From the NCBI GenBank assembly GCA_031413715.1, contig JANOFO010000004.1:1-55700 (forward strand): DNA of 55,700 bases, read 5' to 3'. The notes beneath the pieces are model-generated. The model saw nothing but the letters and a program-made list of their open reading frames with translations. It did no database searches and was not told the origin of the DNA. Numbering within the stretch: the first letter of the stretch is position 1; every line of letters begins with the position of its first letter. The DNA comes from Minisyncoccota bacterium (GTDB lineage Bacteria > Patescibacteriota > Minisyncoccia > Phycocordibacterales > UBA9973). Positions 1-55,700 of this stretch are shown here, one piece after another. Position numbers and translations under genes: made by a program.

Positions 1-561
1 TGCTGCATCAAGAGAAAGAGAGTCAGCTATATCTGCGAAATCAATGACATCTGTATCAATTGTCATTACAGTACCAGAACCACTGACGACGATATCTCCA
101 TAGTCGGTATCTGAGAGTGCGCCGCCGCATGCTTGCCAGGCTGGCGCTGCAGAGCTTGCTTGAGTTAGACACTGGACTGCTCCAGCATTCACTGCGAGCG
201 CTTGGACTGCTCCGGTGCCGTTGCCATAGAGAACTCCATTCGAAGCAAGTGTACCAACCCCTATACCTCCTTGCGCAACTGTGACAAGTGCATTGGTAGT
301 GAGAATCGTTGCGTTCGCATCTGGGAACGTATAAATTCTTGCAACAGTTTGGTTGTTTGTTACTTGGAAAACGCCGTCACCAATCTCTAGCCACGGGTGT
401 CCTGGGTTTGGAGTAGTCGCAGTAACAATATGGACGACAGAAAAAACTACTCCCATCAACAAGATTGTATAGACAAGGTAATGAACAGAAAGCCTTGGTT
501 TGAATTTTCCGAAAATACCCTTTATAAAAAATAAAAATTTTTGATTATTGTATTTGGGCAT
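1..561 (-). CDS. Partial (N-terminal ~187 aa) membrane-anchored surface protein; runs off the left edge
   Basis: Absent from the ORF track because it is open at position 1. Reverse-strand ATG at 561-559 gives MPKYNNQKFLFFIKGIFGKFKPRLSVHYLVYTILLMGVVFSVVHIVTATTPNPGHPWLEIGDG... This is a basic N-terminus, one hydrophobic helix, then Gly/Thr/Ala/Val-rich sequence with no stop down to nt 1. Confidence 0.55.
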   Translation of the reverse strand, partial: MPKYNNQKFLFFIKGIFGKFKPRLSVHYLVYTILLMGVVFSVVHIVTATTPNPGHPWLEIGDGVFQVTNNQTVARIYTFPDANATILTTNALVTVAQGGIGVGTLASNGVLYGNGTGAVQALAVNAGAVQCLTQASSAAPAWQACGGALSDTDYGDIVVSGSGTVMTIDTDVIDFADIADSLSLDAA

Positions 562-682
562 AAGACACATATATATTGTATCATGCCATACCTAAAAAAT
601 AGATAAACTCAAAAGACCCTTAAGTATAGTTTTTTATCTTCAATTGTGGATAACCTAGGAGAATCTAGCCTGAAAATAAAGT

Positions 683-2542
683 TTATCGGACCTCGTAGCC
701 TAAAGATGAGATTTTTTCGGTAGTTTTTGACATTATGGAGTTTACTTCTTCATCGGTCAAAGTCCGATCATACGACTGAAAAATTAGTCGAAACGCGTAT
801 GAAGTCCTACCTTCTTTTGTGAATGTATCGACGAGTTTCGGCTCCCCTTGCAAGAGTTCGGTACCAAATTCTTTATAGATTTCAGAAAGAGTTTCAGGTT
901 TTGTTTCTTCGGGTAACCACACGGCAATATCACGCACTATGAAAGGATACGGGCTCCATATTTTAAACACTTGCTCCGGAAAATTATCCCCTGAAAAGTG
1001 CGGATATTTTTCTACTGAAAAATTCCTCGAGCTCGCGCCGTCGCGCTCCCTAGTCTCTTCAGAGAACAATTTCTCCTCTGCAAAAGAATCCAAAGACACT
1101 TCTTTAATCTCTTTTTTATTTACCCATGCGACGCGCATTTCTTCACTATCTTTACTAAACACTGTCCCGATCTCAAAAATTTTTATTTCATCAAGTCCGA
1201 GAAGGGGTGCGTTTAATTTGTTGAGCTCGTAAGATTTTTTCAATCCATCAGATAAATTAGTTCGTAAAAAATTCTTGTCGCTTGCTGAAGCTTCGACTTC
1301 CACTTCCCCTTTTTCTGTAAATACATACGTCATCACCTCTCGGTAACCTGTGTCAACCAACGCCCTGCGAGCTTCTGAAATTTTCCCATACACAGGATGA
1401 TCCTGTGGGGTAAAATTAATCTTAGACAGTTTCGGCTTTACTTTATCGTACCCATACACCCGGCCGATTTCCTCAGCCATATCTTGCCTTTCCAATAGAT
1501 CGAGGCGAAGAGGAGGAGTAATAAGAGAATAATTGTCTTCTTCTTTTTTGTATTCAAAATTATATCTTTTTAAGATATCCTCCATCTCATTTGCAGGAAT
1601 TTCTATCCCTAGAAGATTATTTATATAGGAACTTTTGAATTCTAATTTTCTCTCTTCTTGTTTTTTTGGATAAACATCGACAATATCTTCAAATACTGCA
1701 TCTGGCATGATCTCCATAATAAGTCCTGATAGTTCGATCATTCCAAATTCTGTATGTTCGGGAGATAGATCATTTTCAAATCGTTTAGCAGAATCAGAAA
1801 GAAGTCCGAGCCTGCGCGCAGTCTTGCGAACAGCAATCGGATCAAAATTCGCAACTTCTAGAACGATATCGATCGTCGTGTCACTTATTCCCGAATCAAA
1901 TCCGCCTTTTACACCTGCCAGTGCCAAGGTTTTCGAGCCATCAGCAATAATCATATCGGTACTTTTAAGTTTGGCAGTAATACCTTCTCTGCCTACTACC
2001 TTTAGATCTTCTCCTTCTTTTGCATTTTTTATTTGTATTTTCGCTATTCCCTTCCCGCTATCTGCTATCTGCTTTAAATCATATGCATGAGCTGGCTGGC
2101 CAGAGTCATACATCACGATATTCGTCGCATCGACGATATTGTTTATGCTTCTCTGTCCTATCGATTCAAGGTGTTTAACTACCCACTCAGGTGACGGACC
2201 AATTTTTACATTGCGGACAATTCGCGCAGAATATCTGCGACAACTTTCTGAATTAATTTCAACTTTCAAACTCGTCGGCGTTGAGGCAGGAACTTTATAC
2301 ATAGGAGTTGGGTCATTGAATTTTATACCAAGCAGTCCCGCGAGTTCACGAGCAACACCATGATGCGAAAGCAAATCGTGTGCACGATTCGGCAAGATTC
2401 CTAAATCAAAAACATGATCGCCATCCAGAAGTTTTTCGACCGATTCAACTTCACATATATGATACGTAAAAAGATCTGCCAGCCGATTCGGTTCTGGAAT
2501 TTCAGGAACATACCATTTAAGCCAATTGTAAGAAATTTTCAT
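683..2542 (-). CDS. pheT: Phenylalanine--tRNA ligase beta subunit (short 619-aa form)
   Basis: The start MKISYNWLKWYVP is typical of PheT. A C-terminal FDX-ACB-like segment is present (FIVRDIAVWLPE...). It lies 3 nt downstream of pheS in the same orientation. Confidence 0.9.
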   Translation of the reverse strand: MKISYNWLKWYVPEIPEPNRLADLFTYHICEVESVEKLLDGDHVFDLGILPNRAHDLLSHHGVARELAGLLGIKFNDPTPMYKVPASTPTSLKVEINSESCRRYSARIVRNVKIGPSPEWVVKHLESIGQRSINNIVDATNIVMYDSGQPAHAYDLKQIADSGKGIAKIQIKNAKEGEDLKVVGREGITAKLKSTDMIIADGSKTLALAGVKGGFDSGISDTTIDIVLEVANFDPIAVRKTARRLGLLSDSAKRFENDLSPEHTEFGMIELSGLIMEIMPDAVFEDIVDVYPKKQEERKLEFKSSYINNLLGIEIPANEMEDILKRYNFEYKKEEDNYSLITPPLRLDLLERQDMAEEIGRVYGYDKVKPKLSKINFTPQDHPVYGKISEARRALVDTGYREVMTYVFTEKGEVEVEASASDKNFLRTNLSDGLKKSYELNKLNAPLLGLDEIKIFEIGTVFSKDSEEMRVAWVNKKEIKEVSLDSFAEEKLFSEETRERDGASSRNFSVEKYPHFSGDNFPEQVFKIWSPYPFIVRDIAVWLPEETKPETLSEIYKEFGTELLQGEPKLVDTFTKEGRTSYAFRLIFQSYDRTLTDEEVNSIMSKTTEKISSLGYEVR

Positions 2543-2545
2543 AAA

Positions 2546-3265
2546 CTAGAATTGATTGAGCCGCAGATCGCCTTGATAAAATAATCGGACATCGGGAATA
2601 TTCCAGCGGATCATGGCGATGCGATCAAGTCCGCCACCGAAGGCGAAGCCTTGGACTTTTTCCGGATCAAGTCCTGCATTTTTGAGCACATTCGGATGAA
2701 TCATTCCCCCGCCCATCATCTCAAGCCATTTGCCGTTGAATTTGGCATGCACTTCCACTGACGGCTCCGTAAATGGGAAGAAGCTCGGACGAAATTCTAT
2801 TTCAACATCAGGGCCGAGTGCTTTTTTGTAGAATTCTATGAGCACCGCTTTCATATTTGCCAGATTTATATTCGGGCCGATCGCACATCCATCGATCTGA
2901 AAGAATTGCATCTCATGTGTTATGTCAGTCGCTTCATTGCGAAAAACTTTACCGATCGATATCGAAGCGATTTCTTTAATATTTTCTTTTGCAGCTCTCT
3001 CGAGTGTTCGAGCAGTGACGTTGGTTGCGTGAGTGCGCAGTACCATTTCTTCCTCTGTTCCCTTTTCTCTATTCGCTATTCGCTTAATATAAAATGTATC
3101 CTGCATATCTCGAGCAGGATGATCTTTCGGCACATTTAAGGCATCGAAGTTGTACCAAGTAGTTTCAAGTTCGGGACCAGAAGCGATCTCAAATCCAAGC
3201 TTTGAGAACAGTGAATACGCCTCTTCTTGGAGGATAGTCAGCGGATGTAATGACCCTTTATGCAT
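2546..3265 (-). CDS. pheS: Phenylalanine--tRNA ligase alpha subunit, catalytic core only (239 aa)
   Basis: Class II aaRS motifs are present: KVFRNEATDITHEMQFFQIDG (motif 2) and GFAFGGGLDRIAMI (motif 3). Adjacent to pheT. Confidence 0.9.
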   Translation of the reverse strand: MHKGSLHPLTILQEEAYSLFSKLGFEIASGPELETTWYNFDALNVPKDHPARDMQDTFYIKRIANREKGTEEEMVLRTHATNVTARTLERAAKENIKEIASISIGKVFRNEATDITHEMQFFQIDGCAIGPNINLANMKAVLIEFYKKALGPDVEIEFRPSFFPFTEPSVEVHAKFNGKWLEMMGGGMIHPNVLKNAGLDPEKVQGFAFGGGLDRIAMIRWNIPDVRLFYQGDLRLNQF

Positions 3266-3306
3266 ATACAGAATATAGCATTTTTGTGCCTTTTTTCAAA
3301 AGCCGC

Positions 3307-3717
3307 TTATATATAATCACTGCTCGAATATTTTTTCTTACCTAGATTTTTAATTATTTGTATCTTATTCAATTTACAAAAACTTTCCTCCAAGACATCC
3401 TTATCTTTTGCATCACCACCTTTAGCCAAGATAAATTTATAGTTACGATTACTCGTAATTGCTTTTTGTAAAGTTTTGTTAACGCTCAAATCAGTATCTA
3501 TAGAAGAAAGGACTTTATCAACATATTTTATTGCTGACACTAAATCTTCCCGATACTTCTGATTCTGAAACGAGGATATACCTCTTTTAAGTTTTGCTTG
3601 TCTATCATTTTTTACAATAACCCACAATTGATTCCCTTTATTTTTTGCTTTACGAAAAAGTTCAATATGTCCTGGATGTATTGGATTAAAATAACCGCTT
3701 GTTACAACTATTTTCAT
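3307..3717 (-). CDS. Cytidylyltransferase-like nucleotidyltransferase (136 aa)
   Basis: N-terminal SGYFNPIHPGHIELF matches the (H/T)xGH nucleotidyltransferase signature of the TagD/RfaE-domain-II-like family. Substrate cannot be assigned. Confidence 0.65.
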   Translation of the reverse strand: MKIVVTSGYFNPIHPGHIELFRKAKNKGNQLWVIVKNDRQAKLKRGISSFQNQKYREDLVSAIKYVDKVLSSIDTDLSVNKTLQKAITSNRNYKFILAKGGDAKDKDVLEESFCKLNKIQIIKNLGKKKYSSSDYI

Positions 3718-3719
3718 AA

Positions 3720-6700
3720 TTAATTGCTTTTATATATTTTTGCTTTTTCACAGTATTCGCATTCAGTATTCTTACCGTATGAATTGTAATTACATGGACG
3801 CCTAATCCACTCGCCGTTTTTTAGAAGTGTGTCATAGTCGGAAATATCGCGCTTTAGTAAGTCAATCTGTTCAGTTGTTATAGCCGTAGAATAAATTGCG
3901 TCTTTTTCAGAAGGATCTGCTTCGATGAATTCTAAATATGATTTGATGATTGAATGTTTCCCGCCCAAACGGCCGTCAGGTCGGGCAGGCTTTTCTGCTC
4001 CTTGTATGAGATATGTGTACATAATAAGCTGGCGAAGATAGTCGCTCGGTCTTCCCTCTTCGGTTTCTTTTTCAATCATGCTTTTTGTTTTCGCAGATCC
4101 GGTTTTAAAATCAGTGACGTGGATTTCGTCATCGGGATATCGCGCTACAAGATCGATCTTGCCATAGAGGACAAGATTAGGAAATTGAGAATCTTTATAG
4201 GAGAAGGGTTGCTCGCTGGTGCGATTTTTTGAAAATCCAGACAAGCGTGTTTTTACGAATCGCGACAAGATTGCGAATGCTTCATTCATCATCCTTCGTG
4301 TTTCATTCGGATCAATGATGTTATTCCTGAGCAAACTTGCGCTTATCATTTGCTTCAAATCCTTTTCACTGCTTTTACTTTCGTCTCCCAAAAGCTTTTC
4401 AACACATTCATGAATAACTGACCCGAATACTTGGCTTGCAGATTTTATCTCCGGAAGTTTTAATAGATTGCGGAAGTACCACTTCCAAGGACATTCAAAA
4501 AAGTTATTGAGAAGCGTGACCGATACTTTCGTCTTTTCGTATTCATCTTTTACGATTGCGGCAAGTTCCTCTGCCCCAACACGCGCTTCGACCCTCGCCT
4601 GCTTCTTCACATGCTCAGTCGGATCATCAGCGAGAATTGTTGCCTCCCCCTCACCCTCCGATTTTTTCTCGATCAATCCATCGGGAATATCAGCGAAAAT
4701 ATGGGTAAGTTCTTGCGGTGCGCCGTTATAATTCTCTAGAGCATATGACACATTGCAGTAGCGCTTGGCGCGTGTAATCGCTACATATACTTGCCTCTTT
4801 ACCACTTCATCGTCTTTTACTTCCACTATATGCTCTATTTTCTCTGGAAGCGTAAAGGTGCTGCGCTTGCCGGAGAAGAGCGACTTCTCATCAACATGGG
4901 CAATCCAGACAAAATCGAATTCCAAGCCCTTTGAACCATGGAGTGTCATGACTTTTACTCCTTCGTTCTTGCCAAACACTGCAAGCGGGATATGTTCGCC
5001 GTATTCTTTCAATCGATCAAGATAGTCGAGGAAATTGGTCAGTGTAATAGCTTCTTTACTGCGGGTTGAGAGGGATAGAGACAGGTGAAGGAATGTTCGG
5101 ATTACTTCAGCGCGAGTTGTCAGTTCATCATGCTCTTTGGAATTTTTCAAAAGAAGTTCCTCGCCAATGTATTGGATCGTCTCATACACGCTATGCGCTG
5201 AGGAAAAAGAAAGCCACTCCGAAAGCTGTTTACCAGCCACAGTGATAGGATCATTTAGAGAGAAAAGGTTGTCAGAGACACTGGTTGTGATCAAAGTCTC
5301 GATGGAAAGCTCGCGAGCTTTCGTTTTCTGAAGGAACGCGTGGGCTTGGAGCGGTGATATGCCACAATAGCGAGAAAGTATATGAAGAGCGATCGATGCC
5401 TGGTCAAATGGATCTTTCAATATACGAAGCACATTTATGAATGCGAGCGCATCACTGGATAGAAATAAATCAGTCGCTGTTCCCGCCGCAACCGGGATGC
5501 CCATATCACGGAGTATCGTCACTGCATTTCGAACTTGCGCATTCTTGGGTACAAGTATCGCGCACTCATTAGGATCAACACCTTCTTTTATATACTTTTT
5601 GATATCGATGCCCGCGCGCAAGATCTCATCGCGAGGATACGAAAGTGTGTGGAGCACGATTGGATGAGTATGTTTCGTATTGCTTTTGAGCTTTTCTTTT
5701 GTAAGGGAGCTTGAAAGGAGCGCATCGGCTACATTTAGGATATCCTGCGAGGAGCGATAATTTTCAACTAATGTAATGAGCTTGGCTTTGCCGAACGCGG
5801 TCTTGAAATTCTCAAAATACGAGAGCGATGCCCCTCCGAATCCATAGATAAGCTGGCGATCATCTCCGACGACAAAAATATTCGGCTTATCGATTTCCTT
5901 CCAGATCGCTTCAAGGAATTGGTTTTGAATTCCGCTTGAATCTTGATGCTCATCCACCAAGACATAGAGGAAATTCTCCCGCAGTTCACTTGCTACATCT
6001 TCCGATACAGTCACAAGCTCTACAAGCAGTCTGAGTGCATCGTCGTAGTCGATAAGTGAATGCTCTTTTTTATATTGCACATAGAGTTCATAGAAGCGCA
6101 CCACTTCCCGCGTCCGTTCCAAAGATTCGATTTTTTTTGTAATTTCTTTTTTTAGACTTCCTTTTGATTCGCCACGCGAAGATATGTTGGCCGAATCATT
6201 AGCATGCATTTTTATATCATGTTCGATCTCTTTTAAGAATTCTTCGGGTGTTATTCGCTCGCGGGATAGAAGCGCGATTAAAGATTTAATATCATAAAAA
6301 TATTGAGTGCTATTCCCGCGCGGTCGCAGATGCTCCCAATCATTTGTTTCCAAGATTTCATCAGCTATAGTGATGGCCCTCGTGTCATCGATGAGTTCGG
6401 GATCTTTCTCAAAATCAAGAATCGGATAATGCCTCTCTATCAAATCAAGAGCAAAGCTGTGAAACGTAGAGATTTTGACTTTGGAAGCATCGGAGCCGAT
6501 GTAGCTCATAAGGCGTTCGCGCATAGCGCGAACGCCTGAATTGGTAAACGTCAGACACAATATTCCATCGGCGTGGGTGTCAGTCTTTTCTAGGATGTTA
6601 CCGATCCGGAGCGCCAAGATCTGCGTCTTGCCGGTACCCGGACCTGCTACGACCATGACCGGGCCATCGATACTATCCACAGCATCACGCTGAGCAGTAT

Positions 6701-6749
6701 TGAGCTTTTTGTAGGCTTCGGCAAAAACTAGAGTACTCATACATCTCAT
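3720..6749 (-). CDS. UvrD/PcrA-type SF1 helicase fused to a C-terminal PD-(D/E)XK (RecB/AddB/Cas4-like) nuclease
   Basis: Walker A is VVAGPGTGKTQ and motif II is VLVDEHQD, with further SF1 motifs. The C-terminus has GKIDLV...HVTDFKTG plus RQLIMY (QxxxY). One Cys sits at the domain start (FFECPW) and three at the end (RPC...ECEYC). Start could be the internal MSTLVF. Confidence 0.85.
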   Translation of the reverse strand: MRCMSTLVFAEAYKKLNTAQRDAVDSIDGPVMVVAGPGTGKTQILALRIGNILEKTDTHADGILCLTFTNSGVRAMRERLMSYIGSDASKVKISTFHSFALDLIERHYPILDFEKDPELIDDTRAITIADEILETNDWEHLRPRGNSTQYFYDIKSLIALLSRERITPEEFLKEIEHDIKMHANDSANISSRGESKGSLKKEITKKIESLERTREVVRFYELYVQYKKEHSLIDYDDALRLLVELVTVSEDVASELRENFLYVLVDEHQDSSGIQNQFLEAIWKEIDKPNIFVVGDDRQLIYGFGGASLSYFENFKTAFGKAKLITLVENYRSSQDILNVADALLSSSLTKEKLKSNTKHTHPIVLHTLSYPRDEILRAGIDIKKYIKEGVDPNECAILVPKNAQVRNAVTILRDMGIPVAAGTATDLFLSSDALAFINVLRILKDPFDQASIALHILSRYCGISPLQAHAFLQKTKARELSIETLITTSVSDNLFSLNDPITVAGKQLSEWLSFSSAHSVYETIQYIGEELLLKNSKEHDELTTRAEVIRTFLHLSLSLSTRSKEAITLTNFLDYLDRLKEYGEHIPLAVFGKNEGVKVMTLHGSKGLEFDFVWIAHVDEKSLFSGKRSTFTLPEKIEHIVEVKDDEVVKRQVYVAITRAKRYCNVSYALENYNGAPQELTHIFADIPDGLIEKKSEGEGEATILADDPTEHVKKQARVEARVGAEELAAIVKDEYEKTKVSVTLLNNFFECPWKWYFRNLLKLPEIKSASQVFGSVIHECVEKLLGDESKSSEKDLKQMISASLLRNNIIDPNETRRMMNEAFAILSRFVKTRLSGFSKNRTSEQPFSYKDSQFPNLVLYGKIDLVARYPDDEIHVTDFKTGSAKTKSMIEKETEEGRPSDYLRQLIMYTYLIQGAEKPARPDGRLGGKHSIIKSYLEFIEADPSEKDAIYSTAITTEQIDLLKRDISDYDTLLKNGEWIRRPCNYNSYGKNTECEYCEKAKIYKSN
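3959..3988. repeat. GC-rich palindromic mini-element, copy inside the helicase-nuclease gene
   Basis: Plus strand reads tcccgcccaaacggccgtcaggtcgggcag. Its reverse complement ctgcccgacctgacggccgtttgggcggga aligns with the purL and purQ copies (shared CTGCCCGNCC ... GGCGGG termini). It is in frame and encodes ARPDGRLGG. Confidence 0.6.
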
Positions 6750-6805
6750 TATACTAGAGTAGGGAATAAAATGAAAAAATCCCTAAAATCCTGTATACTC
6801 TAGAA

Positions 6806-8545
6806 ATGCAAATACTATATTCATACCTTAGGAAGTACTGGAAGCTACTCCTTCTGTCTTTGGGCCTTGCGACTATTAACCAAGTTTTCTCATTACTCGA
6901 TCCACTAATCTTCCGCTATGTCATTGATGGATACGCTACGAAATTCGACCAATATACACTCTCTCAATTTATAAAAGGAGTGAGTCTACTCCTCGGTGCT
7001 GCTGTTGGAGTAGCGTTTGTATCGCGCGTCGCCAAGAATTTCCAGGACTTCTATGTGAACACCATAACCCAACGCATCGGAGCAGAAATGTATGCCGATG
7101 GTATCAAACATTCACTCGAGCTCCCCTATCAGCAATTTGAAGATGAGCGTAGTGGAGAAACATTGGGAAAAATCCAAAAAGCTCGCACTGACACACAGAC
7201 ACTTGTCAGCTCTCTAATTAATATAGTATTCATATCTATTGTTAGCTTTGTGTTTGTGATGATATACGCCGCCAAGCTCTACTGGCCTATCGCACCACTA
7301 TACATACTGACTATCCCACTGATCGGTGGAGTGAGTTTGATATTGAGTAAAAAGATCAAAAAAGTACAAGAGAAGATCTTCGCTGAGACAGCATCACTCG
7401 CCGGCGCCACCACAGAGTCGCTTCGCAATATCGAGCTTGTGAAAAGCTTGGGTCTTTCAGATCAGGAAATCAACCGCCTTAATCAGTCAACAGAAAAGAT
7501 CCTCGCTCTTGAACTCAAGAAAGTAAAATACATCAGGAGTCTTTCATTTGTCCAAGGCACAATTGTGAATTTCATTCGCACTGCAATACTCTTCATCATG
7601 CTCTACTTGATATTCACTCAAAAGATAACCTTCGGAGAATTCTTCTCGCTTTGGATTTATTCATTCTTCCTATTTGCACCGCTCCAAGAATTGGGCGCAG
7701 TTATCAACACGTATCGTGAATCCCAAGCTTCGCTTTCCAACTACAAAAAAATCCTAGAAACGCCGACAGAAGAGAAGCCGAAAAATGCCGAAACTGTCGC
7801 AACTATTGAATCTCTGGCATTCGAGGATATAGTATTCAAACACAAGCAAGCGAGCACTGAGGCTCTCGCTGGCGTATCGTTTGAAGTACATCGCGGAGAA
7901 ACTATCGCCTTCGTCGGTCCGTCCGGCTCCGGCAAGACGACGCTTGTAAAGCTCCTTGTCGGCCTCTACCAGCCACTTCGCGGAATTATTTCTTATAACA
8001 AAATTCCGCATACCAAAATAGACATCGACACTGTACGAACTCAGATAGGGTTTGTCACTCAAGATACTCAGCTCTTTGCTGGTACTATTCGCGAGAATCT
8101 ACTCTTCGTGAATCCTAATGCTACCGATGCTATGTGCCTAGATGCCCTCGAAAAGGCCGCTTGCCAATCCTTGCTTGAACGCGCTGATAAAGGCCTTGAC
8201 ACTCTCATCGGTGAGGGAGGTGTCAAAGTTTCCGGTGGTGAGAAACAGCGCCTCTCTATCGCCCGCGCCCTTCTTCGCAAGCCGAATCTATTAGTATTCG
8301 ATGAAGCGACATCATCCCTCGACTCTCTAACTGAACAAGAAATCTCAAAAACAATCCAATCCATCGCCGAAGCAAAAGAACATATAACTGTCCTTATCGC
8401 CCACCGCCTCTCGACTATCATGCATGCCGATCGTATCTACGTTCTTGAAAAGGGCCTAATTATAGAATCTGGTTCGCATCAAAACCTCATCGACCAAAAA
8501 GGCCTTTACACCGCCATGTGGCGTCAGCAAATTGGGGAGAAATAA
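6806..8545 (+). CDS. ABC exporter, fused permease/ATPase (MsbA/MdlB-like)
   Basis: A six-helix TMD region is followed by Walker A GPSGSGKTT, signature VSGGEKQR and Walker B LLVFDEATS. Confidence 0.9.
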   Translation: MQILYSYLRKYWKLLLLSLGLATINQVFSLLDPLIFRYVIDGYATKFDQYTLSQFIKGVSLLLGAAVGVAFVSRVAKNFQDFYVNTITQRIGAEMYADGIKHSLELPYQQFEDERSGETLGKIQKARTDTQTLVSSLINIVFISIVSFVFVMIYAAKLYWPIAPLYILTIPLIGGVSLILSKKIKKVQEKIFAETASLAGATTESLRNIELVKSLGLSDQEINRLNQSTEKILALELKKVKYIRSLSFVQGTIVNFIRTAILFIMLYLIFTQKITFGEFFSLWIYSFFLFAPLQELGAVINTYRESQASLSNYKKILETPTEEKPKNAETVATIESLAFEDIVFKHKQASTEALAGVSFEVHRGETIAFVGPSGSGKTTLVKLLVGLYQPLRGIISYNKIPHTKIDIDTVRTQIGFVTQDTQLFAGTIRENLLFVNPNATDAMCLDALEKAACQSLLERADKGLDTLIGEGGVKVSGGEKQRLSIARALLRKPNLLVFDEATSSLDSLTEQEISKTIQSIAEAKEHITVLIAHRLSTIMHADRIYVLEKGLIIESGSHQNLIDQKGLYTAMWRQQIGEK

Positions 8546-8549
8546 AGTT

Positions 8550-8990
8550 ATGACTCTGTCTACTCATATAATTGCAGGATTGATTGTGGGAAAAGTAACA
8601 GGTAATTATTCGCTTGCAATCGCCTCATCAGTATTAGTAGATATCGATCATTTACAGTCATATATCAAGAGTAGAGTAATCTTAAAGCCAAAATTGTTTT
8701 GGAAAACTATTACTGACCAATCAGATCCTTACGGGAATCAACGAGGATACCTGCACAATTTATTGATTTTTATTTTCATCTCAGCAGTCTTGTATATTAT
8801 TTTTAAAAATTCGGTTATCCCGCTTATTCTTGGGTGGGGAGGACATTTACTATTAGATGCGTTAGACGGATCAGACTACTGGCCATTTTATCCTTATAAA
8901 AAAATTAATTTAAAAGGCCCAATAATGTATGCTTCCCGTTACGAGATAATTTTTAGCATATTTTTGTTATCTGTTTATTTTTTTATTTAA
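8550..8990 (+). CDS. Small membrane protein, DUF457/YdjM-like putative metal-dependent hydrolase
   Basis: MTLSTHIIAGLIVGK...DIDH...GHLLLDALD has the hydrophobic His/Asp-rich pattern of that family (recalled from memory). I prefer the ATG at 8550 over the non-ATG start at 8532 in the track. Confidence 0.5.
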   Translation: MTLSTHIIAGLIVGKVTGNYSLAIASSVLVDIDHLQSYIKSRVILKPKLFWKTITDQSDPYGNQRGYLHNLLIFIFISAVLYIIFKNSVIPLILGWGGHLLLDALDGSDYWPFYPYKKINLKGPIMYASRYEIIFSIFLLSVYFFI

Positions 8991-9780
8991 TAATGTTGAA
9001 GAAGTTTTTTATTTCTTCAACGTGTCCACCTGAACTAAAAAGTTCAGGTGGCTGAGTTTCGTTGCTCGGGAGTATATTATTTTCTTCAACTAGTTGTTTC
9101 ACTCGTCGTACAACCGCCGGCGCAGGGTCAATAATGTTTACCTTGTCGCCGACAATCTTTTTAATGCGGTTTATAAGGAACGCGTAGTGCGTACATCCAA
9201 GTACAAGCTGATCAATATTTTTTTCCATGAGTGCAGTCAAATATTCTCGCAAGAGCATTTCCGCTTCATCACTATCCCCTTTCCCTTCTTCGACAAGTTC
9301 TACTAGACCGTACCCTATACATGTATGTACTTCCACATCGCTCGCATACTTTTCTATTGCATCTTGCAATTTCTTACCTTCAGTTGTCACTTTCGTCGCA
9401 AGAACTCCGATGTGGCCGGTTTTTGATAATTCCGATGCAGGTTTTACTGCCGGCTCCATACCAACAAAAGGAACTTCATATTTTTCTCTGAGTTTTGCTA
9501 TTGAAGCAGATGTTGCTGTATTGCAGGCAATAACAATAAGTTTGCAATCTTTCGCAAGTAGGAAGTCGACAATATCCGACGAGAATTTTGTAATCTCATC
9601 TGGTGTCTTACTACCATACGGCAAATGCGCTTGATCGGCATAGTATATAAAGTTGTATCCAGGCAGTTCCTGCTCTAGATACTTTAATATCCAAAGCCCG
9701 CCAAGTCCTGAATCAAATACGCCGATGTTAGTCATGTTGCCTATTTTAACACTATTCTTATTAAAAAATATTTCTTGCAT
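8983..9780 (-). CDS. murI: Glutamate racemase
   Basis: VFDSGLGGL, IACNTATS and GCTHY motifs are present. The likely true start is the internal MTNIGVFDSG at about 9735. Confidence 0.9.
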   Translation of the reverse strand: MQEIFFNKNSVKIGNMTNIGVFDSGLGGLWILKYLEQELPGYNFIYYADQAHLPYGSKTPDEITKFSSDIVDFLLAKDCKLIVIACNTATSASIAKLREKYEVPFVGMEPAVKPASELSKTGHIGVLATKVTTEGKKLQDAIEKYASDVEVHTCIGYGLVELVEEGKGDSDEAEMLLREYLTALMEKNIDQLVLGCTHYAFLINRIKKIVGDKVNIIDPAPAVVRRVKQLVEENNILPSNETQPPELFSSGGHVEEIKNFFNIIK

Positions 9781-9811
9781 CTACGCCATGGCGTAGATGA
9801 CTACTACCTTA

Positions 9812-10498
9812 CTAAATTATTATTAGATGTTTTGGTGACTTAGTGAGAGCGATACAGCCTTTCTTTGTGATAAGGCACGTATCCTCGATACGCATCCCGA
9901 GCTTGTTTTTCATATATAATCCTGGCTCAATCGTGATGACCATATTCTCTTTGAATTTCGGTCGAGTTTTCTTAAAGTAAATGCGAGGAGATTCATGTAT
10001 CTTGGTCCCTACTCCATGTCCAAGCGTATGAATAAAATATTTTGATAATTTACCCAGAGTTTTACGAGCAAGAGCGTCTACATTCGCACAGCGTATTCCA
10101 GCTTTTGCATATTTTATACTCAATTCATACGATCGTAGAAGTTGAGTATAGATAGATTTTTCTTTCTTAGTAGGTTTACCGATATAAATAGTCCGAGTCA
10201 TATCAGACATATATTTCTGATATACAACTCCAAAATCAATAATTACAAATCCAGAAAGTTTCTTCTTGAGCGGATTAAACGGATGAATCTCATTGCCGGC
10301 ATGTTTGCCTGAAGTTACAATCGGCTTGAAGCTCGGTCGGAGTTCTCTTTTTTTAATTTCCGCCAGAATAAAATCACGAAGCTCAAGCTCAGTCATGTTC
10401 TTTAGATTTTGTTTCAAAAGTACATCAAAAATGGCATCCGTCACTCGGCATGCCTTTTTGATTTTCATTATTTCATCTTTAGTTTTTACTTGGGCCAT
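9812..10498 (-). CDS. M24-family metallopeptidase (Xaa-Pro aminopeptidase-like, catalytic domain only)
   Basis: Pita-bread fold metal-ligand pattern: DFGVVYQKYMSDMTRT, HGVGTKIHE, EPGLY, RIEDT. Confidence 0.8.
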   Translation of the reverse strand: MAQVKTKDEIMKIKKACRVTDAIFDVLLKQNLKNMTELELRDFILAEIKKRELRPSFKPIVTSGKHAGNEIHPFNPLKKKLSGFVIIDFGVVYQKYMSDMTRTIYIGKPTKKEKSIYTQLLRSYELSIKYAKAGIRCANVDALARKTLGKLSKYFIHTLGHGVGTKIHESPRIYFKKTRPKFKENMVITIEPGLYMKNKLGMRIEDTCLITKKGCIALTKSPKHLIII

Positions 10499-10510
10499 TT
10501 AAAAGATTTC

Positions 10511-10933
10511 TTAGCGCCACATGCCGAGGATAATTCCAAAGATGATAAACGTTACAAGATGTCCTCCAGTTGAAATCCAGAACATTTGCCATGCCATCTT
10601 TTTAGGCTTGCCGCTCCAGAGCGCTGAACCTGCTTCTGTCGTCATGATAAAGCCAAACCACGTACAGACCGCGATGCCGATAGCCGTAGCCGACGCATCG
10701 GACCAATTAGCGATATGAACTGAAAGTACTCCTGCCGTGATAAGAGAGAGGATGAACTGCACGAAATACATCGCTCCCATTCCTTTCCTCATCGCCGCTT
10801 TCTGCTCAGGTGTCATCATATCTGCGCCCATGACGCGCATATATGCTTTCCCAAACAACGGCCCGTACCACAAGAATCCAACCACCATCGCCACTACTCC
10901 ACACACCAAAACCGCTAGATAATTTATTTCCAT
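10511..10933 (-). CDS. DUF1761-like integral membrane protein
   Basis: Four predicted TM helices. The N-terminus MEINYLAVLVCGVVAMVVGFLWYGPLFGKAY is typical of that family (from memory). Confidence 0.55.
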   Translation of the reverse strand: MEINYLAVLVCGVVAMVVGFLWYGPLFGKAYMRVMGADMMTPEQKAAMRKGMGAMYFVQFILSLITAGVLSVHIANWSDASATAIGIAVCTWFGFIMTTEAGSALWSGKPKKMAWQMFWISTGGHLVTFIIFGIILGMWR

Positions 10934-11002
10934 ATATAAAATATATATAAATTTATAATACTCATATTATACAATTTCTTACTCTTCTTTGTCTACATGT
11001 CC

Positions 11003-11713
11003 TTATTCTTGTAAATATGCTAGCCAGTAATCACGCTTGTAAATTCGATTGTTGAAAGTTGCATAGCTCGTCTTCTTTTCAAGATGCAGTATTTTGAAAT
11101 ATTTACCATACATCTTAACAAAATCATCTCTTGAGAAAACTCGCTCAGTCAGGCCAATCTCTCGTATGACATATGTATCGTATTCTTTCCCTGGGCTATT
11201 CTTTAGTAAGTTCTTTACATTTTTGTTGCCATCTTTGGCCAAAGCACGAACAAAAAAATATCCTCCATCTTTTAAGACACGATTAACTTCGGAAAGATAG
11301 ATATTCCTTCCCTGCTCATCAAGAGAATTTGAAGATGTAACATCAAGGATAATATCGATCGATGATTCTAGAATATCGTATGGCATACCAATATCTCCTA
11401 ATCGGTAATCAACATTCACACCTAATTCTTTTGCGCGCGATTCTGCAAGGTTAGTCGCTGTTTTAGAAATTTCAATTCCAATAACCTTATTCCTTTTTTC
11501 CGCTAAGTAATTCGCATTGCGGCCCGTACCTGAACCTAGATCAAGAACTGTTCTACCTTCAACTTTATATTTTTGATCTTTTTTCAGAAACTTCAAGAAC
11601 CGAAGCGTATCAGCATTTGGGCCATCTCGCTTCGTGACAAGTTTCGGATTGCGGTATTCCTTCTCCCATGCGCTTCCCTGGTGCCCGCCCGAATGATTTG
11701 ATCGGGTAAACAT
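11003..11713 (-). CDS. Class I SAM-dependent methyltransferase
   Basis: Motif I is VLDLGSGTGRN. I use the ATG at 11713-11711 (MFTRSN...), which sits just after the ndh stop, instead of the overlapping start at 11734. Confidence 0.8.
   Translation of the reverse strand: MFTRSNHSGGHQGSAWEKEYRNPKLVTKRDGPNADTLRFLKFLKKDQKYKVEGRTVLDLGSGTGRNANYLAEKRNKVIGIEISKTATNLAESRAKELGVNVDYRLGDIGMPYDILESSIDIILDVTSSNSLDEQGRNIYLSEVNRVLKDGGYFFVRALAKDGNKNVKNLLKNSPGKEYDTYVIREIGLTERVFSRDDFVKMYGKYFKILHLEKKTSYATFNNRIYKRDYWLAYLQE
11682..11706. repeat. Degenerate copy of the GC-rich palindromic mini-element (methyltransferase N-terminus)
   Basis: tgcccgcccgaatgatttgatcggg compared with the purL copy tgcccgcccggatgacccgttcggacgggg: the first 10 nt are identical and the remainder is related. 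It encodes RSNHSGGHQ, compared with PRPNGSSGRAD in purL. Confidence 0.45.
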
Positions 11714-11714
11714 A

Positions 11715-12962
11715 TTATGCTTTGGTGATATCACGAGGATAGAAAATATTCACCGTCCAATCTACAACAATTTTTATTCTTTTTGATCTTGAAAGGAATT
11801 TAAAAAGATACACTGTGCGCCAGATAAACCAAGCTAAAGGACCAGAAAAACGAATTCCGTAAATGTCTGCTACCGCACGCCATTGGCCAAGAGATACAAG
11901 GCTTCCTTTGGATTGATATGAGAATGGCAAAAGAGATTTGCCATCAAGCATTCGCTTGATATTTGCTCCTGTATGCATGCCTTGATTGACTGCAACTTGT
12001 GCAAGCATGGGAAGGGGCTTGCCATCAACACCTGTGAGACTCGCTATATCACCAAGAATAAAAACATCTGGGCATCCCGGTATTTGAAGAGTATTATCAA
12101 TAATAATTCTTCCCCAGTTATCGAGGGGTACTGGGTGAGTAAACACTGGTGCATTCGGCTTCACACCTGCTGTCCAAATAACATGATTCACTGGTAAAAT
12201 AGAATCGTCATGAAGTATCACGGCATCCGCGCGGACCTCTTTGACTCCTGTACTAAGCATTACTTTTACTCCACTCTCTTTAATTATTTTAAGAGCGCTC
12301 TTGCGCAATGATTTATGAAAAGGCGCTAGGATCTCAGTATCTCGATTGATTAGATAAAGAGAAATATCCTCGCATTTAATAAGCCCATGATAATATTTTA
12401 AAAATGTATCATTAATAAAATCAGCAATTTCAGTCACAAGCTCTACACCTGTCGGACCACCACCAATGACAGCATAAGAGAGTTCTTTGCGACGAGCAGA
12501 TTGATCAGTCATCTCAGAGGCTTTCTCAAATGATTCTATAAGTGCCGTACGGAGTCCGATAGCATCATGTAAGTCTTTCAAGACCATACTGTATTCTTGT
12601 GCTCCGGGTGCATTAAAAAAATTAGTGGTGGCTCCAAGCGCAACAACAAGTACATCATAAGGCAATTCATCAATACTTGTTTTTACAATTTTATGCTCAC
12701 AATCAACAGAAAGAAGTTCGGCAACATGCAGTTTATCATTTGTCTTATAAATAATCTGACGGATCGACTCGACGACTTGATGGTGCGCAACCCCCCCAGT
12801 CGCTACTTCATGAAGAAGTGGAGTAAATAGAAAGTAGTTATTGCGGTTTACAATAGTCACATCAATTTCATCGTGACGAAAATATTTATAGAGACCTTTG
12901 TATGTATAAAGCCCTCCAAAACCACCACCCAGTATTACAATTTTTTTCTTTTGCTTGATCAT
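11715..12962 (-). CDS. ndh: Type II NADH dehydrogenase / pyridine nucleotide-disulfide oxidoreductase
   Basis: Two Rossmann motifs: IVILGGGFGG and AVIGGGPTGVE. Length 415 aa. Confidence 0.8.
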   Translation of the reverse strand: MIKQKKKIVILGGGFGGLYTYKGLYKYFRHDEIDVTIVNRNNYFLFTPLLHEVATGGVAHHQVVESIRQIIYKTNDKLHVAELLSVDCEHKIVKTSIDELPYDVLVVALGATTNFFNAPGAQEYSMVLKDLHDAIGLRTALIESFEKASEMTDQSARRKELSYAVIGGGPTGVELVTEIADFINDTFLKYYHGLIKCEDISLYLINRDTEILAPFHKSLRKSALKIIKESGVKVMLSTGVKEVRADAVILHDDSILPVNHVIWTAGVKPNAPVFTHPVPLDNWGRIIIDNTLQIPGCPDVFILGDIASLTGVDGKPLPMLAQVAVNQGMHTGANIKRMLDGKSLLPFSYQSKGSLVSLGQWRAVADIYGIRFSGPLAWFIWRTVYLFKFLSRSKRIKIVVDWTVNIFYPRDITKA

Positions 12963-12968
12963 GATTAT

Positions 12969-14336
12969 TTATATTGTTGCCAATTTAGAAGATATGCCGG
13001 TATATGAAAGTGGCGTAAACTTATTCAATTCTTTCTTGAGCTTGTCGGAAACTTTAAGACTTTCTATAAACTTCGCGAAGTTATCCATCGTGATTTCTTT
13101 ACCGCGCGTCAGTTCTTTTAATGCTTCATACGGTATTGGATATCCTTCACGGCGAAGGACTGTCTGTATAGCTTCCGCAATAACTTCTGGATGTGCTAGT
13201 AAGTCTTTCTGTATCTTATCATAATTGACACTTATCTTACCGAAACCCTTTTCTAGTGAGACATAAGCCAAAAGTGAGTGACCAAATGCTGTCCCGAATG
13301 CACGTTCCACTGTCGAATCAGAAAGGTCTCTTTGTAAACGAGAGACAGGCAGTTTCCGAGCAAAGAATTCAAAAAGCGCATTAGCAAGACCCAAATTCCC
13401 TTCACTATTCTCAAAATCTATCGGGTTTACTTTGTGTGGCATCGTGGAAGAGCCGACTTCGCCTTTCTTTGGCTTTTGCGTAATCCATCCGTCAGAAATA
13501 TATCTCCACATATCCTGATTAAAATCAAGGAGTATCGTATTAATTAATTTTAGGGAATCGAACACTTCGACGTACGAATCATGACATTCAATCTGGGTTG
13601 TAATGAGATTTGCTTCAAGCTTTTGAGTACGACCTTTATTAAAGCTCTCGATAAACTTTTTGCTAAATGCTGGCCAATTCACGCTCGGATATGCAGCGAC
13701 AAATGCATTGTAGTTCCCTGTCGCGCCGTTTAACTTCGCTTGGATTTTAATACTCGCTAGTCCTGTGAGTCTTTTCTTGAGCCTTGTGACAAATACATTC
13801 ATCTCTTTGCCGAATGTCGTAGGCGACGCACTCTGTCCGTGAGTTCGGGCAAGCATTGGCAGATCTCTATACTTCTTTGCAAGATTATATAATTCTTTAA
13901 CAATTTCTGATATCGATGGCACAAGTACATGATCGAGTGAATCAGAAATCATTAGCGCATACGCAATATTGTTCGTATCTTCTGATGTTAGTCCAAAGTG
14001 AACCCATTCGAGCATATTCTTTAGATTCGTATTTTTGAGACTGTCTTTAATGAAGTATTCGACTGCTTTAACATCATGATTTGTAACTCTCTCATGCTTC
14101 TTGATCTTCTGGTATGATGCGCCGTTGAACTTCTCATATAGAGCACGAATATTTTTTATTTCATTGGATGAAAATTTTCTAGGTCCGACTTTAGGTAAAA
14201 GCGATAGACTTATAAGATATTCGCACTCCATCATCACTCGGTACTTCATAAGAGCTTCTTCCGAGAAATATGGCGATAGAGCACGGGTTTTCTCAAAGTA
14301 TCGCCCGTCTAGAGGATTAATAGCTCCTTGTATCAT
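12969..14336 (-). CDS. purB: Adenylosuccinate lyase
   Basis: Fumarate-lyase signature GSSTMPHKVNPIDFEN. Length 455 aa. Confidence 0.9.
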   Translation of the reverse strand: MIQGAINPLDGRYFEKTRALSPYFSEEALMKYRVMMECEYLISLSLLPKVGPRKFSSNEIKNIRALYEKFNGASYQKIKKHERVTNHDVKAVEYFIKDSLKNTNLKNMLEWVHFGLTSEDTNNIAYALMISDSLDHVLVPSISEIVKELYNLAKKYRDLPMLARTHGQSASPTTFGKEMNVFVTRLKKRLTGLASIKIQAKLNGATGNYNAFVAAYPSVNWPAFSKKFIESFNKGRTQKLEANLITTQIECHDSYVEVFDSLKLINTILLDFNQDMWRYISDGWITQKPKKGEVGSSTMPHKVNPIDFENSEGNLGLANALFEFFARKLPVSRLQRDLSDSTVERAFGTAFGHSLLAYVSLEKGFGKISVNYDKIQKDLLAHPEVIAEAIQTVLRREGYPIPYEALKELTRGKEITMDNFAKFIESLKVSDKLKKELNKFTPLSYTGISSKLATI

Positions 14337-14446
14337 ATGGGGATTATAGAGAATTAAGCATTATTTAGCAAGGTAATATTTTAAAGCCTTATAAGTTATA
14401 CACACTTCTGCTTGTGCTATTAAAAGGCGTGTGTTAGAAAGAGAGT

Positions 14447-14527
14447 ATGGTTAACGGCAAACAACAAAAGAAGTACTCCACCGCGACAGTCGCTTTCTTT
14501 TTCAACTTTCTACATCTAGAAGGTTGA
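14447..14527 (+). CDS. Candidate 26-aa small ORF (MVNGKQQKKYSTATVAFFFNFLHLEG)
   Basis: ATG preceded by a purine-rich agaaagagag, with a strong hairpin plus T-run 35 nt downstream. There is no homology support. Confidence 0.2.
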   Translation: MVNGKQQKKYSTATVAFFFNFLHLEG

Positions 14528-14561
14528 TATTTGCGTTGTTAAAAATTCTCTTACAAAACAA

Positions 14562-14598
14562 ACACCAGCCCTCTAGAGGCTGGTGTTTTAGTTCTTTT
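14562..14598 (+). terminator. Hairpin plus T-run (intrinsic-terminator-like) in the purB / ThrRS-ED divergent intergenic region
   Basis: acaccagcc-ctctaga-ggctggtgt is a perfect 9-bp stem, followed by tttagttctttt. Confidence 0.5.
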
Positions 14599-14638
14599 AA
14601 AAAATTAATAATTTTCTTAACCTTTAAATTCAGTAAAA

Positions 14639-15142
14639 ATGAGAGCTCAATTTTTCCACACAAATGTCTTCCATTCTTACGTAGAAGGAGGATCTCAAAA
14701 TATTCCTCTGGAATCACAAGAACACTTAAAAAATAGAGAAAGCTACATGAAAGAATGTTTGACTGTATTTTTCCAAGTCGAAAAAGGTGATGGAGAAGGG
14801 CAGTTTGATTCCCTATGTAATGCTATTATGAAAATAGCACAAGAATGGGGTACAAAAAATCTAATGCTGTCAGGTTTTGCGCATTTGTCGAACAATCATG
14901 CAGAGCCACAAGTAGCTAAAGAGTTCTACGACAAGGTAATTTATTTCTTTAAAAAAAGAGGTGGGTATGATGTAGGATCCTCGCATTTTGGGTATGACAA
15001 ATGTTTACTGTTAAATGTAAAAGGACATCCAGGATCTTTTAAGTTCAGAGACTTTCCACCTGACAAAAGGAATATAGGAACAAAAGAAAGGATGAGGTCA
15101 AGTAGTTCAGTATATTTTGTAAAAAATGATCACTTGACTTAG
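14639..15142 (+). CDS. Free-standing archaeal-type threonyl-tRNA synthetase editing-domain homolog (tRNA-Thr_ED / DTD-like fold)
   Basis: MRAQFFHTNVFHSYV..., VFFQVEKGD, SGFAHLSNNHAEP and SSHFGYDKCLLLNVKGHPGSFKF match my memory of the Pyrococcus ThrRS N-terminal editing domain (MRVLLIHSD..., FAHLS, FGY...KGHP). No synthetase core is attached. Confidence 0.6.
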   Translation: MRAQFFHTNVFHSYVEGGSQNIPLESQEHLKNRESYMKECLTVFFQVEKGDGEGQFDSLCNAIMKIAQEWGTKNLMLSGFAHLSNNHAEPQVAKEFYDKVIYFFKKRGGYDVGSSHFGYDKCLLLNVKGHPGSFKFRDFPPDKRNIGTKERMRSSSSVYFVKNDHLT

Positions 15143-15221
15143 TTAAGCAAAATTTAAAACTTACGGGATGCATTAATCTGTATCCCGTATATTTATTTAT
15201 AAATCTAATCAAAATGATATA

Positions 15222-16202
15222 ATGCACTATATGGTTAAAAAGAAAGAAATACTTATTCTTGGAGCTGGTGTATCTGGCCTATCAACTGGCATATTGTTAC
15301 TTAAAAAAGGATACAGTGTAAAAATATGGGCAAGGGAACTTTCTCCTAATACGACATCGGATACAGCGGCAGCGATATGGTATCCCTATCTTTGTTCTCC
15401 TAGAGAAAAAGCTATTCCATGGGCAAAAATTACTTTCAAGTATCTTCTAGATGAGATACTGCCCGATTCAAAAGGTGGCTGCATTCGGAGAAGATTTTCC
15501 GAAATCTTTGATAGCAAGCAGCCAGAACCATGGTGGAGAGAGGCTTTCCCTGATGCAATCGATAGATTAGGAAATGACCAACTTCCAGAAGGATATATTG
15601 ATGCCTATTCAATAAATACCATCGTCATTGATACGAGTATCTACATGAAATATCTTGCTGATATTTTTAACAACCTAGGTGGAACAATAATTCAAAAAGA
15701 AGTCAATGACATCAATGAAGCTTTTGAAGAAAATAATGTAGTTATCAACTGCACAGGATTAGGATCACGAAATCTTTTTAATGATATGAAAGTATTCCCT
15801 GTCCGAGGCCAGATGATAAAAATCAAAAAAACCGAGATTGATGAAATTATTGTTGATGATACAGCTCATAACAATCTTTCACTCATTGTTCCGCGTCTAA
15901 ATGATGTTATGCTGGGAGGTACGGCACAAGTGAACGATTGGAACTTAAATATAGATTCCAAAGATACAGAAGAAATTCTTCGAAAAGCATTATTACTACA
16001 ACCTAAACTTGGTGAAATAGAAATAGTAAGTGAATCGGTAGGACTTCGACCAGCAAGAGAATCAATCAGACTAGAACCTGAATATTTCGGTGAAAAAGTA
16101 GTGATTCATAATTACGGCCATGGAGGTGCAGGGTTTACTCTCTCATGGGGATGCGCAGCTGATGTTGTTCTCTTAGTGGAAAAGTATTCTTCTACTCGCT
16201 GA
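15222..16202 (+). CDS. FAD-dependent D-amino-acid oxidase
   Basis: N-terminal ILILGAGVSGLSTG (FAD) and C-terminal HNYGHGGAGFTLSWGCA, the DAAO-family signature. An alternative start MVKKK lies at 15231. Confidence 0.8.
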   Translation: MHYMVKKKEILILGAGVSGLSTGILLLKKGYSVKIWARELSPNTTSDTAAAIWYPYLCSPREKAIPWAKITFKYLLDEILPDSKGGCIRRRFSEIFDSKQPEPWWREAFPDAIDRLGNDQLPEGYIDAYSINTIVIDTSIYMKYLADIFNNLGGTIIQKEVNDINEAFEENNVVINCTGLGSRNLFNDMKVFPVRGQMIKIKKTEIDEIIVDDTAHNNLSLIVPRLNDVMLGGTAQVNDWNLNIDSKDTEEILRKALLLQPKLGEIEIVSESVGLRPARESIRLEPEYFGEKVVIHNYGHGGAGFTLSWGCAADVVLLVEKYSSTR

Positions 16203-17184
16203 TTTTTTTAAGCTCAGAGTAAAGATTATCTTCAATTTCTACTTCGCCAGAATCAATTATTTTTCTTACCAACCGATCCCCTCTCTCTCCGGGAACAAAA
16301 ATTTCCTCAACCCCCGGAAGTTTTTTAGTATTTTTAACTTTTTGTATCATCTCTGAAACGCCATTTTGTACTGACGTAAGCCCTCCAAGAAGTTCCGGGT
16401 CAATGGCAATAATGAGGTGCCCGCCCCAGTTATTCGCAACATCTCCTATTCCAGTGAACGACGCCCCTACCAGCGGACCTGCAAGAATTTGCACCATCAT
16501 TGAAAGTCCTGATCCTTTATGACCTTTGTCAAAGGTTCGCAGAGCACCTTTATCGAGAACTTTCGCTGGATCGATTGTTATATTCCCTTCTTTGTCATAT
16601 GCAATATCCTGCGGAAGATTCTTACCGGCAGTATGTGCCTCAATAACACCAAAATACGCCATCGCAGCAGTAGCCATATCAAGAACAAGCGGCGTATCTT
16701 CTGTCGGTATTCCTATTGCAAGCGGATTCGTCCCGAAAATCGCTTCATATGACCCTTCAGTCGCAACTGTTTCTGAGGCGCCGGCGCATACAATACCTAT
16801 AAGATTCGCATTCGCAATCTTCTTCGCATAGTATCCAATGGCTCCCGAAGATGTGTTTAAGTGATTGATTCCGATAAGTCCTATGCCATGCTCTTTTGCT
16901 TTTTTTATTGCCAAATCGGCAGCTTGGGCGACAACAACCATCGCATGATTATTATGGCCGTTGATAAGCGCTGATAATTTATTCTCTTTTTCAAATTCCA
17001 TTTCCTTGACATCTTTAGGCTTAGGAATACCTTTGCCGATAAGCTTAACCACTCCTTGATTATTTCCCCGAAGTTGAGCGTACAGAAGAACTTCTTTAAT
17101 AATCGAACTTTCTTCTTCAGAATATCCGTACTTTTGGAGCGCCTTGTGAGTTTTTTCCTTTAAATCCTTTAGTGTAGTTTTCAT
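16192..17184 (-). CDS. Ldh_2 (malate/L-lactate dehydrogenase-2) family oxidoreductase
   Basis: FGTNPLAIGIP, LDMATAAMAYFGV and GHKGSGLSMM. This family includes ureidoglycolate dehydrogenase, sulfolactate dehydrogenase and DpkA imine reductases. Confidence 0.8.
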   Translation of the reverse strand: MKTTLKDLKEKTHKALQKYGYSEEESSIIKEVLLYAQLRGNNQGVVKLIGKGIPKPKDVKEMEFEKENKLSALINGHNNHAMVVVAQAADLAIKKAKEHGIGLIGINHLNTSSGAIGYYAKKIANANLIGIVCAGASETVATEGSYEAIFGTNPLAIGIPTEDTPLVLDMATAAMAYFGVIEAHTAGKNLPQDIAYDKEGNITIDPAKVLDKGALRTFDKGHKGSGLSMMVQILAGPLVGASFTGIGDVANNWGGHLIIAIDPELLGGLTSVQNGVSEMIQKVKNTKKLPGVEEIFVPGERGDRLVRKIIDSGEVEIEDNLYSELKKISE

Positions 17185-17204
17185 ATTATTTAAAAAATTA
17201 ATTT

Positions 17205-18167
17205 TTAAAGAGTTAATTCTAAGTTTTTCTTAATCCTTTCGATTGCGGGCTGGGAGAAGTCGTGCTCGAATTTCTCTCCAGTAATAGTTTCATATATCTC
17301 AATATATCGCCTTGAGAGCTCGGCGACAAGATCAGCTGGAGCCTCGGGCAAAACCGGATCATTGTATGGGTCGCAGTTGTCTTTGAACCATAGTCGCAAG
17401 AATTCTTTATCAAAATACTCGGGTTCTTCATCTTTATTGAACCGCTCAAGATAACTATCAGCTTTCCAATACCTAGATGAATCAGGTGTATGAATCTCAT
17501 CGATAAGGGTAAGCTTCCCTTCGCTATCTAATCCAAATTCATACTTTGTATCAACAAGAATAAGTCCGTGCTTGAGGGCTATTTCTTGTCCGCGAGCAAA
17601 TAATGCTTTCGCAACACGTTCAACTTCTTGTGTCATTTCTTTTGAAAGCAATCCTTCGGAGACAATTTCATCTGGTGTTATTGGCCGATCGTGCTCATCG
17701 GATTTTGTAGTCGGAGTAAAAAGAGCTTCAGGCAATTTCTGATTCTTCTTTAGTCCTTCTGGCAGAATAAAATTTCCAAAGTCACGTTTGCCATCCTTGT
17801 AGTGTGTCCAAAGAGAAGTCCCTGTCACACCTGTAATATACCCTCTCATAACTGCCTCAATCGGAAGCGGGGTGCATTTCTTTGCAACAAGGACATTCGG
17901 GTCAGGAACACTTATTACGTGGTTTTTTATAATGTCTTTTGTATTTTCAAACCAGAATGCGCTGATCTGATTAAGAACTTCCCCTTTAAATGGAACATGA
18001 GCAATAATGCGGTCAAAAGAAGAGTGCCTGTCTGTAGCTACTAACGTAATAGTTTCACCCTCAATATAAATATCTCTGACTTTGCCAACTTTCTTCTCCC
18101 CGATCCCCTCGAAGTTGGTTTCTTTTATTACATCGCTTATATGTTCTTTTATAGTTTCGATATTCAT
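17205..18167 (-). CDS. purC: SAICAR synthetase (long form)
   Basis: The LILVDTKYEFG and LIDEIHTPDSSRYW motifs are present. Confidence 0.9.
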   Translation of the reverse strand: MNIETIKEHISDVIKETNFEGIGEKKVGKVRDIYIEGETITLVATDRHSSFDRIIAHVPFKGEVLNQISAFWFENTKDIIKNHVISVPDPNVLVAKKCTPLPIEAVMRGYITGVTGTSLWTHYKDGKRDFGNFILPEGLKKNQKLPEALFTPTTKSDEHDRPITPDEIVSEGLLSKEMTQEVERVAKALFARGQEIALKHGLILVDTKYEFGLDSEGKLTLIDEIHTPDSSRYWKADSYLERFNKDEEPEYFDKEFLRLWFKDNCDPYNDPVLPEAPADLVAELSRRYIEIYETITGEKFEHDFSQPAIERIKKNLELTL

Positions 18168-18168
18168 G

Positions 18169-19326
18169 TTACTTATATATTATTTTAGTCCCTTCATTCA
18201 ACTTCGAGTGTATTAAAATTTGAGGAATCTCTTCTTTAGTTATCTTACCAGCGATCCTAGCTTCAATAGAAAATTCAGATGCTCTTTTAACGCAATAATC
18301 AGCATCTTTTTCATCAACAATAAGAAGCATTCCTTGTCCCCCATTCCATACTTCGTAAAATTCTTCATCAGTTAATTTTCTCCAATGTGCACAGTCACTC
18401 ATAATCTCTGGGGGTTCCCACAAATCTATAAGTTCAGCAGAAAGACCTCTTGGGAAAAGGATATCTCTTGCCAATTTCTCTTTGAATGCTCCACCTGAAA
18501 GATGCACTACCGCATGAATCGGAATTTCTGTTTTAAAATCTTTCGTAAACCATCCATGAAGTGTATTTACAAATGAATCGTATAGCACTGATGGAGTAGC
18601 AGCTTTTTGTACACTATCTTTCGCTTCAGGATTCTCAAACCATTTTTCTCCAAACTTTTCCCGAAGAGCACTCCTAACTGAACTGATGCCGTTACATCTG
18701 AATCCATTTTCTCTGAGAGCAATAACAACTTGCCCTGGAAGTAACGAGTCACCAGTTATCATTTTGTCTTTATGATAAGCACCTATCATCATGCCAGACC
18801 AATTTAATTTTGTTTTTGAATCGGTAATTTCGGATCCGATAGCCACGCCCATCTGCGCTGTCTCTCCTTTCAACAGAACAATTTTTTCTTTTTGAGCTAT
18901 ATCACCTAGCCCTACAATTGCACTTTTATAAGCCTTTTGTACTTCATCACCTTTATTACCTACGGAACTTGTATCGAAAACATTTATAAATATGAGCGGA
19001 ACGCCACCAAAACGAGTTATATCGCTTGCTGTCATCGCAATTATATCGTAGGCCGCCGCATAATGAGTTTTTGCTGCATCAATAACGATGCCTTTAGTAC
19101 CAATTCCATCTGTCGAAGCTTCAATCATGTATCCGTCTGGTAAATTTTTCAATGTAAAAGGTCGAGGTCCTCGAAAGCTTCCCCCTGAAAGATCATGCAC
19201 ATCTACAAAGGGAGAATTGCCGTAACTCGCTTTACAGATTGAACCACAGAAACTACTAAATGAAGCTTCTTCATCAATATCTACTCCATCTTCTGCATGT
19301 GCTTTTCTTTTTGTCTCTTTAATCAT
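18169..19326 (-). CDS. purM: AIR synthetase (phosphoribosylformylglycinamidine cyclo-ligase)
   Basis: EDGVDID...STDGIGTK N-terminal pattern and PurM-like architecture, within pur operon context. Confidence 0.85.
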
Positions 19327-19838
19327 TTAATTAAATATTTTTTATATCCAACCTTCTTCAAATTTTCTGCTTTTCCTTTCACTTCTTTGTTCATTTTCTT
19401 TTTATAGAGAGTTATCTTATTCTGCAATTTTTTATCACTCATGCCTAGCATCTGTATTGCAAGGAGTCCTGCATTCTTGGCGCCATTTACTGCAACTGTC
19501 GCAACTGGCACACCCGGCGGCATTTGAGCGATCGAGAGAAGGGAGTCCAAGCCATCCATTGTTTTAGTTTTTATTGGTACCCCAATAACTGGAAGAGATG
19601 TCATCGATGCAGTCATACCTGGCAAATGTGCCGCGCCGCCTGCACCAGCAATAATAACTTTTATCCCTCGAACGCTTGCGTTCTTTGCATACGTAACGAG
19701 CACATCTGGAGTACGGTGAGCCGATACTACTGTAATCTCATACGGTACGCCAAAATCTTCAAGCACTACTGCTGCATCCTGCATCACTGGCAAATCCGAA
19801 TCCGAACCCATTATTATTCCAACTTGTATTTTTTTCAT
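19323..19838 (-). CDS. purE: N5-CAIR mutase
   Basis: GSDSDLPVM and [10 protein letters not shown] motifs. Confidence 0.9.
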
Positions 19839-19881
19839 ATTAATAAAATTTTTTACCGTGAAGAGCTATTTTATGAAGGTT

Positions 19882-21009
19882 CTATATTTCAATACTTCTT
19901 CGTACTTCCAGAGCCTTCTCTTCAGCCTCTTCTAGAGTATCTGCGAGCACTGTTATATGCCCCATCTTGCGCTCCGGACGCGTCTCTAGTTTACCATATA
20001 TATGTATGTGGGCGAGAGCATCATCTGGCTTCGTATATCCTCCTGCCAAGAGAGCATTTCCTTCTCTTTCCCCTAAAATATTGACCATAACAGAGGCATG
20101 AGATAAGGCAACAGGTGAAACTAATGGCATGCCAGTAACTGCTCGAATATGTGCTTCAAACTGCGACATGCTAAATGCTTCTATACTATGATGCCCGGAA
20201 TTGTGAACTCGCGGAGCGATTTCATTTACTATTATTTCCCCGTCACTTTTTAGAAACATCTCAACAGCAAATACCCCTACTCCGCCAAGGGTAGTAAGTA
20301 CTTGCTCGGCGATATTCTTGGCATTCACAACGACGTCGTGGGGTACTGGTGCAGGTGAACGAACAATATGGCAAATATTATTTTTATGTATCGTCTCAAC
20401 GACAGGAAAAGAAACGACATCGCCATCCATACCTCTGGCACTAACCACCGCGAGTTCTTTGACGAATGGTATGAATGCTTCAGCATAAAGTGGACTTGCA
20501 GATAATTTTGCAAATGCTTTGGGTATGTCATCGGCATTTTTAATAACATAATTCCCCCTCCCATCGTACGCATCAAATCGAGCCTTCAATAGGAATGGGT
20601 AGCCAAAAAGCTCGCCTTGTTTTTCACAATCACTTTCACTTTCTATTAATGCAAAATCCGCTACAGGTATGTCCTGCGTGTGCAGGAAAACTTTTTGTTC
20701 AAATTTATCTTTTATTATTTTTAGAACTTTTGGTTCTGGGTTGACCGACACACCGCGGGTAATTAGTTCCTCGAGCGCTTCAGCATTAGCGGACTCTATT
20801 TCAAAAGTAATAAAATCTGAAACTTCGGCAAGACCCAAAATTTTGTCTTTATCTTTAAAACTACCAACAATCTGCATATCGGCAATCTGTCCTGCTGGTG
20901 AATTAGGAGTAGGATCAAGCACGGTTACATAGAATCCGAGCTTGTGAGCCGCTTGTGCAAGCATCCTGCCTAGCTGCCCGCCGCCGACGATACCGATTCG
21001 CTGTTTCAT
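19882..21009 (-). CDS. purK: N5-CAIR synthetase (ATP-grasp)
   Basis: IGIVGGGQLGRML start, ATP-grasp core, adjacent to purE. Confidence 0.9.
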   Translation of the reverse strand: MKQRIGIVGGGQLGRMLAQAAHKLGFYVTVLDPTPNSPAGQIADMQIVGSFKDKDKILGLAEVSDFITFEIESANAEALEELITRGVSVNPEPKVLKIIKDKFEQKVFLHTQDIPVADFALIESESDCEKQGELFGYPFLLKARFDAYDGRGNYVIKNADDIPKAFAKLSASPLYAEAFIPFVKELAVVSARGMDGDVVSFPVVETIHKNNICHIVRSPAPVPHDVVVNAKNIAEQVLTTLGGVGVFAVEMFLKSDGEIIVNEIAPRVHNSGHHSIEAFSMSQFEAHIRAVTGMPLVSPVALSHASVMVNILGEREGNALLAGGYTKPDDALAHIHIYGKLETRPERKMGHITVLADTLEEAEEKALEVRRSIEI

Positions 21010-21018
21010 ATCTTTACT

Positions 21019-21540
21019 TTATAGATTATCAAGAATAAAATCAACACGTTCTTTTTTAGTAGCAAAAATAGGTACACGTACGATCATTGCCCCAGTCTTT
21101 TCATATGCATCTACTATAAGATAATGCAGTTTTAGTTGGTCCTTAGGATTTTCTGTTCTTGCATAATCACCCTCAAAAGGACAAGGATCAAGAATAAAAA
21201 CTTTTTTGTAATTTCCTAAAAGAGATTTTTCTAAAAGAGATATGTCTTCTACGTCTAATAATTTAAAATATGCATATGAATCAGGAATACCCCTGTCAAA
21301 GAAAGTAGTAATATCTTTAGATAAAGCTTCTTCAAGTTTATATTTTTGCTTCAATATATCTTCTTGAAATTTGAGTTCATCCGATCTTAATTCTTCTACA
21401 GAGATTCCTCCTGCGAGTTTTGTATCAATGTATGTGCGTGCAACTTCAGGAATAACATTGTATCCTCGTTCTTTTAGACTATCTAAGAGTGTGGTCTTAC
21501 CTGAGCAGGGTGCGCCAGTTACTACATACCAGTTTGTCAT
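21019..21540 (-). CDS. P-loop ATPase/kinase, AAA_28 (NadR-kinase-like) family
   Basis: Walker A is GAPCSGKTT at the N-terminus. The 173-aa protein has small nucleoside/nucleotide-kinase-like size. Function is unassigned. Confidence 0.55.
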   Translation of the reverse strand: MTNWYVVTGAPCSGKTTLLDSLKERGYNVIPEVARTYIDTKLAGGISVEELRSDELKFQEDILKQKYKLEEALSKDITTFFDRGIPDSYAYFKLLDVEDISLLEKSLLGNYKKVFILDPCPFEGDYARTENPKDQLKLHYLIVDAYEKTGAMIVRVPIFATKKERVDFILDNL

Positions 21541-21554
21541 AGTGTAATATTATC

Positions 21555-21587
21555 ATAAAAAGCGACCGTTGAAGCAGTCGCTTTTTC
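21555..21587 (-). terminator. Intrinsic terminator downstream of the HAD gene, inside the pur cluster
   Basis: Minus strand reads aaaaagcgac-tgcttcaacg-gtcgcttttt followed by a T-run. Confidence 0.55.
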
Positions 21588-21593
21588 ATTTTG

Positions 21594-22433
21594 CTAGAAA
21601 GGATATTTCCCCTCTAAAAGCATTTCTTTTAATTCATACCAATGATTCTCATTACTCTGGTCATAGTGGATAAATGGTACTCCTGCATTAGCTGCCATCT
21701 GACCGTCTTTTTCCAAATCATCCCCGGTATAGACAACTTCAGAAGGAGGACTATCTCCATATCTCCATTGCCGAAGGGCAAGATGGATAAGGTACGGGCT
21801 TGGTTTGCAAACCAAACTTTTTGGTTCCAGACTAATACTTCTAACATCGTCGTCAGTCACCATGATCTCAGGACATTCCATATTATGCACTTCAAAAGCT
21901 TTTTTGATAAAGAGCTCATGACCTGAAGAGATGATACCGAAGTCCCCGTAATTTTTCAGAGCCTCTAAGAACTCACGAACCCCAGGAAACATTGCGGGCC
22001 AGATCGTTCCATCAGGGTTTTGCATGCCTATGTTTTTCATAAGATACGAGAGTTTAACTCGTACTAAAAGTTCGGTAAACAAAGACCTTAAACGGCTTGG
22101 ATTCCAATCCAATTTGAATCCTTTACCTTCTGGAACAAGCTCATTGAGCTGGTATCTTTCATCTGTGTTGAAAAAGGACTTGGCATTTTTAATGATTGCA
22201 AGCTTCTCATATCTTGCTATGCCATTATAAAAAATAAGATCAATGACTTGTCCTGGTGCTCTATTTTTCAAGCCTGATTTTTGGAAAATAGTTACTGCAG
22301 TTTCTCCAAAGATATCTAGAAGGGCTTGACTATAAGCTTCATTGACTCCATATCCAGTCGGACCTGGCCTAAATGTGTCTAACGCTGTCCCATCATTATC
22401 TGACAGGAACAAAAGCGACTTTTGTTGTGTCAT
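21594..22433 (-). CDS. HAD-superfamily hydrolase
   Basis: Motif I is LFLSDNDGTALDT (DxDGT) and C-terminal is YTGDDLEKDGQMAANAG (motif IV). Confidence 0.6.
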   Translation of the reverse strand: MTQQKSLLFLSDNDGTALDTFRPGPTGYGVNEAYSQALLDIFGETAVTIFQKSGLKNRAPGQVIDLIFYNGIARYEKLAIIKNAKSFFNTDERYQLNELVPEGKGFKLDWNPSRLRSLFTELLVRVKLSYLMKNIGMQNPDGTIWPAMFPGVREFLEALKNYGDFGIISSGHELFIKKAFEVHNMECPEIMVTDDDVRSISLEPKSLVCKPSPYLIHLALRQWRYGDSPPSEVVYTGDDLEKDGQMAANAGVPFIHYDQSNENHWYELKEMLLEGKYPF

Positions 22434-22500
22434 ACATAATGATTTTAGTTCATAGATACTCTACAACTTAGAAAGTATCAAGTCAAATTTCTTTTGTGGT

Positions 22501-23781
22501 CTATAGGGAGAGGGCTTTCTGCCCAATATCGCGCCTATACTGCATCCCTTCAAATGAGATTTTGTTCACTGCGGCATAGGCGGTATGAATAGCTTCTTCA
22601 AGGGTATTCCCCACTGCACTCACGCCAAGTACTCGGCCGCCATTTGTTACAAGTTTATTATCTTTAATGGCAGTACCGGCATTGAAAACTATAATATGAG
22701 GATCTGTTTCGGCATCTTCTATCCCTAGAATAGTTTTTCCTTTTTCATAATCTCCTGGATACCCACCCGATGCAAGTACTATGGTACAAGCAAATCCGTC
22801 TTTCCATTTTATTTCGAGCTGGGCAAGTCTTCCTTCGATGCACGCCTCGAATATATCGACGATATCAGTCTCAAGCAACCGCATATATGTTTGTGTTTCT
22901 GGATCGCCAAAGCGAGCATTGAACTCTAGAATTTTCGGACCATCTTTTGTAAGCATAAGGCCTGGATATAATACACCTTGAAAAGGCATGTCCTCATGTG
23001 TCATCGAGACAAGTGTCGGTCCCACAATAAGATTTTCTATTTTAAGCATCATATCGTGAGACACAAATGGAAGCGGGGCAACTGTTCCCATTCCGCCCGT
23101 GTTAGGACCCATATCGTCTTCACCAATCCTTTTATGATCTTGAGAGGTTGGAAATAGAAAGTGATTCTTGCCATCAGAGAATGCATGGATAGATATTTCA
23201 GGACCAGTTAGGAAATCCTCTACGACTATTTCTCTCCCCGATTCTCCGAATATCTTTTTTACTAAGATATTTTCTGCTGCAGTGTGTGCTTCCTCATATG
23301 TAGGGCAAATGAAAACTCCTTTACCGAGAGCAAGCCCACTTGCTTTGACAACCTGAGGTCGATCCTGAGATTTCAAGTAAAGATCAGCCTCATGAAAATC
23401 GGTAAATGTTTTAAATGTCGCAGTTGGTAGGTTGTTGCGCTCCATAAACTTCTTTGCAAATGCTTTTGACGATTCTAGCTTTGCTGCCGTCTGTGTCGGG
23501 CCAAATATTTTAAGCCCATTTGCTTGAAATAGATCTACTATTCCAAGGGCAAGTGGATCATCAGGCAGAGCCAGAGTCATATCGATTCTTTCTCTTTGAG
23601 CAAATTCGAGAAGCTTTTCGATATCAGTCGCTTTGATGTCTACATTGGTCCCAAGCTTTAGTGTCCCAGCATTACCAGGCGCAAAGAATAATTCCCCTGC
23701 TTTGGGTGATTGTGCAACCTTCCAACCTGTCGCGTGTTCTCTACCTCCTCCGCCGATTATTAAAATTCTTAATTTGTTCAT
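22501..23781 (-). CDS. purD: Phosphoribosylamine--glycine ligase
   Basis: ILIIGGGGREHA start with an ATP-grasp core. Confidence 0.9.
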   Translation of the reverse strand: MNKLRILIIGGGGREHATGWKVAQSPKAGELFFAPGNAGTLKLGTNVDIKATDIEKLLEFAQRERIDMTLALPDDPLALGIVDLFQANGLKIFGPTQTAAKLESSKAFAKKFMERNNLPTATFKTFTDFHEADLYLKSQDRPQVVKASGLALGKGVFICPTYEEAHTAAENILVKKIFGESGREIVVEDFLTGPEISIHAFSDGKNHFLFPTSQDHKRIGEDDMGPNTGGMGTVAPLPFVSHDMMLKIENLIVGPTLVSMTHEDMPFQGVLYPGLMLTKDGPKILEFNARFGDPETQTYMRLLETDIVDIFEACIEGRLAQLEIKWKDGFACTIVLASGGYPGDYEKGKTILGIEDAETDPHIIVFNAGTAIKDNKLVTNGGRVLGVSAVGNTLEEAIHTAYAAVNKISFEGMQYRRDIGQKALSL

Positions 23782-23786
23782 ATGAT

Positions 23787-24386
23787 TTATGTATTGGATA
23801 ATTTTTCTAAAACTTCTATATACATCTCATTTTCCTTTTTTTTCAATCTCGAATATAGAGATTCAACATCGTCGGAATTTTCTATCTTATCAAAAGTTCT
23901 TCCTAGGACTGGTCCGAAATCAAAATTTAAAGTCAAGAAATGAATTGACGATCCGGCAAAAGTTGATTTCTGATTTAGAAAATTTTGGATGGCCTTATCT
24001 GTTAACATGCCTTTGTTCCAGATCGAATCCGTCCCATCAGGATTTTTAACCGTTCCATCAACTGTGTCTGGAATTAATCCTGGGTGGAGGTTTAAAATTC
24101 TATCAGGATACGTGAGAATTACTTCATCTAAAACTATCTGCTTCCAGCCGGCCAAACAAATATAATCAGGGTTTAATTTTTGCAAAAGAGGCAATAAATC
24201 TTCCTTTTTTGGACAAATTTCAACATTCAAATTGTGTTTACGTGCACGCTCGAGTCCTAGAGCATCAGATGTATCAGAGATGACAGCAGCAATTTCAGCA
24301 CTGATTTTACTACTTTCAACACCATCGATTATGGCTTGTAAATTCGTACCAGTACCAGTATTTGAAATAAGTACTATGATTTTCAT
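23787..24386 (-). CDS. purN: GAR formyltransferase
   Basis: MKIIVLISNTGTGTNLQAII and LNLHPGLIP motifs. I start at the ATG at 24386, 1 nt after the purF stop, not at 24431. Confidence 0.85.
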   Translation of the reverse strand: MKIIVLISNTGTGTNLQAIIDGVESSKISAEIAAVISDTSDALGLERARKHNLNVEICPKKEDLLPLLQKLNPDYICLAGWKQIVLDEVILTYPDRILNLHPGLIPDTVDGTVKNPDGTDSIWNKGMLTDKAIQNFLNQKSTFAGSSIHFLTLNFDFGPVLGRTFDKIENSDDVESLYSRLKKKENEMYIEVLEKLSNT

Positions 24387-24387
24387 T

Positions 24388-25782
24388 TTACTCTTTCGAT
24401 ACGTCACGGGTAAATTCGTTTTCGCGATCAAAAAGATCTATTGGGTACTCCCCTGTAAATGCTGAAAGAGAGAATCGCTCCTTTGGTAGCCCTGTCGCTT
24501 TGACCATGCCGTCGACAGATAGAAATGAAAGTGAGGTTGCCCCCAAGTATTCACAGATTTCTTTGATAGTTTTTTGTGAACCTATCAGATCAACTTGCTC
24601 TGGAGTATCAATGCCGTAGAAATCAGGGAACTTAACCGGTGGTGAACCGACAAGGAAGTGTACTTCTGTTGCTCCGGCTTCAAAAAGCATCTTTACGATC
24701 TGCCTGCTTGTTGTTCCTCGAACAATAGAATCATCTATCACTCCGACACGTTTACCTTGAATAATTTCAGTAAGCGGAAGAAGCTTCATTTTTACTTTCT
24801 TGTCTCTATCGTCTTGGAGCGGTTCGATAAATGTCCGGTGAATATATCTGTTTTTTACAAGGGCCATTTCGAACGGGATTCCTGTTGCTTGCGAGTAACC
24901 AATAGCAGATGGGATCGATGTTTCCGGTACTGGGATTATAATATCAACTTCCTTTGGATACTCTTCGGCAAGTACCTTGCCGAAATTCTTGCGGACTTCA
25001 TAGACAGATTTACCAAGCATATTGCTATCCGATCGCGCAAAATAGACAAATTCAAATATATCGAACTTCGGTTCGCGTTTTTCTAGTATCCTATTTTCTA
25101 TCCCGTCTTTTGTAACAATAATCATTTCGCCCGGATCCACTTCACGCACAAATTCCGCTCCAACAGTTTGAAGAGCGCATGTTTCCGATGCAAAAAAAGT
25201 TTTGTCCTTGCGTTTGCCCATAACAAGGGGGCGGATACCACACGGATCACGAAAAGCTACGAGCGAGTCATTCGATAGTGCCACGCAAGAAAATGCTCCA
25301 GTAAAAAGTGGATATACTTTCTCTACTGCATCAGGAAGACTCAACCCTTCTTTGATATAGAATCCTAGAGCTTGGGCCATAAGTTTAGAGTCAGACATAT
25401 TATCTGCATGTATACCCTTGCTTTCTAAAAATTCTGTAAGAGCTTTCACGCTTGGAAGATTCCCATTATGGGCAAACGCAATATTATTTACAACTATCGG
25501 TTGAGCATGTTCAGATCCTCCTCCGCGAGATGTAGAGTAACGATTATGTCCAATAGCGGCAAAGCCTGGCAATTCCTGTAGAATTTCTTCGGTATATACT
25601 TGACTCACTAATCCTTGACCCTTGTAAGAGAAAATCTCATCGCCAGCTGTTGATGCGATACCTGAATATTCTTGGCCTCTATGCTGAAGCGCAAAGAGTC
25701 CGAAGTACGTCTGTCGTGACGCAATTTCTGAATCACCAAAGACTCCAAATATTGCACATTTTTCTTTTAATTTATCATCCAT
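24388..25782 (-). CDS. purF: Amidophosphoribosyltransferase
   Basis: N-terminal nucleophile context KCAIFGVFG and PRTase motif VGVIDDSIVRGTT. Confidence 0.9.
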   Translation of the reverse strand: MDDKLKEKCAIFGVFGDSEIASRQTYFGLFALQHRGQEYSGIASTAGDEIFSYKGQGLVSQVYTEEILQELPGFAAIGHNRYSTSRGGGSEHAQPIVVNNIAFAHNGNLPSVKALTEFLESKGIHADNMSDSKLMAQALGFYIKEGLSLPDAVEKVYPLFTGAFSCVALSNDSLVAFRDPCGIRPLVMGKRKDKTFFASETCALQTVGAEFVREVDPGEMIIVTKDGIENRILEKREPKFDIFEFVYFARSDSNMLGKSVYEVRKNFGKVLAEEYPKEVDIIIPVPETSIPSAIGYSQATGIPFEMALVKNRYIHRTFIEPLQDDRDKKVKMKLLPLTEIIQGKRVGVIDDSIVRGTTSRQIVKMLFEAGATEVHFLVGSPPVKFPDFYGIDTPEQVDLIGSQKTIKEICEYLGATSLSFLSVDGMVKATGLPKERFSLSAFTGEYPIDLFDRENEFTRDVSKE

Positions 25783-26607
25783 TTATTTTTTGAAATAATT
25801 AATTGCGTTTTTAAAAATTTGAAACCCAGGACCTTCTTTGGGAAGATTTTTTCCTTTTCTTTTATATAATTCTTTTTGCAATTGCCAATCTGGTCGGTGG
25901 TGAAAGAACATCCCTCTCTCTGGATGCGGCATGAGTCCTAGTACTCGCCCATTATACCCCAAAACTCCGGCTATATCATGCATAGCGCCATTCGGATTTG
26001 CTTTCAGATTCTGGAATTTGCATATTTCCCCTTTTGTATAAACAAATGCTATTTGCCCTGTTCGCTTCATCTCTTTGTACTGTTCGCTTTCAATAACATA
26101 GCGTCCTTCACCATGGGCAATCGGAAGGGATATCTTCTTAATATCCGTAAGCCATGGACTTACTTCCCCGCCTCCACTTCGTTTTGGACGGGCAGGCATC
26201 TCTAAATCAACCCATCTGTCTATATATTGGGCGCTTTTATTGTGCATAAGACCTCCAGGAAGAAGTCCCAGATTTGTAATGATTTGGAATCCATTACATA
26301 TGCCAATTAAAAGAGTATCACGAGAAACAAAGGCTTCAAGTTCCTTGGCTAGATGTTTTTTGAATTTATTGGCATAAGCTTTACCCGAACCTGTATCATC
26401 GCCATAGGAGAATCCTCCTGGAAAAACAAGTATCTGGTAATTCAAAAGCATCTTAGGTTCTTTTATCAAGTCATTGATGTGGACAATATTGGCAGAGCCT
26501 CCCGCTTTATCAAATGCAAATTTCGTTTCTTCTTCGCAGTTGAGTCCATAGCCTGACATTATTATTATTTTTGTATTTTTGTTTTTCATGTGATTTACCA
26601 AAATCAT
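25783..26607 (-). CDS. purQ: FGAM synthase, glutamine amidotransferase subunit
   Basis: GICNGFQ (catalytic Cys), PIAHGEGRY and MPHPERG. The likely start is the internal MKNKNTKIIIMSGYG. Confidence 0.85.
   Translation of the reverse strand: MILVNHMKNKNTKIIIMSGYGLNCEEETKFAFDKAGGSANIVHINDLIKEPKMLLNYQILVFPGGFSYGDDTGSGKAYANKFKKHLAKELEAFVSRDTLLIGICNGFQIITNLGLLPGGLMHNKSAQYIDRWVDLEMPARPKRSGGGEVSPWLTDIKKISLPIAHGEGRYVIESEQYKEMKRTGQIAFVYTKGEICKFQNLKANPNGAMHDIAGVLGYNGRVLGLMPHPERGMFFHHRPDWQLQKELYKRKGKNLPKEGPGFQIFKNAINYFKK
26165..26195. repeat. GC-rich palindromic mini-element, copy inside purQ
   Basis: The reverse complement ctgcccgtccaaaacgaagtggaggcgggga shares ctgcccgtcc and gcgggga with the purL copies. 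It is in frame and encodes ARPKRSGGGE, in a segment about 5 aa longer than my recollection of B. subtilis PurQ. Confidence 0.55.
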
Positions 26608-26615
26608 GCTTGGCG

Positions 26616-29600
26616 CTATTTCATTTTATTTGAAAAGCTATGGTATGTATCTTTTAATTTCTCAATATCTGTACTTACAATTTTCTTTCCTTTTTTATCA
26701 GTGATAATGAATTTTTTGCTCTTTGAGACGCTACCTAGGATATCATAAGGAATTCCTTTCATTGTTTTTTCAAATGAAGATTTGTTTTTCTTGGTAACCG
26801 AAACGATAATACGACCCTGACTCTCCGAGAACAGAGCTGCGTCACTTGAGGTAAATGCGCCAGGCAATTTTTTAAGAGATAAGGTTGCGCCGAGCATGCC
26901 ACCGAGAGATGCTTTTGCAAGTGCAACTGCAAGTCCGCCAGAAGTCACAGAGATAGAGGATGCAACCAGTCCTTTTGCTATTGCTTTTTCAAGAGCCTGA
27001 TATATCTTCTTATTCTTTTTCCAGTCAACACGAGGAACATCTCTACCTATTCTAGTAATGTCATCCTTTGAAAGAAGCTTGAAATATTCTGATGCACCGA
27101 GCTCGTCGTTCGTCTCCCCTAGTACGTAAACAAGATCACCTTCAACTTTAAACTCTGGAGTAACTGATTTAGTAATATCAGGAATGACTCCAATAGCAGA
27201 GATAAGAAGTGTCGGAGGAATTGAGATTGCTACAGGATTTCCTTTTTCATCATATCCTTTAAAATCATTAAACATGCTGTCCTTACCAGAGATAAAAGGC
27301 GTGCCGTACCCAACTGCATAGTCGTAGCAAGCTCGGACTGCACCGACAAGCTCTGCTAAGCGTGACTGATCATAAGAAGAACACCAGCAGAAGTTATCTA
27401 GTATAGCCAAATTCTCAAGTGATGCTCCTGACGCAACGGCGTTCCTGATCGCCGTATCTATTGATGCAGCAGCCATATGATATGTATCAATATCAGAGTA
27501 AGAAGGATAGAGACTAGCGGAAAGAACTACGCCTTTATCGGATGATAGAAGCGGCCGGATAACTTGCGCATCGGTATTGAGCCGACCTCTGCCTGATTGC
27601 GGTTTAACGACGGATCCAGCTTGAACTTCATGATCATACTGCTCTGACATCCATGCAAAGCTACCGATATTGCCTGTTTTTAACAGTGCCTCTAGATATT
27701 TAGTTCTATCTATTTCTTTTGGTAATGTGGGATTGGAAAGATTCTTAATCTTTGCTTCCGTTTGAAGCGACCGCTTTGGCAAACCATTATGCAGAAATTC
27801 CATCGGCATATTCATAATCACTTTGCCTTTATGCTTCACTATGCAATTTTTGGAATTGTTAAATTCTCCGATTCGTACAGCTAGTACTCCGTGTGATTCC
27901 ATTAGATCATTGAACTCTTTCCATTTCCCTTTCGGTACTGCGAGAGTCATGCGCTCTTGTGATTCAGAAATCCAAATCTGCCACGGTGAAAGCCCTGGGT
28001 ACTTGAGGGGGACTTTTTCTATATCTACAATCGCCCCGCCACATTCCTTTGCCATTTCAGCGACCGAGCAGGATATACCTCCGGCCCCATTGTCGGTAAT
28101 GCTATGGTAGAGTCCAAGGTTTCGAGCCTCTTTAACAATCACATCGCTCAACTTCTTTTGAGTAATCGGGTCACCTATCTGGACTGCCGTAGCAGGACTT
28201 GAAGAATCCATGGCGACCGACGAGAATGTCGCTCCGTGAATTCCGTCAGCGCCGACTTTTCCGCCGACTACAACAATATAATCCCCTGCTTTGGCTTCCT
28301 TTTGGTGAGCAAGCTTGCCGTTTATTTTTCGAGGGCTAAGTCCGACTGTACCCACGAATACAAGCGGTTTTGCTCGGAAGCGATCATCATACCTGGCAAA
28401 TCCTGAGACGGTAGGAATCCCCGAGCAATTCCCTCCTACATTTACACCTCGAATGACTCCGTCAATTATGCGTTTCGGCGGAAGCATTTTTTGAGTTAGC
28501 TCTTTGTCGCGAAATAATGCTCTCCTATCATCTGCCCGTCCGGATGACCCCGTCGGACTGGCGTTCGGACGGGGATATCCAAAACAGAATCCGAATGTAT
28601 TGCCTACTGGTTTGGCTCCCATACCAAATCCAATCGTATCCCGATTAACGCCGACAATACCTGTAATCGCACCTCCGAATGGATCGAGTGCCGATGGACT
28701 ATTATGTGTCTCAACTTTATGGGTAACGATATGATCCTTATCAAAAATTATCCCGCCAGCATTATCGGAAAATACTGAAATGCAGAAATCCTTCTTGCCT
28801 TTGTCTTTTCGAATTCTATTTGTCGCGCCCTTTATATATGTCTTGTATAAACCATCTTTGATATCATCTATCGAATTAGCAAAGATAGTATGCTTGCAAT
28901 GTTCACTCCAGGTCTGAGCAAGTGACTCAAGCTCGATATCGGTTGGCGAGCGCTTGAGCTTCTTGAAAAATCCTTGGATTATCTTCATTGATTCTAGATC
29001 AAGTGCAAGTGGACCACGGCGTGTATTATCTGCCCGCCCGGATGACCCGTTCGGACGGGGATCAAGTATTCCCTCTTTACCAATTTTTATAAGTTCTTCA
29101 TCGGAAACATCAAGCGAGACTTTTATGACTGGAATTTTCTTGGGGAGTTTTACCTGTGGTACCACAAGAGGCAAAGTGTTGTTTTTAATCGCACTTTTCT
29201 TTGTGATTCCAAATCTTTCAATTAATGGATTGTGGAGCGAGTAGGCAATTTTTTCTATATCCTGTTCGCTTAGCTTACCTGAAATAAAAAATAGCCGTGA
29301 AGTATACACAGCCTCAGTAGCAGTAAATTTACGTCTGATTACGTCAGAGATTTCTTCTATCGCTGTGTGACCGACATTATCTGTGACACCTGGCAGGAAC
29401 CCGATCTCACATATAAACGAAAAGTTGCCGACAGGAGGCAAGACATTGATTGAGGATTTTTCTATTTTAGAATTCGTGAGTGCAGCTGATGCTTGAGAGA
29501 GTTCACCTTTTGAGAGCTTTGCATCTACTAGGTACGAATCCGCCAAGTAAATAGAGGTGACTTTATCTGAGATATCAAGACTATTGAACGATTTTTGATA

Positions 29601-29654
29601 GAGTTCTGCCCGGCTATCTTTTCCATTTGGGGTGATATATATCCGGGAAATCAT
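26616..29654 (-). CDS. purL: FGAM synthase II with N-terminal PurS-like/linker extension (1012 aa)
   Basis: Duplicated PurM-like domains (DNGAGGIS and others), context directly upstream of purQ, and about 170 extra N-terminal residues. Confidence 0.9.
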   Translation of the reverse strand: MISRIYITPNGKDSRAELYQKSFNSLDISDKVTSIYLADSYLVDAKLSKGELSQASAALTNSKIEKSSINVLPPVGNFSFICEIGFLPGVTDNVGHTAIEEISDVIRRKFTATEAVYTSRLFFISGKLSEQDIEKIAYSLHNPLIERFGITKKSAIKNNTLPLVVPQVKLPKKIPVIKVSLDVSDEELIKIGKEGILDPRPNGSSGRADNTRRGPLALDLESMKIIQGFFKKLKRSPTDIELESLAQTWSEHCKHTIFANSIDDIKDGLYKTYIKGATNRIRKDKGKKDFCISVFSDNAGGIIFDKDHIVTHKVETHNSPSALDPFGGAITGIVGVNRDTIGFGMGAKPVGNTFGFCFGYPRPNASPTGSSGRADDRRALFRDKELTQKMLPPKRIIDGVIRGVNVGGNCSGIPTVSGFARYDDRFRAKPLVFVGTVGLSPRKINGKLAHQKEAKAGDYIVVVGGKVGADGIHGATFSSVAMDSSSPATAVQIGDPITQKKLSDVIVKEARNLGLYHSITDNGAGGISCSVAEMAKECGGAIVDIEKVPLKYPGLSPWQIWISESQERMTLAVPKGKWKEFNDLMESHGVLAVRIGEFNNSKNCIVKHKGKVIMNMPMEFLHNGLPKRSLQTEAKIKNLSNPTLPKEIDRTKYLEALLKTGNIGSFAWMSEQYDHEVQAGSVVKPQSGRGRLNTDAQVIRPLLSSDKGVVLSASLYPSYSDIDTYHMAAASIDTAIRNAVASGASLENLAILDNFCWCSSYDQSRLAELVGAVRACYDYAVGYGTPFISGKDSMFNDFKGYDEKGNPVAISIPPTLLISAIGVIPDITKSVTPEFKVEGDLVYVLGETNDELGASEYFKLLSKDDITRIGRDVPRVDWKKNKKIYQALEKAIAKGLVASSISVTSGGLAVALAKASLGGMLGATLSLKKLPGAFTSSDAALFSESQGRIIVSVTKKNKSSFEKTMKGIPYDILGSVSKSKKFIITDKKGKKIVSTDIEKLKDTYHSFSNKMK
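28532..28575. repeat. GC-rich palindromic mini-element, purL copy A (44 nt)
   Basis: ctgcccgtccggatgaccc[cgtcggactggc]gttcggacgggga. It equals copy B apart from one T/C difference and a 12-nt internal expansion. Termini TGCCCGTCC / GGACGGGGA are inverted repeats. Confidence 0.75.
29030..29061. repeat. GC-rich palindromic mini-element, purL copy B (32 nt)
   Basis: ctgcccgcccggatgacccgttcggacgggga has 24 of 32 nt G+C in an AT-rich gene. It encodes PRPNGSSGRADN on the coding strand. Confidence 0.75.
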
Positions 29655-29754
29655 GTATGTATTCTATGATAAATTTTAATTCAACACAAACATATGATTT
29701 TAAGCCTAATTGACGATGATAAATTGTATGATATAGTAAAAGAAAACTAAGGTC

Positions 29755-30006
29755 ATGAAAAGTCCATATTATAATGATCAGAAACAAATTGCAGACCAAT
29801 CTCAGCTTGAAGATGAATATGTAACCCAAATGGCCCTATTAGCATTCTTTAAGATAGACTCCTATAAATTAGCAATAAAAAAACCTTACTTCCATAAAAC
29901 TAAAGAAGAAATAAGGGTACTTATCAACGATACGTTGCTAAATTATACTGACACAGCCATAATACTTTCTAATCTTGGATTCTTCCAAACAGAGACCGAG
30001 AATTGA
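29755..30006 (+). CDS. Hypothetical 83-aa protein
   Basis: A lone plus-strand ORF followed 15 nt later by a good intrinsic terminator. I recognise no homology. Confidence 0.4.
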   Translation: MKSPYYNDQKQIADQSQLEDEYVTQMALLAFFKIDSYKLAIKKPYFHKTKEEIRVLINDTLLNYTDTAIILSNLGFFQTETEN

Positions 30007-30020
30007 TCTGAAACTATTCA

Positions 30021-30063
30021 TACAAACCCAATTTATAAATTTAAATCGGGTTTGTATTTTTTT
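30021..30063 (+). terminator. Intrinsic terminator
   Basis: acaaaccc ... gggtttgt is an 8-bp stem followed by attttttt. Confidence 0.6.
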
Positions 30064-30076
30064 GATTAAATATAAC

Positions 30077-31420
30077 CTAAAAGATATTTTTTAAGTCTTC
30101 AAAAGAATCAATGACTTTCCATGCTTCATTTCCAACTTTTGTTCCCCGAAATGTAATACCATGTCTGGTAAGCCTAAATAGGCCGAGATCGTTTGGACCA
30201 TCTCCTACTGCAGCACATTCTTCGGGTTTAATGTGGAGCATTTCACAAAAACTCTCTAGATAGCGAACTTTGGCATCTACATCGTCTTCTCCATTATCAT
30301 GTATTGTTACAAGTCTATCTTTTTCATCAAAAACAAAAGTATTAGCAGCTTTTGCTAGCTTAATCCCAAGGTCTTTGGAAATTATATTTACGAGGATATC
30401 AATTGATCCTGAGATAAGTACAACTTCATATCCTTTCTCTTTAAGGTAATTGATTATATCTTTAGTTCCATCGCGATATTTGTAATTTGATAGAATAGAT
30501 GTAATACCTGCGCGTGTTGCATCTTTATGTTTTAAATAATACTCGAGTACTTTATTATTCCATTCTGAATATGAAATTCTACCCTCTTTATATTCTTTGA
30601 ACATTAGTCTATCATCATCCTCTGAAATCCCTAGAGCGGCATGCAACTTTTTCCAACTACTGTGAATAATCAATGTTTCATCAAGATCAAAGCAGATGAG
30701 CTTTATATTCTCGCAAGTCTCGCAAGAACCGTTCTTGCGAACTTCTAGTGTATCTCCCTGTCTTTTCTTTTTAACTATCAAATACACAATCCAGATTATC
30801 ATGATTCCAAAGAAGATATAGCCCAAGTATTCTATAATCTGTTCTCCAAATACGTAGGCCATGCTCCCCCAGAAGATCGCCCAGAGCACAGTAGCAATGA
30901 CAGAATGCAAGAAGAATTTATGAAACGATGTGCGAGTGATACCGGCTGCAGTAGACACGAGCGACGCAAGATTTGGCTCCCAATACGAAATATATATGCT
31001 TTTCCATCCATGCTTAGTAAAATTCTTTTGGGCTTTTTCCAAAGAATTTTTTACTCCTAGTTTTAGGAGTATTTTATACCATCCATATTTACCTACAAAA
31101 AAGTTAAATGTATAGGCAATGAGGAATCCCAGTATTGTCGCAAGCACTGACAAAGATGCTTGCTTAATGTCATGAGACAAAATCACTCCCAAAAATATGA
31201 CTAATCCCCCGGGCACATACCACCCAGCAAGAAGTGCGCCTTCTATAATAGCAGCGATTAAAATAGTGAGTAAGCCAAATTCATCAAAATAACCTTGTGC
31301 AATTTCCATAAGTTCTTCTTCTGGTGGCAATCCGAGCAATCTCCAAATAAAACTGAGCGCGACAAAAAAGATGATTATAGACAGAGGAAGTTTTATTTTC
31401 TGAAAAATATCTTTAAACAC
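30077..31420 (-). CDS. Fusion: DedA/VTT-family membrane domain plus HAD (phosphoserine-phosphatase-like) domain
   Basis: The N-terminal ~215 aa are polytopic membrane sequence of DedA-like layout. The C-terminal part has ICFDLDETLI (DxDxT), LISGS and VGDGPNDL HAD motifs. Confidence 0.65.
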   Translation of the reverse strand: MFKDIFQKIKLPLSIIIFFVALSFIWRLLGLPPEEELMEIAQGYFDEFGLLTILIAAIIEGALLAGWYVPGGLVIFLGVILSHDIKQASLSVLATILGFLIAYTFNFFVGKYGWYKILLKLGVKNSLEKAQKNFTKHGWKSIYISYWEPNLASLVSTAAGITRTSFHKFFLHSVIATVLWAIFWGSMAYVFGEQIIEYLGYIFFGIMIIWIVYLIVKKKRQGDTLEVRKNGSCETCENIKLICFDLDETLIIHSSWKKLHAALGISEDDDRLMFKEYKEGRISYSEWNNKVLEYYLKHKDATRAGITSILSNYKYRDGTKDIINYLKEKGYEVVLISGSIDILVNIISKDLGIKLAKAANTFVFDEKDRLVTIHDNGEDDVDAKVRYLESFCEMLHIKPEECAAVGDGPNDLGLFRLTRHGITFRGTKVGNEAWKVIDSFEDLKNIF

Positions 31421-31425
31421 AGATT

Positions 31426-32238
31426 TTATTTTACTACCTTACTGCGAAATAGATAGCTTGCAACTGGGATACATACTGCCGTTATACCTACAAGCCAGAC
31501 AACTGAGATCCAAATATGATCCCCAGGAGAAGTTCCTATCATGAGCGCTCGAATAGCCTCGATGACATGTGTCACTGGCTGATTCTCAGCAAAGAGGCGG
31601 AGTCCTTTTGGCATTGTATCTGTAGGAACAAAGGCTGCTGATGCAAATGTGATTGGGAAAATAAGCAGAAAGCCCATCCATTGAACAGCCTCAACACTCT
31701 TGGCCAAGAGTCCCATGATCGCAGATAGCCATGAAATAGCAAATGTAAATAGGAGCACAATACCAAGCATAGTAAGCCAATCAGTGAAGGATGCCACTGG
31801 CCGGAAGCCGACAAAAAAAGCAGTGATAATAAGTATGATGGAAGAAAGTACGTTTCTAACTAAATCAGCTACTACGTGCCCTGTCATTACAGCCGAGCTT
31901 ACCATTGGAAGGGACTTGAAGCGATCAACAATCCCACGCTTCATATCAGTAGCTATAGAGATAGCGGTGGTATTTGCACCAAATGCTGCCATCTGAATAA
32001 GTATTCCAGCCACAAGGAAATTTACATATCCCACTCCATCTGTATCTATCGCGCCTCCAAACACATATCGAAATAGAAGGAGAAACATAATCGGCTGAAC
32101 TACAAGGCCGATAAGTTGATCCATATTTTTAAAAATATGCGAAAGACTGCGCCTAACAAGCACCCATGTATCAGAAAGCGCCCAATAAAAAGATGAGTGT
32201 CTAGAAGTCTTATTTATATTTTCTATTTCTTGGTTCAT
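31426..32238 (-). CDS. ABC-2 type transporter permease
   Basis: Six TM segments, 270 aa, immediately downstream of the ABC ATPase. Confidence 0.85.
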   Translation of the reverse strand: MNQEIENINKTSRHSSFYWALSDTWVLVRRSLSHIFKNMDQLIGLVVQPIMFLLLFRYVFGGAIDTDGVGYVNFLVAGILIQMAAFGANTTAISIATDMKRGIVDRFKSLPMVSSAVMTGHVVADLVRNVLSSIILIITAFFVGFRPVASFTDWLTMLGIVLLFTFAISWLSAIMGLLAKSVEAVQWMGFLLIFPITFASAAFVPTDTMPKGLRLFAENQPVTHVIEAIRALMIGTSPGDHIWISVVWLVGITAVCIPVASYLFRSKVVK

Positions 32239-32253
32239 ATATAATAAATTATC

Positions 32254-33231
32254 TTATGCCTTGGCTTTATCAGAGTCAGATGAAGTTACTTCGTGCCCTG
32301 TGAGATGGAGGAATACATCATCCATAGTAGGCTTATGTACTGACATACTATCGAGCTCAATCCCCTCTCTATACAAAAGGTCTAATACATTTTTGACTGA
32401 GCGGACACTACCGTCGGTTGAAATACTTACGGTACGTTCATCTTTTGAATGGTGAAGTCCTTTTTCTTCTCTACTCATAAGCTCTACTGCCTTTTCAAAA
32501 TTACTTTCTTTGGCAATAACAAGTTCGATACGCTCTGATCCGACAAGCGCTTTGAGTTCATCGCCAGTGCCTTCGGCAATAATCTTTCCATGATCAAGCA
32601 CGGCGATACGGTCAGCAAGCTTATCGGCTTCTTCAAGGTATTGAGTTGTTAGAAATATAGTAACTCCTTCATCTTCTATGAGTCGCTCGATGATGTCCCA
32701 CATAGCGATTCTGCTTCGTGGATCAAGGCCTGTCGTTGGCTCATCTAGAAAAAGGATCGGAACCTTGGCGACAATACTAGCAGCGAGATCTAGCCTTCGT
32801 CGCATACCTCCTGAATACGTTTTCGCTGCTCTATCAGCTGCATCAACTAGATCAAACTGGACCAGAAGTTCTTCGGCGCGAGCCTTACTTTCCTCTTTGC
32901 TCAAATGATAGAGTCTGCCCATCATTACCAAATTTTCTCGGCCAGTTAATAGATCATCAATGGCCGCATACTGTCCAGTAAGTCCGATAACGCTTCGGAC
33001 TTCTTTTGCATTATGGACAACATCGAATCCACCTACCTCTACATCCCCTTCGTCTGGTTTTAAAAGTGTACTCAAGATGCGAACAATGGTTGTCTTGCCT
33101 GCACCGTTAGGGCCTAGGAGTGCGAGCATAGTACCCCGTTTTACAGAGAGGTTAATACCCTTTAGAACTTCTAGATCTTTAAATGATTTCGTGAGATTTT
33201 TTATAACAATTTGATTGTCTGTTTCAGTCAT
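32254..33231 (-). CDS. ABC transporter ATP-binding protein (DrrA-like)
   Basis: GPNGAGKTT, YSGGMRRR and ILFLDEPTTGLD. Confidence 0.9.
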   Translation of the reverse strand: MTETDNQIVIKNLTKSFKDLEVLKGINLSVKRGTMLALLGPNGAGKTTIVRILSTLLKPDEGDVEVGGFDVVHNAKEVRSVIGLTGQYAAIDDLLTGRENLVMMGRLYHLSKEESKARAEELLVQFDLVDAADRAAKTYSGGMRRRLDLAASIVAKVPILFLDEPTTGLDPRSRIAMWDIIERLIEDEGVTIFLTTQYLEEADKLADRIAVLDHGKIIAEGTGDELKALVGSERIELVIAKESNFEKAVELMSREEKGLHHSKDERTVSISTDGSVRSVKNVLDLLYREGIELDSMSVHKPTMDDVFLHLTGHEVTSSDSDKAKA

Positions 33232-33279
33232 TGTATTAGTATAGTATCAGAATTGGGTATTCTAGCAAATTCTACGTAC

Positions 33280-33786
33280 TCAAATTGAGGCACTCGAGTT
33301 TGAATATATTTCAATAAAAAGATGCCATTCCTCTATGCATTTGTTCGTTAATTCTAATACATCGAGGGGAAATGGTGCAAAATCACTCGCTGCTATGCAA
33401 AATTTTATTTTGCCACCATCAAAATAATCAAAATGTTTAGATATTGGTGTGGTTATACCAAACATATCATAAGCTCCAAAGTCGCAAAATTTAGCGTCCA
33501 ATTTCTGTTTGCTGTGATCATGGTATTTTTGGTGCTTTTGTGTATTAGCGAGTGCGTGACATAAAGATAAATAAGGTGATTTTTTAATAAATGCGTAAAT
33601 ATTATTTTCATGGTAACCACTATTTTTTAGACAGTCGGCTACATGATAACACTGGATGAAGAAAGAAGTAAAAGCATCAATAGCCTCATTGTGATTTTCA
33701 TTTGTTGCAATGGAATACTTCTGTAGATTCTCGTTTAGACGAATCACTCTAGAAAATTGTTCTTGATATGGTTTTGAGTATTTCAC
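33280..33786 (-). CDS. Hypothetical 168-aa protein (accessory islet)
   Basis: Clean ORF, probably all-alpha. It contains FFIQCYHVADCLKN and LANTQKH. I cannot name a confident family. Confidence 0.5.
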   Translation of the reverse strand: MKYSKPYQEQFSRVIRLNENLQKYSIATNENHNEAIDAFTSFFIQCYHVADCLKNSGYHENNIYAFIKKSPYLSLCHALANTQKHQKYHDHSKQKLDAKFCDFGAYDMFGITTPISKHFDYFDGGKIKFCIAASDFAPFPLDVLELTNKCIEEWHLFIEIYSNSSASI

Positions 33787-33811
33787 AAAAAGTTACTCAG
33801 GTCTGTTGATA

Positions 33812-34045
33812 TTAAGTAAAATGGTTTTTCATAAACGCTCGGCCGGAACCGGATTTTAAATATTTTTCAAATTCAAATGCCTTATATTTATCTTTTAAAG
33901 CAAAGTAGAATTCTAATTCTATAGGAAGACGATTAGAAGTTGCTTGAACATTTCCTTTTTGGTGTCTAGAAATCCTATCTTTCAAGTTGTCTGTGCAGCC
34001 TATGTAAAAACCATCTTTGCATTTTAAACTGTAAACATAGTACAT
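33812..34045 (-). CDS. GIY-YIG nuclease-superfamily small protein (77 aa)
   Basis: MYYVYSLKCKDGFYIGCTDNLKDRISRH matches the GIY...YIG...R pattern. Confidence 0.8.
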   Translation of the reverse strand: MYYVYSLKCKDGFYIGCTDNLKDRISRHQKGNVQATSNRLPIELEFYFALKDKYKAFEFEKYLKSGSGRAFMKNHFT

Positions 34046-34069
34046 ATAAATATTATATCATTTATATTA

Positions 34070-34147
34070 GCGGATTTTATCACGCCGTAGTCACGATATA
34101 GATTTGGCGAATCCGACTTCGCTAAAGCTATGTCGTGACGAAGGCGG
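34070..34147. repeat. 78-bp palindromic direct repeat, copy 1
   Basis: gcggattttatcacgccgtagtcacgatatagatttggcgaatccgacttcgctaaagctatgtcgtgacgaaggcgg is identical to 35194-35271. It folds as gtcacgatatag ... ctatgtcgtgac with an inner gcgaa-tccgac-ttcgc hairpin. Confidence 0.85.
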
Positions 34148-34223
34148 GCCGTGTGAGTTCAGTACCCACGCTTAAATTCAGAAAAGTTAAAGATTATTTT
34201 CTCGTTTTTGTCTCCTAAACATC

Positions 34224-34245
34224 GAAAACCCCTTTCGGGGTTTTC
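34224..34245 (-). terminator. Stem-loop downstream of the 222-aa/77-aa gene pair
   Basis: Minus strand reads gaaaacccc-gaaa-ggggttttc (9-bp stem, GNRA loop) 17 nt after the stop. It is preceded by a ggc-ttcg-gcc minihairpin. The trailing U-tract is weak. Confidence 0.45.
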
Positions 34246-34261
34246 TCGGAGGCCGAAGCCG

Positions 34262-34495
34262 TCAATACCTGCATAATAGCACAAGGCTGTTTTTAATGCA
34301 AATACTGTAGTACCTTAGGCGAGATAATTTTCCCTTTGGTGCAGACAGAAGAATATCAACACTTTTTGTATGGCCAAGTGTCATGTTTGCATCAAAGCCT
34401 CTGAGAGCAAGTTGCCCTAAAGTGAAAAACTCTCCTGCTAGTGATATTGAATTAACATTAAGTGTTTCTTTTATGCCGATATTTAGACTAGCCAT
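34262..34495 (-). CDS. Hypothetical 77-aa protein, possibly a truncated PD-(D/E)XK-like fragment
   Basis: It overlaps the upstream ORF by 13 nt. SLAGEFFTLGQLALRGFDANMTL...VDILL resembles the N-terminal E...D part of small restriction-endonuclease-fold proteins. This is a weak, memory-based call. Confidence 0.3.
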   Translation of the reverse strand: MASLNIGIKETLNVNSISLAGEFFTLGQLALRGFDANMTLGHTKSVDILLSAPKGKLSRLRYYSICIKNSLVLLCRY

Positions 34496-35151
34496 GCCTT
34501 TTTTAGTGTTTTTTGAATTATCTTGAGTCTCTTATCCCTTTCTAAATTTTGAAAAAACTGAGGGTCTTTGATGGCATATTTATTGTGTAAAATTTTAATT
34601 AAATCCTTATAAATTTGTTTTAGTTCTTCTAAACTTTTCTTGTTGCTGGGAAATTTTTTGTTATTGAATGAAAAACTATCTCCAATGAAATTTCCAAAAT
34701 CGTATATGGGTTTCTTTATCTTTTTTTGTTCGTCTGGTAGGTTTTGATAACCAATACACCTTTGTTCGATATGTTCAAGATGATTCCTTATGGTTGAAAT
34801 ATCAAAGATTGCATCTAATTTTATTTTAAGTTTTTTTATATCTGGGTCATTAAGTTCTATAGCAAGTTGCTCAATCAGTTTATGGCATTTATCAATACAT
34901 AGAAAGAAAAAATGAGTATCGCAAGCTAAATATGTAAGATTGAAGTTATTTCTACTACGATTCCCAAATTTGCCACTTCTCAACAAAGCAAATTCTTTAG
35001 CAATATTCTCTCGAATCTTGTCTAGTCTTTTCATCTCTATTATTGCTCCATTCACGTATCTCTCAAAGGTGCTCAGTAATAAATAAAGCTCCATGCTTTT
35101 TTCTGTGTTTTTATCCAGATGGAACGTGTATTTTGTTGCTAAGTCAAACAT
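34483..35151 (-). CDS. Hypothetical 222-aa protein with an RNxxxH (HEPN-like) motif
   Basis: Helix-rich, Lys/Glu-rich protein. It has one RNHLEH motif (in FDISTIRNHLEHIEQR), matching the Rx4-6H HEPN RNase signature with the usual Asn after Arg. Confidence 0.5.
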   Translation of the reverse strand: MFDLATKYTFHLDKNTEKSMELYLLLSTFERYVNGAIIEMKRLDKIRENIAKEFALLRSGKFGNRSRNNFNLTYLACDTHFFFLCIDKCHKLIEQLAIELNDPDIKKLKIKLDAIFDISTIRNHLEHIEQRCIGYQNLPDEQKKIKKPIYDFGNFIGDSFSFNNKKFPSNKKSLEELKQIYKDLIKILHNKYAIKDPQFFQNLERDKRLKIIQKTLKKAWLV

Positions 35152-35193
35152 GTATATTTTTATCCATTAAATAAGGTTTTTACTTTCGTATTG

Positions 35194-35271
35194 GCGGATT
35201 TTATCACGCCGTAGTCACGATATAGATTTGGCGAATCCGACTTCGCTAAAGCTATGTCGTGACGAAGGCGG
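35194..35271. repeat. 78-bp palindromic direct repeat, copy 2 (abuts the tRNA-Ser 3' end)
   Basis: Perfect match to 34070-34147. Its last 3 nt overlap the 3' end of tRNA-Ser. Confidence 0.85.
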
Positions 35272-35355
35272 AGGGTAAGAGATTTGAACTCTTGATGGAG
35301 TTGCCCCCATACCACCTTTCCAAGGTGGCGCACTAGACCGCTATGCGAACCCTCC
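35269..35355 (-). tRNA. tRNA-Ser (anticodon GGA), class II with long variable arm
   Basis: Hand fold: acceptor GGAGGGT/ACCCTCC, 3-bp D stem, anticodon stem CCACC/GGTGG with loop TTGGAAA, variable arm ATGGGG-GCAA-CTCCAT, T arm AAGAG-TTCAAAT-CTCTT. CCA is not encoded. Confidence 0.85.
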
Positions 35356-35390
35356 ATTTTTTAATTGCTACCTTATCCGTATAAGTGAGA

Positions 35391-36281
35391 TTACTTCATC
35401 CCACGTAAAATCGCAATGCGCTCTTCTGCAGGCGGATGAGTAGCAAAAAGTCCGCGAACCGTCTTGCCTAGGCTTGAACCCTTAGGATCAGAGATATATA
35501 GATGTGCAATAGATTTTGCTTGGCGCTTCATTGGTTGTGAATACTGGTTAATCTTGCCTAGTGCAGAAGCTAGGCCTTCTGGATAGCGAGTAAGTAGAGC
35601 GCCGGAGGCATCAGCAAGGTATTCCCTCTTGCGAGATATTGCGAGCTGTATAAGCATCGCGAAAATCGGTGCAAGAATTGAGAGAATAATTCCGATGATC
35701 ACAAGCGCTCCTGCACCTTTATTGTCGCGATCACCACTTCCACCAAACCATAGACTTCGCATAAACATATCAGCAAGAATGGAGATGAATCCGACAAGGA
35801 CGACTACGACAGTAGAGAGGAGCATATCGCGATTGCCGATATGCGAAAGCTCATGAGCGATCACTCCTTCAAGTTCATTCTTCTCAAGGATCGCGAGGAG
35901 TCCTGTTGTGATTGCAACAACGGCGTGTTTTTTGTCCCGACCAGTTGCAAACGCATTCGGCGCATTGTCAGCAATCACATATACTTTCGGCATAGGGAGC
36001 CCGGCTGCAATTGAAAGATTTTCTACAGTGGTATATAAGTCAAAATACTGTTTTCTATCTGCAACATGAGCACCGGCAAGAGTAAGAACAATCTTGTCAG
36101 AATACCAGTAAGATGTAACGTTGAGAACTATTGAAAAAATTACAAAGAAAACCAAAATGGAAGGATTCCCATAATACATGCTAAAAAACCACCCTATCCC
36201 AATAAGAAGAATAAAAAATAAGGTCATTAGAAACCAGGTTTTTGAAACATTTTTCGATTGTTGAGTATACAGTGTTGCCAT
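35391..36281 (-). CDS. htpX: Zinc metalloprotease HtpX
   Basis: HELSHI motif, four TM segments and an HtpX-like C-terminus (ATHPPAEERI). Confidence 0.9.
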   Translation of the reverse strand: MATLYTQQSKNVSKTWFLMTLFFILLIGIGWFFSMYYGNPSILVFFVIFSIVLNVTSYWYSDKIVLTLAGAHVADRKQYFDLYTTVENLSIAAGLPMPKVYVIADNAPNAFATGRDKKHAVVAITTGLLAILEKNELEGVIAHELSHIGNRDMLLSTVVVVLVGFISILADMFMRSLWFGGSGDRDNKGAGALVIIGIILSILAPIFAMLIQLAISRKREYLADASGALLTRYPEGLASALGKINQYSQPMKRQAKSIAHLYISDPKGSSLGKTVRGLFATHPPAEERIAILRGMK

Positions 36282-37054
36282 TATTTTAGATTATATTTAT
36301 TAACAGATTTTTTACCAAATATATTTGGAGAGACTGCATATATGTCTGTACAACTTTTTGAATCAATATTTGGGTAAACACCTTTTGTTGTACCTGCAAA
36401 GCCTCCGCTAGAAGCTACCCAAATGCCATTAGTATCATAAACAGAGCCGAAACCATCATATACATTTTGATTAACCAAAAAGTAAATCTTGCCATTAACA
36501 TCAGAACACTCAGAAATTGTTACATTTTTATCTTTTTGGAAAATATTTTGTAAAACAATATTATTCTGACTTTCAGCTTTTTTTATTACTTTAATATAAT
36601 ATTTCTCATTCTTGATTATAGAATATGTATTGGGATGCTCAGAGTTTTCGTCAGTGTATTTTTCAGCATACACACTTACTTTCGCACCAATATTCAATTC
36701 TCCCTCTATAGTGCCCTTGGTTTGAGTCCAGCCCATGATATAAAGCACCCAGTAGTTTTTATCTACTTCGATGAGACATAGGCCATCTGAAAAGCATCCA
36801 TCGTCACGATTCGTTATCGTTCCAGAGAATCGCTTTTCACCAGGCAAATCTTTAACTACATCTGGAGTAGTTGGTTTAGTTGGATTTATTTTTGTTGAAT
36901 CGTCTGGAATTTGCGTAACTGGAGCAGGCGTAGAATTTGTGCCAAGATATTTTGCCTTATCTTGTGACATCCATCGAAGGGCGATAATCATAAGAATAAT
37001 CAAAATGATTAGTAACGCAGTATTTAATTTTGAATTAAAAAATTTATTTTGCAT
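36281..37054 (-). CDS. Membrane-anchored secreted hypothetical protein (257 aa)
   Basis: N-terminal TM helix, Pro/Thr-rich linker, then a Cys-containing globular part. Its start overlaps the htpX stop by 1 nt. Confidence 0.6.
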   Translation of the reverse strand: MQNKFFNSKLNTALLIILIILMIIALRWMSQDKAKYLGTNSTPAPVTQIPDDSTKINPTKPTTPDVVKDLPGEKRFSGTITNRDDGCFSDGLCLIEVDKNYWVLYIMGWTQTKGTIEGELNIGAKVSVYAEKYTDENSEHPNTYSIIKNEKYYIKVIKKAESQNNIVLQNIFQKDKNVTISECSDVNGKIYFLVNQNVYDGFGSVYDTNGIWVASSGGFAGTTKGVYPNIDSKSCTDIYAVSPNIFGKKSVNKYNLK

Positions 37055-37058
37055 ATTA

Positions 37059-37211
37059 TTAAATAAAAGACCTATTGATTAATAAATATTTTTCTTTTTC
37101 AAAATCTTTTAATCTTGAAAATTCTCGTGCATTGAAACGCAAAGATCTGCCAGTCTTGTTTGGCTTGCATATAGGACAACTTGATAACTTCTTTCTATAT
37201 CTCTTACGCAT
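37059..37211 (-). CDS. Candidate 50-aa basic small ORF (MRKRYRKKLSSCPICKPNKTGRSLRF...)
   Basis: Below the track's size cut-off. Its ATG directly follows the TAG of the DUF2283-like gene, with no intervening nt. It is very basic and has a single CxxC. Confidence 0.3.
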   Translation of the reverse strand: MRKRYRKKLSSCPICKPNKTGRSLRFNAREFSRLKDFEKEKYLLINRSFI

Positions 37212-37463
37212 CTAGGCTAAAATTGACTTCTTGTTTGGGAAAAGTCCAAAAGCTCCGCCTTTTTTCATAACAGCGCGGGCTTTTGTGAAAAATTTGCTCG
37301 CATTGAGAATTTCAAACAGTACGGGCTCATCTGTTTTGGTGAAATGCACGACAACATTACCGATCTCTTTTGCATAATCTATCGGCTTGTTTGAAGATTC
37401 TACAGTCAGAATATCAGCTTCTGATTCATAAGATATTTTATTTTTTTTGTTATTTTTTGCCAT
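37212..37463 (-). CDS. DUF2283 (YuzE-like) small protein, putative antitoxin
   Basis: YESEADILTVE resembles the DUF2283 Y-D-x-E-x-D-x-L-Y-I pattern. It overlaps the upstream partner by 14 nt. Confidence 0.55.
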   Translation of the reverse strand: MAKNNKKNKISYESEADILTVESSNKPIDYAKEIGNVVVHFTKTDEPVLFEILNASKFFTKARAVMKKGGAFGLFPNKKSILA

Positions 37464-37704
37464 AATTCTTTAAGCGCCCAGGGTAGAAAGTGATTACTTT
37501 TACAACACCTTTCTCCTCTTTATATACTACCCTCAATACATGAGTCCTGTCAATCTTGCGCTCTGCGATAAGCAGAGGCAATCGGGAATAATCTATAAAA
37601 TCTGGTTTATTTAAGGTAGCTAAGACTTTCTTCTCTGAAACGATAAACTTGTGCTTCCTTAGAATTCCAAACTTCTCATGCGCATGTTTGGTAAAAACAA
37701 TCAT
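37450..37704 (-). CDS. DUF4258-like small protein, putative toxin
   Basis: 84 aa. FTKHAHEKFGILRKHKF...VVYKEE...VKVITFYP is the layout I associate with DUF4258 proteins paired with DUF2283. Confidence 0.55.
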   Translation of the reverse strand: MIVFTKHAHEKFGILRKHKFIVSEKKVLATLNKPDFIDYSRLPLLIAERKIDRTHVLRVVYKEEKGVVKVITFYPGRLKNYGKK

Positions 37705-37706
37705 GA

Positions 37707-38525
37707 CTATTTTACAATAATTGGAATAAACACCTGTTTTATTTTATCATCACCTCTTTCAAATGCATCACGAGGGTCATCTTCCGTTATAGCTATATAC
37801 GCTTTGCCTTTAGGTAGATTTGTAAAATCAATTGTTCCTGTGAAAGAAACTGGGCTAGCAGTCATCCAATCGCTAGTTGCTTGTTTTGTCACATCATACT
37901 GCACTTTCATATCTTTTTTATTTGCATCAAGGACTCCAAGACCGAAATTACCTTCAAAAAAGTACCCACCCTTTATAGATCCTGTAAATGATACTTTTCC
38001 TGAAACTTCCTGCCCGGGTTTTATAGAGAATGATACAAGGTCTTCTTTATTCCCTTCTACTTGTGGCCAGCCGATAAATTTAAAGGTTTCTAATTGTTTT
38101 CTGGTTACATCCGCTGAAAATTCATAGCCAACATTACCTTGTTTAAACCAATAGAAAACATCCCCTGCGTAACTATACATCTTAAAAGTTGTACTTCCAA
38201 TTTTCTCATCTTTTTCATAGTTGGCATTTTTAAATATATTTTTTTCCCACCACGTGGCATTGGTAACATATTGCACAACTCCTTGGGATAAACTGATGTC
38301 TGTAGATATATTATTCTCCGACTTTATTTCGGCTGGAACAAATCCTTTCGGTAATTCAATACTGAATCCATGATTTGTATAGGTATAAATATCTTTTACT
38401 TCACTCACAGGTGTATTTGTTCCCTCCTCAATTGGCGCAACAACAGCTTTCGGCTTAAACGCAATATATGCGAGCAAGAGAATCGCGATGAGAAGAAGAA
38501 AAATAATTGGTTTATTACTTTTCAT
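37707..38525 (-). CDS. Membrane-anchored secreted hypothetical protein (272 aa)
   Basis: N-terminal TM/signal anchor followed by beta-rich sequence. Immediately downstream of lemA. Confidence 0.6.
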   Translation of the reverse strand: MKSNKPIIFLLLIAILLLAYIAFKPKAVVAPIEEGTNTPVSEVKDIYTYTNHGFSIELPKGFVPAEIKSENNISTDISLSQGVVQYVTNATWWEKNIFKNANYEKDEKIGSTTFKMYSYAGDVFYWFKQGNVGYEFSADVTRKQLETFKFIGWPQVEGNKEDLVSFSIKPGQEVSGKVSFTGSIKGGYFFEGNFGLGVLDANKKDMKVQYDVTKQATSDWMTASPVSFTGTIDFTNLPKGKAYIAITEDDPRDAFERGDDKIKQVFIPIIVK

Positions 38526-38531
38526 ATACGT

Positions 38532-39080
38532 TTAGAATTTTACTTCTACTGGATTCTGAGCAGCATCGTTGTCTGGAAGATCAAAGAATTCCATTGATTT
38601 GAATGAGAACACACTAGAAATGATATTGCCAGGGAATTGCTGTATACCTGTGTTGAGATCGCGAACATTCGTGTTGTAGAATCTACGAGCAGCTTGAATT
38701 TTATTTTCAGTATCAGAAAGCTCGCGTTGAAGTTCCAAGAAATTTACATTGGCTTTCAAATCCGGATATGCCTCAGCTATACCAAAGAGTCCTGTGATAG
38801 CACTTCCGAGTATGGCTTCAGATTTGGCATGGTCGCCCATAGTCTTTGCACCCATTGCAGCACTTCGTGCAGCTGTAACTTTTTCAAATGCAGTTGATTC
38901 GTGCGTCGCATAGCCTTTCACTGTATTTATAAGGTTCGGAATGAGGTCATATCGGCGCTTCATTTGCACTTCAATATCCGCCCAAGCTTCTTTGGCACGA
39001 TTTATAAGCCGTACGAAACCGTTGTATGACGCAATAACCCAAATGACTAAAACAGCTAAAATTCCAAGTATTATATACAT
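38532..39080 (-). CDS. lemA: LemA family protein
   Basis: An N-terminal TM helix, then SYNGFVRL...AWADIEVQMKRRYDLIPNL...ARRFYN, typical of LemA. Confidence 0.85.
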   Translation of the reverse strand: MYIILGILAVLVIWVIASYNGFVRLINRAKEAWADIEVQMKRRYDLIPNLINTVKGYATHESTAFEKVTAARSAAMGAKTMGDHAKSEAILGSAITGLFGIAEAYPDLKANVNFLELQRELSDTENKIQAARRFYNTNVRDLNTGIQQFPGNIISSVFSFKSMEFFDLPDNDAAQNPVEVKF

Positions 39081-39161
39081 ATAATTTAAAAGGTTAATTA
39101 ATAGATAGGGATATTATAGCATAGGAAAAGCAAATAAACTTTATTGTGTTGTATCATCTAC

Positions 39162-40922
39162 TCAAATCGTTTCATTTAGCAACTTAAACAAAATGTCGAA
39201 GTTGAATGTTCTAAAAGATTGAAGAGCCTGATCTACTGTTCCCCAACTAAGGAAAGTATCAGACTCCCCTGATTGCCTATGGATACATGTTACTGGATCT
39301 TCTCGGGGTTTAGGATTTTCATTTAATTTACAATTATAATCAGTTCTAGGAGTATAATAAAAATTAATCAGTGTCATTATATGATTTAGAGTATTGTTAG
39401 TAGTGAAAGATTGAGTCACTGGCATATTTTCTGGTATATTCCATTTAATATCTTTACATTGTTTAAAATAAATACACCATTCATCTTCGTTGATATGTGG
39501 ATGATTGGTTATCATAAATAATGGACGAGGTTCTAACATACCCATATATGGATCATAGATAATATCCTGTTCAGGCTTAAGACCCAAATCATATCTTATT
39601 TGCATTAGTCGTGCAGTCAATTCTGTGTAAGTTGTAGTATATTGTGGGTTTTTAACAAACTTATATTTTCCATCTTTAGTTTCATTGTAATAACACCGAT
39701 TATTAAGGCCTTGAGATAGAGTCATGTAACAATAGAAAAACTCAAAGTTTTTTAACGCACTTGCATTAATTTTAGAAGGATAGATAGTAAGAAATCTTTC
39801 CATATAATTAAACAACTTAGCGTCCGGAAGTATTTTCTGGATTATTGATACTTCGCTTTTTGGTATTAACAGGCCATTATGATTAATAGAGTGTTCTAAC
39901 TCGTGAATCAATAAAGATACATCATATGCACCATTATCATACCAGTCTTTCTTGTATCGTATAATAATTTCTGGATCACCACGATTACTGAACAATCTAT
40001 CGAAGTAATCTCTTTGAAAATTAGAATAAGCTACAGCTCCAACAATGGGATCAGTTTTCTCATCAACTATTTTAAAAGTTACTTCGTTAAAAATTGAAAT
40101 CATTTTAGATGCATTTGCAAGAAGTTCATCTTTAATTTTTGGATTAGAAATTTTTCTATGTAAATACCAATTTGCAATCCAACAACGTGCTACTCGGAAA
40201 TCGGCAGCAATTTTTTTAACAACTTCTGGATCTATCTCTTCCGCATAAACCCTCTTCACCCCTAAATAAGAAAACGGATCGTATGTCGCTCCCAGCGGTT
40301 TTGACGGTGGGTTAGCACAGGTGTCTTCTGTCGGATTCTCTTCATCATAACTTCCGCCGATAAACAGAACACCGTTATCAGCAACTGGCTTAGGTGCGGG
40401 GGCAGGAAGTGGTATTGGAATCTGTGGCGTGGTGACAGGCAGAGAGCTAGAGTTACTTTGATCTTTCAAAAAAGCTTTCTCTGGATCAAACCCTAATGTT
40501 TTAAGTATTGTATGAACTACCAACCATGCAGTCAGTGCTATGATGTAACCAATAATTACATTCTTAATTATTTTCTTGGCTTTGCTGCGACTCTCTGAGT
40601 TTCCACCGGAAGTAATGAGAAGAAACCCCGCATAACAAAGTATGAGTGCTATGAGAGGAGTTGCGATAGTAAAGAGAAGGAAGTCTATGGTGTTATTGAT
40701 CATATCCAATAAACCATTAAAATCACAAGGATTCTGATATACTTTTTCTCCCGTCAGCTTGCCACTTGTATCGGTTGCAGGTTTACCATTCACATCAAGC
40801 TTCAGGACAAGCTCACCTGTATTACACTTTGGAACAAGATCAGCATAAGCCACCCTAATAGGCAAAGCTAGATTATAGAGAAGTATGAAACTTATTATAA
40901 ATATAGCGGGAATTTTAAACAA
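39162..40922 (-). CDS. Fusion of a T4SS-pilin-like (TrbC/VirB2-like) N-terminal domain and a ~400-aa extracellular domain with an HExxH motif
   Basis: Signal peptide, a Cys pair (KCNTGE...NPCDF) and two TM helices (LLFTIATPLIALILCYAGFLLI, VIIGYIIALTAWLVVHTIL), as in CPR/Gram-positive pilin-like proteins. These are followed by a PIPLPAPAPKP linker and LLIHELEHSINH. Confidence 0.55.
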   Translation of the reverse strand: MFKIPAIFIISFILLYNLALPIRVAYADLVPKCNTGELVLKLDVNGKPATDTSGKLTGEKVYQNPCDFNGLLDMINNTIDFLLFTIATPLIALILCYAGFLLITSGGNSESRSKAKKIIKNVIIGYIIALTAWLVVHTILKTLGFDPEKAFLKDQSNSSSLPVTTPQIPIPLPAPAPKPVADNGVLFIGGSYDEENPTEDTCANPPSKPLGATYDPFSYLGVKRVYAEEIDPEVVKKIAADFRVARCWIANWYLHRKISNPKIKDELLANASKMISIFNEVTFKIVDEKTDPIVGAVAYSNFQRDYFDRLFSNRGDPEIIIRYKKDWYDNGAYDVSLLIHELEHSINHNGLLIPKSEVSIIQKILPDAKLFNYMERFLTIYPSKINASALKNFEFFYCYMTLSQGLNNRCYYNETKDGKYKFVKNPQYTTTYTELTARLMQIRYDLGLKPEQDIIYDPYMGMLEPRPLFMITNHPHINEDEWCIYFKQCKDIKWNIPENMPVTQSFTTNNTLNHIMTLINFYYTPRTDYNCKLNENPKPREDPVTCIHRQSGESDTFLSWGTVDQALQSFRTFNFDILFKLLNETI

Positions 40923-40937
40923 GGTAATTTTATATTC

Positions 40938-41819
40938 TTACTTATTCTTCCTTGAGTCATTGAGCATCACAAGGAGTGGAGAAGCCAGGAATATAGATGA
41001 GTATGTTCCAAAGAACATACCGGCAGTGAGCATTATAGCGAATACTTTTGTACTATCAGGACCAAAGAACACAAGAGAAAGGAGTACGATAATAACAGTA
41101 GATGAAGTCGTGATAGAGCGAGTATATACCTGCTCGAGACTTCGTCCGACAGTATCTTCGAAAGTCTTAAAGATATTTGAGCGAATATTCTCGCGCACGC
41201 GATCAAAGACAACGATCGTATCAGAAACAGAAAGGCCTAATATAGTGAGGATGGCGACGACAAAGAGCGTGTCAACTTCAGTACCATAAAAGTGAGAGAG
41301 CACTGAAAATGCACCGACGGGTATCAAGATATCATGGATAAGTGTGACAATAGCGATAAAACCATACTTCCAGGAAGAAATTGGCTTTGATACCTTGCGA
41401 AAAGAGTACGCAATAAAGAAAATGATACCGAGAGACACGAGAATGAATGAAAGGATAGATTTACGAACAAGTTCAGCTCCGACAGATGGACCAATAGATG
41501 TAAAGCTTTTCTCTGTCGCATCAGGTCCGAGCGCACTAATGATGGCAGCACGTTCTGTCTCGGTAACAGCACGAGTCTTGATACTGTAGCCCATTGTTCC
41601 TGTCGGTTGAGTAAGTATTTCTCCAAGTAGAAGTGGTGCTAGATTAGCTTCGATAACACTTTGTTCTGGTCGTACGGTCTTGTATTCAACTTCAGCAAGA
41701 GAACCACCTTTAAAATCTATACCGAGGTTGAGCCCAAAGTAACTAATTGATCCAATGGAAAGGATGACGAGGATGATGGAGATGAGGACGAATATTTTTT
41801 TGTGTTTGATTATGAACAT
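40938..41819 (-). CDS. secF: Protein translocase subunit SecF
   Basis: GIDFKGGS start, six TM helices, downstream of secD. Confidence 0.9.
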   Translation of the reverse strand: MFIIKHKKIFVLISIILVILSIGSISYFGLNLGIDFKGGSLAEVEYKTVRPEQSVIEANLAPLLLGEILTQPTGTMGYSIKTRAVTETERAAIISALGPDATEKSFTSIGPSVGAELVRKSILSFILVSLGIIFFIAYSFRKVSKPISSWKYGFIAIVTLIHDILIPVGAFSVLSHFYGTEVDTLFVVAILTILGLSVSDTIVVFDRVRENIRSNIFKTFEDTVGRSLEQVYTRSITTSSTVIIVLLSLVFFGPDSTKVFAIMLTAGMFFGTYSSIFLASPLLVMLNDSRKNK

Positions 41820-41864
41820 AATGTTAGTGATTAGCGAATAGAGTAAAGCGTATAGTGGATAATA

Positions 41865-43259
41865 TTAAGACTGTGTAGGCGTAGCTTTTGCTGAGCTAAA
41901 TCCCGACCCGAATAGGAAGTTCGTAAGCTTACTCGTTTTTTGAATATTAAGCGTAGAGAGGAATAGCCGAGTAATAAAAATAGCGGATATCATGGATACG
42001 ATGACACCGATCAAGAATGTCAGCGCGAAACCTTTGATAAGCGTCGTGCCGAACCAAAAGAGAATAATAGCAGTAATGATACTGGAACTATTCGAATCAC
42101 GGATTGATAACCAAGCACGAGAGAATCCATTTTTTATAGCTTCAGTAATAGTTCTACCTGAGCGAAGCTCTTCTTTGATACGCTCAAATATGAGTACATT
42201 TGCATCAACAGCAATACCGATCGAAATTATAAACCCAGCAATACCTGCAGCTGTAAGCGTGACAGGGATGACCTTGAAGAGTGTGAGCATGAGGGCTACA
42301 TAGATGGAAAGCGCGAGGACTGCAATCAAGCCAGGGAGTCTATACCAGATAATAAGGAAGAGTGCGATAGCAAGGAAGCCGATGATAGCCGCTTTGACAC
42401 CTGCCGCTGTCGCCTGAGTGCCGAGTGACGGACCAATAGTCTCTGTAGAAATAAGTTCAATAGGAACAGGGAGCGCGCCAGAATTCAATCGGCCAACTAA
42501 TGTCTTGGCCTCCACAGGTGTGAAATTGCCTGATATCTGAGCTTGACCGCCGGTGATGGCTTCGTTGACAAGTGGGATTGATATCGGTTCCCCATCGAGG
42601 AATATTGCAACAGGCTTGCCAATATTTTCACGGGTAATCTTTTCAAACAATGCTGAACCTTCAGCATCAAACTGAAGCGCAACAATTGGCTCGCCAGTTG
42701 TTTGATTGAATTGTAAAGTTGCCTTATCGAGATAGCGACCCGTAAGCTCTGTCGAAATATAAGGATCAAGACTAGTAGAAAGATCTATAGTGCCATCGGG
42801 GCCTACTGTTACTTCTTTTGGTGCTTTTGGATCTGGATTTTCGATTTTAAATTCAAGGAGCGGAGTCTGTCCGATCATAGCTACAGCCTTTGCAACATCT
42901 GTCACTCCTGGCAGATCCACGATCAATCGCTCTTCTCCGGCATTGGAGAAACCGCCATCTTGGACTGCGACGACTGGTTCTGATACACCGAATGTATTTA
43001 CCCGACGCTCTATAACATCGCGAAGCGCATTCATAGAGTCTTTAACTTCTCCAGAAGCGACTTTTGAAATATCAGCACGATAGACCAAGTGTGTCCCGCC
43101 CGAGAGATCAAGACCGAGCTTGAAGGGAAATTTGGCAACGCCATGGGCTTCTGTACCTGCCGGAAGCGCGCGATGAGCTAATTCTGATTTATAAACAAAA
43201 AATCCGATTCCTGCCCCGAGTAATAGAATAAGTAATGCTGTAATTCTGGTTTTCCACAT
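41865..43259 (-). CDS. secD: Protein translocase subunit SecD
   Basis: LGLDLSGGTHLVY with a periplasmic domain and a C-terminal six-TM bundle. Confidence 0.9.
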   Translation of the reverse strand: MWKTRITALLILLLGAGIGFFVYKSELAHRALPAGTEAHGVAKFPFKLGLDLSGGTHLVYRADISKVASGEVKDSMNALRDVIERRVNTFGVSEPVVAVQDGGFSNAGEERLIVDLPGVTDVAKAVAMIGQTPLLEFKIENPDPKAPKEVTVGPDGTIDLSTSLDPYISTELTGRYLDKATLQFNQTTGEPIVALQFDAEGSALFEKITRENIGKPVAIFLDGEPISIPLVNEAITGGQAQISGNFTPVEAKTLVGRLNSGALPVPIELISTETIGPSLGTQATAAGVKAAIIGFLAIALFLIIWYRLPGLIAVLALSIYVALMLTLFKVIPVTLTAAGIAGFIISIGIAVDANVLIFERIKEELRSGRTITEAIKNGFSRAWLSIRDSNSSSIITAIILFWFGTTLIKGFALTFLIGVIVSMISAIFITRLFLSTLNIQKTSKLTNFLFGSGFSSAKATPTQS

Positions 43260-43303
43260 AATAGGGTTATTTTATAGGGTTTTAGCTTAAAAAGCAAGTC
43301 AAT

Positions 43304-44083
43304 CTACCAGAGAAAAAATATAAGAAGAATGATCCCGAGGATGATACGATACCAACCGAATATTGCGAAGGAATGCGTCTTTATGTATCTAAGGAGCCAT
43401 TTAACTACAAGAAGTGCGGTGATAAAAGATACGATAAACCCGAGCGTAATTGTCCCCCACTCCCCTTCTGAAAAGTAAAATCCTGACTTAAGTAGATCAT
43501 ACGCTGCAGCCAAAAGCATAGTTGGAATAGCGAGAAGAAAAGAAAATTCAGTTATAACTATTCTGGGAAGTCCGAGCATCCGACCTCCGATAATCACAGC
43601 TCCTGAACGAGAGATTCCGGGAATAACAGCTAATACTTGTATAGTACCGAGTATGAGTAATTCTCTGACTGAGAGTGACTCAATAGTTTTTATCGATGCA
43701 ATATTATAATCTCTCCTATGTTTGTATTCATATATCACAATTATGATACCCCCCAAGACAAGCATACTGGCAGCCAAGATGATATTGCCAAGTAAAAATG
43801 ATTTTATAACTTTGTAAAGCAGAAACCCTATGATACCAGTAGGTATGAAAGCTATGCAGATATTTAAGAAGTATTTTGAAGAAGACAATATCTTACGGGC
43901 ATATAGAATTATAACTGCAAGTATGGCTCCTAGTTGAATGACAATATCGAAACTCTTTATAAAATCAGTTGTTGAAATATTTAGTAAATGCTGTGCTATT
44001 TCTAAATGCGCAGTAGAAGAAATGGGTAGAAATTCCGTTATGCCCTCTACAATTCCGAGTATCAGAATGTGGAGTGTGCTCAT
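43304..44083 (-). CDS. uppP: Undecaprenyl-diphosphatase
   Basis: GITEFLPISSTAHL and PGISRSG motifs. Confidence 0.9.
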   Translation of the reverse strand: MSTLHILILGIVEGITEFLPISSTAHLEIAQHLLNISTTDFIKSFDIVIQLGAILAVIILYARKILSSSKYFLNICIAFIPTGIIGFLLYKVIKSFLLGNIILAASMLVLGGIIIVIYEYKHRRDYNIASIKTIESLSVRELLILGTIQVLAVIPGISRSGAVIIGGRMLGLPRIVITEFSFLLAIPTMLLAAAYDLLKSGFYFSEGEWGTITLGFIVSFITALLVVKWLLRYIKTHSFAIFGWYRIILGIILLIFFLW

Positions 44084-44571
44084 ACTTTTTTATAAAAATA
44101 CGTAATAACAAAACTAGAAATGACACCTGCACATAAACCACCTACAATATCGATTGGATAATGAACCCCTAAAACAATCCTTGATATACCGACAACAATT
44201 GCAAGAAGCAATAATATAAGTGCCATTTTTTTGTTTACTAGAAACATGCTAATAGCTAGCGCTGAAAACACAGCTGTATGTTGTGATGGAAAAGCAAAAC
44301 CTCCTTGATATATGAGGGGAGAAATTCCAAGTTCAATAAATGGACGAGATGTGTGGAATAAAAATTTTAAAGCCTCTGCCAAAAGCCAAGCTAGTATTCC
44401 GCTTAAGAATAATAAAGATAAGGCAAAAAATTTACGCTTCACAATAATGATAGAAAGAATTAGGATTACTGCTAGGACCGGATATGTAAATTTATCAAGG
44501 TAAACCGCAAAACTTCCCAAAAAAGAATTCGTCGAGAGATCAAAAATAGCATTAAATAAAGTTATATTCAT
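44080..44571 (-). CDS. PAP2-family phosphatase
   Basis: FPSQHT and SRIVLGVHYPIDIVGG motifs. It overlaps both neighbours by 4 nt (operon). Confidence 0.75.
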   Translation of the reverse strand: MNITLFNAIFDLSTNSFLGSFAVYLDKFTYPVLAVILILSIIIVKRKFFALSLLFLSGILAWLLAEALKFLFHTSRPFIELGISPLIYQGGFAFPSQHTAVFSALAISMFLVNKKMALILLLLAIVVGISRIVLGVHYPIDIVGGLCAGVISSFVITYFYKKV

Positions 44572-45437
44572 TTCAATCTTTTAGCAACTATTAATACATT
44601 CCTAAGTAGCATTGCGACAGTTACCGGTCCGACGCCGCCCGGTGTCGGTGAGACATATGACGCGACACTCTCGACAGACTCGACATCGACATCCCCTACT
44701 ACCCCCCCATTATCTTCTGATGTACCAGCATCGATAATTATAGTGCCTTTCTTTATCTTGTCACCTGTGATGAATTTCCCTTTACCAATTCCGGAAATAA
44801 TGACATCGGCATTTTTCATTATTTCATCTGTATTCTCCGTTTTGCTATGCACTACAGTAACGCTAAGTCCACGACTTTCTAACAAATGAGTAACCGGTTT
44901 TCCTACAAGCACTCCACGCCCAAGAACAACTATACTTTTATCACCAAGACCGATTCCTATCGAATCCAAGATTTTCATGCACGCAAGTGCAGTCGGGAAT
45001 CCTATGGGATTCTTGTTTTCATAAAAGAGTGTGGACGCAGAAGTACCCAAACAATCAACATCAATGGAGGTATCAATCGTATCGAGGATGGTTTGTCTAT
45101 CTATATGAGATGGCAAGGGAAGCTGAACGATGATCCCGCACATATTTGGTATGTGATTTAGTTTATTTATTTCAAATATAAGTTCTTCCGTGCTAATCGA
45201 TACGAGGAAGTTAGCCGGATGAAACTGTATGCCGACAGATTCAGCATTTTTTGCTTTCATGCGAACATACTGCGCTGAAACTGGATCATTCCCTACCAAG
45301 ACATCGCAAAAAATAGGCACGAATGAGAGCGATGAAACTTCCTGCTTTATAACATCCAACATTTCTTCTTTTATTTTTCTTCCATCGATAATTTTTGTTT
45401 GCATTTTGTATTTCACTATTCCCTTTACTCTATACAC
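44568..45437 (-). CDS. folD: Bifunctional methylenetetrahydrofolate dehydrogenase/cyclohydrolase
   Basis: VLGRGVLVGKP and PTPGGVGPVTVAML. The likely start is MQTKIIDGRKI at about 45404. Confidence 0.9.
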   Translation of the reverse strand: MYRVKGIVKYKMQTKIIDGRKIKEEMLDVIKQEVSSLSFVPIFCDVLVGNDPVSAQYVRMKAKNAESVGIQFHPANFLVSISTEELIFEINKLNHIPNMCGIIVQLPLPSHIDRQTILDTIDTSIDVDCLGTSASTLFYENKNPIGFPTALACMKILDSIGIGLGDKSIVVLGRGVLVGKPVTHLLESRGLSVTVVHSKTENTDEIMKNADVIISGIGKGKFITGDKIKKGTIIIDAGTSEDNGGVVGDVDVESVESVASYVSPTPGGVGPVTVAMLLRNVLIVAKRLK

Positions 45438-45450
45438 TATCCCCTATAAT

Positions 45451-46590
45451 TTAAATTCCCAGGAATTCATTTCGCATATCGTCCCGATGTGCCACTCGGC
45501 GGTATTTATTCATCCCCATCAGTATCCCGAGTCCTGCAAACTCGGCTAGTAAATGTGATCCACCATAACTCATAAATGGAAGCGTGATTCCTGTAACAGG
45601 CATAATGCCTAAATTCATACCAATATTAATAATAAAATGGGTCATGAAGTAGATTGCCAGTCCGATACCAAAAAGTATTTCAAAATTTGTGGCGCCAAGA
45701 AGCGCGATATGGAGTATCCGCCAGATAATAAGACCGAGCAAAATGAACAATATGATAACTCCGACGAACCCCCATTCCTCGCTGAATGCCGCAAAAATAA
45801 AATCAGTCTGATATTCGGGTAAGAATTTCAAGCGTGACTGGGTGCCAAAGCCGACACCTTTACCAAATATTTGCCCCGAACCAACTGCGATCGTAGACTG
45901 ATAGACATTATAGCCTGAACCTTGGATATTTGAGAGTGGTTGAACGAAGTTCACAATACGCGCTTTCTGATATGGCGCGAGAACAGAGCTCCACAGTACT
46001 ACGAATACAAGCGCGGCTACTCCGATGATAATAAGGAAATTCTTGCGCGAGATACCCGAGACAAGCGCCATGCCAAGCCAGATAAAGAATATAATCATCG
46101 CTCCACCAAAGTCCGGCTGGAGAAAGACTAAGAGTAATGGAATCAATGCATATAATCCGGAAATAAAAATGTGTTTGAAATTATCTATTTCTACATGCCG
46201 ACGGGAAAAATATTTTGCAAGCATCAGTATTACAATAAGCTTCATCATGTCCGATGGTTGAAACGAGAATCCGCCAAAATCAAACCAGCTCTGCGCCCCC
46301 TTAGAAGTATGACCTACGATGAATAAAAGCAGCAGTAAGCCTGAGAAGATCGCAAATATAGTCACCAATATTTCAGTGCGTTTAAGAAAACGAAAATCAA
46401 TATAAGAAAATACAAAGAAAACAATAAAAGAAAGAGAGATCCATACGAGCTGATGTGAAAAGAAAGGAGTCTCCTCAGTGAAGGACTTCATAGTCACAAG
46501 CCCTGCAGAAAGTACCGGTAAAATAAAAAGAAATAGGAGCCAGTCTATCTTTGGAAATGCAAACTTCATACGCTTAGAATGGAGTCGCAA
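45451..46590 (-). CDS. FtsW/RodA/SpoVE-family glycosyltransferase
   Basis: Ten TM helices; FIFAAFSEEWGFVG and LPFMSYGGS motifs. Confidence 0.9.
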   Translation of the reverse strand: MRLHSKRMKFAFPKIDWLLFLFILPVLSAGLVTMKSFTEETPFFSHQLVWISLSFIVFFVFSYIDFRFLKRTEILVTIFAIFSGLLLLLFIVGHTSKGAQSWFDFGGFSFQPSDMMKLIVILMLAKYFSRRHVEIDNFKHIFISGLYALIPLLLVFLQPDFGGAMIIFFIWLGMALVSGISRKNFLIIIGVAALVFVVLWSSVLAPYQKARIVNFVQPLSNIQGSGYNVYQSTIAVGSGQIFGKGVGFGTQSRLKFLPEYQTDFIFAAFSEEWGFVGVIILFILLGLIIWRILHIALLGATNFEILFGIGLAIYFMTHFIINIGMNLGIMPVTGITLPFMSYGGSHLLAEFAGLGILMGMNKYRRVAHRDDMRNEFLGI

Positions 46591-47350
46591 ATGGATTAAT
46601 TGATATAAGAACGTCTTCTGTCAGAGGAGTATTTGTAAACGCCTGTGGCCAAGTAAATAAGAGCAGAGAATTCCCATTACTTGAAAGTGAGTCCTTGTGA
46701 GTCTTTGATGCATTGATTGCAATGTGGTCCTTATCATAAAGAATCGCGATAACATCAAACGCCGGCAAGTCATAAATAGAATCATTGTTAACTCGAGCAG
46801 TGAGCGTTGGACTTTGGATATCACTACCCAAGATGATATTGTCTATGCGGATTGGCATAGTCTGTATCGTTGGCGCTTTTTTAACCCAGATAAATGGAGA
46901 AGTGAATTCAAATCGTACGCTCCGAATTTGACTTGCTCCAGAATCAAAACGCGACTCAAAAATAGCAAACTGTTGATTTGGAGGTATGAATGTTGTGCCT
47001 GATCTGCGGCCAATTAAAAGATTGTTCGTATCGTAAATTCGAAATTCATACGAGACCATCGCGACTGCTGCCGCTTTATTGCTATTCTCTATAAATGCAA
47101 CAAGATTATATGTACTCCCAGTAACTGGAAACGCTCTGCTCCAAAGCACCACAGGCTCAGCTGCATCCACATTACAAATCCTCTGACATGAACCTCCGCA
47201 GTCTACGCCTGTCTCCGTGCCATTTTGTTTTAGATCAGCGCAAGTCGGTTTCCGTGTAATAGTCGGCCATAGAATTATAAGGGCAATTAATCCCAAAAAA
47301 AGTAGGAGCCCGAAAAGATATTGAGATTGTCTACGCGATGCCCATGACAT
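46574..47350 (-). CDS. Membrane-anchored hypothetical protein with a Cys-rich module
   Basis: An N-terminal TM helix, then CADLKQNGTETGVDCGGSCQRIC, then a beta-rich domain. Confidence 0.55.
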   Translation of the reverse strand: MSWASRRQSQYLFGLLLFLGLIALIILWPTITRKPTCADLKQNGTETGVDCGGSCQRICNVDAAEPVVLWSRAFPVTGSTYNLVAFIENSNKAAAVAMVSYEFRIYDTNNLLIGRRSGTTFIPPNQQFAIFESRFDSGASQIRSVRFEFTSPFIWVKKAPTIQTMPIRIDNIILGSDIQSPTLTARVNNDSIYDLPAFDVIAILYDKDHIAINASKTHKDSLSSNGNSLLLFTWPQAFTNTPLTEDVLISINPFATPF

Positions 47351-47413
47351 ATATTGCTATCATAACAAAAAAAGCCACGCGTTACCACGTGGCCGTTTAT
47401 TAATTTTGTAAAA

Positions 47414-48715
47414 TCATTTGGCTTTAAACTTAGAGAGTGCTTTCGCTAATTCTGCCACTTCTTTGTACCTGTTATACGCAACGAATGCAGATCGAAGAAT
47501 ATCGCCCCTATCTTCAACATAGCATTGTTTGCTTTTTAGAAACTGTAAAACAGTCTTCACATCAGCACCGAGGACCCGGAAAGAAATTTGGCATCCTCTG
47601 TCATTAAAATCAAGAGGAGTGATGACTTCAATGCCGGGAATCAATGAAAGTGTTTGATGCGCATATAGAGATATCTCTTCATGCTTTTTGAAAATTGCAT
47701 TCCACCCGCCTTTCAAATCTCTGACTTTGAAAAGATAGGTTTTGAGAGCCTGCATATTCAAGATCGGGTCATTAGAAGATAAGAACCGCCGGGCACCTTT
47801 GGCTGGAAGATAATTCTCAGATGGACCAAACCTTGTTTCAGAAGAAATACCCCACCATCCAGAAGGACGACTTAATGAGTCAATGTGTTTTTTATTCACA
47901 TAGAAACCTCCGACTCCTCCTGGCCCTCCATTTAAATACTTGTAGGAACAGAAGGTTGCAAAATCTATATTCCATTTAGAAAGTTGGAGCGGTACATTGC
48001 CAATGCCATGAGCAAGGTCAACGCCGATAAATGCTTCGTAGCTATGCGCTACTTCTGCCAACTGGTCTACATGAAAACGTTGACCAGTCTTGTGACATAC
48101 TATTGGTACAAATACCATTGCAAGATCGTCACCAGCATCTGCGATTGCCTTTTTTATGTGACTCATAGAGTACAGGTCGCCTTTGTCAGGTTTAACCAAA
48201 ATACAATACTCGTCCACCTTTTCGCTTCCGTACATGATATAAATCGCTTTTTTGATTGATTCAATATCAGAATTGAAAAAAGTGGAGAGTGTAAGAATCT
48301 TTTTCTTGCCTGTCGTAGCACGAGCCAGGGCAAGAAATTCGAGAATTAGCATGTAGTTATTGATACTGAGTGAGTTGCCAACAACTGCTTCCGGAACGGA
48401 AGCATCAGTGCCTAAAAGATTTGCAATATGTTCCTCAAAAAGTTCGTGATAGCGCCACCATGGTACTCCATCAAATTCTTCTGAGAAATGGCCATCGTGG
48501 CCCTGATGTCTCCAAATATCAATATGCGAACTCATGTGATGACTAAGCCAGGCTCCGGGGCATGCGCCCAAAGAGTTTCCGCGGGCATCGCACACTGAAT
48601 TATATGGAAACATAAATTCGCCCCTCCAGCCAGAAAGTGGATCGGTTTTGTCGAGCGGGTTTGCTTTCAAGAGCATACCTCTGAGACTTGGTTTACGTAT
48701 ATTCATTATTGACAA
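47414..48715 (-). CDS. kynU: Kynureninase-like PLP-dependent hydrolase
   Basis: GNSLG near the N-terminus and FCSYKYLNGGPGGVGGFYV (PLP-Lys region), typical of kynureninase. Confidence 0.75.
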   Translation of the reverse strand: MSIMNIRKPSLRGMLLKANPLDKTDPLSGWRGEFMFPYNSVCDARGNSLGACPGAWLSHHMSSHIDIWRHQGHDGHFSEEFDGVPWWRYHELFEEHIANLLGTDASVPEAVVGNSLSINNYMLILEFLALARATTGKKKILTLSTFFNSDIESIKKAIYIMYGSEKVDEYCILVKPDKGDLYSMSHIKKAIADAGDDLAMVFVPIVCHKTGQRFHVDQLAEVAHSYEAFIGVDLAHGIGNVPLQLSKWNIDFATFCSYKYLNGGPGGVGGFYVNKKHIDSLSRPSGWWGISSETRFGPSENYLPAKGARRFLSSNDPILNMQALKTYLFKVRDLKGGWNAIFKKHEEISLYAHQTLSLIPGIEVITPLDFNDRGCQISFRVLGADVKTVLQFLKSKQCYVEDRGDILRSAFVAYNRYKEVAELAKALSKFKAK

Positions 48716-48825
48716 ATTTTAATGTTTAGCCCAACTTACCACAAAATAAACGAGGTGTACATAGTAAAATCCGCCCTATTGTGGAGCGGAATTTTAGTTG
48801 AATTATTTACTCTTATAAAGCAAAA

Positions 48826-49452
48826 TTATACTTTTTTTATGTAATTACCTTTAGTCATTAAAATACCTCCTATTCCCCAGTAAGGATTTCCATCTTTGTC
48901 TTTAATAACCAACTCTCCTCTATGGTTTAATTCTAGATTGCCTTTTCTTTCTCTTTCTGCATAAAAAATAATTTCATCTCCAGCTTTAAAGCCCTTATTA
49001 GTAAGTACCAAATGGTAAGGATTATCCTTTAAAGGAACCTTGTAATTCATCATAGCATACTGATCGTATTTTTTGCTGTAAAAAATATTCATTTCTTTTT
49101 CTAAATCAGCACTAGTTACAGATATTACTTTTTCTTGTTGTTTGTTTAATGGCTTGTCTAAAATTAACTCATAAATAGAGGTGCTTGTTTTTAAATAAAT
49201 TTTTCCCTCGTTTGGAGCAGCTCCCGTAATATTACTTATCGTTTTCTTTACATTATTATTAATAACGTAAATCGGCTGCCCCATTTTTACATCTTGATCT
49301 AACACACCTTCAAAAGTTGATCCGACAGGAACATCAGATTCTGTTAAACGCTTTACTTTTATGAACTTAACTTTCTTGCCTTTAGATAAATTAAGGCTTT
49401 TCAGAAATTCTTCTTCTGGAGATTTTGGTTGCCATATTTTTATTTCACCCAT
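48826..49452 (-). CDS. Hypothetical 208-aa protein
   Basis: Clean ORF immediately downstream of the 5S region. I recognise no family. Confidence 0.5.
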   Translation of the reverse strand: MGEIKIWQPKSPEEEFLKSLNLSKGKKVKFIKVKRLTESDVPVGSTFEGVLDQDVKMGQPIYVINNNVKKTISNITGAAPNEGKIYLKTSTSIYELILDKPLNKQQEKVISVTSADLEKEMNIFYSKKYDQYAMMNYKVPLKDNPYHLVLTNKGFKAGDEIIFYAERERKGNLELNHRGELVIKDKDGNPYWGIGGILMTKGNYIKKV

Positions 49453-49544
49453 AATTATATATTATGATACGCTATATAATATAAGCCGTCAACATCAACA
49501 AAATACCCTTGCAATAGGAAGAGTATTTTAAATTAAATTCTTTG

Positions 49545-49622
49545 TTCTGGCGACAAACTACTCTTCTTACACAAGCTCACCCCATAAAAATAAGTATCAT
49601 CGCCTCGTCTAGGCTTAACCCC
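49545..49622 (-). pseudogene. 5S rRNA-like 3'-half fragment directly downstream of the 5S gene
   Basis: Minus strand reads GGGGTTAAGCCTAGACGAGGCGATGATACTTATTTTTATGGGG...AGTAGTTTGTCGCCAGAA. It parallels the 3' half of the true 5S (GTTAAGCGCCGTTATGCCGATGATACTTATTTTTATAGGGAAAGTAGGTTGTCGCCAAC). Confidence 0.5.
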
Positions 49623-49652
49623 ATAGTAGAAATTTGAAAAGTTAAAAACTTT

Positions 49653-49765
49653 GTGTTGGCGACAACCTACTTTCCCTATAAAAATAAGTATCATCGGCAT
49701 AACGGCGCTTAACTGCTGTGTTCGGAATGAGAACAGGTGTATCCACCGCATCGAATCACCAACAC
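49653..49765 (-). rRNA. rrf: 5S rRNA
   Basis: Helix I is GTGTTGGTG/CGCCAACAC. The conserved CCTGTTCTCATTCCGAACACAGCAGTTAAGC and GTAGG elements are present. Length about 113 nt. Confidence 0.85.
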
Positions 49766-49844
49766 AAAACTTTTAACTATTATATTTTCAAGACGAGAAA
49801 AAATCAGATATACATGATATCTGAAAACTGAATGCTGGAGGACG

Positions 49845-49873
49845 TCCCACTTCGCTCAAAGAGCTTCGCGGGA
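49845..49873. repeat. 29-nt hairpin element in the 23S-5S spacer (inverted copy of 50272-50301)
   Basis: tcccacttcgctcaaagagcttcgcggga is the reverse complement of 50272-50301 except for a 1-nt indel. Confidence 0.7.
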
Positions 49874-50110
49874 TAAAACAATAATAATGATTTCCATATT
49901 TCCTAATAGGAATCGAACGATTAGTACACCTCGGCTAAAGACATTACTGTCTGTACACCTAGTGCCTATCAACCTAATCATCTCTTAGGTTTCTCAAACG
50001 ATTCCTCATCTTGAAGCTGGCTTCCCTCTTAGATGCTTTCAGAGGTTATCCATTCCCGACATAGCTACTCGGCAATCCAGCGGGCGCTAGAGCCGACACA
50101 CCAGAGGTCA

Positions 50111-50141
<31 letters not shown>

Positions 50142-50193
50142 ATCTTCTCAAGAATCAACGCCTGCAGTAGATAGGAGACCAACCTGTCTCACG

Positions 50194-50730
50194 CACCTAC
50201 ATGTCCTTTCATAATATGACGAATATCATGAATGCATTTCACATATTACTATGTGGATTGGACTATAACTTTCCCGCGAAGCTCTTTCGAGCGAAGTGGG
50301 AGTTCACATTTAGTCTCTACGGGTATTTAATCTTATAAGTTTCATGAAGGAAGCGAATTCAAAAGAACTCGCTAACTTTAATTGCTTTGGGGACTGGATT
50401 CTGACCAAACCAGTAATCTCCGGGTCTCAAACCCGACGCTCTATGTTTTAAGCTAGCCCCAAATTAAATTTAAGGTACTTTTCCTTTATGAAACTCACAA
50501 AACAAAACTTCCCTCGGTATTGCCCTTCCTTCGATTATACTCAGGATTCGGGTTTCACCGATATAAGTGAACTTCATATAGTACATCACTGTACTACACC
50601 GCCGTGACACACATACTGTGTGTTATGGACTTGACCTCAAATTAAAACAGTCATTGGAAAATTTCTTTTCCTTTGTTCCTCAATTGGTTCAAACTGTCCA
50701 ATTCTCAATCACACCGTGATTGATCTCTGA
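50194..50730 (-). mobile_element. ORF-less group I intron at the 23S L2593 site (537 nt)
   Basis: The 5' exon ends AACCGT (U) and the intron ends ...GTAGGTG (terminal G), before CGTGAGACAG. The core elements AGACTAAATGTGAAC and AAGTTATAGTCCAATC resemble the Tetrahymena AGACUAAAUGUCGG / AAGAUAUAGUCGGACC elements. Confidence 0.75.
50272..50301. repeat. 30-nt hairpin element forming P8 of the L2593 intron (inverted copy of 49845-49873)
   Basis: Plus strand reads tcccgcgaagctctttcgagcgaagtggga. In rRNA sense it is TCCCAC-TTC-GCTC-GAAA-GAGC-TTC-GCGGGA, lying between the P7 and J8/7 elements. Confidence 0.7.
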
Positions 50731-51064
50731 ACGGTTTGAACCCAGCTCGCGTACCTTTTTAATTAGCGAACAGCTAAACCCTTGGCAGCTTCTCCACCAC
50801 CAGGATAAGGTGAGCCGACATCGAGGTGCCGAACTCCGCCGTCGATATGAACTCTTAGGCGGAACTAGCCTGTTATCCCTAGAGTAGCTTTTATCCGTTA
50901 ATCTTCATCCGCATCTAATGCGAAATGTCGGTTCACTATGTTCTACTTTCGTATCTGCTCGAGATGTACCTCTTACAGTTAAGCTAGCTTGTGCCATTAC
51001 ACTATCGGCACGGTTTCCATTCGCGCCTAGCTAACCTTAATAAACTCCTCCGTTACTCTTTAGG

Positions 51065-52012
51065 CATTTATGTTAACCCAATTTATATTTCATGCTTGGA
51101 ACTATGTATGACTCAATCATCTTTTTAAATTTTTGAGCTGATTCGCTATACACATACAATCTCCATTGTGAATACTGTTTATGTATACCTACTTTGATTC
51201 CAAACTTTTTAGCAAAAACATCTTTTATAATCTCAAGCTCTTGTTTTGTATAGCTATTCGCGTGAATAATGTATGTTTTATGAGATTTGGATTTAAATGA
51301 TCCATCATCCATAAACCATACGGCTATACTTCTTCGACTTAACATTTTAGAAATAGTTTTTGGTATGACTTTCTTACCATTTAGATAAAAAAGTTTTCCA
51401 TAAGAACCGAATTTTTCGCTTGAAAGGGTCATAAATCCATAAGATTTAAGCTCTTTACCAAGGGACAACCGTGTTCTTTCTTTTGGTGCTGAAGTCACAA
51501 ATTCCTTTAAGTTCTCGTACAACCAATCAACATATTCTTTCTGTTTGATTGAGTGCTCCACTTTGAGGCGATAGGTTCTACCATTGTTTTGTGTTTCCAA
51601 ATGGCCATCACCTAAGATGACTCCAACTATTATTTCTTTCTGTTTTGTCGTAAGCTTTAATTTATTTAATGTTTTCACATTTAGGTTTTCTAGTTTGTAA
51701 CTTAACTAGAACTTCATGTTGCCATGAAGATCGGACTATATCTTCATCCTAGTAAAAGGATGGCTGACGTTTAGTCTCTACGGGTAAATAATTTTATTTT
51801 GGTCATAATAATTATTTTTCCCTCGGTATTATCCTATTAATACTTAAATTATAGGATTTCCACCGATATAGTCAACTTTTTCAATCTGTATTGCTACAGA
51901 AAGTCCCCCTTGTTTTATTTGTTTTGAGGTGTAAATCGTGAACCAATCACAACCTCGTGAGGCGGCATAGTTCGAGAGTTCAAATAACAACATGCATTAT
52001 TGTAAACTCTCG
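51065..52012 (-). mobile_element. Group I intron with LAGLIDADG ORF, inserted just 3' of the P-loop (about E. coli 2262)
   Basis: The exon junction GGTATCCT|CCTAAAGAG is continuous in the plus copy at about 55440-55460. The core elements GTAGAGACTAAACGTCAGCC (rc of 51762-51784) and GGATGAAGATATAGTCCGATC (rc of 51729-51749) are present. The intron ends in G at 51065. Confidence 0.75.
51073..51678 (-). CDS. Double-motif LAGLIDADG homing endonuclease (201 aa)
   Basis: Motifs IIVGVILGDGHL and IAVWFMDDGSFK. The ORF lies 3' of the ribozyme core and stops 8 nt before the 3' splice site. Confidence 0.85.
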   Translation of the reverse strand: MKTLNKLKLTTKQKEIIVGVILGDGHLETQNNGRTYRLKVEHSIKQKEYVDWLYENLKEFVTSAPKERTRLSLGKELKSYGFMTLSSEKFGSYGKLFYLNGKKVIPKTISKMLSRRSIAVWFMDDGSFKSKSHKTYIIHANSYTKQELEIIKDVFAKKFGIKVGIHKQYSQWRLYVYSESAQKFKKMIESYIVPSMKYKLG

Positions 52013-52878
52013 AGGATACCGCCCCAGTAAAACTACCCACCAGATACTGTCTCTCTCCGTTTTTGCCGTAGAGATTAGAACATATAATCACAAAAATTGG
52101 TATTTCACTGACGAGTAGATCAGAGCCGAAACCCTAACCATCAAACCTCTCCCAACTATGCTACGTAGTGTAATCATATGCTCAATATCAAGCTGCAGTA
52201 AAGCTTCTAGGGTCTTTTCATTAGAGTCACAAACAGGACGCAATAATAAAAAAAGTGTACATGCATTAGAGGAAGCGGTTCCCGAGAATGTGTGCACCGT
52301 CCGAAGTTTTTCGAAAGAAAAATGGAAGATGGTTTTCAGATTTCCTAATAGGAAATTAAGAGTATATGGTGGATGCCTAGACTAAAAAAGGCGATGAAAG
52401 ACGTGGCATGGCGGCGATACGTTTCGGGGAGGTGCCTAGCAACCTTTGATCCGGAAATTTCTGAATGGGGAAACCCACTTGCGTAAACCGCAAGTACTTT
52501 CATACTTGATATGAAGGAGCACACCCAGGGAAGTAAAACATTTCATTACCTGGAGGAAAAGAGAAAAATATTTATTTTCTGAGTAGCGGCGAGCGAAAAG
52601 GAAAAAGCCCAAACCGGCCTTTCACAAAGTGAATGATGCAAATCGCATCGTGCATTCTGTGATGGGCCGGGGTTGTAAGGTGACAATGTAGATTTATCTA
52701 GAGGAGTCAAAAAATGTGTTGTTAGATCAAACTTCTGGAAAGGAGTGCCACAGACGGTGATAGCCCGGTGATCGAAAATTTCACGTCTCTTTGATTGTCA
52801 TTCTTGAGTAGCTCAAGACACGAATAGCTTGAGCGAATCCGCCAGAACTAACTGGCAAGGCTAAATACTTTTTTAGAT

Positions 52879-52921
<43 letters not shown>

Positions 52922-53499
52922 GATGAGGGGAGTGAAATAGACCTGAAACCATATACTTACAAGGAGTCGGAGCGGGTATTTATATCCGTCACGGCGTGCC
53001 TATTGAAGAATGAGCCAACGAGTTTATCTATGCTGCAGGCTAAGCTGTTAGAACAGTGGAGCCTTAGGGAAACCGAGTGTTAATAGCGCGAACAATTAAT
53101 GTAGTATAGATAAGACCCGAAGCGAGGTGAGCTTGCCATGAGCAGGATGAACCCTGTCGAAAGATGGGGGGAGGTCCGAACCGGTGACCCGTGCAATAGT
53201 CTCGGATGACTTGTGGTAAGGAGTGAAAAGCTAATCGAACCTCGTAATAGCTGGTTCTCTCCGAAATAGCTTTAGGGCTAGCGTCGTGTGTTCCTCTTGG
53301 GGGTAGAGCACTGGAAGGTTTCGACAGGGAGCAATCTCGCGACACCTATCAAACTCCGAATACCAAGAGCTAAAACACGGCAGTTAGGCTATGGGGGCGA
53401 AGCTCCATCAGCCAAAAGGGAAACAGCCCAGATCTCTAATTAAGGTCCCTAAATTTACGCTAAGTGCAAATCAAGGAGGTGAAATTTCTCTGACAATGA

Positions 53500-53531
<32 letters not shown>

Positions 53532-54353
53532 GAAAGCGTAACAGCTCACTCATCAAGAGATTTTGCACCGAAAATAATCGGGGCTAAGCGTAGTACCGAA
53601 ATTGAGGGCTTCATGTTTCTTCGGAAATGTGGAGCGGTAGGAGAGTATTCCATACAGCGTCGAAGCTAAAGGGGTGACCCATAGTGGAGCGTATGGAAGT
53701 AAGAATGTTGGCACAAGTAACCGCAAGGAAGGTGAGATCCCTTCCCGCCGAAAGATTCAGGTTTCCTTGGCAATGGTGATCATCCAAGGGTTAGTCGGTC
53801 CTAAGGGGATGGCGAAAGCCGCACTCGATGGGCATAAGGTTAATATTCCTTAACTTCTGTTGTATTCGAAGATGGGACGGAGTGTAGTATATAGAGCTCA
53901 TTATTGGATTTGAGTTTGTAACGTGAGGATACATCCTAGGAAAATCCGGGGTGAACCACTTTAGTGTGGGCTATCCAAGCATTGCATAAATGTTCCGATT
54001 CGTCGGGATAAATTTTATAAAGCACGCTTCCAAGAAAAGCATCTAAGGTTAATGCAATAGAATCCGTACCGTAAACCGACACAGGTAATCAGGTCGAGTA
54101 GACCAAGGCGAACGAGTGAGAGGTCTTCAAGGAACTCGGCAAAAAAGCAGCCGTAACTTTGGAATAAGGCTTGCCGTTCTTGATTTATCAAGATCGGCCG
54201 CAGCGAAAGTATCTCTGGCAACTGTTTATCAAAAACACAGCTCCCTGCGAACTCGCAAGAGGATGTATAGGGGGTGACACCTGACCAATGCCAGAAGGTC
54301 AATTATCGGTGGTCCATGGTCGCAAGATTGTGGGCTGGCTGATACAAGCCCTG

Positions 54354-54394
<41 letters not shown>

Positions 54395-54408
54395 GTACCT
54401 TGTCGGGT

Positions 54409-55141
54409 AAGTGGAACTGCCCATCCCAAGAGTGATTTTGGGATTAAATCTGGCTTATAACGGTGGAATCCTTTTATGTGAGTGCGTAAAATAAAAGGAC
54501 AATACCGTGGGAAGTCGTCGTATCGATAACAATAATTTTTATTGCAGGTACGATTGACCCCGTAACGACTTAGGTCGCCTCTGTATAGTGGCGACCAAGA
54601 TAGATTATTGATATAATCTATAACATGCCGGCTCTCAGTAAAAAACGCAATATACACGAGTATATTTCTGGATATGTAGATGGAGAAGGATGCTTCAGTG
54701 TTTCATTTTCAAAACGAGAAAAATTTCTCGTCGGCTGGGAAACTAAACCAAGTTTCTCGGTCAGCCAAAATGAAGATAGAGCGCAAATCCTTTTCCTAAT
54801 GCAAAAAGTTTTCAAATGTGGATTTATACGACGAGATTATTCTGACAAAACTCTCAAATTTGAGGTGCGAAGTTTAGAAGATCTTGTAAGTAAAGTAATT
54901 CCTCACTTTGAAATGTATCCTCTGCTTTCTCAAAAACAAAAAGATTTTAAATTTTTTAAACAGATTTGTTTACTCATGCAAAGGAATTTGCACACAAACA
55001 AAACTGGATTATTAAAAATTATAAATCTTGCGTTTGCGATGAATCCGAGCGGAAAAAGGAAATACACAAAAGAAGAAATTCAAAAAGCGTTGAGATGAAG
55101 ATATAGTCTGATCCCTCTCGTAAGAGAGGTAAACGAAAATG
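54409..55141 (+). mobile_element. Group I intron with LAGLIDADG ORF at the 23S L1951 site (733 nt)
   Basis: Exons are GTCGGGT|...|AAGTTCCGAC. An aagt repeat at both borders leaves 4 nt of ambiguity, and the U/terminal-G rule selects 54409-55141. J8/7 is GATGAAGATATAGTCTGATC, followed by P9 CCTCTC-GTAA-GAGAGG. Confidence 0.75.
54625..55098 (+). CDS. Single-motif LAGLIDADG homing endonuclease (157 aa, I-CreI-like architecture)
   Basis: It has one YISGYVDGEGCF motif. Its stop codon overlaps the start of the J8/7 element, so the ORF occupies the P8 region. Confidence 0.85.
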   Translation: MPALSKKRNIHEYISGYVDGEGCFSVSFSKREKFLVGWETKPSFSVSQNEDRAQILFLMQKVFKCGFIRRDYSDKTLKFEVRSLEDLVSKVIPHFEMYPLLSQKQKDFKFFKQICLLMQRNLHTNKTGLLKIINLAFAMNPSGKRKYTKEEIQKALR

Positions 55142-55430
55142 AAGTTCCGACGCGCACGAATGGTGTAATGACTGGAGAACTGTCTCGAAGACCTGCTCGG
55201 TGAAAATACAATACCGGTGAAGATGCCGGTTACCTGCAGATAGACGAAAAGACCCTAGAAGCTTTACTGCAGCTTGATATTGAGCATATGGTTATACTGC
55301 GTAGCATAGATGGGAGAGGTTTGATGGTTACGATCTCGGTTGTGATCTACTCGTCAGTGAAATACCATTCTTTGTGACTATATGTTCTAATCTCTAAGGC
55401 AAAAACTTAGAGAGACAGTATCTGGTGGGT

Positions 55431-55471
<41 letters not shown>

Positions 55472-55617
55472 GTTTATTAAGGTTAGCTAGGCGCGAATGG
55501 AAACCGTGCCGATAGTGTAAGGGCACAAGCTGGCTTGATTGCAACTCGTGCATGAGGAGCAAGTGCGAAAGCAGAACCTAGTGAACCGATGGTACGTATT
55601 AGATGCGGCCAAGGATT

Positions 55618-55650
<33 letters not shown>

Positions 55651-55700
55651 GGTTCCGCCCGAGCGTCCATAGCGACGGCGGAGTTCGGCACCTCGATGTC

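What the first reader, a model, noticed from the sequence alone, without database searches (positions are those of the whole stretch)
28532..29061. Two near-identical GC-rich palindromic mini-elements inserted in frame in purL
Positions 28532-28575 (ctgcccgtccggatgaccc[cgtcggactggc]gttcggacgggga) and 29030-29061 (ctgcccgcccggatgacccgttcggacgggga) are the same sequence. They differ only by one T/C change and a 12-nt (4-codon) internal expansion. The termini are inverted repeats (TGCCCGYCC / GGACGGGGA). The element is about three-quarters G+C inside an AT-rich gene. Both copies stay in frame, adding ...PRPNGSSGRADN... and ...PRPNASPTGSSGRADD... about 160 residues apart in an essential enzyme. 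Nucleotide identity this high cannot come from the ancient internal duplication of PurL, so it looks like recent insertion of a short selfish palindrome. The best-known parallel is the Rickettsia palindromic element (RPE), which inserts in frame into ORFs. I know of no such family described for CPR-like genomes. Related copies occur in purQ, the helicase-nuclease and a methyltransferase (separate findings).
Basis: partly seen in the sequence, partly recalled or inferred. Interest (0 to 1): 0.72.

Follow-up and report, generated by a model that had tools for sequence, protein, structure and literature searches.

The report
Tiny mobile hairpin repeats inside purL
Two copies of a 27-base GC-rich hairpin repeat, which also occurs widely in Bacteroidota, other CPR bacteria and anammox Planctomycetota, have landed in frame in surface loops of the essential enzyme PurL, adding about 10 residues each, much like a miniature version of the Rickettsia palindromic elements.

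Summary
Positions 28533-28574 and 29031-29060 hold the same imperfect GC-rich palindrome. On the minus strand, which is the gene's sense strand, it reads CCCGTCCGAACG..TCATCCGGRCGGG. The gene is a PurSL-type FGAM synthase (26616-29654, minus strand).

- **Lineage-specific inserts.** They are exactly 9 and 13 codons long. They are absent from the two closest relatives (84-86% identity) and from nearly all of 120 homologs.
- **Location in the protein.** Both fall in unstructured, low-confidence stretches of the model.
- **A large family.** One pattern scan hit its 120-locus limit: 103 Bacteroidota (including cultured isolates), 10 Patescibacteria, 6 Planctomycetota and 1 Fidelibacterota. Most copies are intergenic. 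Some interrupt tRNA-gene copies in the D-loop.
- **Frame selection.** Of the 18 copies deep inside ORFs, 16 have a length divisible by three.
- **Older relatives in the window.** Two weaker, probably older relatives sit in purQ and in a helicase-nuclease. Both are also lineage-specific inserts.
- **How it inserts.** There is no target-site duplication in the six cases where the empty site is known. Insertion follows TG (AG in one case).
- **What was not found.** No transposase was found, there is no Rfam family, and no paper holds the sequence.

Verdict: a real, apparently undescribed family of REP/RPE-like hairpin elements. The way it moves is inferred, not shown.

The parts
29031..29060 (-). 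Copy E2. A canonical 27-nt hairpin element (CCCGTCCGAACGGGTCATCCGGGCGGG) in PurL linker site 1. It is translated as (P)RPNGSSGRA.
   Evidence: The family covariance model scores it 50.2 bits, E = 1.4e-9. It is a 9-codon insertion relative to L003, whose empty site reads GAT-CCA-GAT-GGT.
28533..28574 (-). Copy E1. The same element with 12 extra nt in its loop (39 nt inserted) in PurL site 2. It is translated as (P)RPNASPTGSSGRA. Its stem carries a compensated T-A pair where E2 has T.G.
   Evidence: The model scores it 41.3 bits, E = 1.7e-7. It is a 13-codon insertion relative to L003, whose empty site reads TAC-CCA-GAT-GAC.
26165..26193 (-). Copy E4. A diverged relative (CCCGTCCAAAACGAAGTGGAGGCGGGG) inside purQ, read as PARPKRSGG in the same orientation and frame as E1 and E2.
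   Evidence: It is an insert of exactly 9 codons relative to the purQ of L003 and L001. The model match is weak: 13.5 bits, E = 0.64.
3959..3987 (+). Copy E3. A diverged relative in the PD-(D/E)XK nuclease domain of the UvrD-type helicase-nuclease. It lies opposite to the gene and is read as PARPDGRLGG.
   Evidence: It is a 9-10 residue insert absent from all 59 orthologs aligned. The model match is weak: 12.3 bits, E = 1.2.
11682..11707 (-). A possible decayed copy (ACCCGATCAAATCATTCGGGCGGGCA) near the start of a methyltransferase ORF. It is not established.
   Evidence: The model gives 8.6 bits, E = 9. Its 3' half matches TCATCCGGGCGGGCA at 14 of 15 positions by eye.
26616..29654 (-). Host gene: PurSL-type FGAM synthase, 1012 aa.
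   Evidence: Pfam PF18072, PF00586, PF02769. PDB PurL chains match, including 3VIU at E = 5.8e-67.
25783..26607 (-). Host gene purQ (glutaminase subunit of FGAM synthase), 274 aa, holding E4.
   Evidence: The orthologous genes in L001 and L003 carry PF13507 GATase_5.
3720..6749 (-). Host gene: UvrD-type helicase fused to a PD-(D/E)XK nuclease, 1009 aa, holding E3.
   Evidence: Pfam matches.

Best explanation
E1 and E2 are copies of a short element (27-37 nt) that cannot move on its own. It is an imperfect GC-rich hairpin with the consensus (C/G)CCCGTCCGAACGG-loop-TTCATCCGGGCGGG. The structure is an 8-bp basal stem with a conserved T.G position, a 4-nt CAUC bulge, a short upper stem and a variable loop. 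It belongs to the same general kind as REP sequences and Rickettsia palindromic elements.

**Shown**
- Copies are scattered through Bacteroidota, Patescibacteria and anammox Planctomycetota.
- In this lineage the element entered purL twice, each time at the heptamer CCAGATG. This happened after the split from relatives whose PurL is 84-86% identical.
- Insertion is seamless, with no target-site duplication.
- Copies inside genes are nearly all a multiple of three long and are read in one frame per orientation (xRPNGSSGRx or xRPDDPFGRx).

**Inferred**
- Insertion takes place on single-stranded DNA, carried out by an enzyme supplied from elsewhere that recognises the hairpin. An HUH/Y1-type transposase of the kind used by IS200/IS605 and by REP-RAYT systems is the most likely candidate. 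It would place the element just 3' of a short TG/AG target.
- Selection then removes every genic copy that shifts the frame, introduces a stop or lands in folded core. What survives is 27-nt (or other 3n) copies translated as short Pro/Gly/Ser/Arg-rich loops.
- The inserts in PurL, PurQ and the helicase are most likely tolerated passengers, not adaptations.
For: 1. **Lineage-specific, exact-codon inserts.** Alignment of 120 PurL homologs, DNA of the empty sites in L003, and a neighbour-joining tree that puts the window among insert-free sisters. The same holds for purQ and the helicase.
2. **A dispersed family.** The pattern CCGTCCGAACGN{2,14}TCATCCGGNCGGG hit the 120-locus limit in one genome per species. 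The breakdown is 103 Bacteroidota, 10 Patescibacteria, 6 Planctomycetota and 1 Fidelibacterota. Seven loci come from cultured isolates, so this is not a binning artefact. Some loci hold up to six copies in 8 kb.
3. **Not a protein motif.** Of 128 distinct copies, 110 are not deep inside ORFs. Some sit in the D-loop of tRNA-gene copies.
4. **Selection on frame.** 16 of 18 ORF-embedded copies are 3n long, against 45 of 110 elsewhere (Fisher p = 1.8e-4). For the 27-nt class the figures are 14 of 18 against 23 of 110 (p = 4.6e-6). 13 of 14 ORF-embedded 27-nt copies use the xRP frame (binomial p = 6e-5 against 2 of 5 open frames).
5. **Seamless insertion at a short target.** Six cases where both filled and empty sites are known show no duplication and a host TG or AG just 5' of CCCGCCCGG: two purL sites, tRNA-Val in L059, tRNA-Asp in L088, tRNA-Leu in L038 and tRNA-Val in L053. 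The flank logo agrees: +1 is C in 108 of 126 copies and +2 is A or T in 103 of 126.
6. **The same element at the same codon elsewhere.** In the distant PurL P0018 (69% identity) it sits at the same codon with diverged flanks, and it appears in two independent assemblies.
7. **Loop location.** In the AlphaFold model both inserts are coil with pLDDT below 50, at 200-206 and 357-375. Site 2 aligns to a gap between a strand and a helix of T. thermophilus PurL, 3VIU.
8. **Nesting and pairing typical of mobile repeats.** Copies sit inside other hairpins or in tandem (L005, L085, L091, L099, L116). Inverted pairs form a MITE-like unit of about 230 bp in L079.
Against: - **No mobilising enzyme found.** No protein family resembling a transposase recurs in the 8-kb flanks of the 120 loci. 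Twenty window ORFs scanned are housekeeping genes or a LAGLIDADG endonuclease.
- **No filled/empty polymorphism seen.** A pattern that would match either the filled or the empty site-1 allele found nothing in genomes or metagenomes.
- **Atypical distribution.** Near-identity of the consensus across phyla is unusual for REP-RAYT systems, which are mostly inherited vertically and are lineage-specific (abstract of 10.1101/2022.05.22.493013, listed).
- **Stability does not single it out.** RNA folding energy is not exceptional for such GC-rich sequence (z = -0.9 to -2.6).
- **Sampling bias.** The family was collected with a fixed pattern, so the apparent conservation is partly built in. Copies found afterwards with the model widen it only a little.
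- **Copy number here is unknown.** The number of copies in the source genome outside this window could not be measured.
Confidence: 0.72

Rival explanations
1. Only one of the two purL copies arrived from elsewhere. The other was copied within the gene by template switching or ectopic gene conversion, using the short homology that both sites share (ATC..CAGAT).
For: The two copies lie 498 nt apart in one gene and differ by one base plus a 12-nt loop stretch. Both empty sites in L003 hold the same heptamer CCAGATG.
Against: The shared C^CA junction is the family's general preference and is also seen at tRNA sites, so two independent hits are expected at such sites. 3-7 nt of homology is very little for gene conversion. 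E1's extra 12 nt resemble a variant family (CCCGTCCGACTGGCG..) seen in L015 and L018, which points to a different source copy or a nested event.
Confidence: 0.12
2. The hairpin spreads together with, or by the action of, a small GIY-YIG nuclease (about 80-95 aa, YhbQ-like). The solo hairpins would be by-products of that nuclease's cassettes, which target tRNA genes.
For: Six of the seven GIY-YIG ORFs of this type in the 120 pattern loci lie within about 160 bp of an element, in both CPR and Bacteroidota. In five of those six the hairpin is upstream in a fixed orientation. The seventh (L014 6783-7016) is more than 3 kb from the element in that locus. The window itself encodes a homolog at 33812-34045, 41% identical to the one in L100.
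Against: None of the 80 best loci encoding close relatives of the window's GIY-YIG protein has a canonical hairpin within 1.2 kb. In four of the six cases both features sit in tRNA-gene remnants, so a shared liking for tRNA genes explains the link. The window's GIY-YIG gene is not next to any element.
Confidence: 0.07
3. The inserts are selected protein features: a loop motif (RPNGSSGR) gained for a function such as binding or regulation.
For: The same frame is used in 13 of 14 genic 27-nt copies. The same loop of PurL carries the same peptide in a distant lineage.
Against: The nucleotide sequence is conserved, not just the peptide, and 110 of 128 copies are outside ORFs or inside tRNA-gene copies. 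The host proteins are unrelated to one another (PurL, PurQ, helicase). The closest relatives do without the inserts. The opposite orientation gives a different peptide.
Confidence: 0.04
4. The segments are removed or skipped at the RNA or translation level (a mini-intron, or a bypass like the byp elements of yeast mitochondria), so they never appear in the protein.
For: Copies occur inside tRNA-gene copies, where an insert would otherwise be harmful. GC-rich hairpins in yeast mitochondria gave rise to bypassed elements (my own knowledge: Lang et al. 2014, cited in PMC4478555).
Against: Genic copies are strongly enriched for 3n lengths and stop-free frames. Removal or bypass would not require that. 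The interrupted tRNA copies lie beside intact copies and carry further damage, so they look like pseudogenes.
Confidence: 0.03
5. Assembly or binning artefact: foreign or chimeric reads stitched into purL.
For: The window's rRNA end has an odd inverted layout that could be a local mis-assembly.
Against: The inserts keep the frame exactly. The same element at the same site is found in two independent assemblies of another lineage (L001 and L002). The family is present in cultured isolates and complete chromosomes.
Confidence: 0.01

Closest known systems
Rickettsia palindromic elements (RPEs)
   Same: Palindromic dispersed repeats that insert in frame into unrelated housekeeping genes, in either orientation. 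They add a peptide compatible with the protein fold, and no transposase is known for them (PMC10969869, PMC3733652).
   Different: RPEs are about 100-150 bp long and are found in Rickettsia. This element is 27-37 nt, adds only 9-13 residues, has an unrelated sequence, and is found in Bacteroidota, Patescibacteria and Planctomycetota.
REP sequences / REPINs mobilised by RAYT transposases, and the GTAG- and CGTC-tagged REP superfamilies (Di Nocera 2013, PMC3733652)
   Same: Imperfect hairpins of 20-40 nt, mostly extragenic, sometimes intragenic, sometimes in inverted pairs. CGTC occurs in one arm only. The CGTC superfamily also lacks a dedicated transposase and includes Bacteroidetes.
   Different: There is no terminal GTAG. 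Here CGTC is internal (CC-CGTC-CG), the stem starts with C-G pairs and not A-T pairs, and the loop is about 11 nt or longer against 4-5 nt. No RAYT was found beside any copy. The consensus is shared across phyla, whereas REPs are usually lineage-specific.
IS200/IS605-family elements and their palindrome-associated derivatives
   Same: Seamless insertion without target-site duplication, immediately 3' of a short target, and ends made of imperfect hairpins with conserved irregularities.
   Different: Those elements have two different ends and usually carry tnpA and/or tnpB. Here the whole element is a single hairpin, and no TnpA was found.
Palindromic GC clusters of yeast mitochondrial genomes (for example GC42; PMC4478555)
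   Same: GC-rich palindromes of about 40 nt in an AT-rich genome, patchily present, merging and nesting with one another, passed between species, and sometimes lying in coding sequence.
   Different: They are organellar and eukaryotic with unrelated sequence, and putative target-site duplications have been reported for them. Here no duplication was seen.

Membership tests
Rickettsia palindromic elements (RPE-1 to RPE-10) | Length of about 100-150 bp, encoding a conserved peptide of about 30-50 residues | tested here: not met
   The inserts are 27 and 39 nt, giving 9 and 13 residues.
Rickettsia palindromic elements (RPE-1 to RPE-10) | In-frame insertion into unrelated ORFs, at sites compatible with the fold | tested here: met
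   PurL twice, PurQ and the helicase-nuclease. In the model the inserts are coil with pLDDT below 50.
Rickettsia palindromic elements (RPE-1 to RPE-10) | Sequence similarity to an RPE family; occurrence in Rickettsia | not tested
   No RPE sequences were available for comparison. The pattern scan returned no Rickettsiales among its 120 loci.
REP / REPIN-RAYT systems | A short (20-40 nt) imperfect palindrome, repeated many times, mostly between genes | tested here: met
   27-37 nt; 110 of 128 copies are not deep inside ORFs; up to 6 copies in 8 kb in Segetibacter. Copy number in the source genome is unknown.
REP / REPIN-RAYT systems | A conserved GTAG at the 5' end | tested here: not met
   The consensus is (C/G)CCCGTCCG... 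with no GTAG at either end.
REP / REPIN-RAYT systems | A single-copy RAYT (Y1 HUH transposase) gene flanked by the repeats | tested here: inconclusive
   Nothing was found in the 8-kb flanks of 120 loci or in the window. Only 2 of hundreds of REPs per genome flank a RAYT gene, so whole genomes would be needed.
CGTC-tagged REP families 1-4 (PMC3733652) | A terminal CGTC, a stem of 8-9 bp beginning with two A-T pairs, a loop of 4-5 nt and a CCA tail | tested here: not met
   CGTC is present in one arm only, but it is internal. The stem begins C-G, C-G, C-G. The loop plus bulge is at least 11 nt. The 3' flank is C(A/T). The family definition comes from the paper's text; its figure was not available.
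MITEs (derived from cut-and-paste IS elements) | Terminal inverted repeats flanked by a target-site duplication | tested here: not met
   No duplication in six cases where both filled and empty sites are known.
IS200/IS605-type single-strand transposition (mechanism, not family membership) | No target-site duplication, with insertion 3' of a short specific target next to a hairpin end | tested here: met
   TG^ (AG^ in one case) precedes CCCGCCCGG in six resolved cases, and the flank logo agrees. The target is only about 2 nt, so this is weak.
IS200/IS605-type single-strand transposition (mechanism, not family membership) | Orientation bias towards the lagging-strand template; single-stranded circular intermediates | not testable with these tools
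   This needs complete chromosomes with mapped origins, and mobilome sequencing.

The most novel reading that the evidence does not exclude
The hairpin is the smallest element so far known to insert in frame. It would be mobilised from elsewhere in the genome by a still unidentified enzyme that acts on single-stranded DNA or on DNA structure. The element, with or without its enzyme, would have passed between phyla that share habitats (Chitinophagaceae and other Bacteroidota, CPR episymbionts, anammox Planctomycetota). It could then serve as a marker of DNA flow between CPR cells and their neighbours or hosts, and as a general source of new surface loops in essential enzymes of reduced genomes.
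Probability: 0.25. Interest if true: 0.78.

Novelty: new member of a known kind. Interest (0 to 1): 0.6.

Why it matters
- **Small genomes still pick up repeats.** It shows that the very small, gene-dense genomes of CPR bacteria still take up selfish repeats. Having almost no intergenic space, they hold them inside essential genes as short extra loops. This is a simple, testable source of the lineage-specific insertions often noted in CPR proteins.
- **An unusual distribution.** The same 27-37 nt consensus in three or four phyla is not what REP-like repeats usually show. It points to a shared or transferred mobilising activity that is worth identifying.
- **Practical uses.** The family model can flag such inserts during annotation and structure prediction. 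Sites that are filled in some genomes and empty in others could serve as strain markers.

Tried and rejected
- **Rfam.** The window at gathering thresholds and seven element-bearing loci at E up to 1 gave no family over the element.
- **Literature.** Four 12-nt strings of the element occur in no relevant paper. Keyword searches for CPR or Bacteroidota palindromic in-frame repeats returned only general REP, RPE and MITE work.
- **Viral contigs.** The family pattern gave 0 hits in IMG/VR, so there is no sign of a phage vector.
- **Filled/empty polymorphism.** A pattern matching either allele of site 1 with the window's own flanks found nothing in genome or metagenome contigs. The source strain is apparently not in those collections.
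- **Site-1 filled alleles in other species.** A pattern joining the element to the conserved GPLA codons found only two matches, which I take to be chance, in Gemmatimonadaceae and Hyphomicrobiales.
- **Transposase hunt.** Clustering of all ORFs in the 120 loci gave no recurrent family resembling a transposase. BLAST with IS200 and IS608 TnpA sequences recalled from memory gave weak hits that Pfam did not confirm.
- **GIY-YIG link.** It looked striking at first, with 6 of the 7 such ORFs next to elements. However, 80 loci of the window's own GIY-YIG subfamily hold no element, so I demoted it to a minor rival. A profile-based locus search failed because the alignment had no conserved stretch.
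- **Preference for the tips of larger hairpins.** A simple test for flanking inverted repeats gave 3 cases against 1.4 expected. This is not significant, and I dropped the idea.
- **Same-nucleotide recurrence as proof of targeting.** The element is at the same nucleotide in PurL loop 1 of the window and of P0018. I considered this as evidence for targeting, but the loop has only about four positions in the right phase, so chance plus selection is enough to explain it.
- **One preprint** (10.64898/2026.09.22.753630) could not be opened.
Full report
**1. The observation**

The two stretches are in the window exactly as quoted. The 19-nt left half, allowing three mismatches, matches only these two places, and none of 100 shuffles gave any match. 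Their G+C is 0.74-0.77 in a window averaging about 0.40.

Both lie in the 1012-aa ORF 26616-29654 on the minus strand. This is a PurSL-type FGAM synthase with FGAR-AT_linker, AIRS and AIRS_C domains, and it matches solved PurL structures. They are read as LD-PRPNGSSGRA-DN at residue 199 and GY-PRPNASPTGSSGRA-DD at residue 361.

**2. They are insertions**

In an alignment of the window's protein with its 120 best homologs, nearly all sequences lack both peptides. That includes the two nearest relatives, P0001 and P0005 (84-86% identity).

The contig encoding P0001 (L003) is syntenic with window 12.9-46.6 kb. At the two sites it reads GAT-CCA-GAT-GGT and TAC-CCA-GAT-GAC. The window therefore carries exact additions of 27 and 39 nt at the heptamer CCAGATG, with nothing duplicated. 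The junction can be placed one base either way.

I scanned all indels between the 18 ortholog pairs of the window and L003. Only three inserts are GC-enriched (0.56-0.74): these two and a 27-nt insert in purQ. The other inserts lie in poorly conserved proteins, with G+C of 0.25-0.48.

A neighbour-joining tree puts the window inside a clade whose other members lack the canonical inserts.

**3. The inserted DNA is a widespread repeat**

A pattern made from the two copies and the copy in P0018, CCGTCCGAACGN{2,14}TCATCCGGNCGGG, was scanned over one genome per species.

By record title the loci divide as follows:

| Group | Loci |
|---|---|
| Bacteroidota, mainly Chitinophagaceae, Sphingobacteriales and Flavobacteriales | 103 |
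| Patescibacteria of several classes | 10 |
| Planctomycetota (Scalindua, Brocadiaceae) | 6 |
| Fidelibacterota | 1 |

Seven of the Bacteroidota loci come from cultured isolates, such as Segetibacter sp. 3557_3, Pinibacter aurantiacus, Niabella defluvii and N. ginsengisoli.

The consensus is (C/G)CCCGTCCGAACGG-loop-TTCATCCGGGCGGG, followed by C and then A or T. Length classes are 27, 28, 29-31 and 35-37 nt.

The palindrome is imperfect in a conserved way. One arm has CGTC and the other CGCC, and a CATC bulge follows the upper stem.

A covariance model built from 54 copies gave these results:
- E2 scores 50.2 bits and E1 scores 41.3 bits.
- It finds one copy in L001 and none in L003.
- It finds further copies, not selected by the pattern, in the fetched loci: up to six in 8 kb of Segetibacter.

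Nothing in Rfam covers the element. No paper in the library holds its sequence. It is absent from viral contigs.

**4. Where copies sit and what selection does to them**

Of 128 distinct copies, 110 are not deep inside ORFs.

The 18 that lie at least 60 codons from either ORF end occur in both orientations. The same-sense orientation reads ARPNGSSGRG and the opposite one reads ARPDDPFGRG.

- 16 of the 18 have lengths divisible by three, against 45 of 110 elsewhere (p = 1.8e-4).
- 14 of the 18 are the 27-nt class, against 23 of 110 elsewhere (p = 4.6e-6).
- 13 of 14 genic 27-nt copies use the same frame, although five of the six frames are open (p = 6e-5).

This is what one expects if the segment is translated and selection removes disruptive copies. 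It argues against removal at the RNA level.

In the AlphaFold model of the window's PurSL (mean pLDDT 77.7), both inserts are coil with pLDDT below 50, at 200-206 and 357-375. The whole stretch 318-417 is poorly modelled, so this says less for site 2. Site 2 also aligns to a gap between a strand and a helix of T. thermophilus PurL.

**5. Other copies in the window**

After E1 and E2 and their reverse strands, the next model hits are:
- 26165-26193 (-), 13.5 bits
- 3959-3987 (+), 12.3 bits
- 11682-11707 (-), 8.6 bits

All three are weak.

The first is an insert of exactly 9 codons in PurQ relative to two orthologs. The second is a 9-10 residue insert in the nuclease domain of a UvrD-type helicase-nuclease, absent from 59 aligned orthologs.

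Both start CCTGCCCG and end GGCGGG(G)AA. So do other GC-rich hairpins at or near PurL site 2 in P0051 and P0097. They may be old copies or members of sister families. The third site is not established.

**6. Clues to the mechanism**

*Seamless insertion at a short target.* Six cases where both the filled and the empty site are known show the same thing: the two purL sites, tRNA-Val in L059, tRNA-Asp in L088, tRNA-Leu in L038 and tRNA-Val in L053. There is no duplication. On the strand that reads CCCGCCCGGATGA..., the host bases just before the element are TG, or AG in one case. The flank logo agrees.

*Nesting and pairing.* Copies are sometimes nested in other hairpins or placed in tandem. In L079 they sit in the two arms of a MITE-like palindrome of about 230 bp.

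*What this suggests.* Seamless insertion next to a short target, together with a hairpin that has conserved irregularities, is the signature of HUH/Y1 single-strand transposition (IS200/IS605, REP-RAYT). That link rests on my own knowledge and on the abstracts of PMC6006769 and PMC3479197 listed.

*What is missing.* No such enzyme was found near any copy or in the window. Because a trans-acting gene could lie anywhere in a genome, this absence decides nothing.

*The GIY-YIG lead.* A link with small GIY-YIG genes (6 of the 7 such ORFs within about 160 bp of an element) did not generalise. Eighty loci encoding close relatives of the window's own GIY-YIG protein contain no element.

**7. Recurrence at the same loop**

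P0018 (69% identity) carries a near-identical 27-nt copy at the same nucleotide of loop 1, with diverged flanks. It is seen in two independent assemblies. P0029, in the same distant clade, has a decayed version. Their sister sequences lack it.

This needs at least two gains or several precise losses. With only about four in-phase positions in that loop, selection for permissive sites is enough to explain the coincidence.

**8. Comparison with known elements**

- The behaviour matches RPEs (in-frame palindromes in housekeeping genes; PMC10969869), but the size and the host organisms do not.
- It fits the broad idea of REP sequences. It resembles the CGTC-tagged superfamily, which lacks a transposase, includes Bacteroidetes and is sometimes intragenic. 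It fails the stated definition of that superfamily: a terminal tag, a stem starting with A-T pairs, a 4-5 nt loop and a CCA tail (PMC3733652).
- Yeast mitochondrial GC clusters are a close functional parallel in another setting (PMC4478555).

I therefore file it as a new family of a known kind.

**9. Verdict**

- **Added here.** The element is not peculiar to this genome or to CPR. It belongs to a large family, seemingly undescribed, that spans phyla.
- **Still inferred.** Current mobility, the enzyme involved, and whether the loops matter to the proteins.

Noticed in passing
window 49654-55700: The rRNA layout is odd. 23S rRNA runs on the plus strand from 52346 to the window end (model positions 1-2533). 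Fragments of the 3' part of 23S (model 2090-2912) and a 5S gene lie on the minus strand at 49654-51110. Between them are a group I intron (51712-51936, minus) and a LAGLIDADG ORF (51073-51678, minus). This is either two head-to-head operons with introns or an inverted mis-assembly.
   Followed up: partly
window 33812-34045 (-): A 77-aa GIY-YIG (YhbQ-like) ORF. Close relatives (64-94% identity) occur in at least 538 places across many CPR classes, which is unusually high conservation for so small a protein.
   Followed up: partly
window 34065-34147 and 35189-35271: An 83-nt direct repeat, 99% identical, which by eye contains an internal inverted repeat. One copy abuts the 3' end of tRNA-Ser (35267-35355, minus). 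The other lies just upstream of the GIY-YIG ORF. Together they bracket a 1.1-kb segment holding a 222-aa ORF with no Pfam match. It looks like a cassette integrated at the tRNA gene.
   Followed up: partly
L059 6650-7100 (-); L038 4500-5120; L088 1560-2100; L053 5580-5965: Tandem or fragmentary tRNA-gene copies are interrupted by the hairpin exactly in the D-loop, next to an intact copy of the same tRNA. In L059 a second GC hairpin also sits in the T-loop. In L053, L088, L052 and L100 a GIY-YIG ORF lies between the tRNA fragment and the intact tRNA.
   Followed up: partly
L079 2650-2845: A MITE-like palindrome of about 230 bp. Each arm holds one hairpin element plus repeated CACTAAG heptads. 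The hairpin can therefore be a building block of larger repeats.
   Followed up: no
L124 (P0097) and L125 (P0051), PurL site 2 region: Other Paceibacteria carry different GC-rich hairpin inserts (CCTGCCCGCC..GGCAGGCAGG and CCTGCCCGCA..TGCAGGCGGG) at or near the same PurL loop. In P0097 the insert appears to sit at the same nucleotide as E1.
   Followed up: partly
L015 2190-2790 and L018 90-230: A variant hairpin family (CCCGTCCGACTGGCGCAGCCGGGCGGG) lies beside canonical copies. Its core resembles the extra 12 nt in the loop of E1.
   Followed up: no
window 14639-15142 (+): A free-standing 167-aa ORF matches the archaea-type editing domain of threonyl-tRNA synthetase (PF08915).
   Followed up: no
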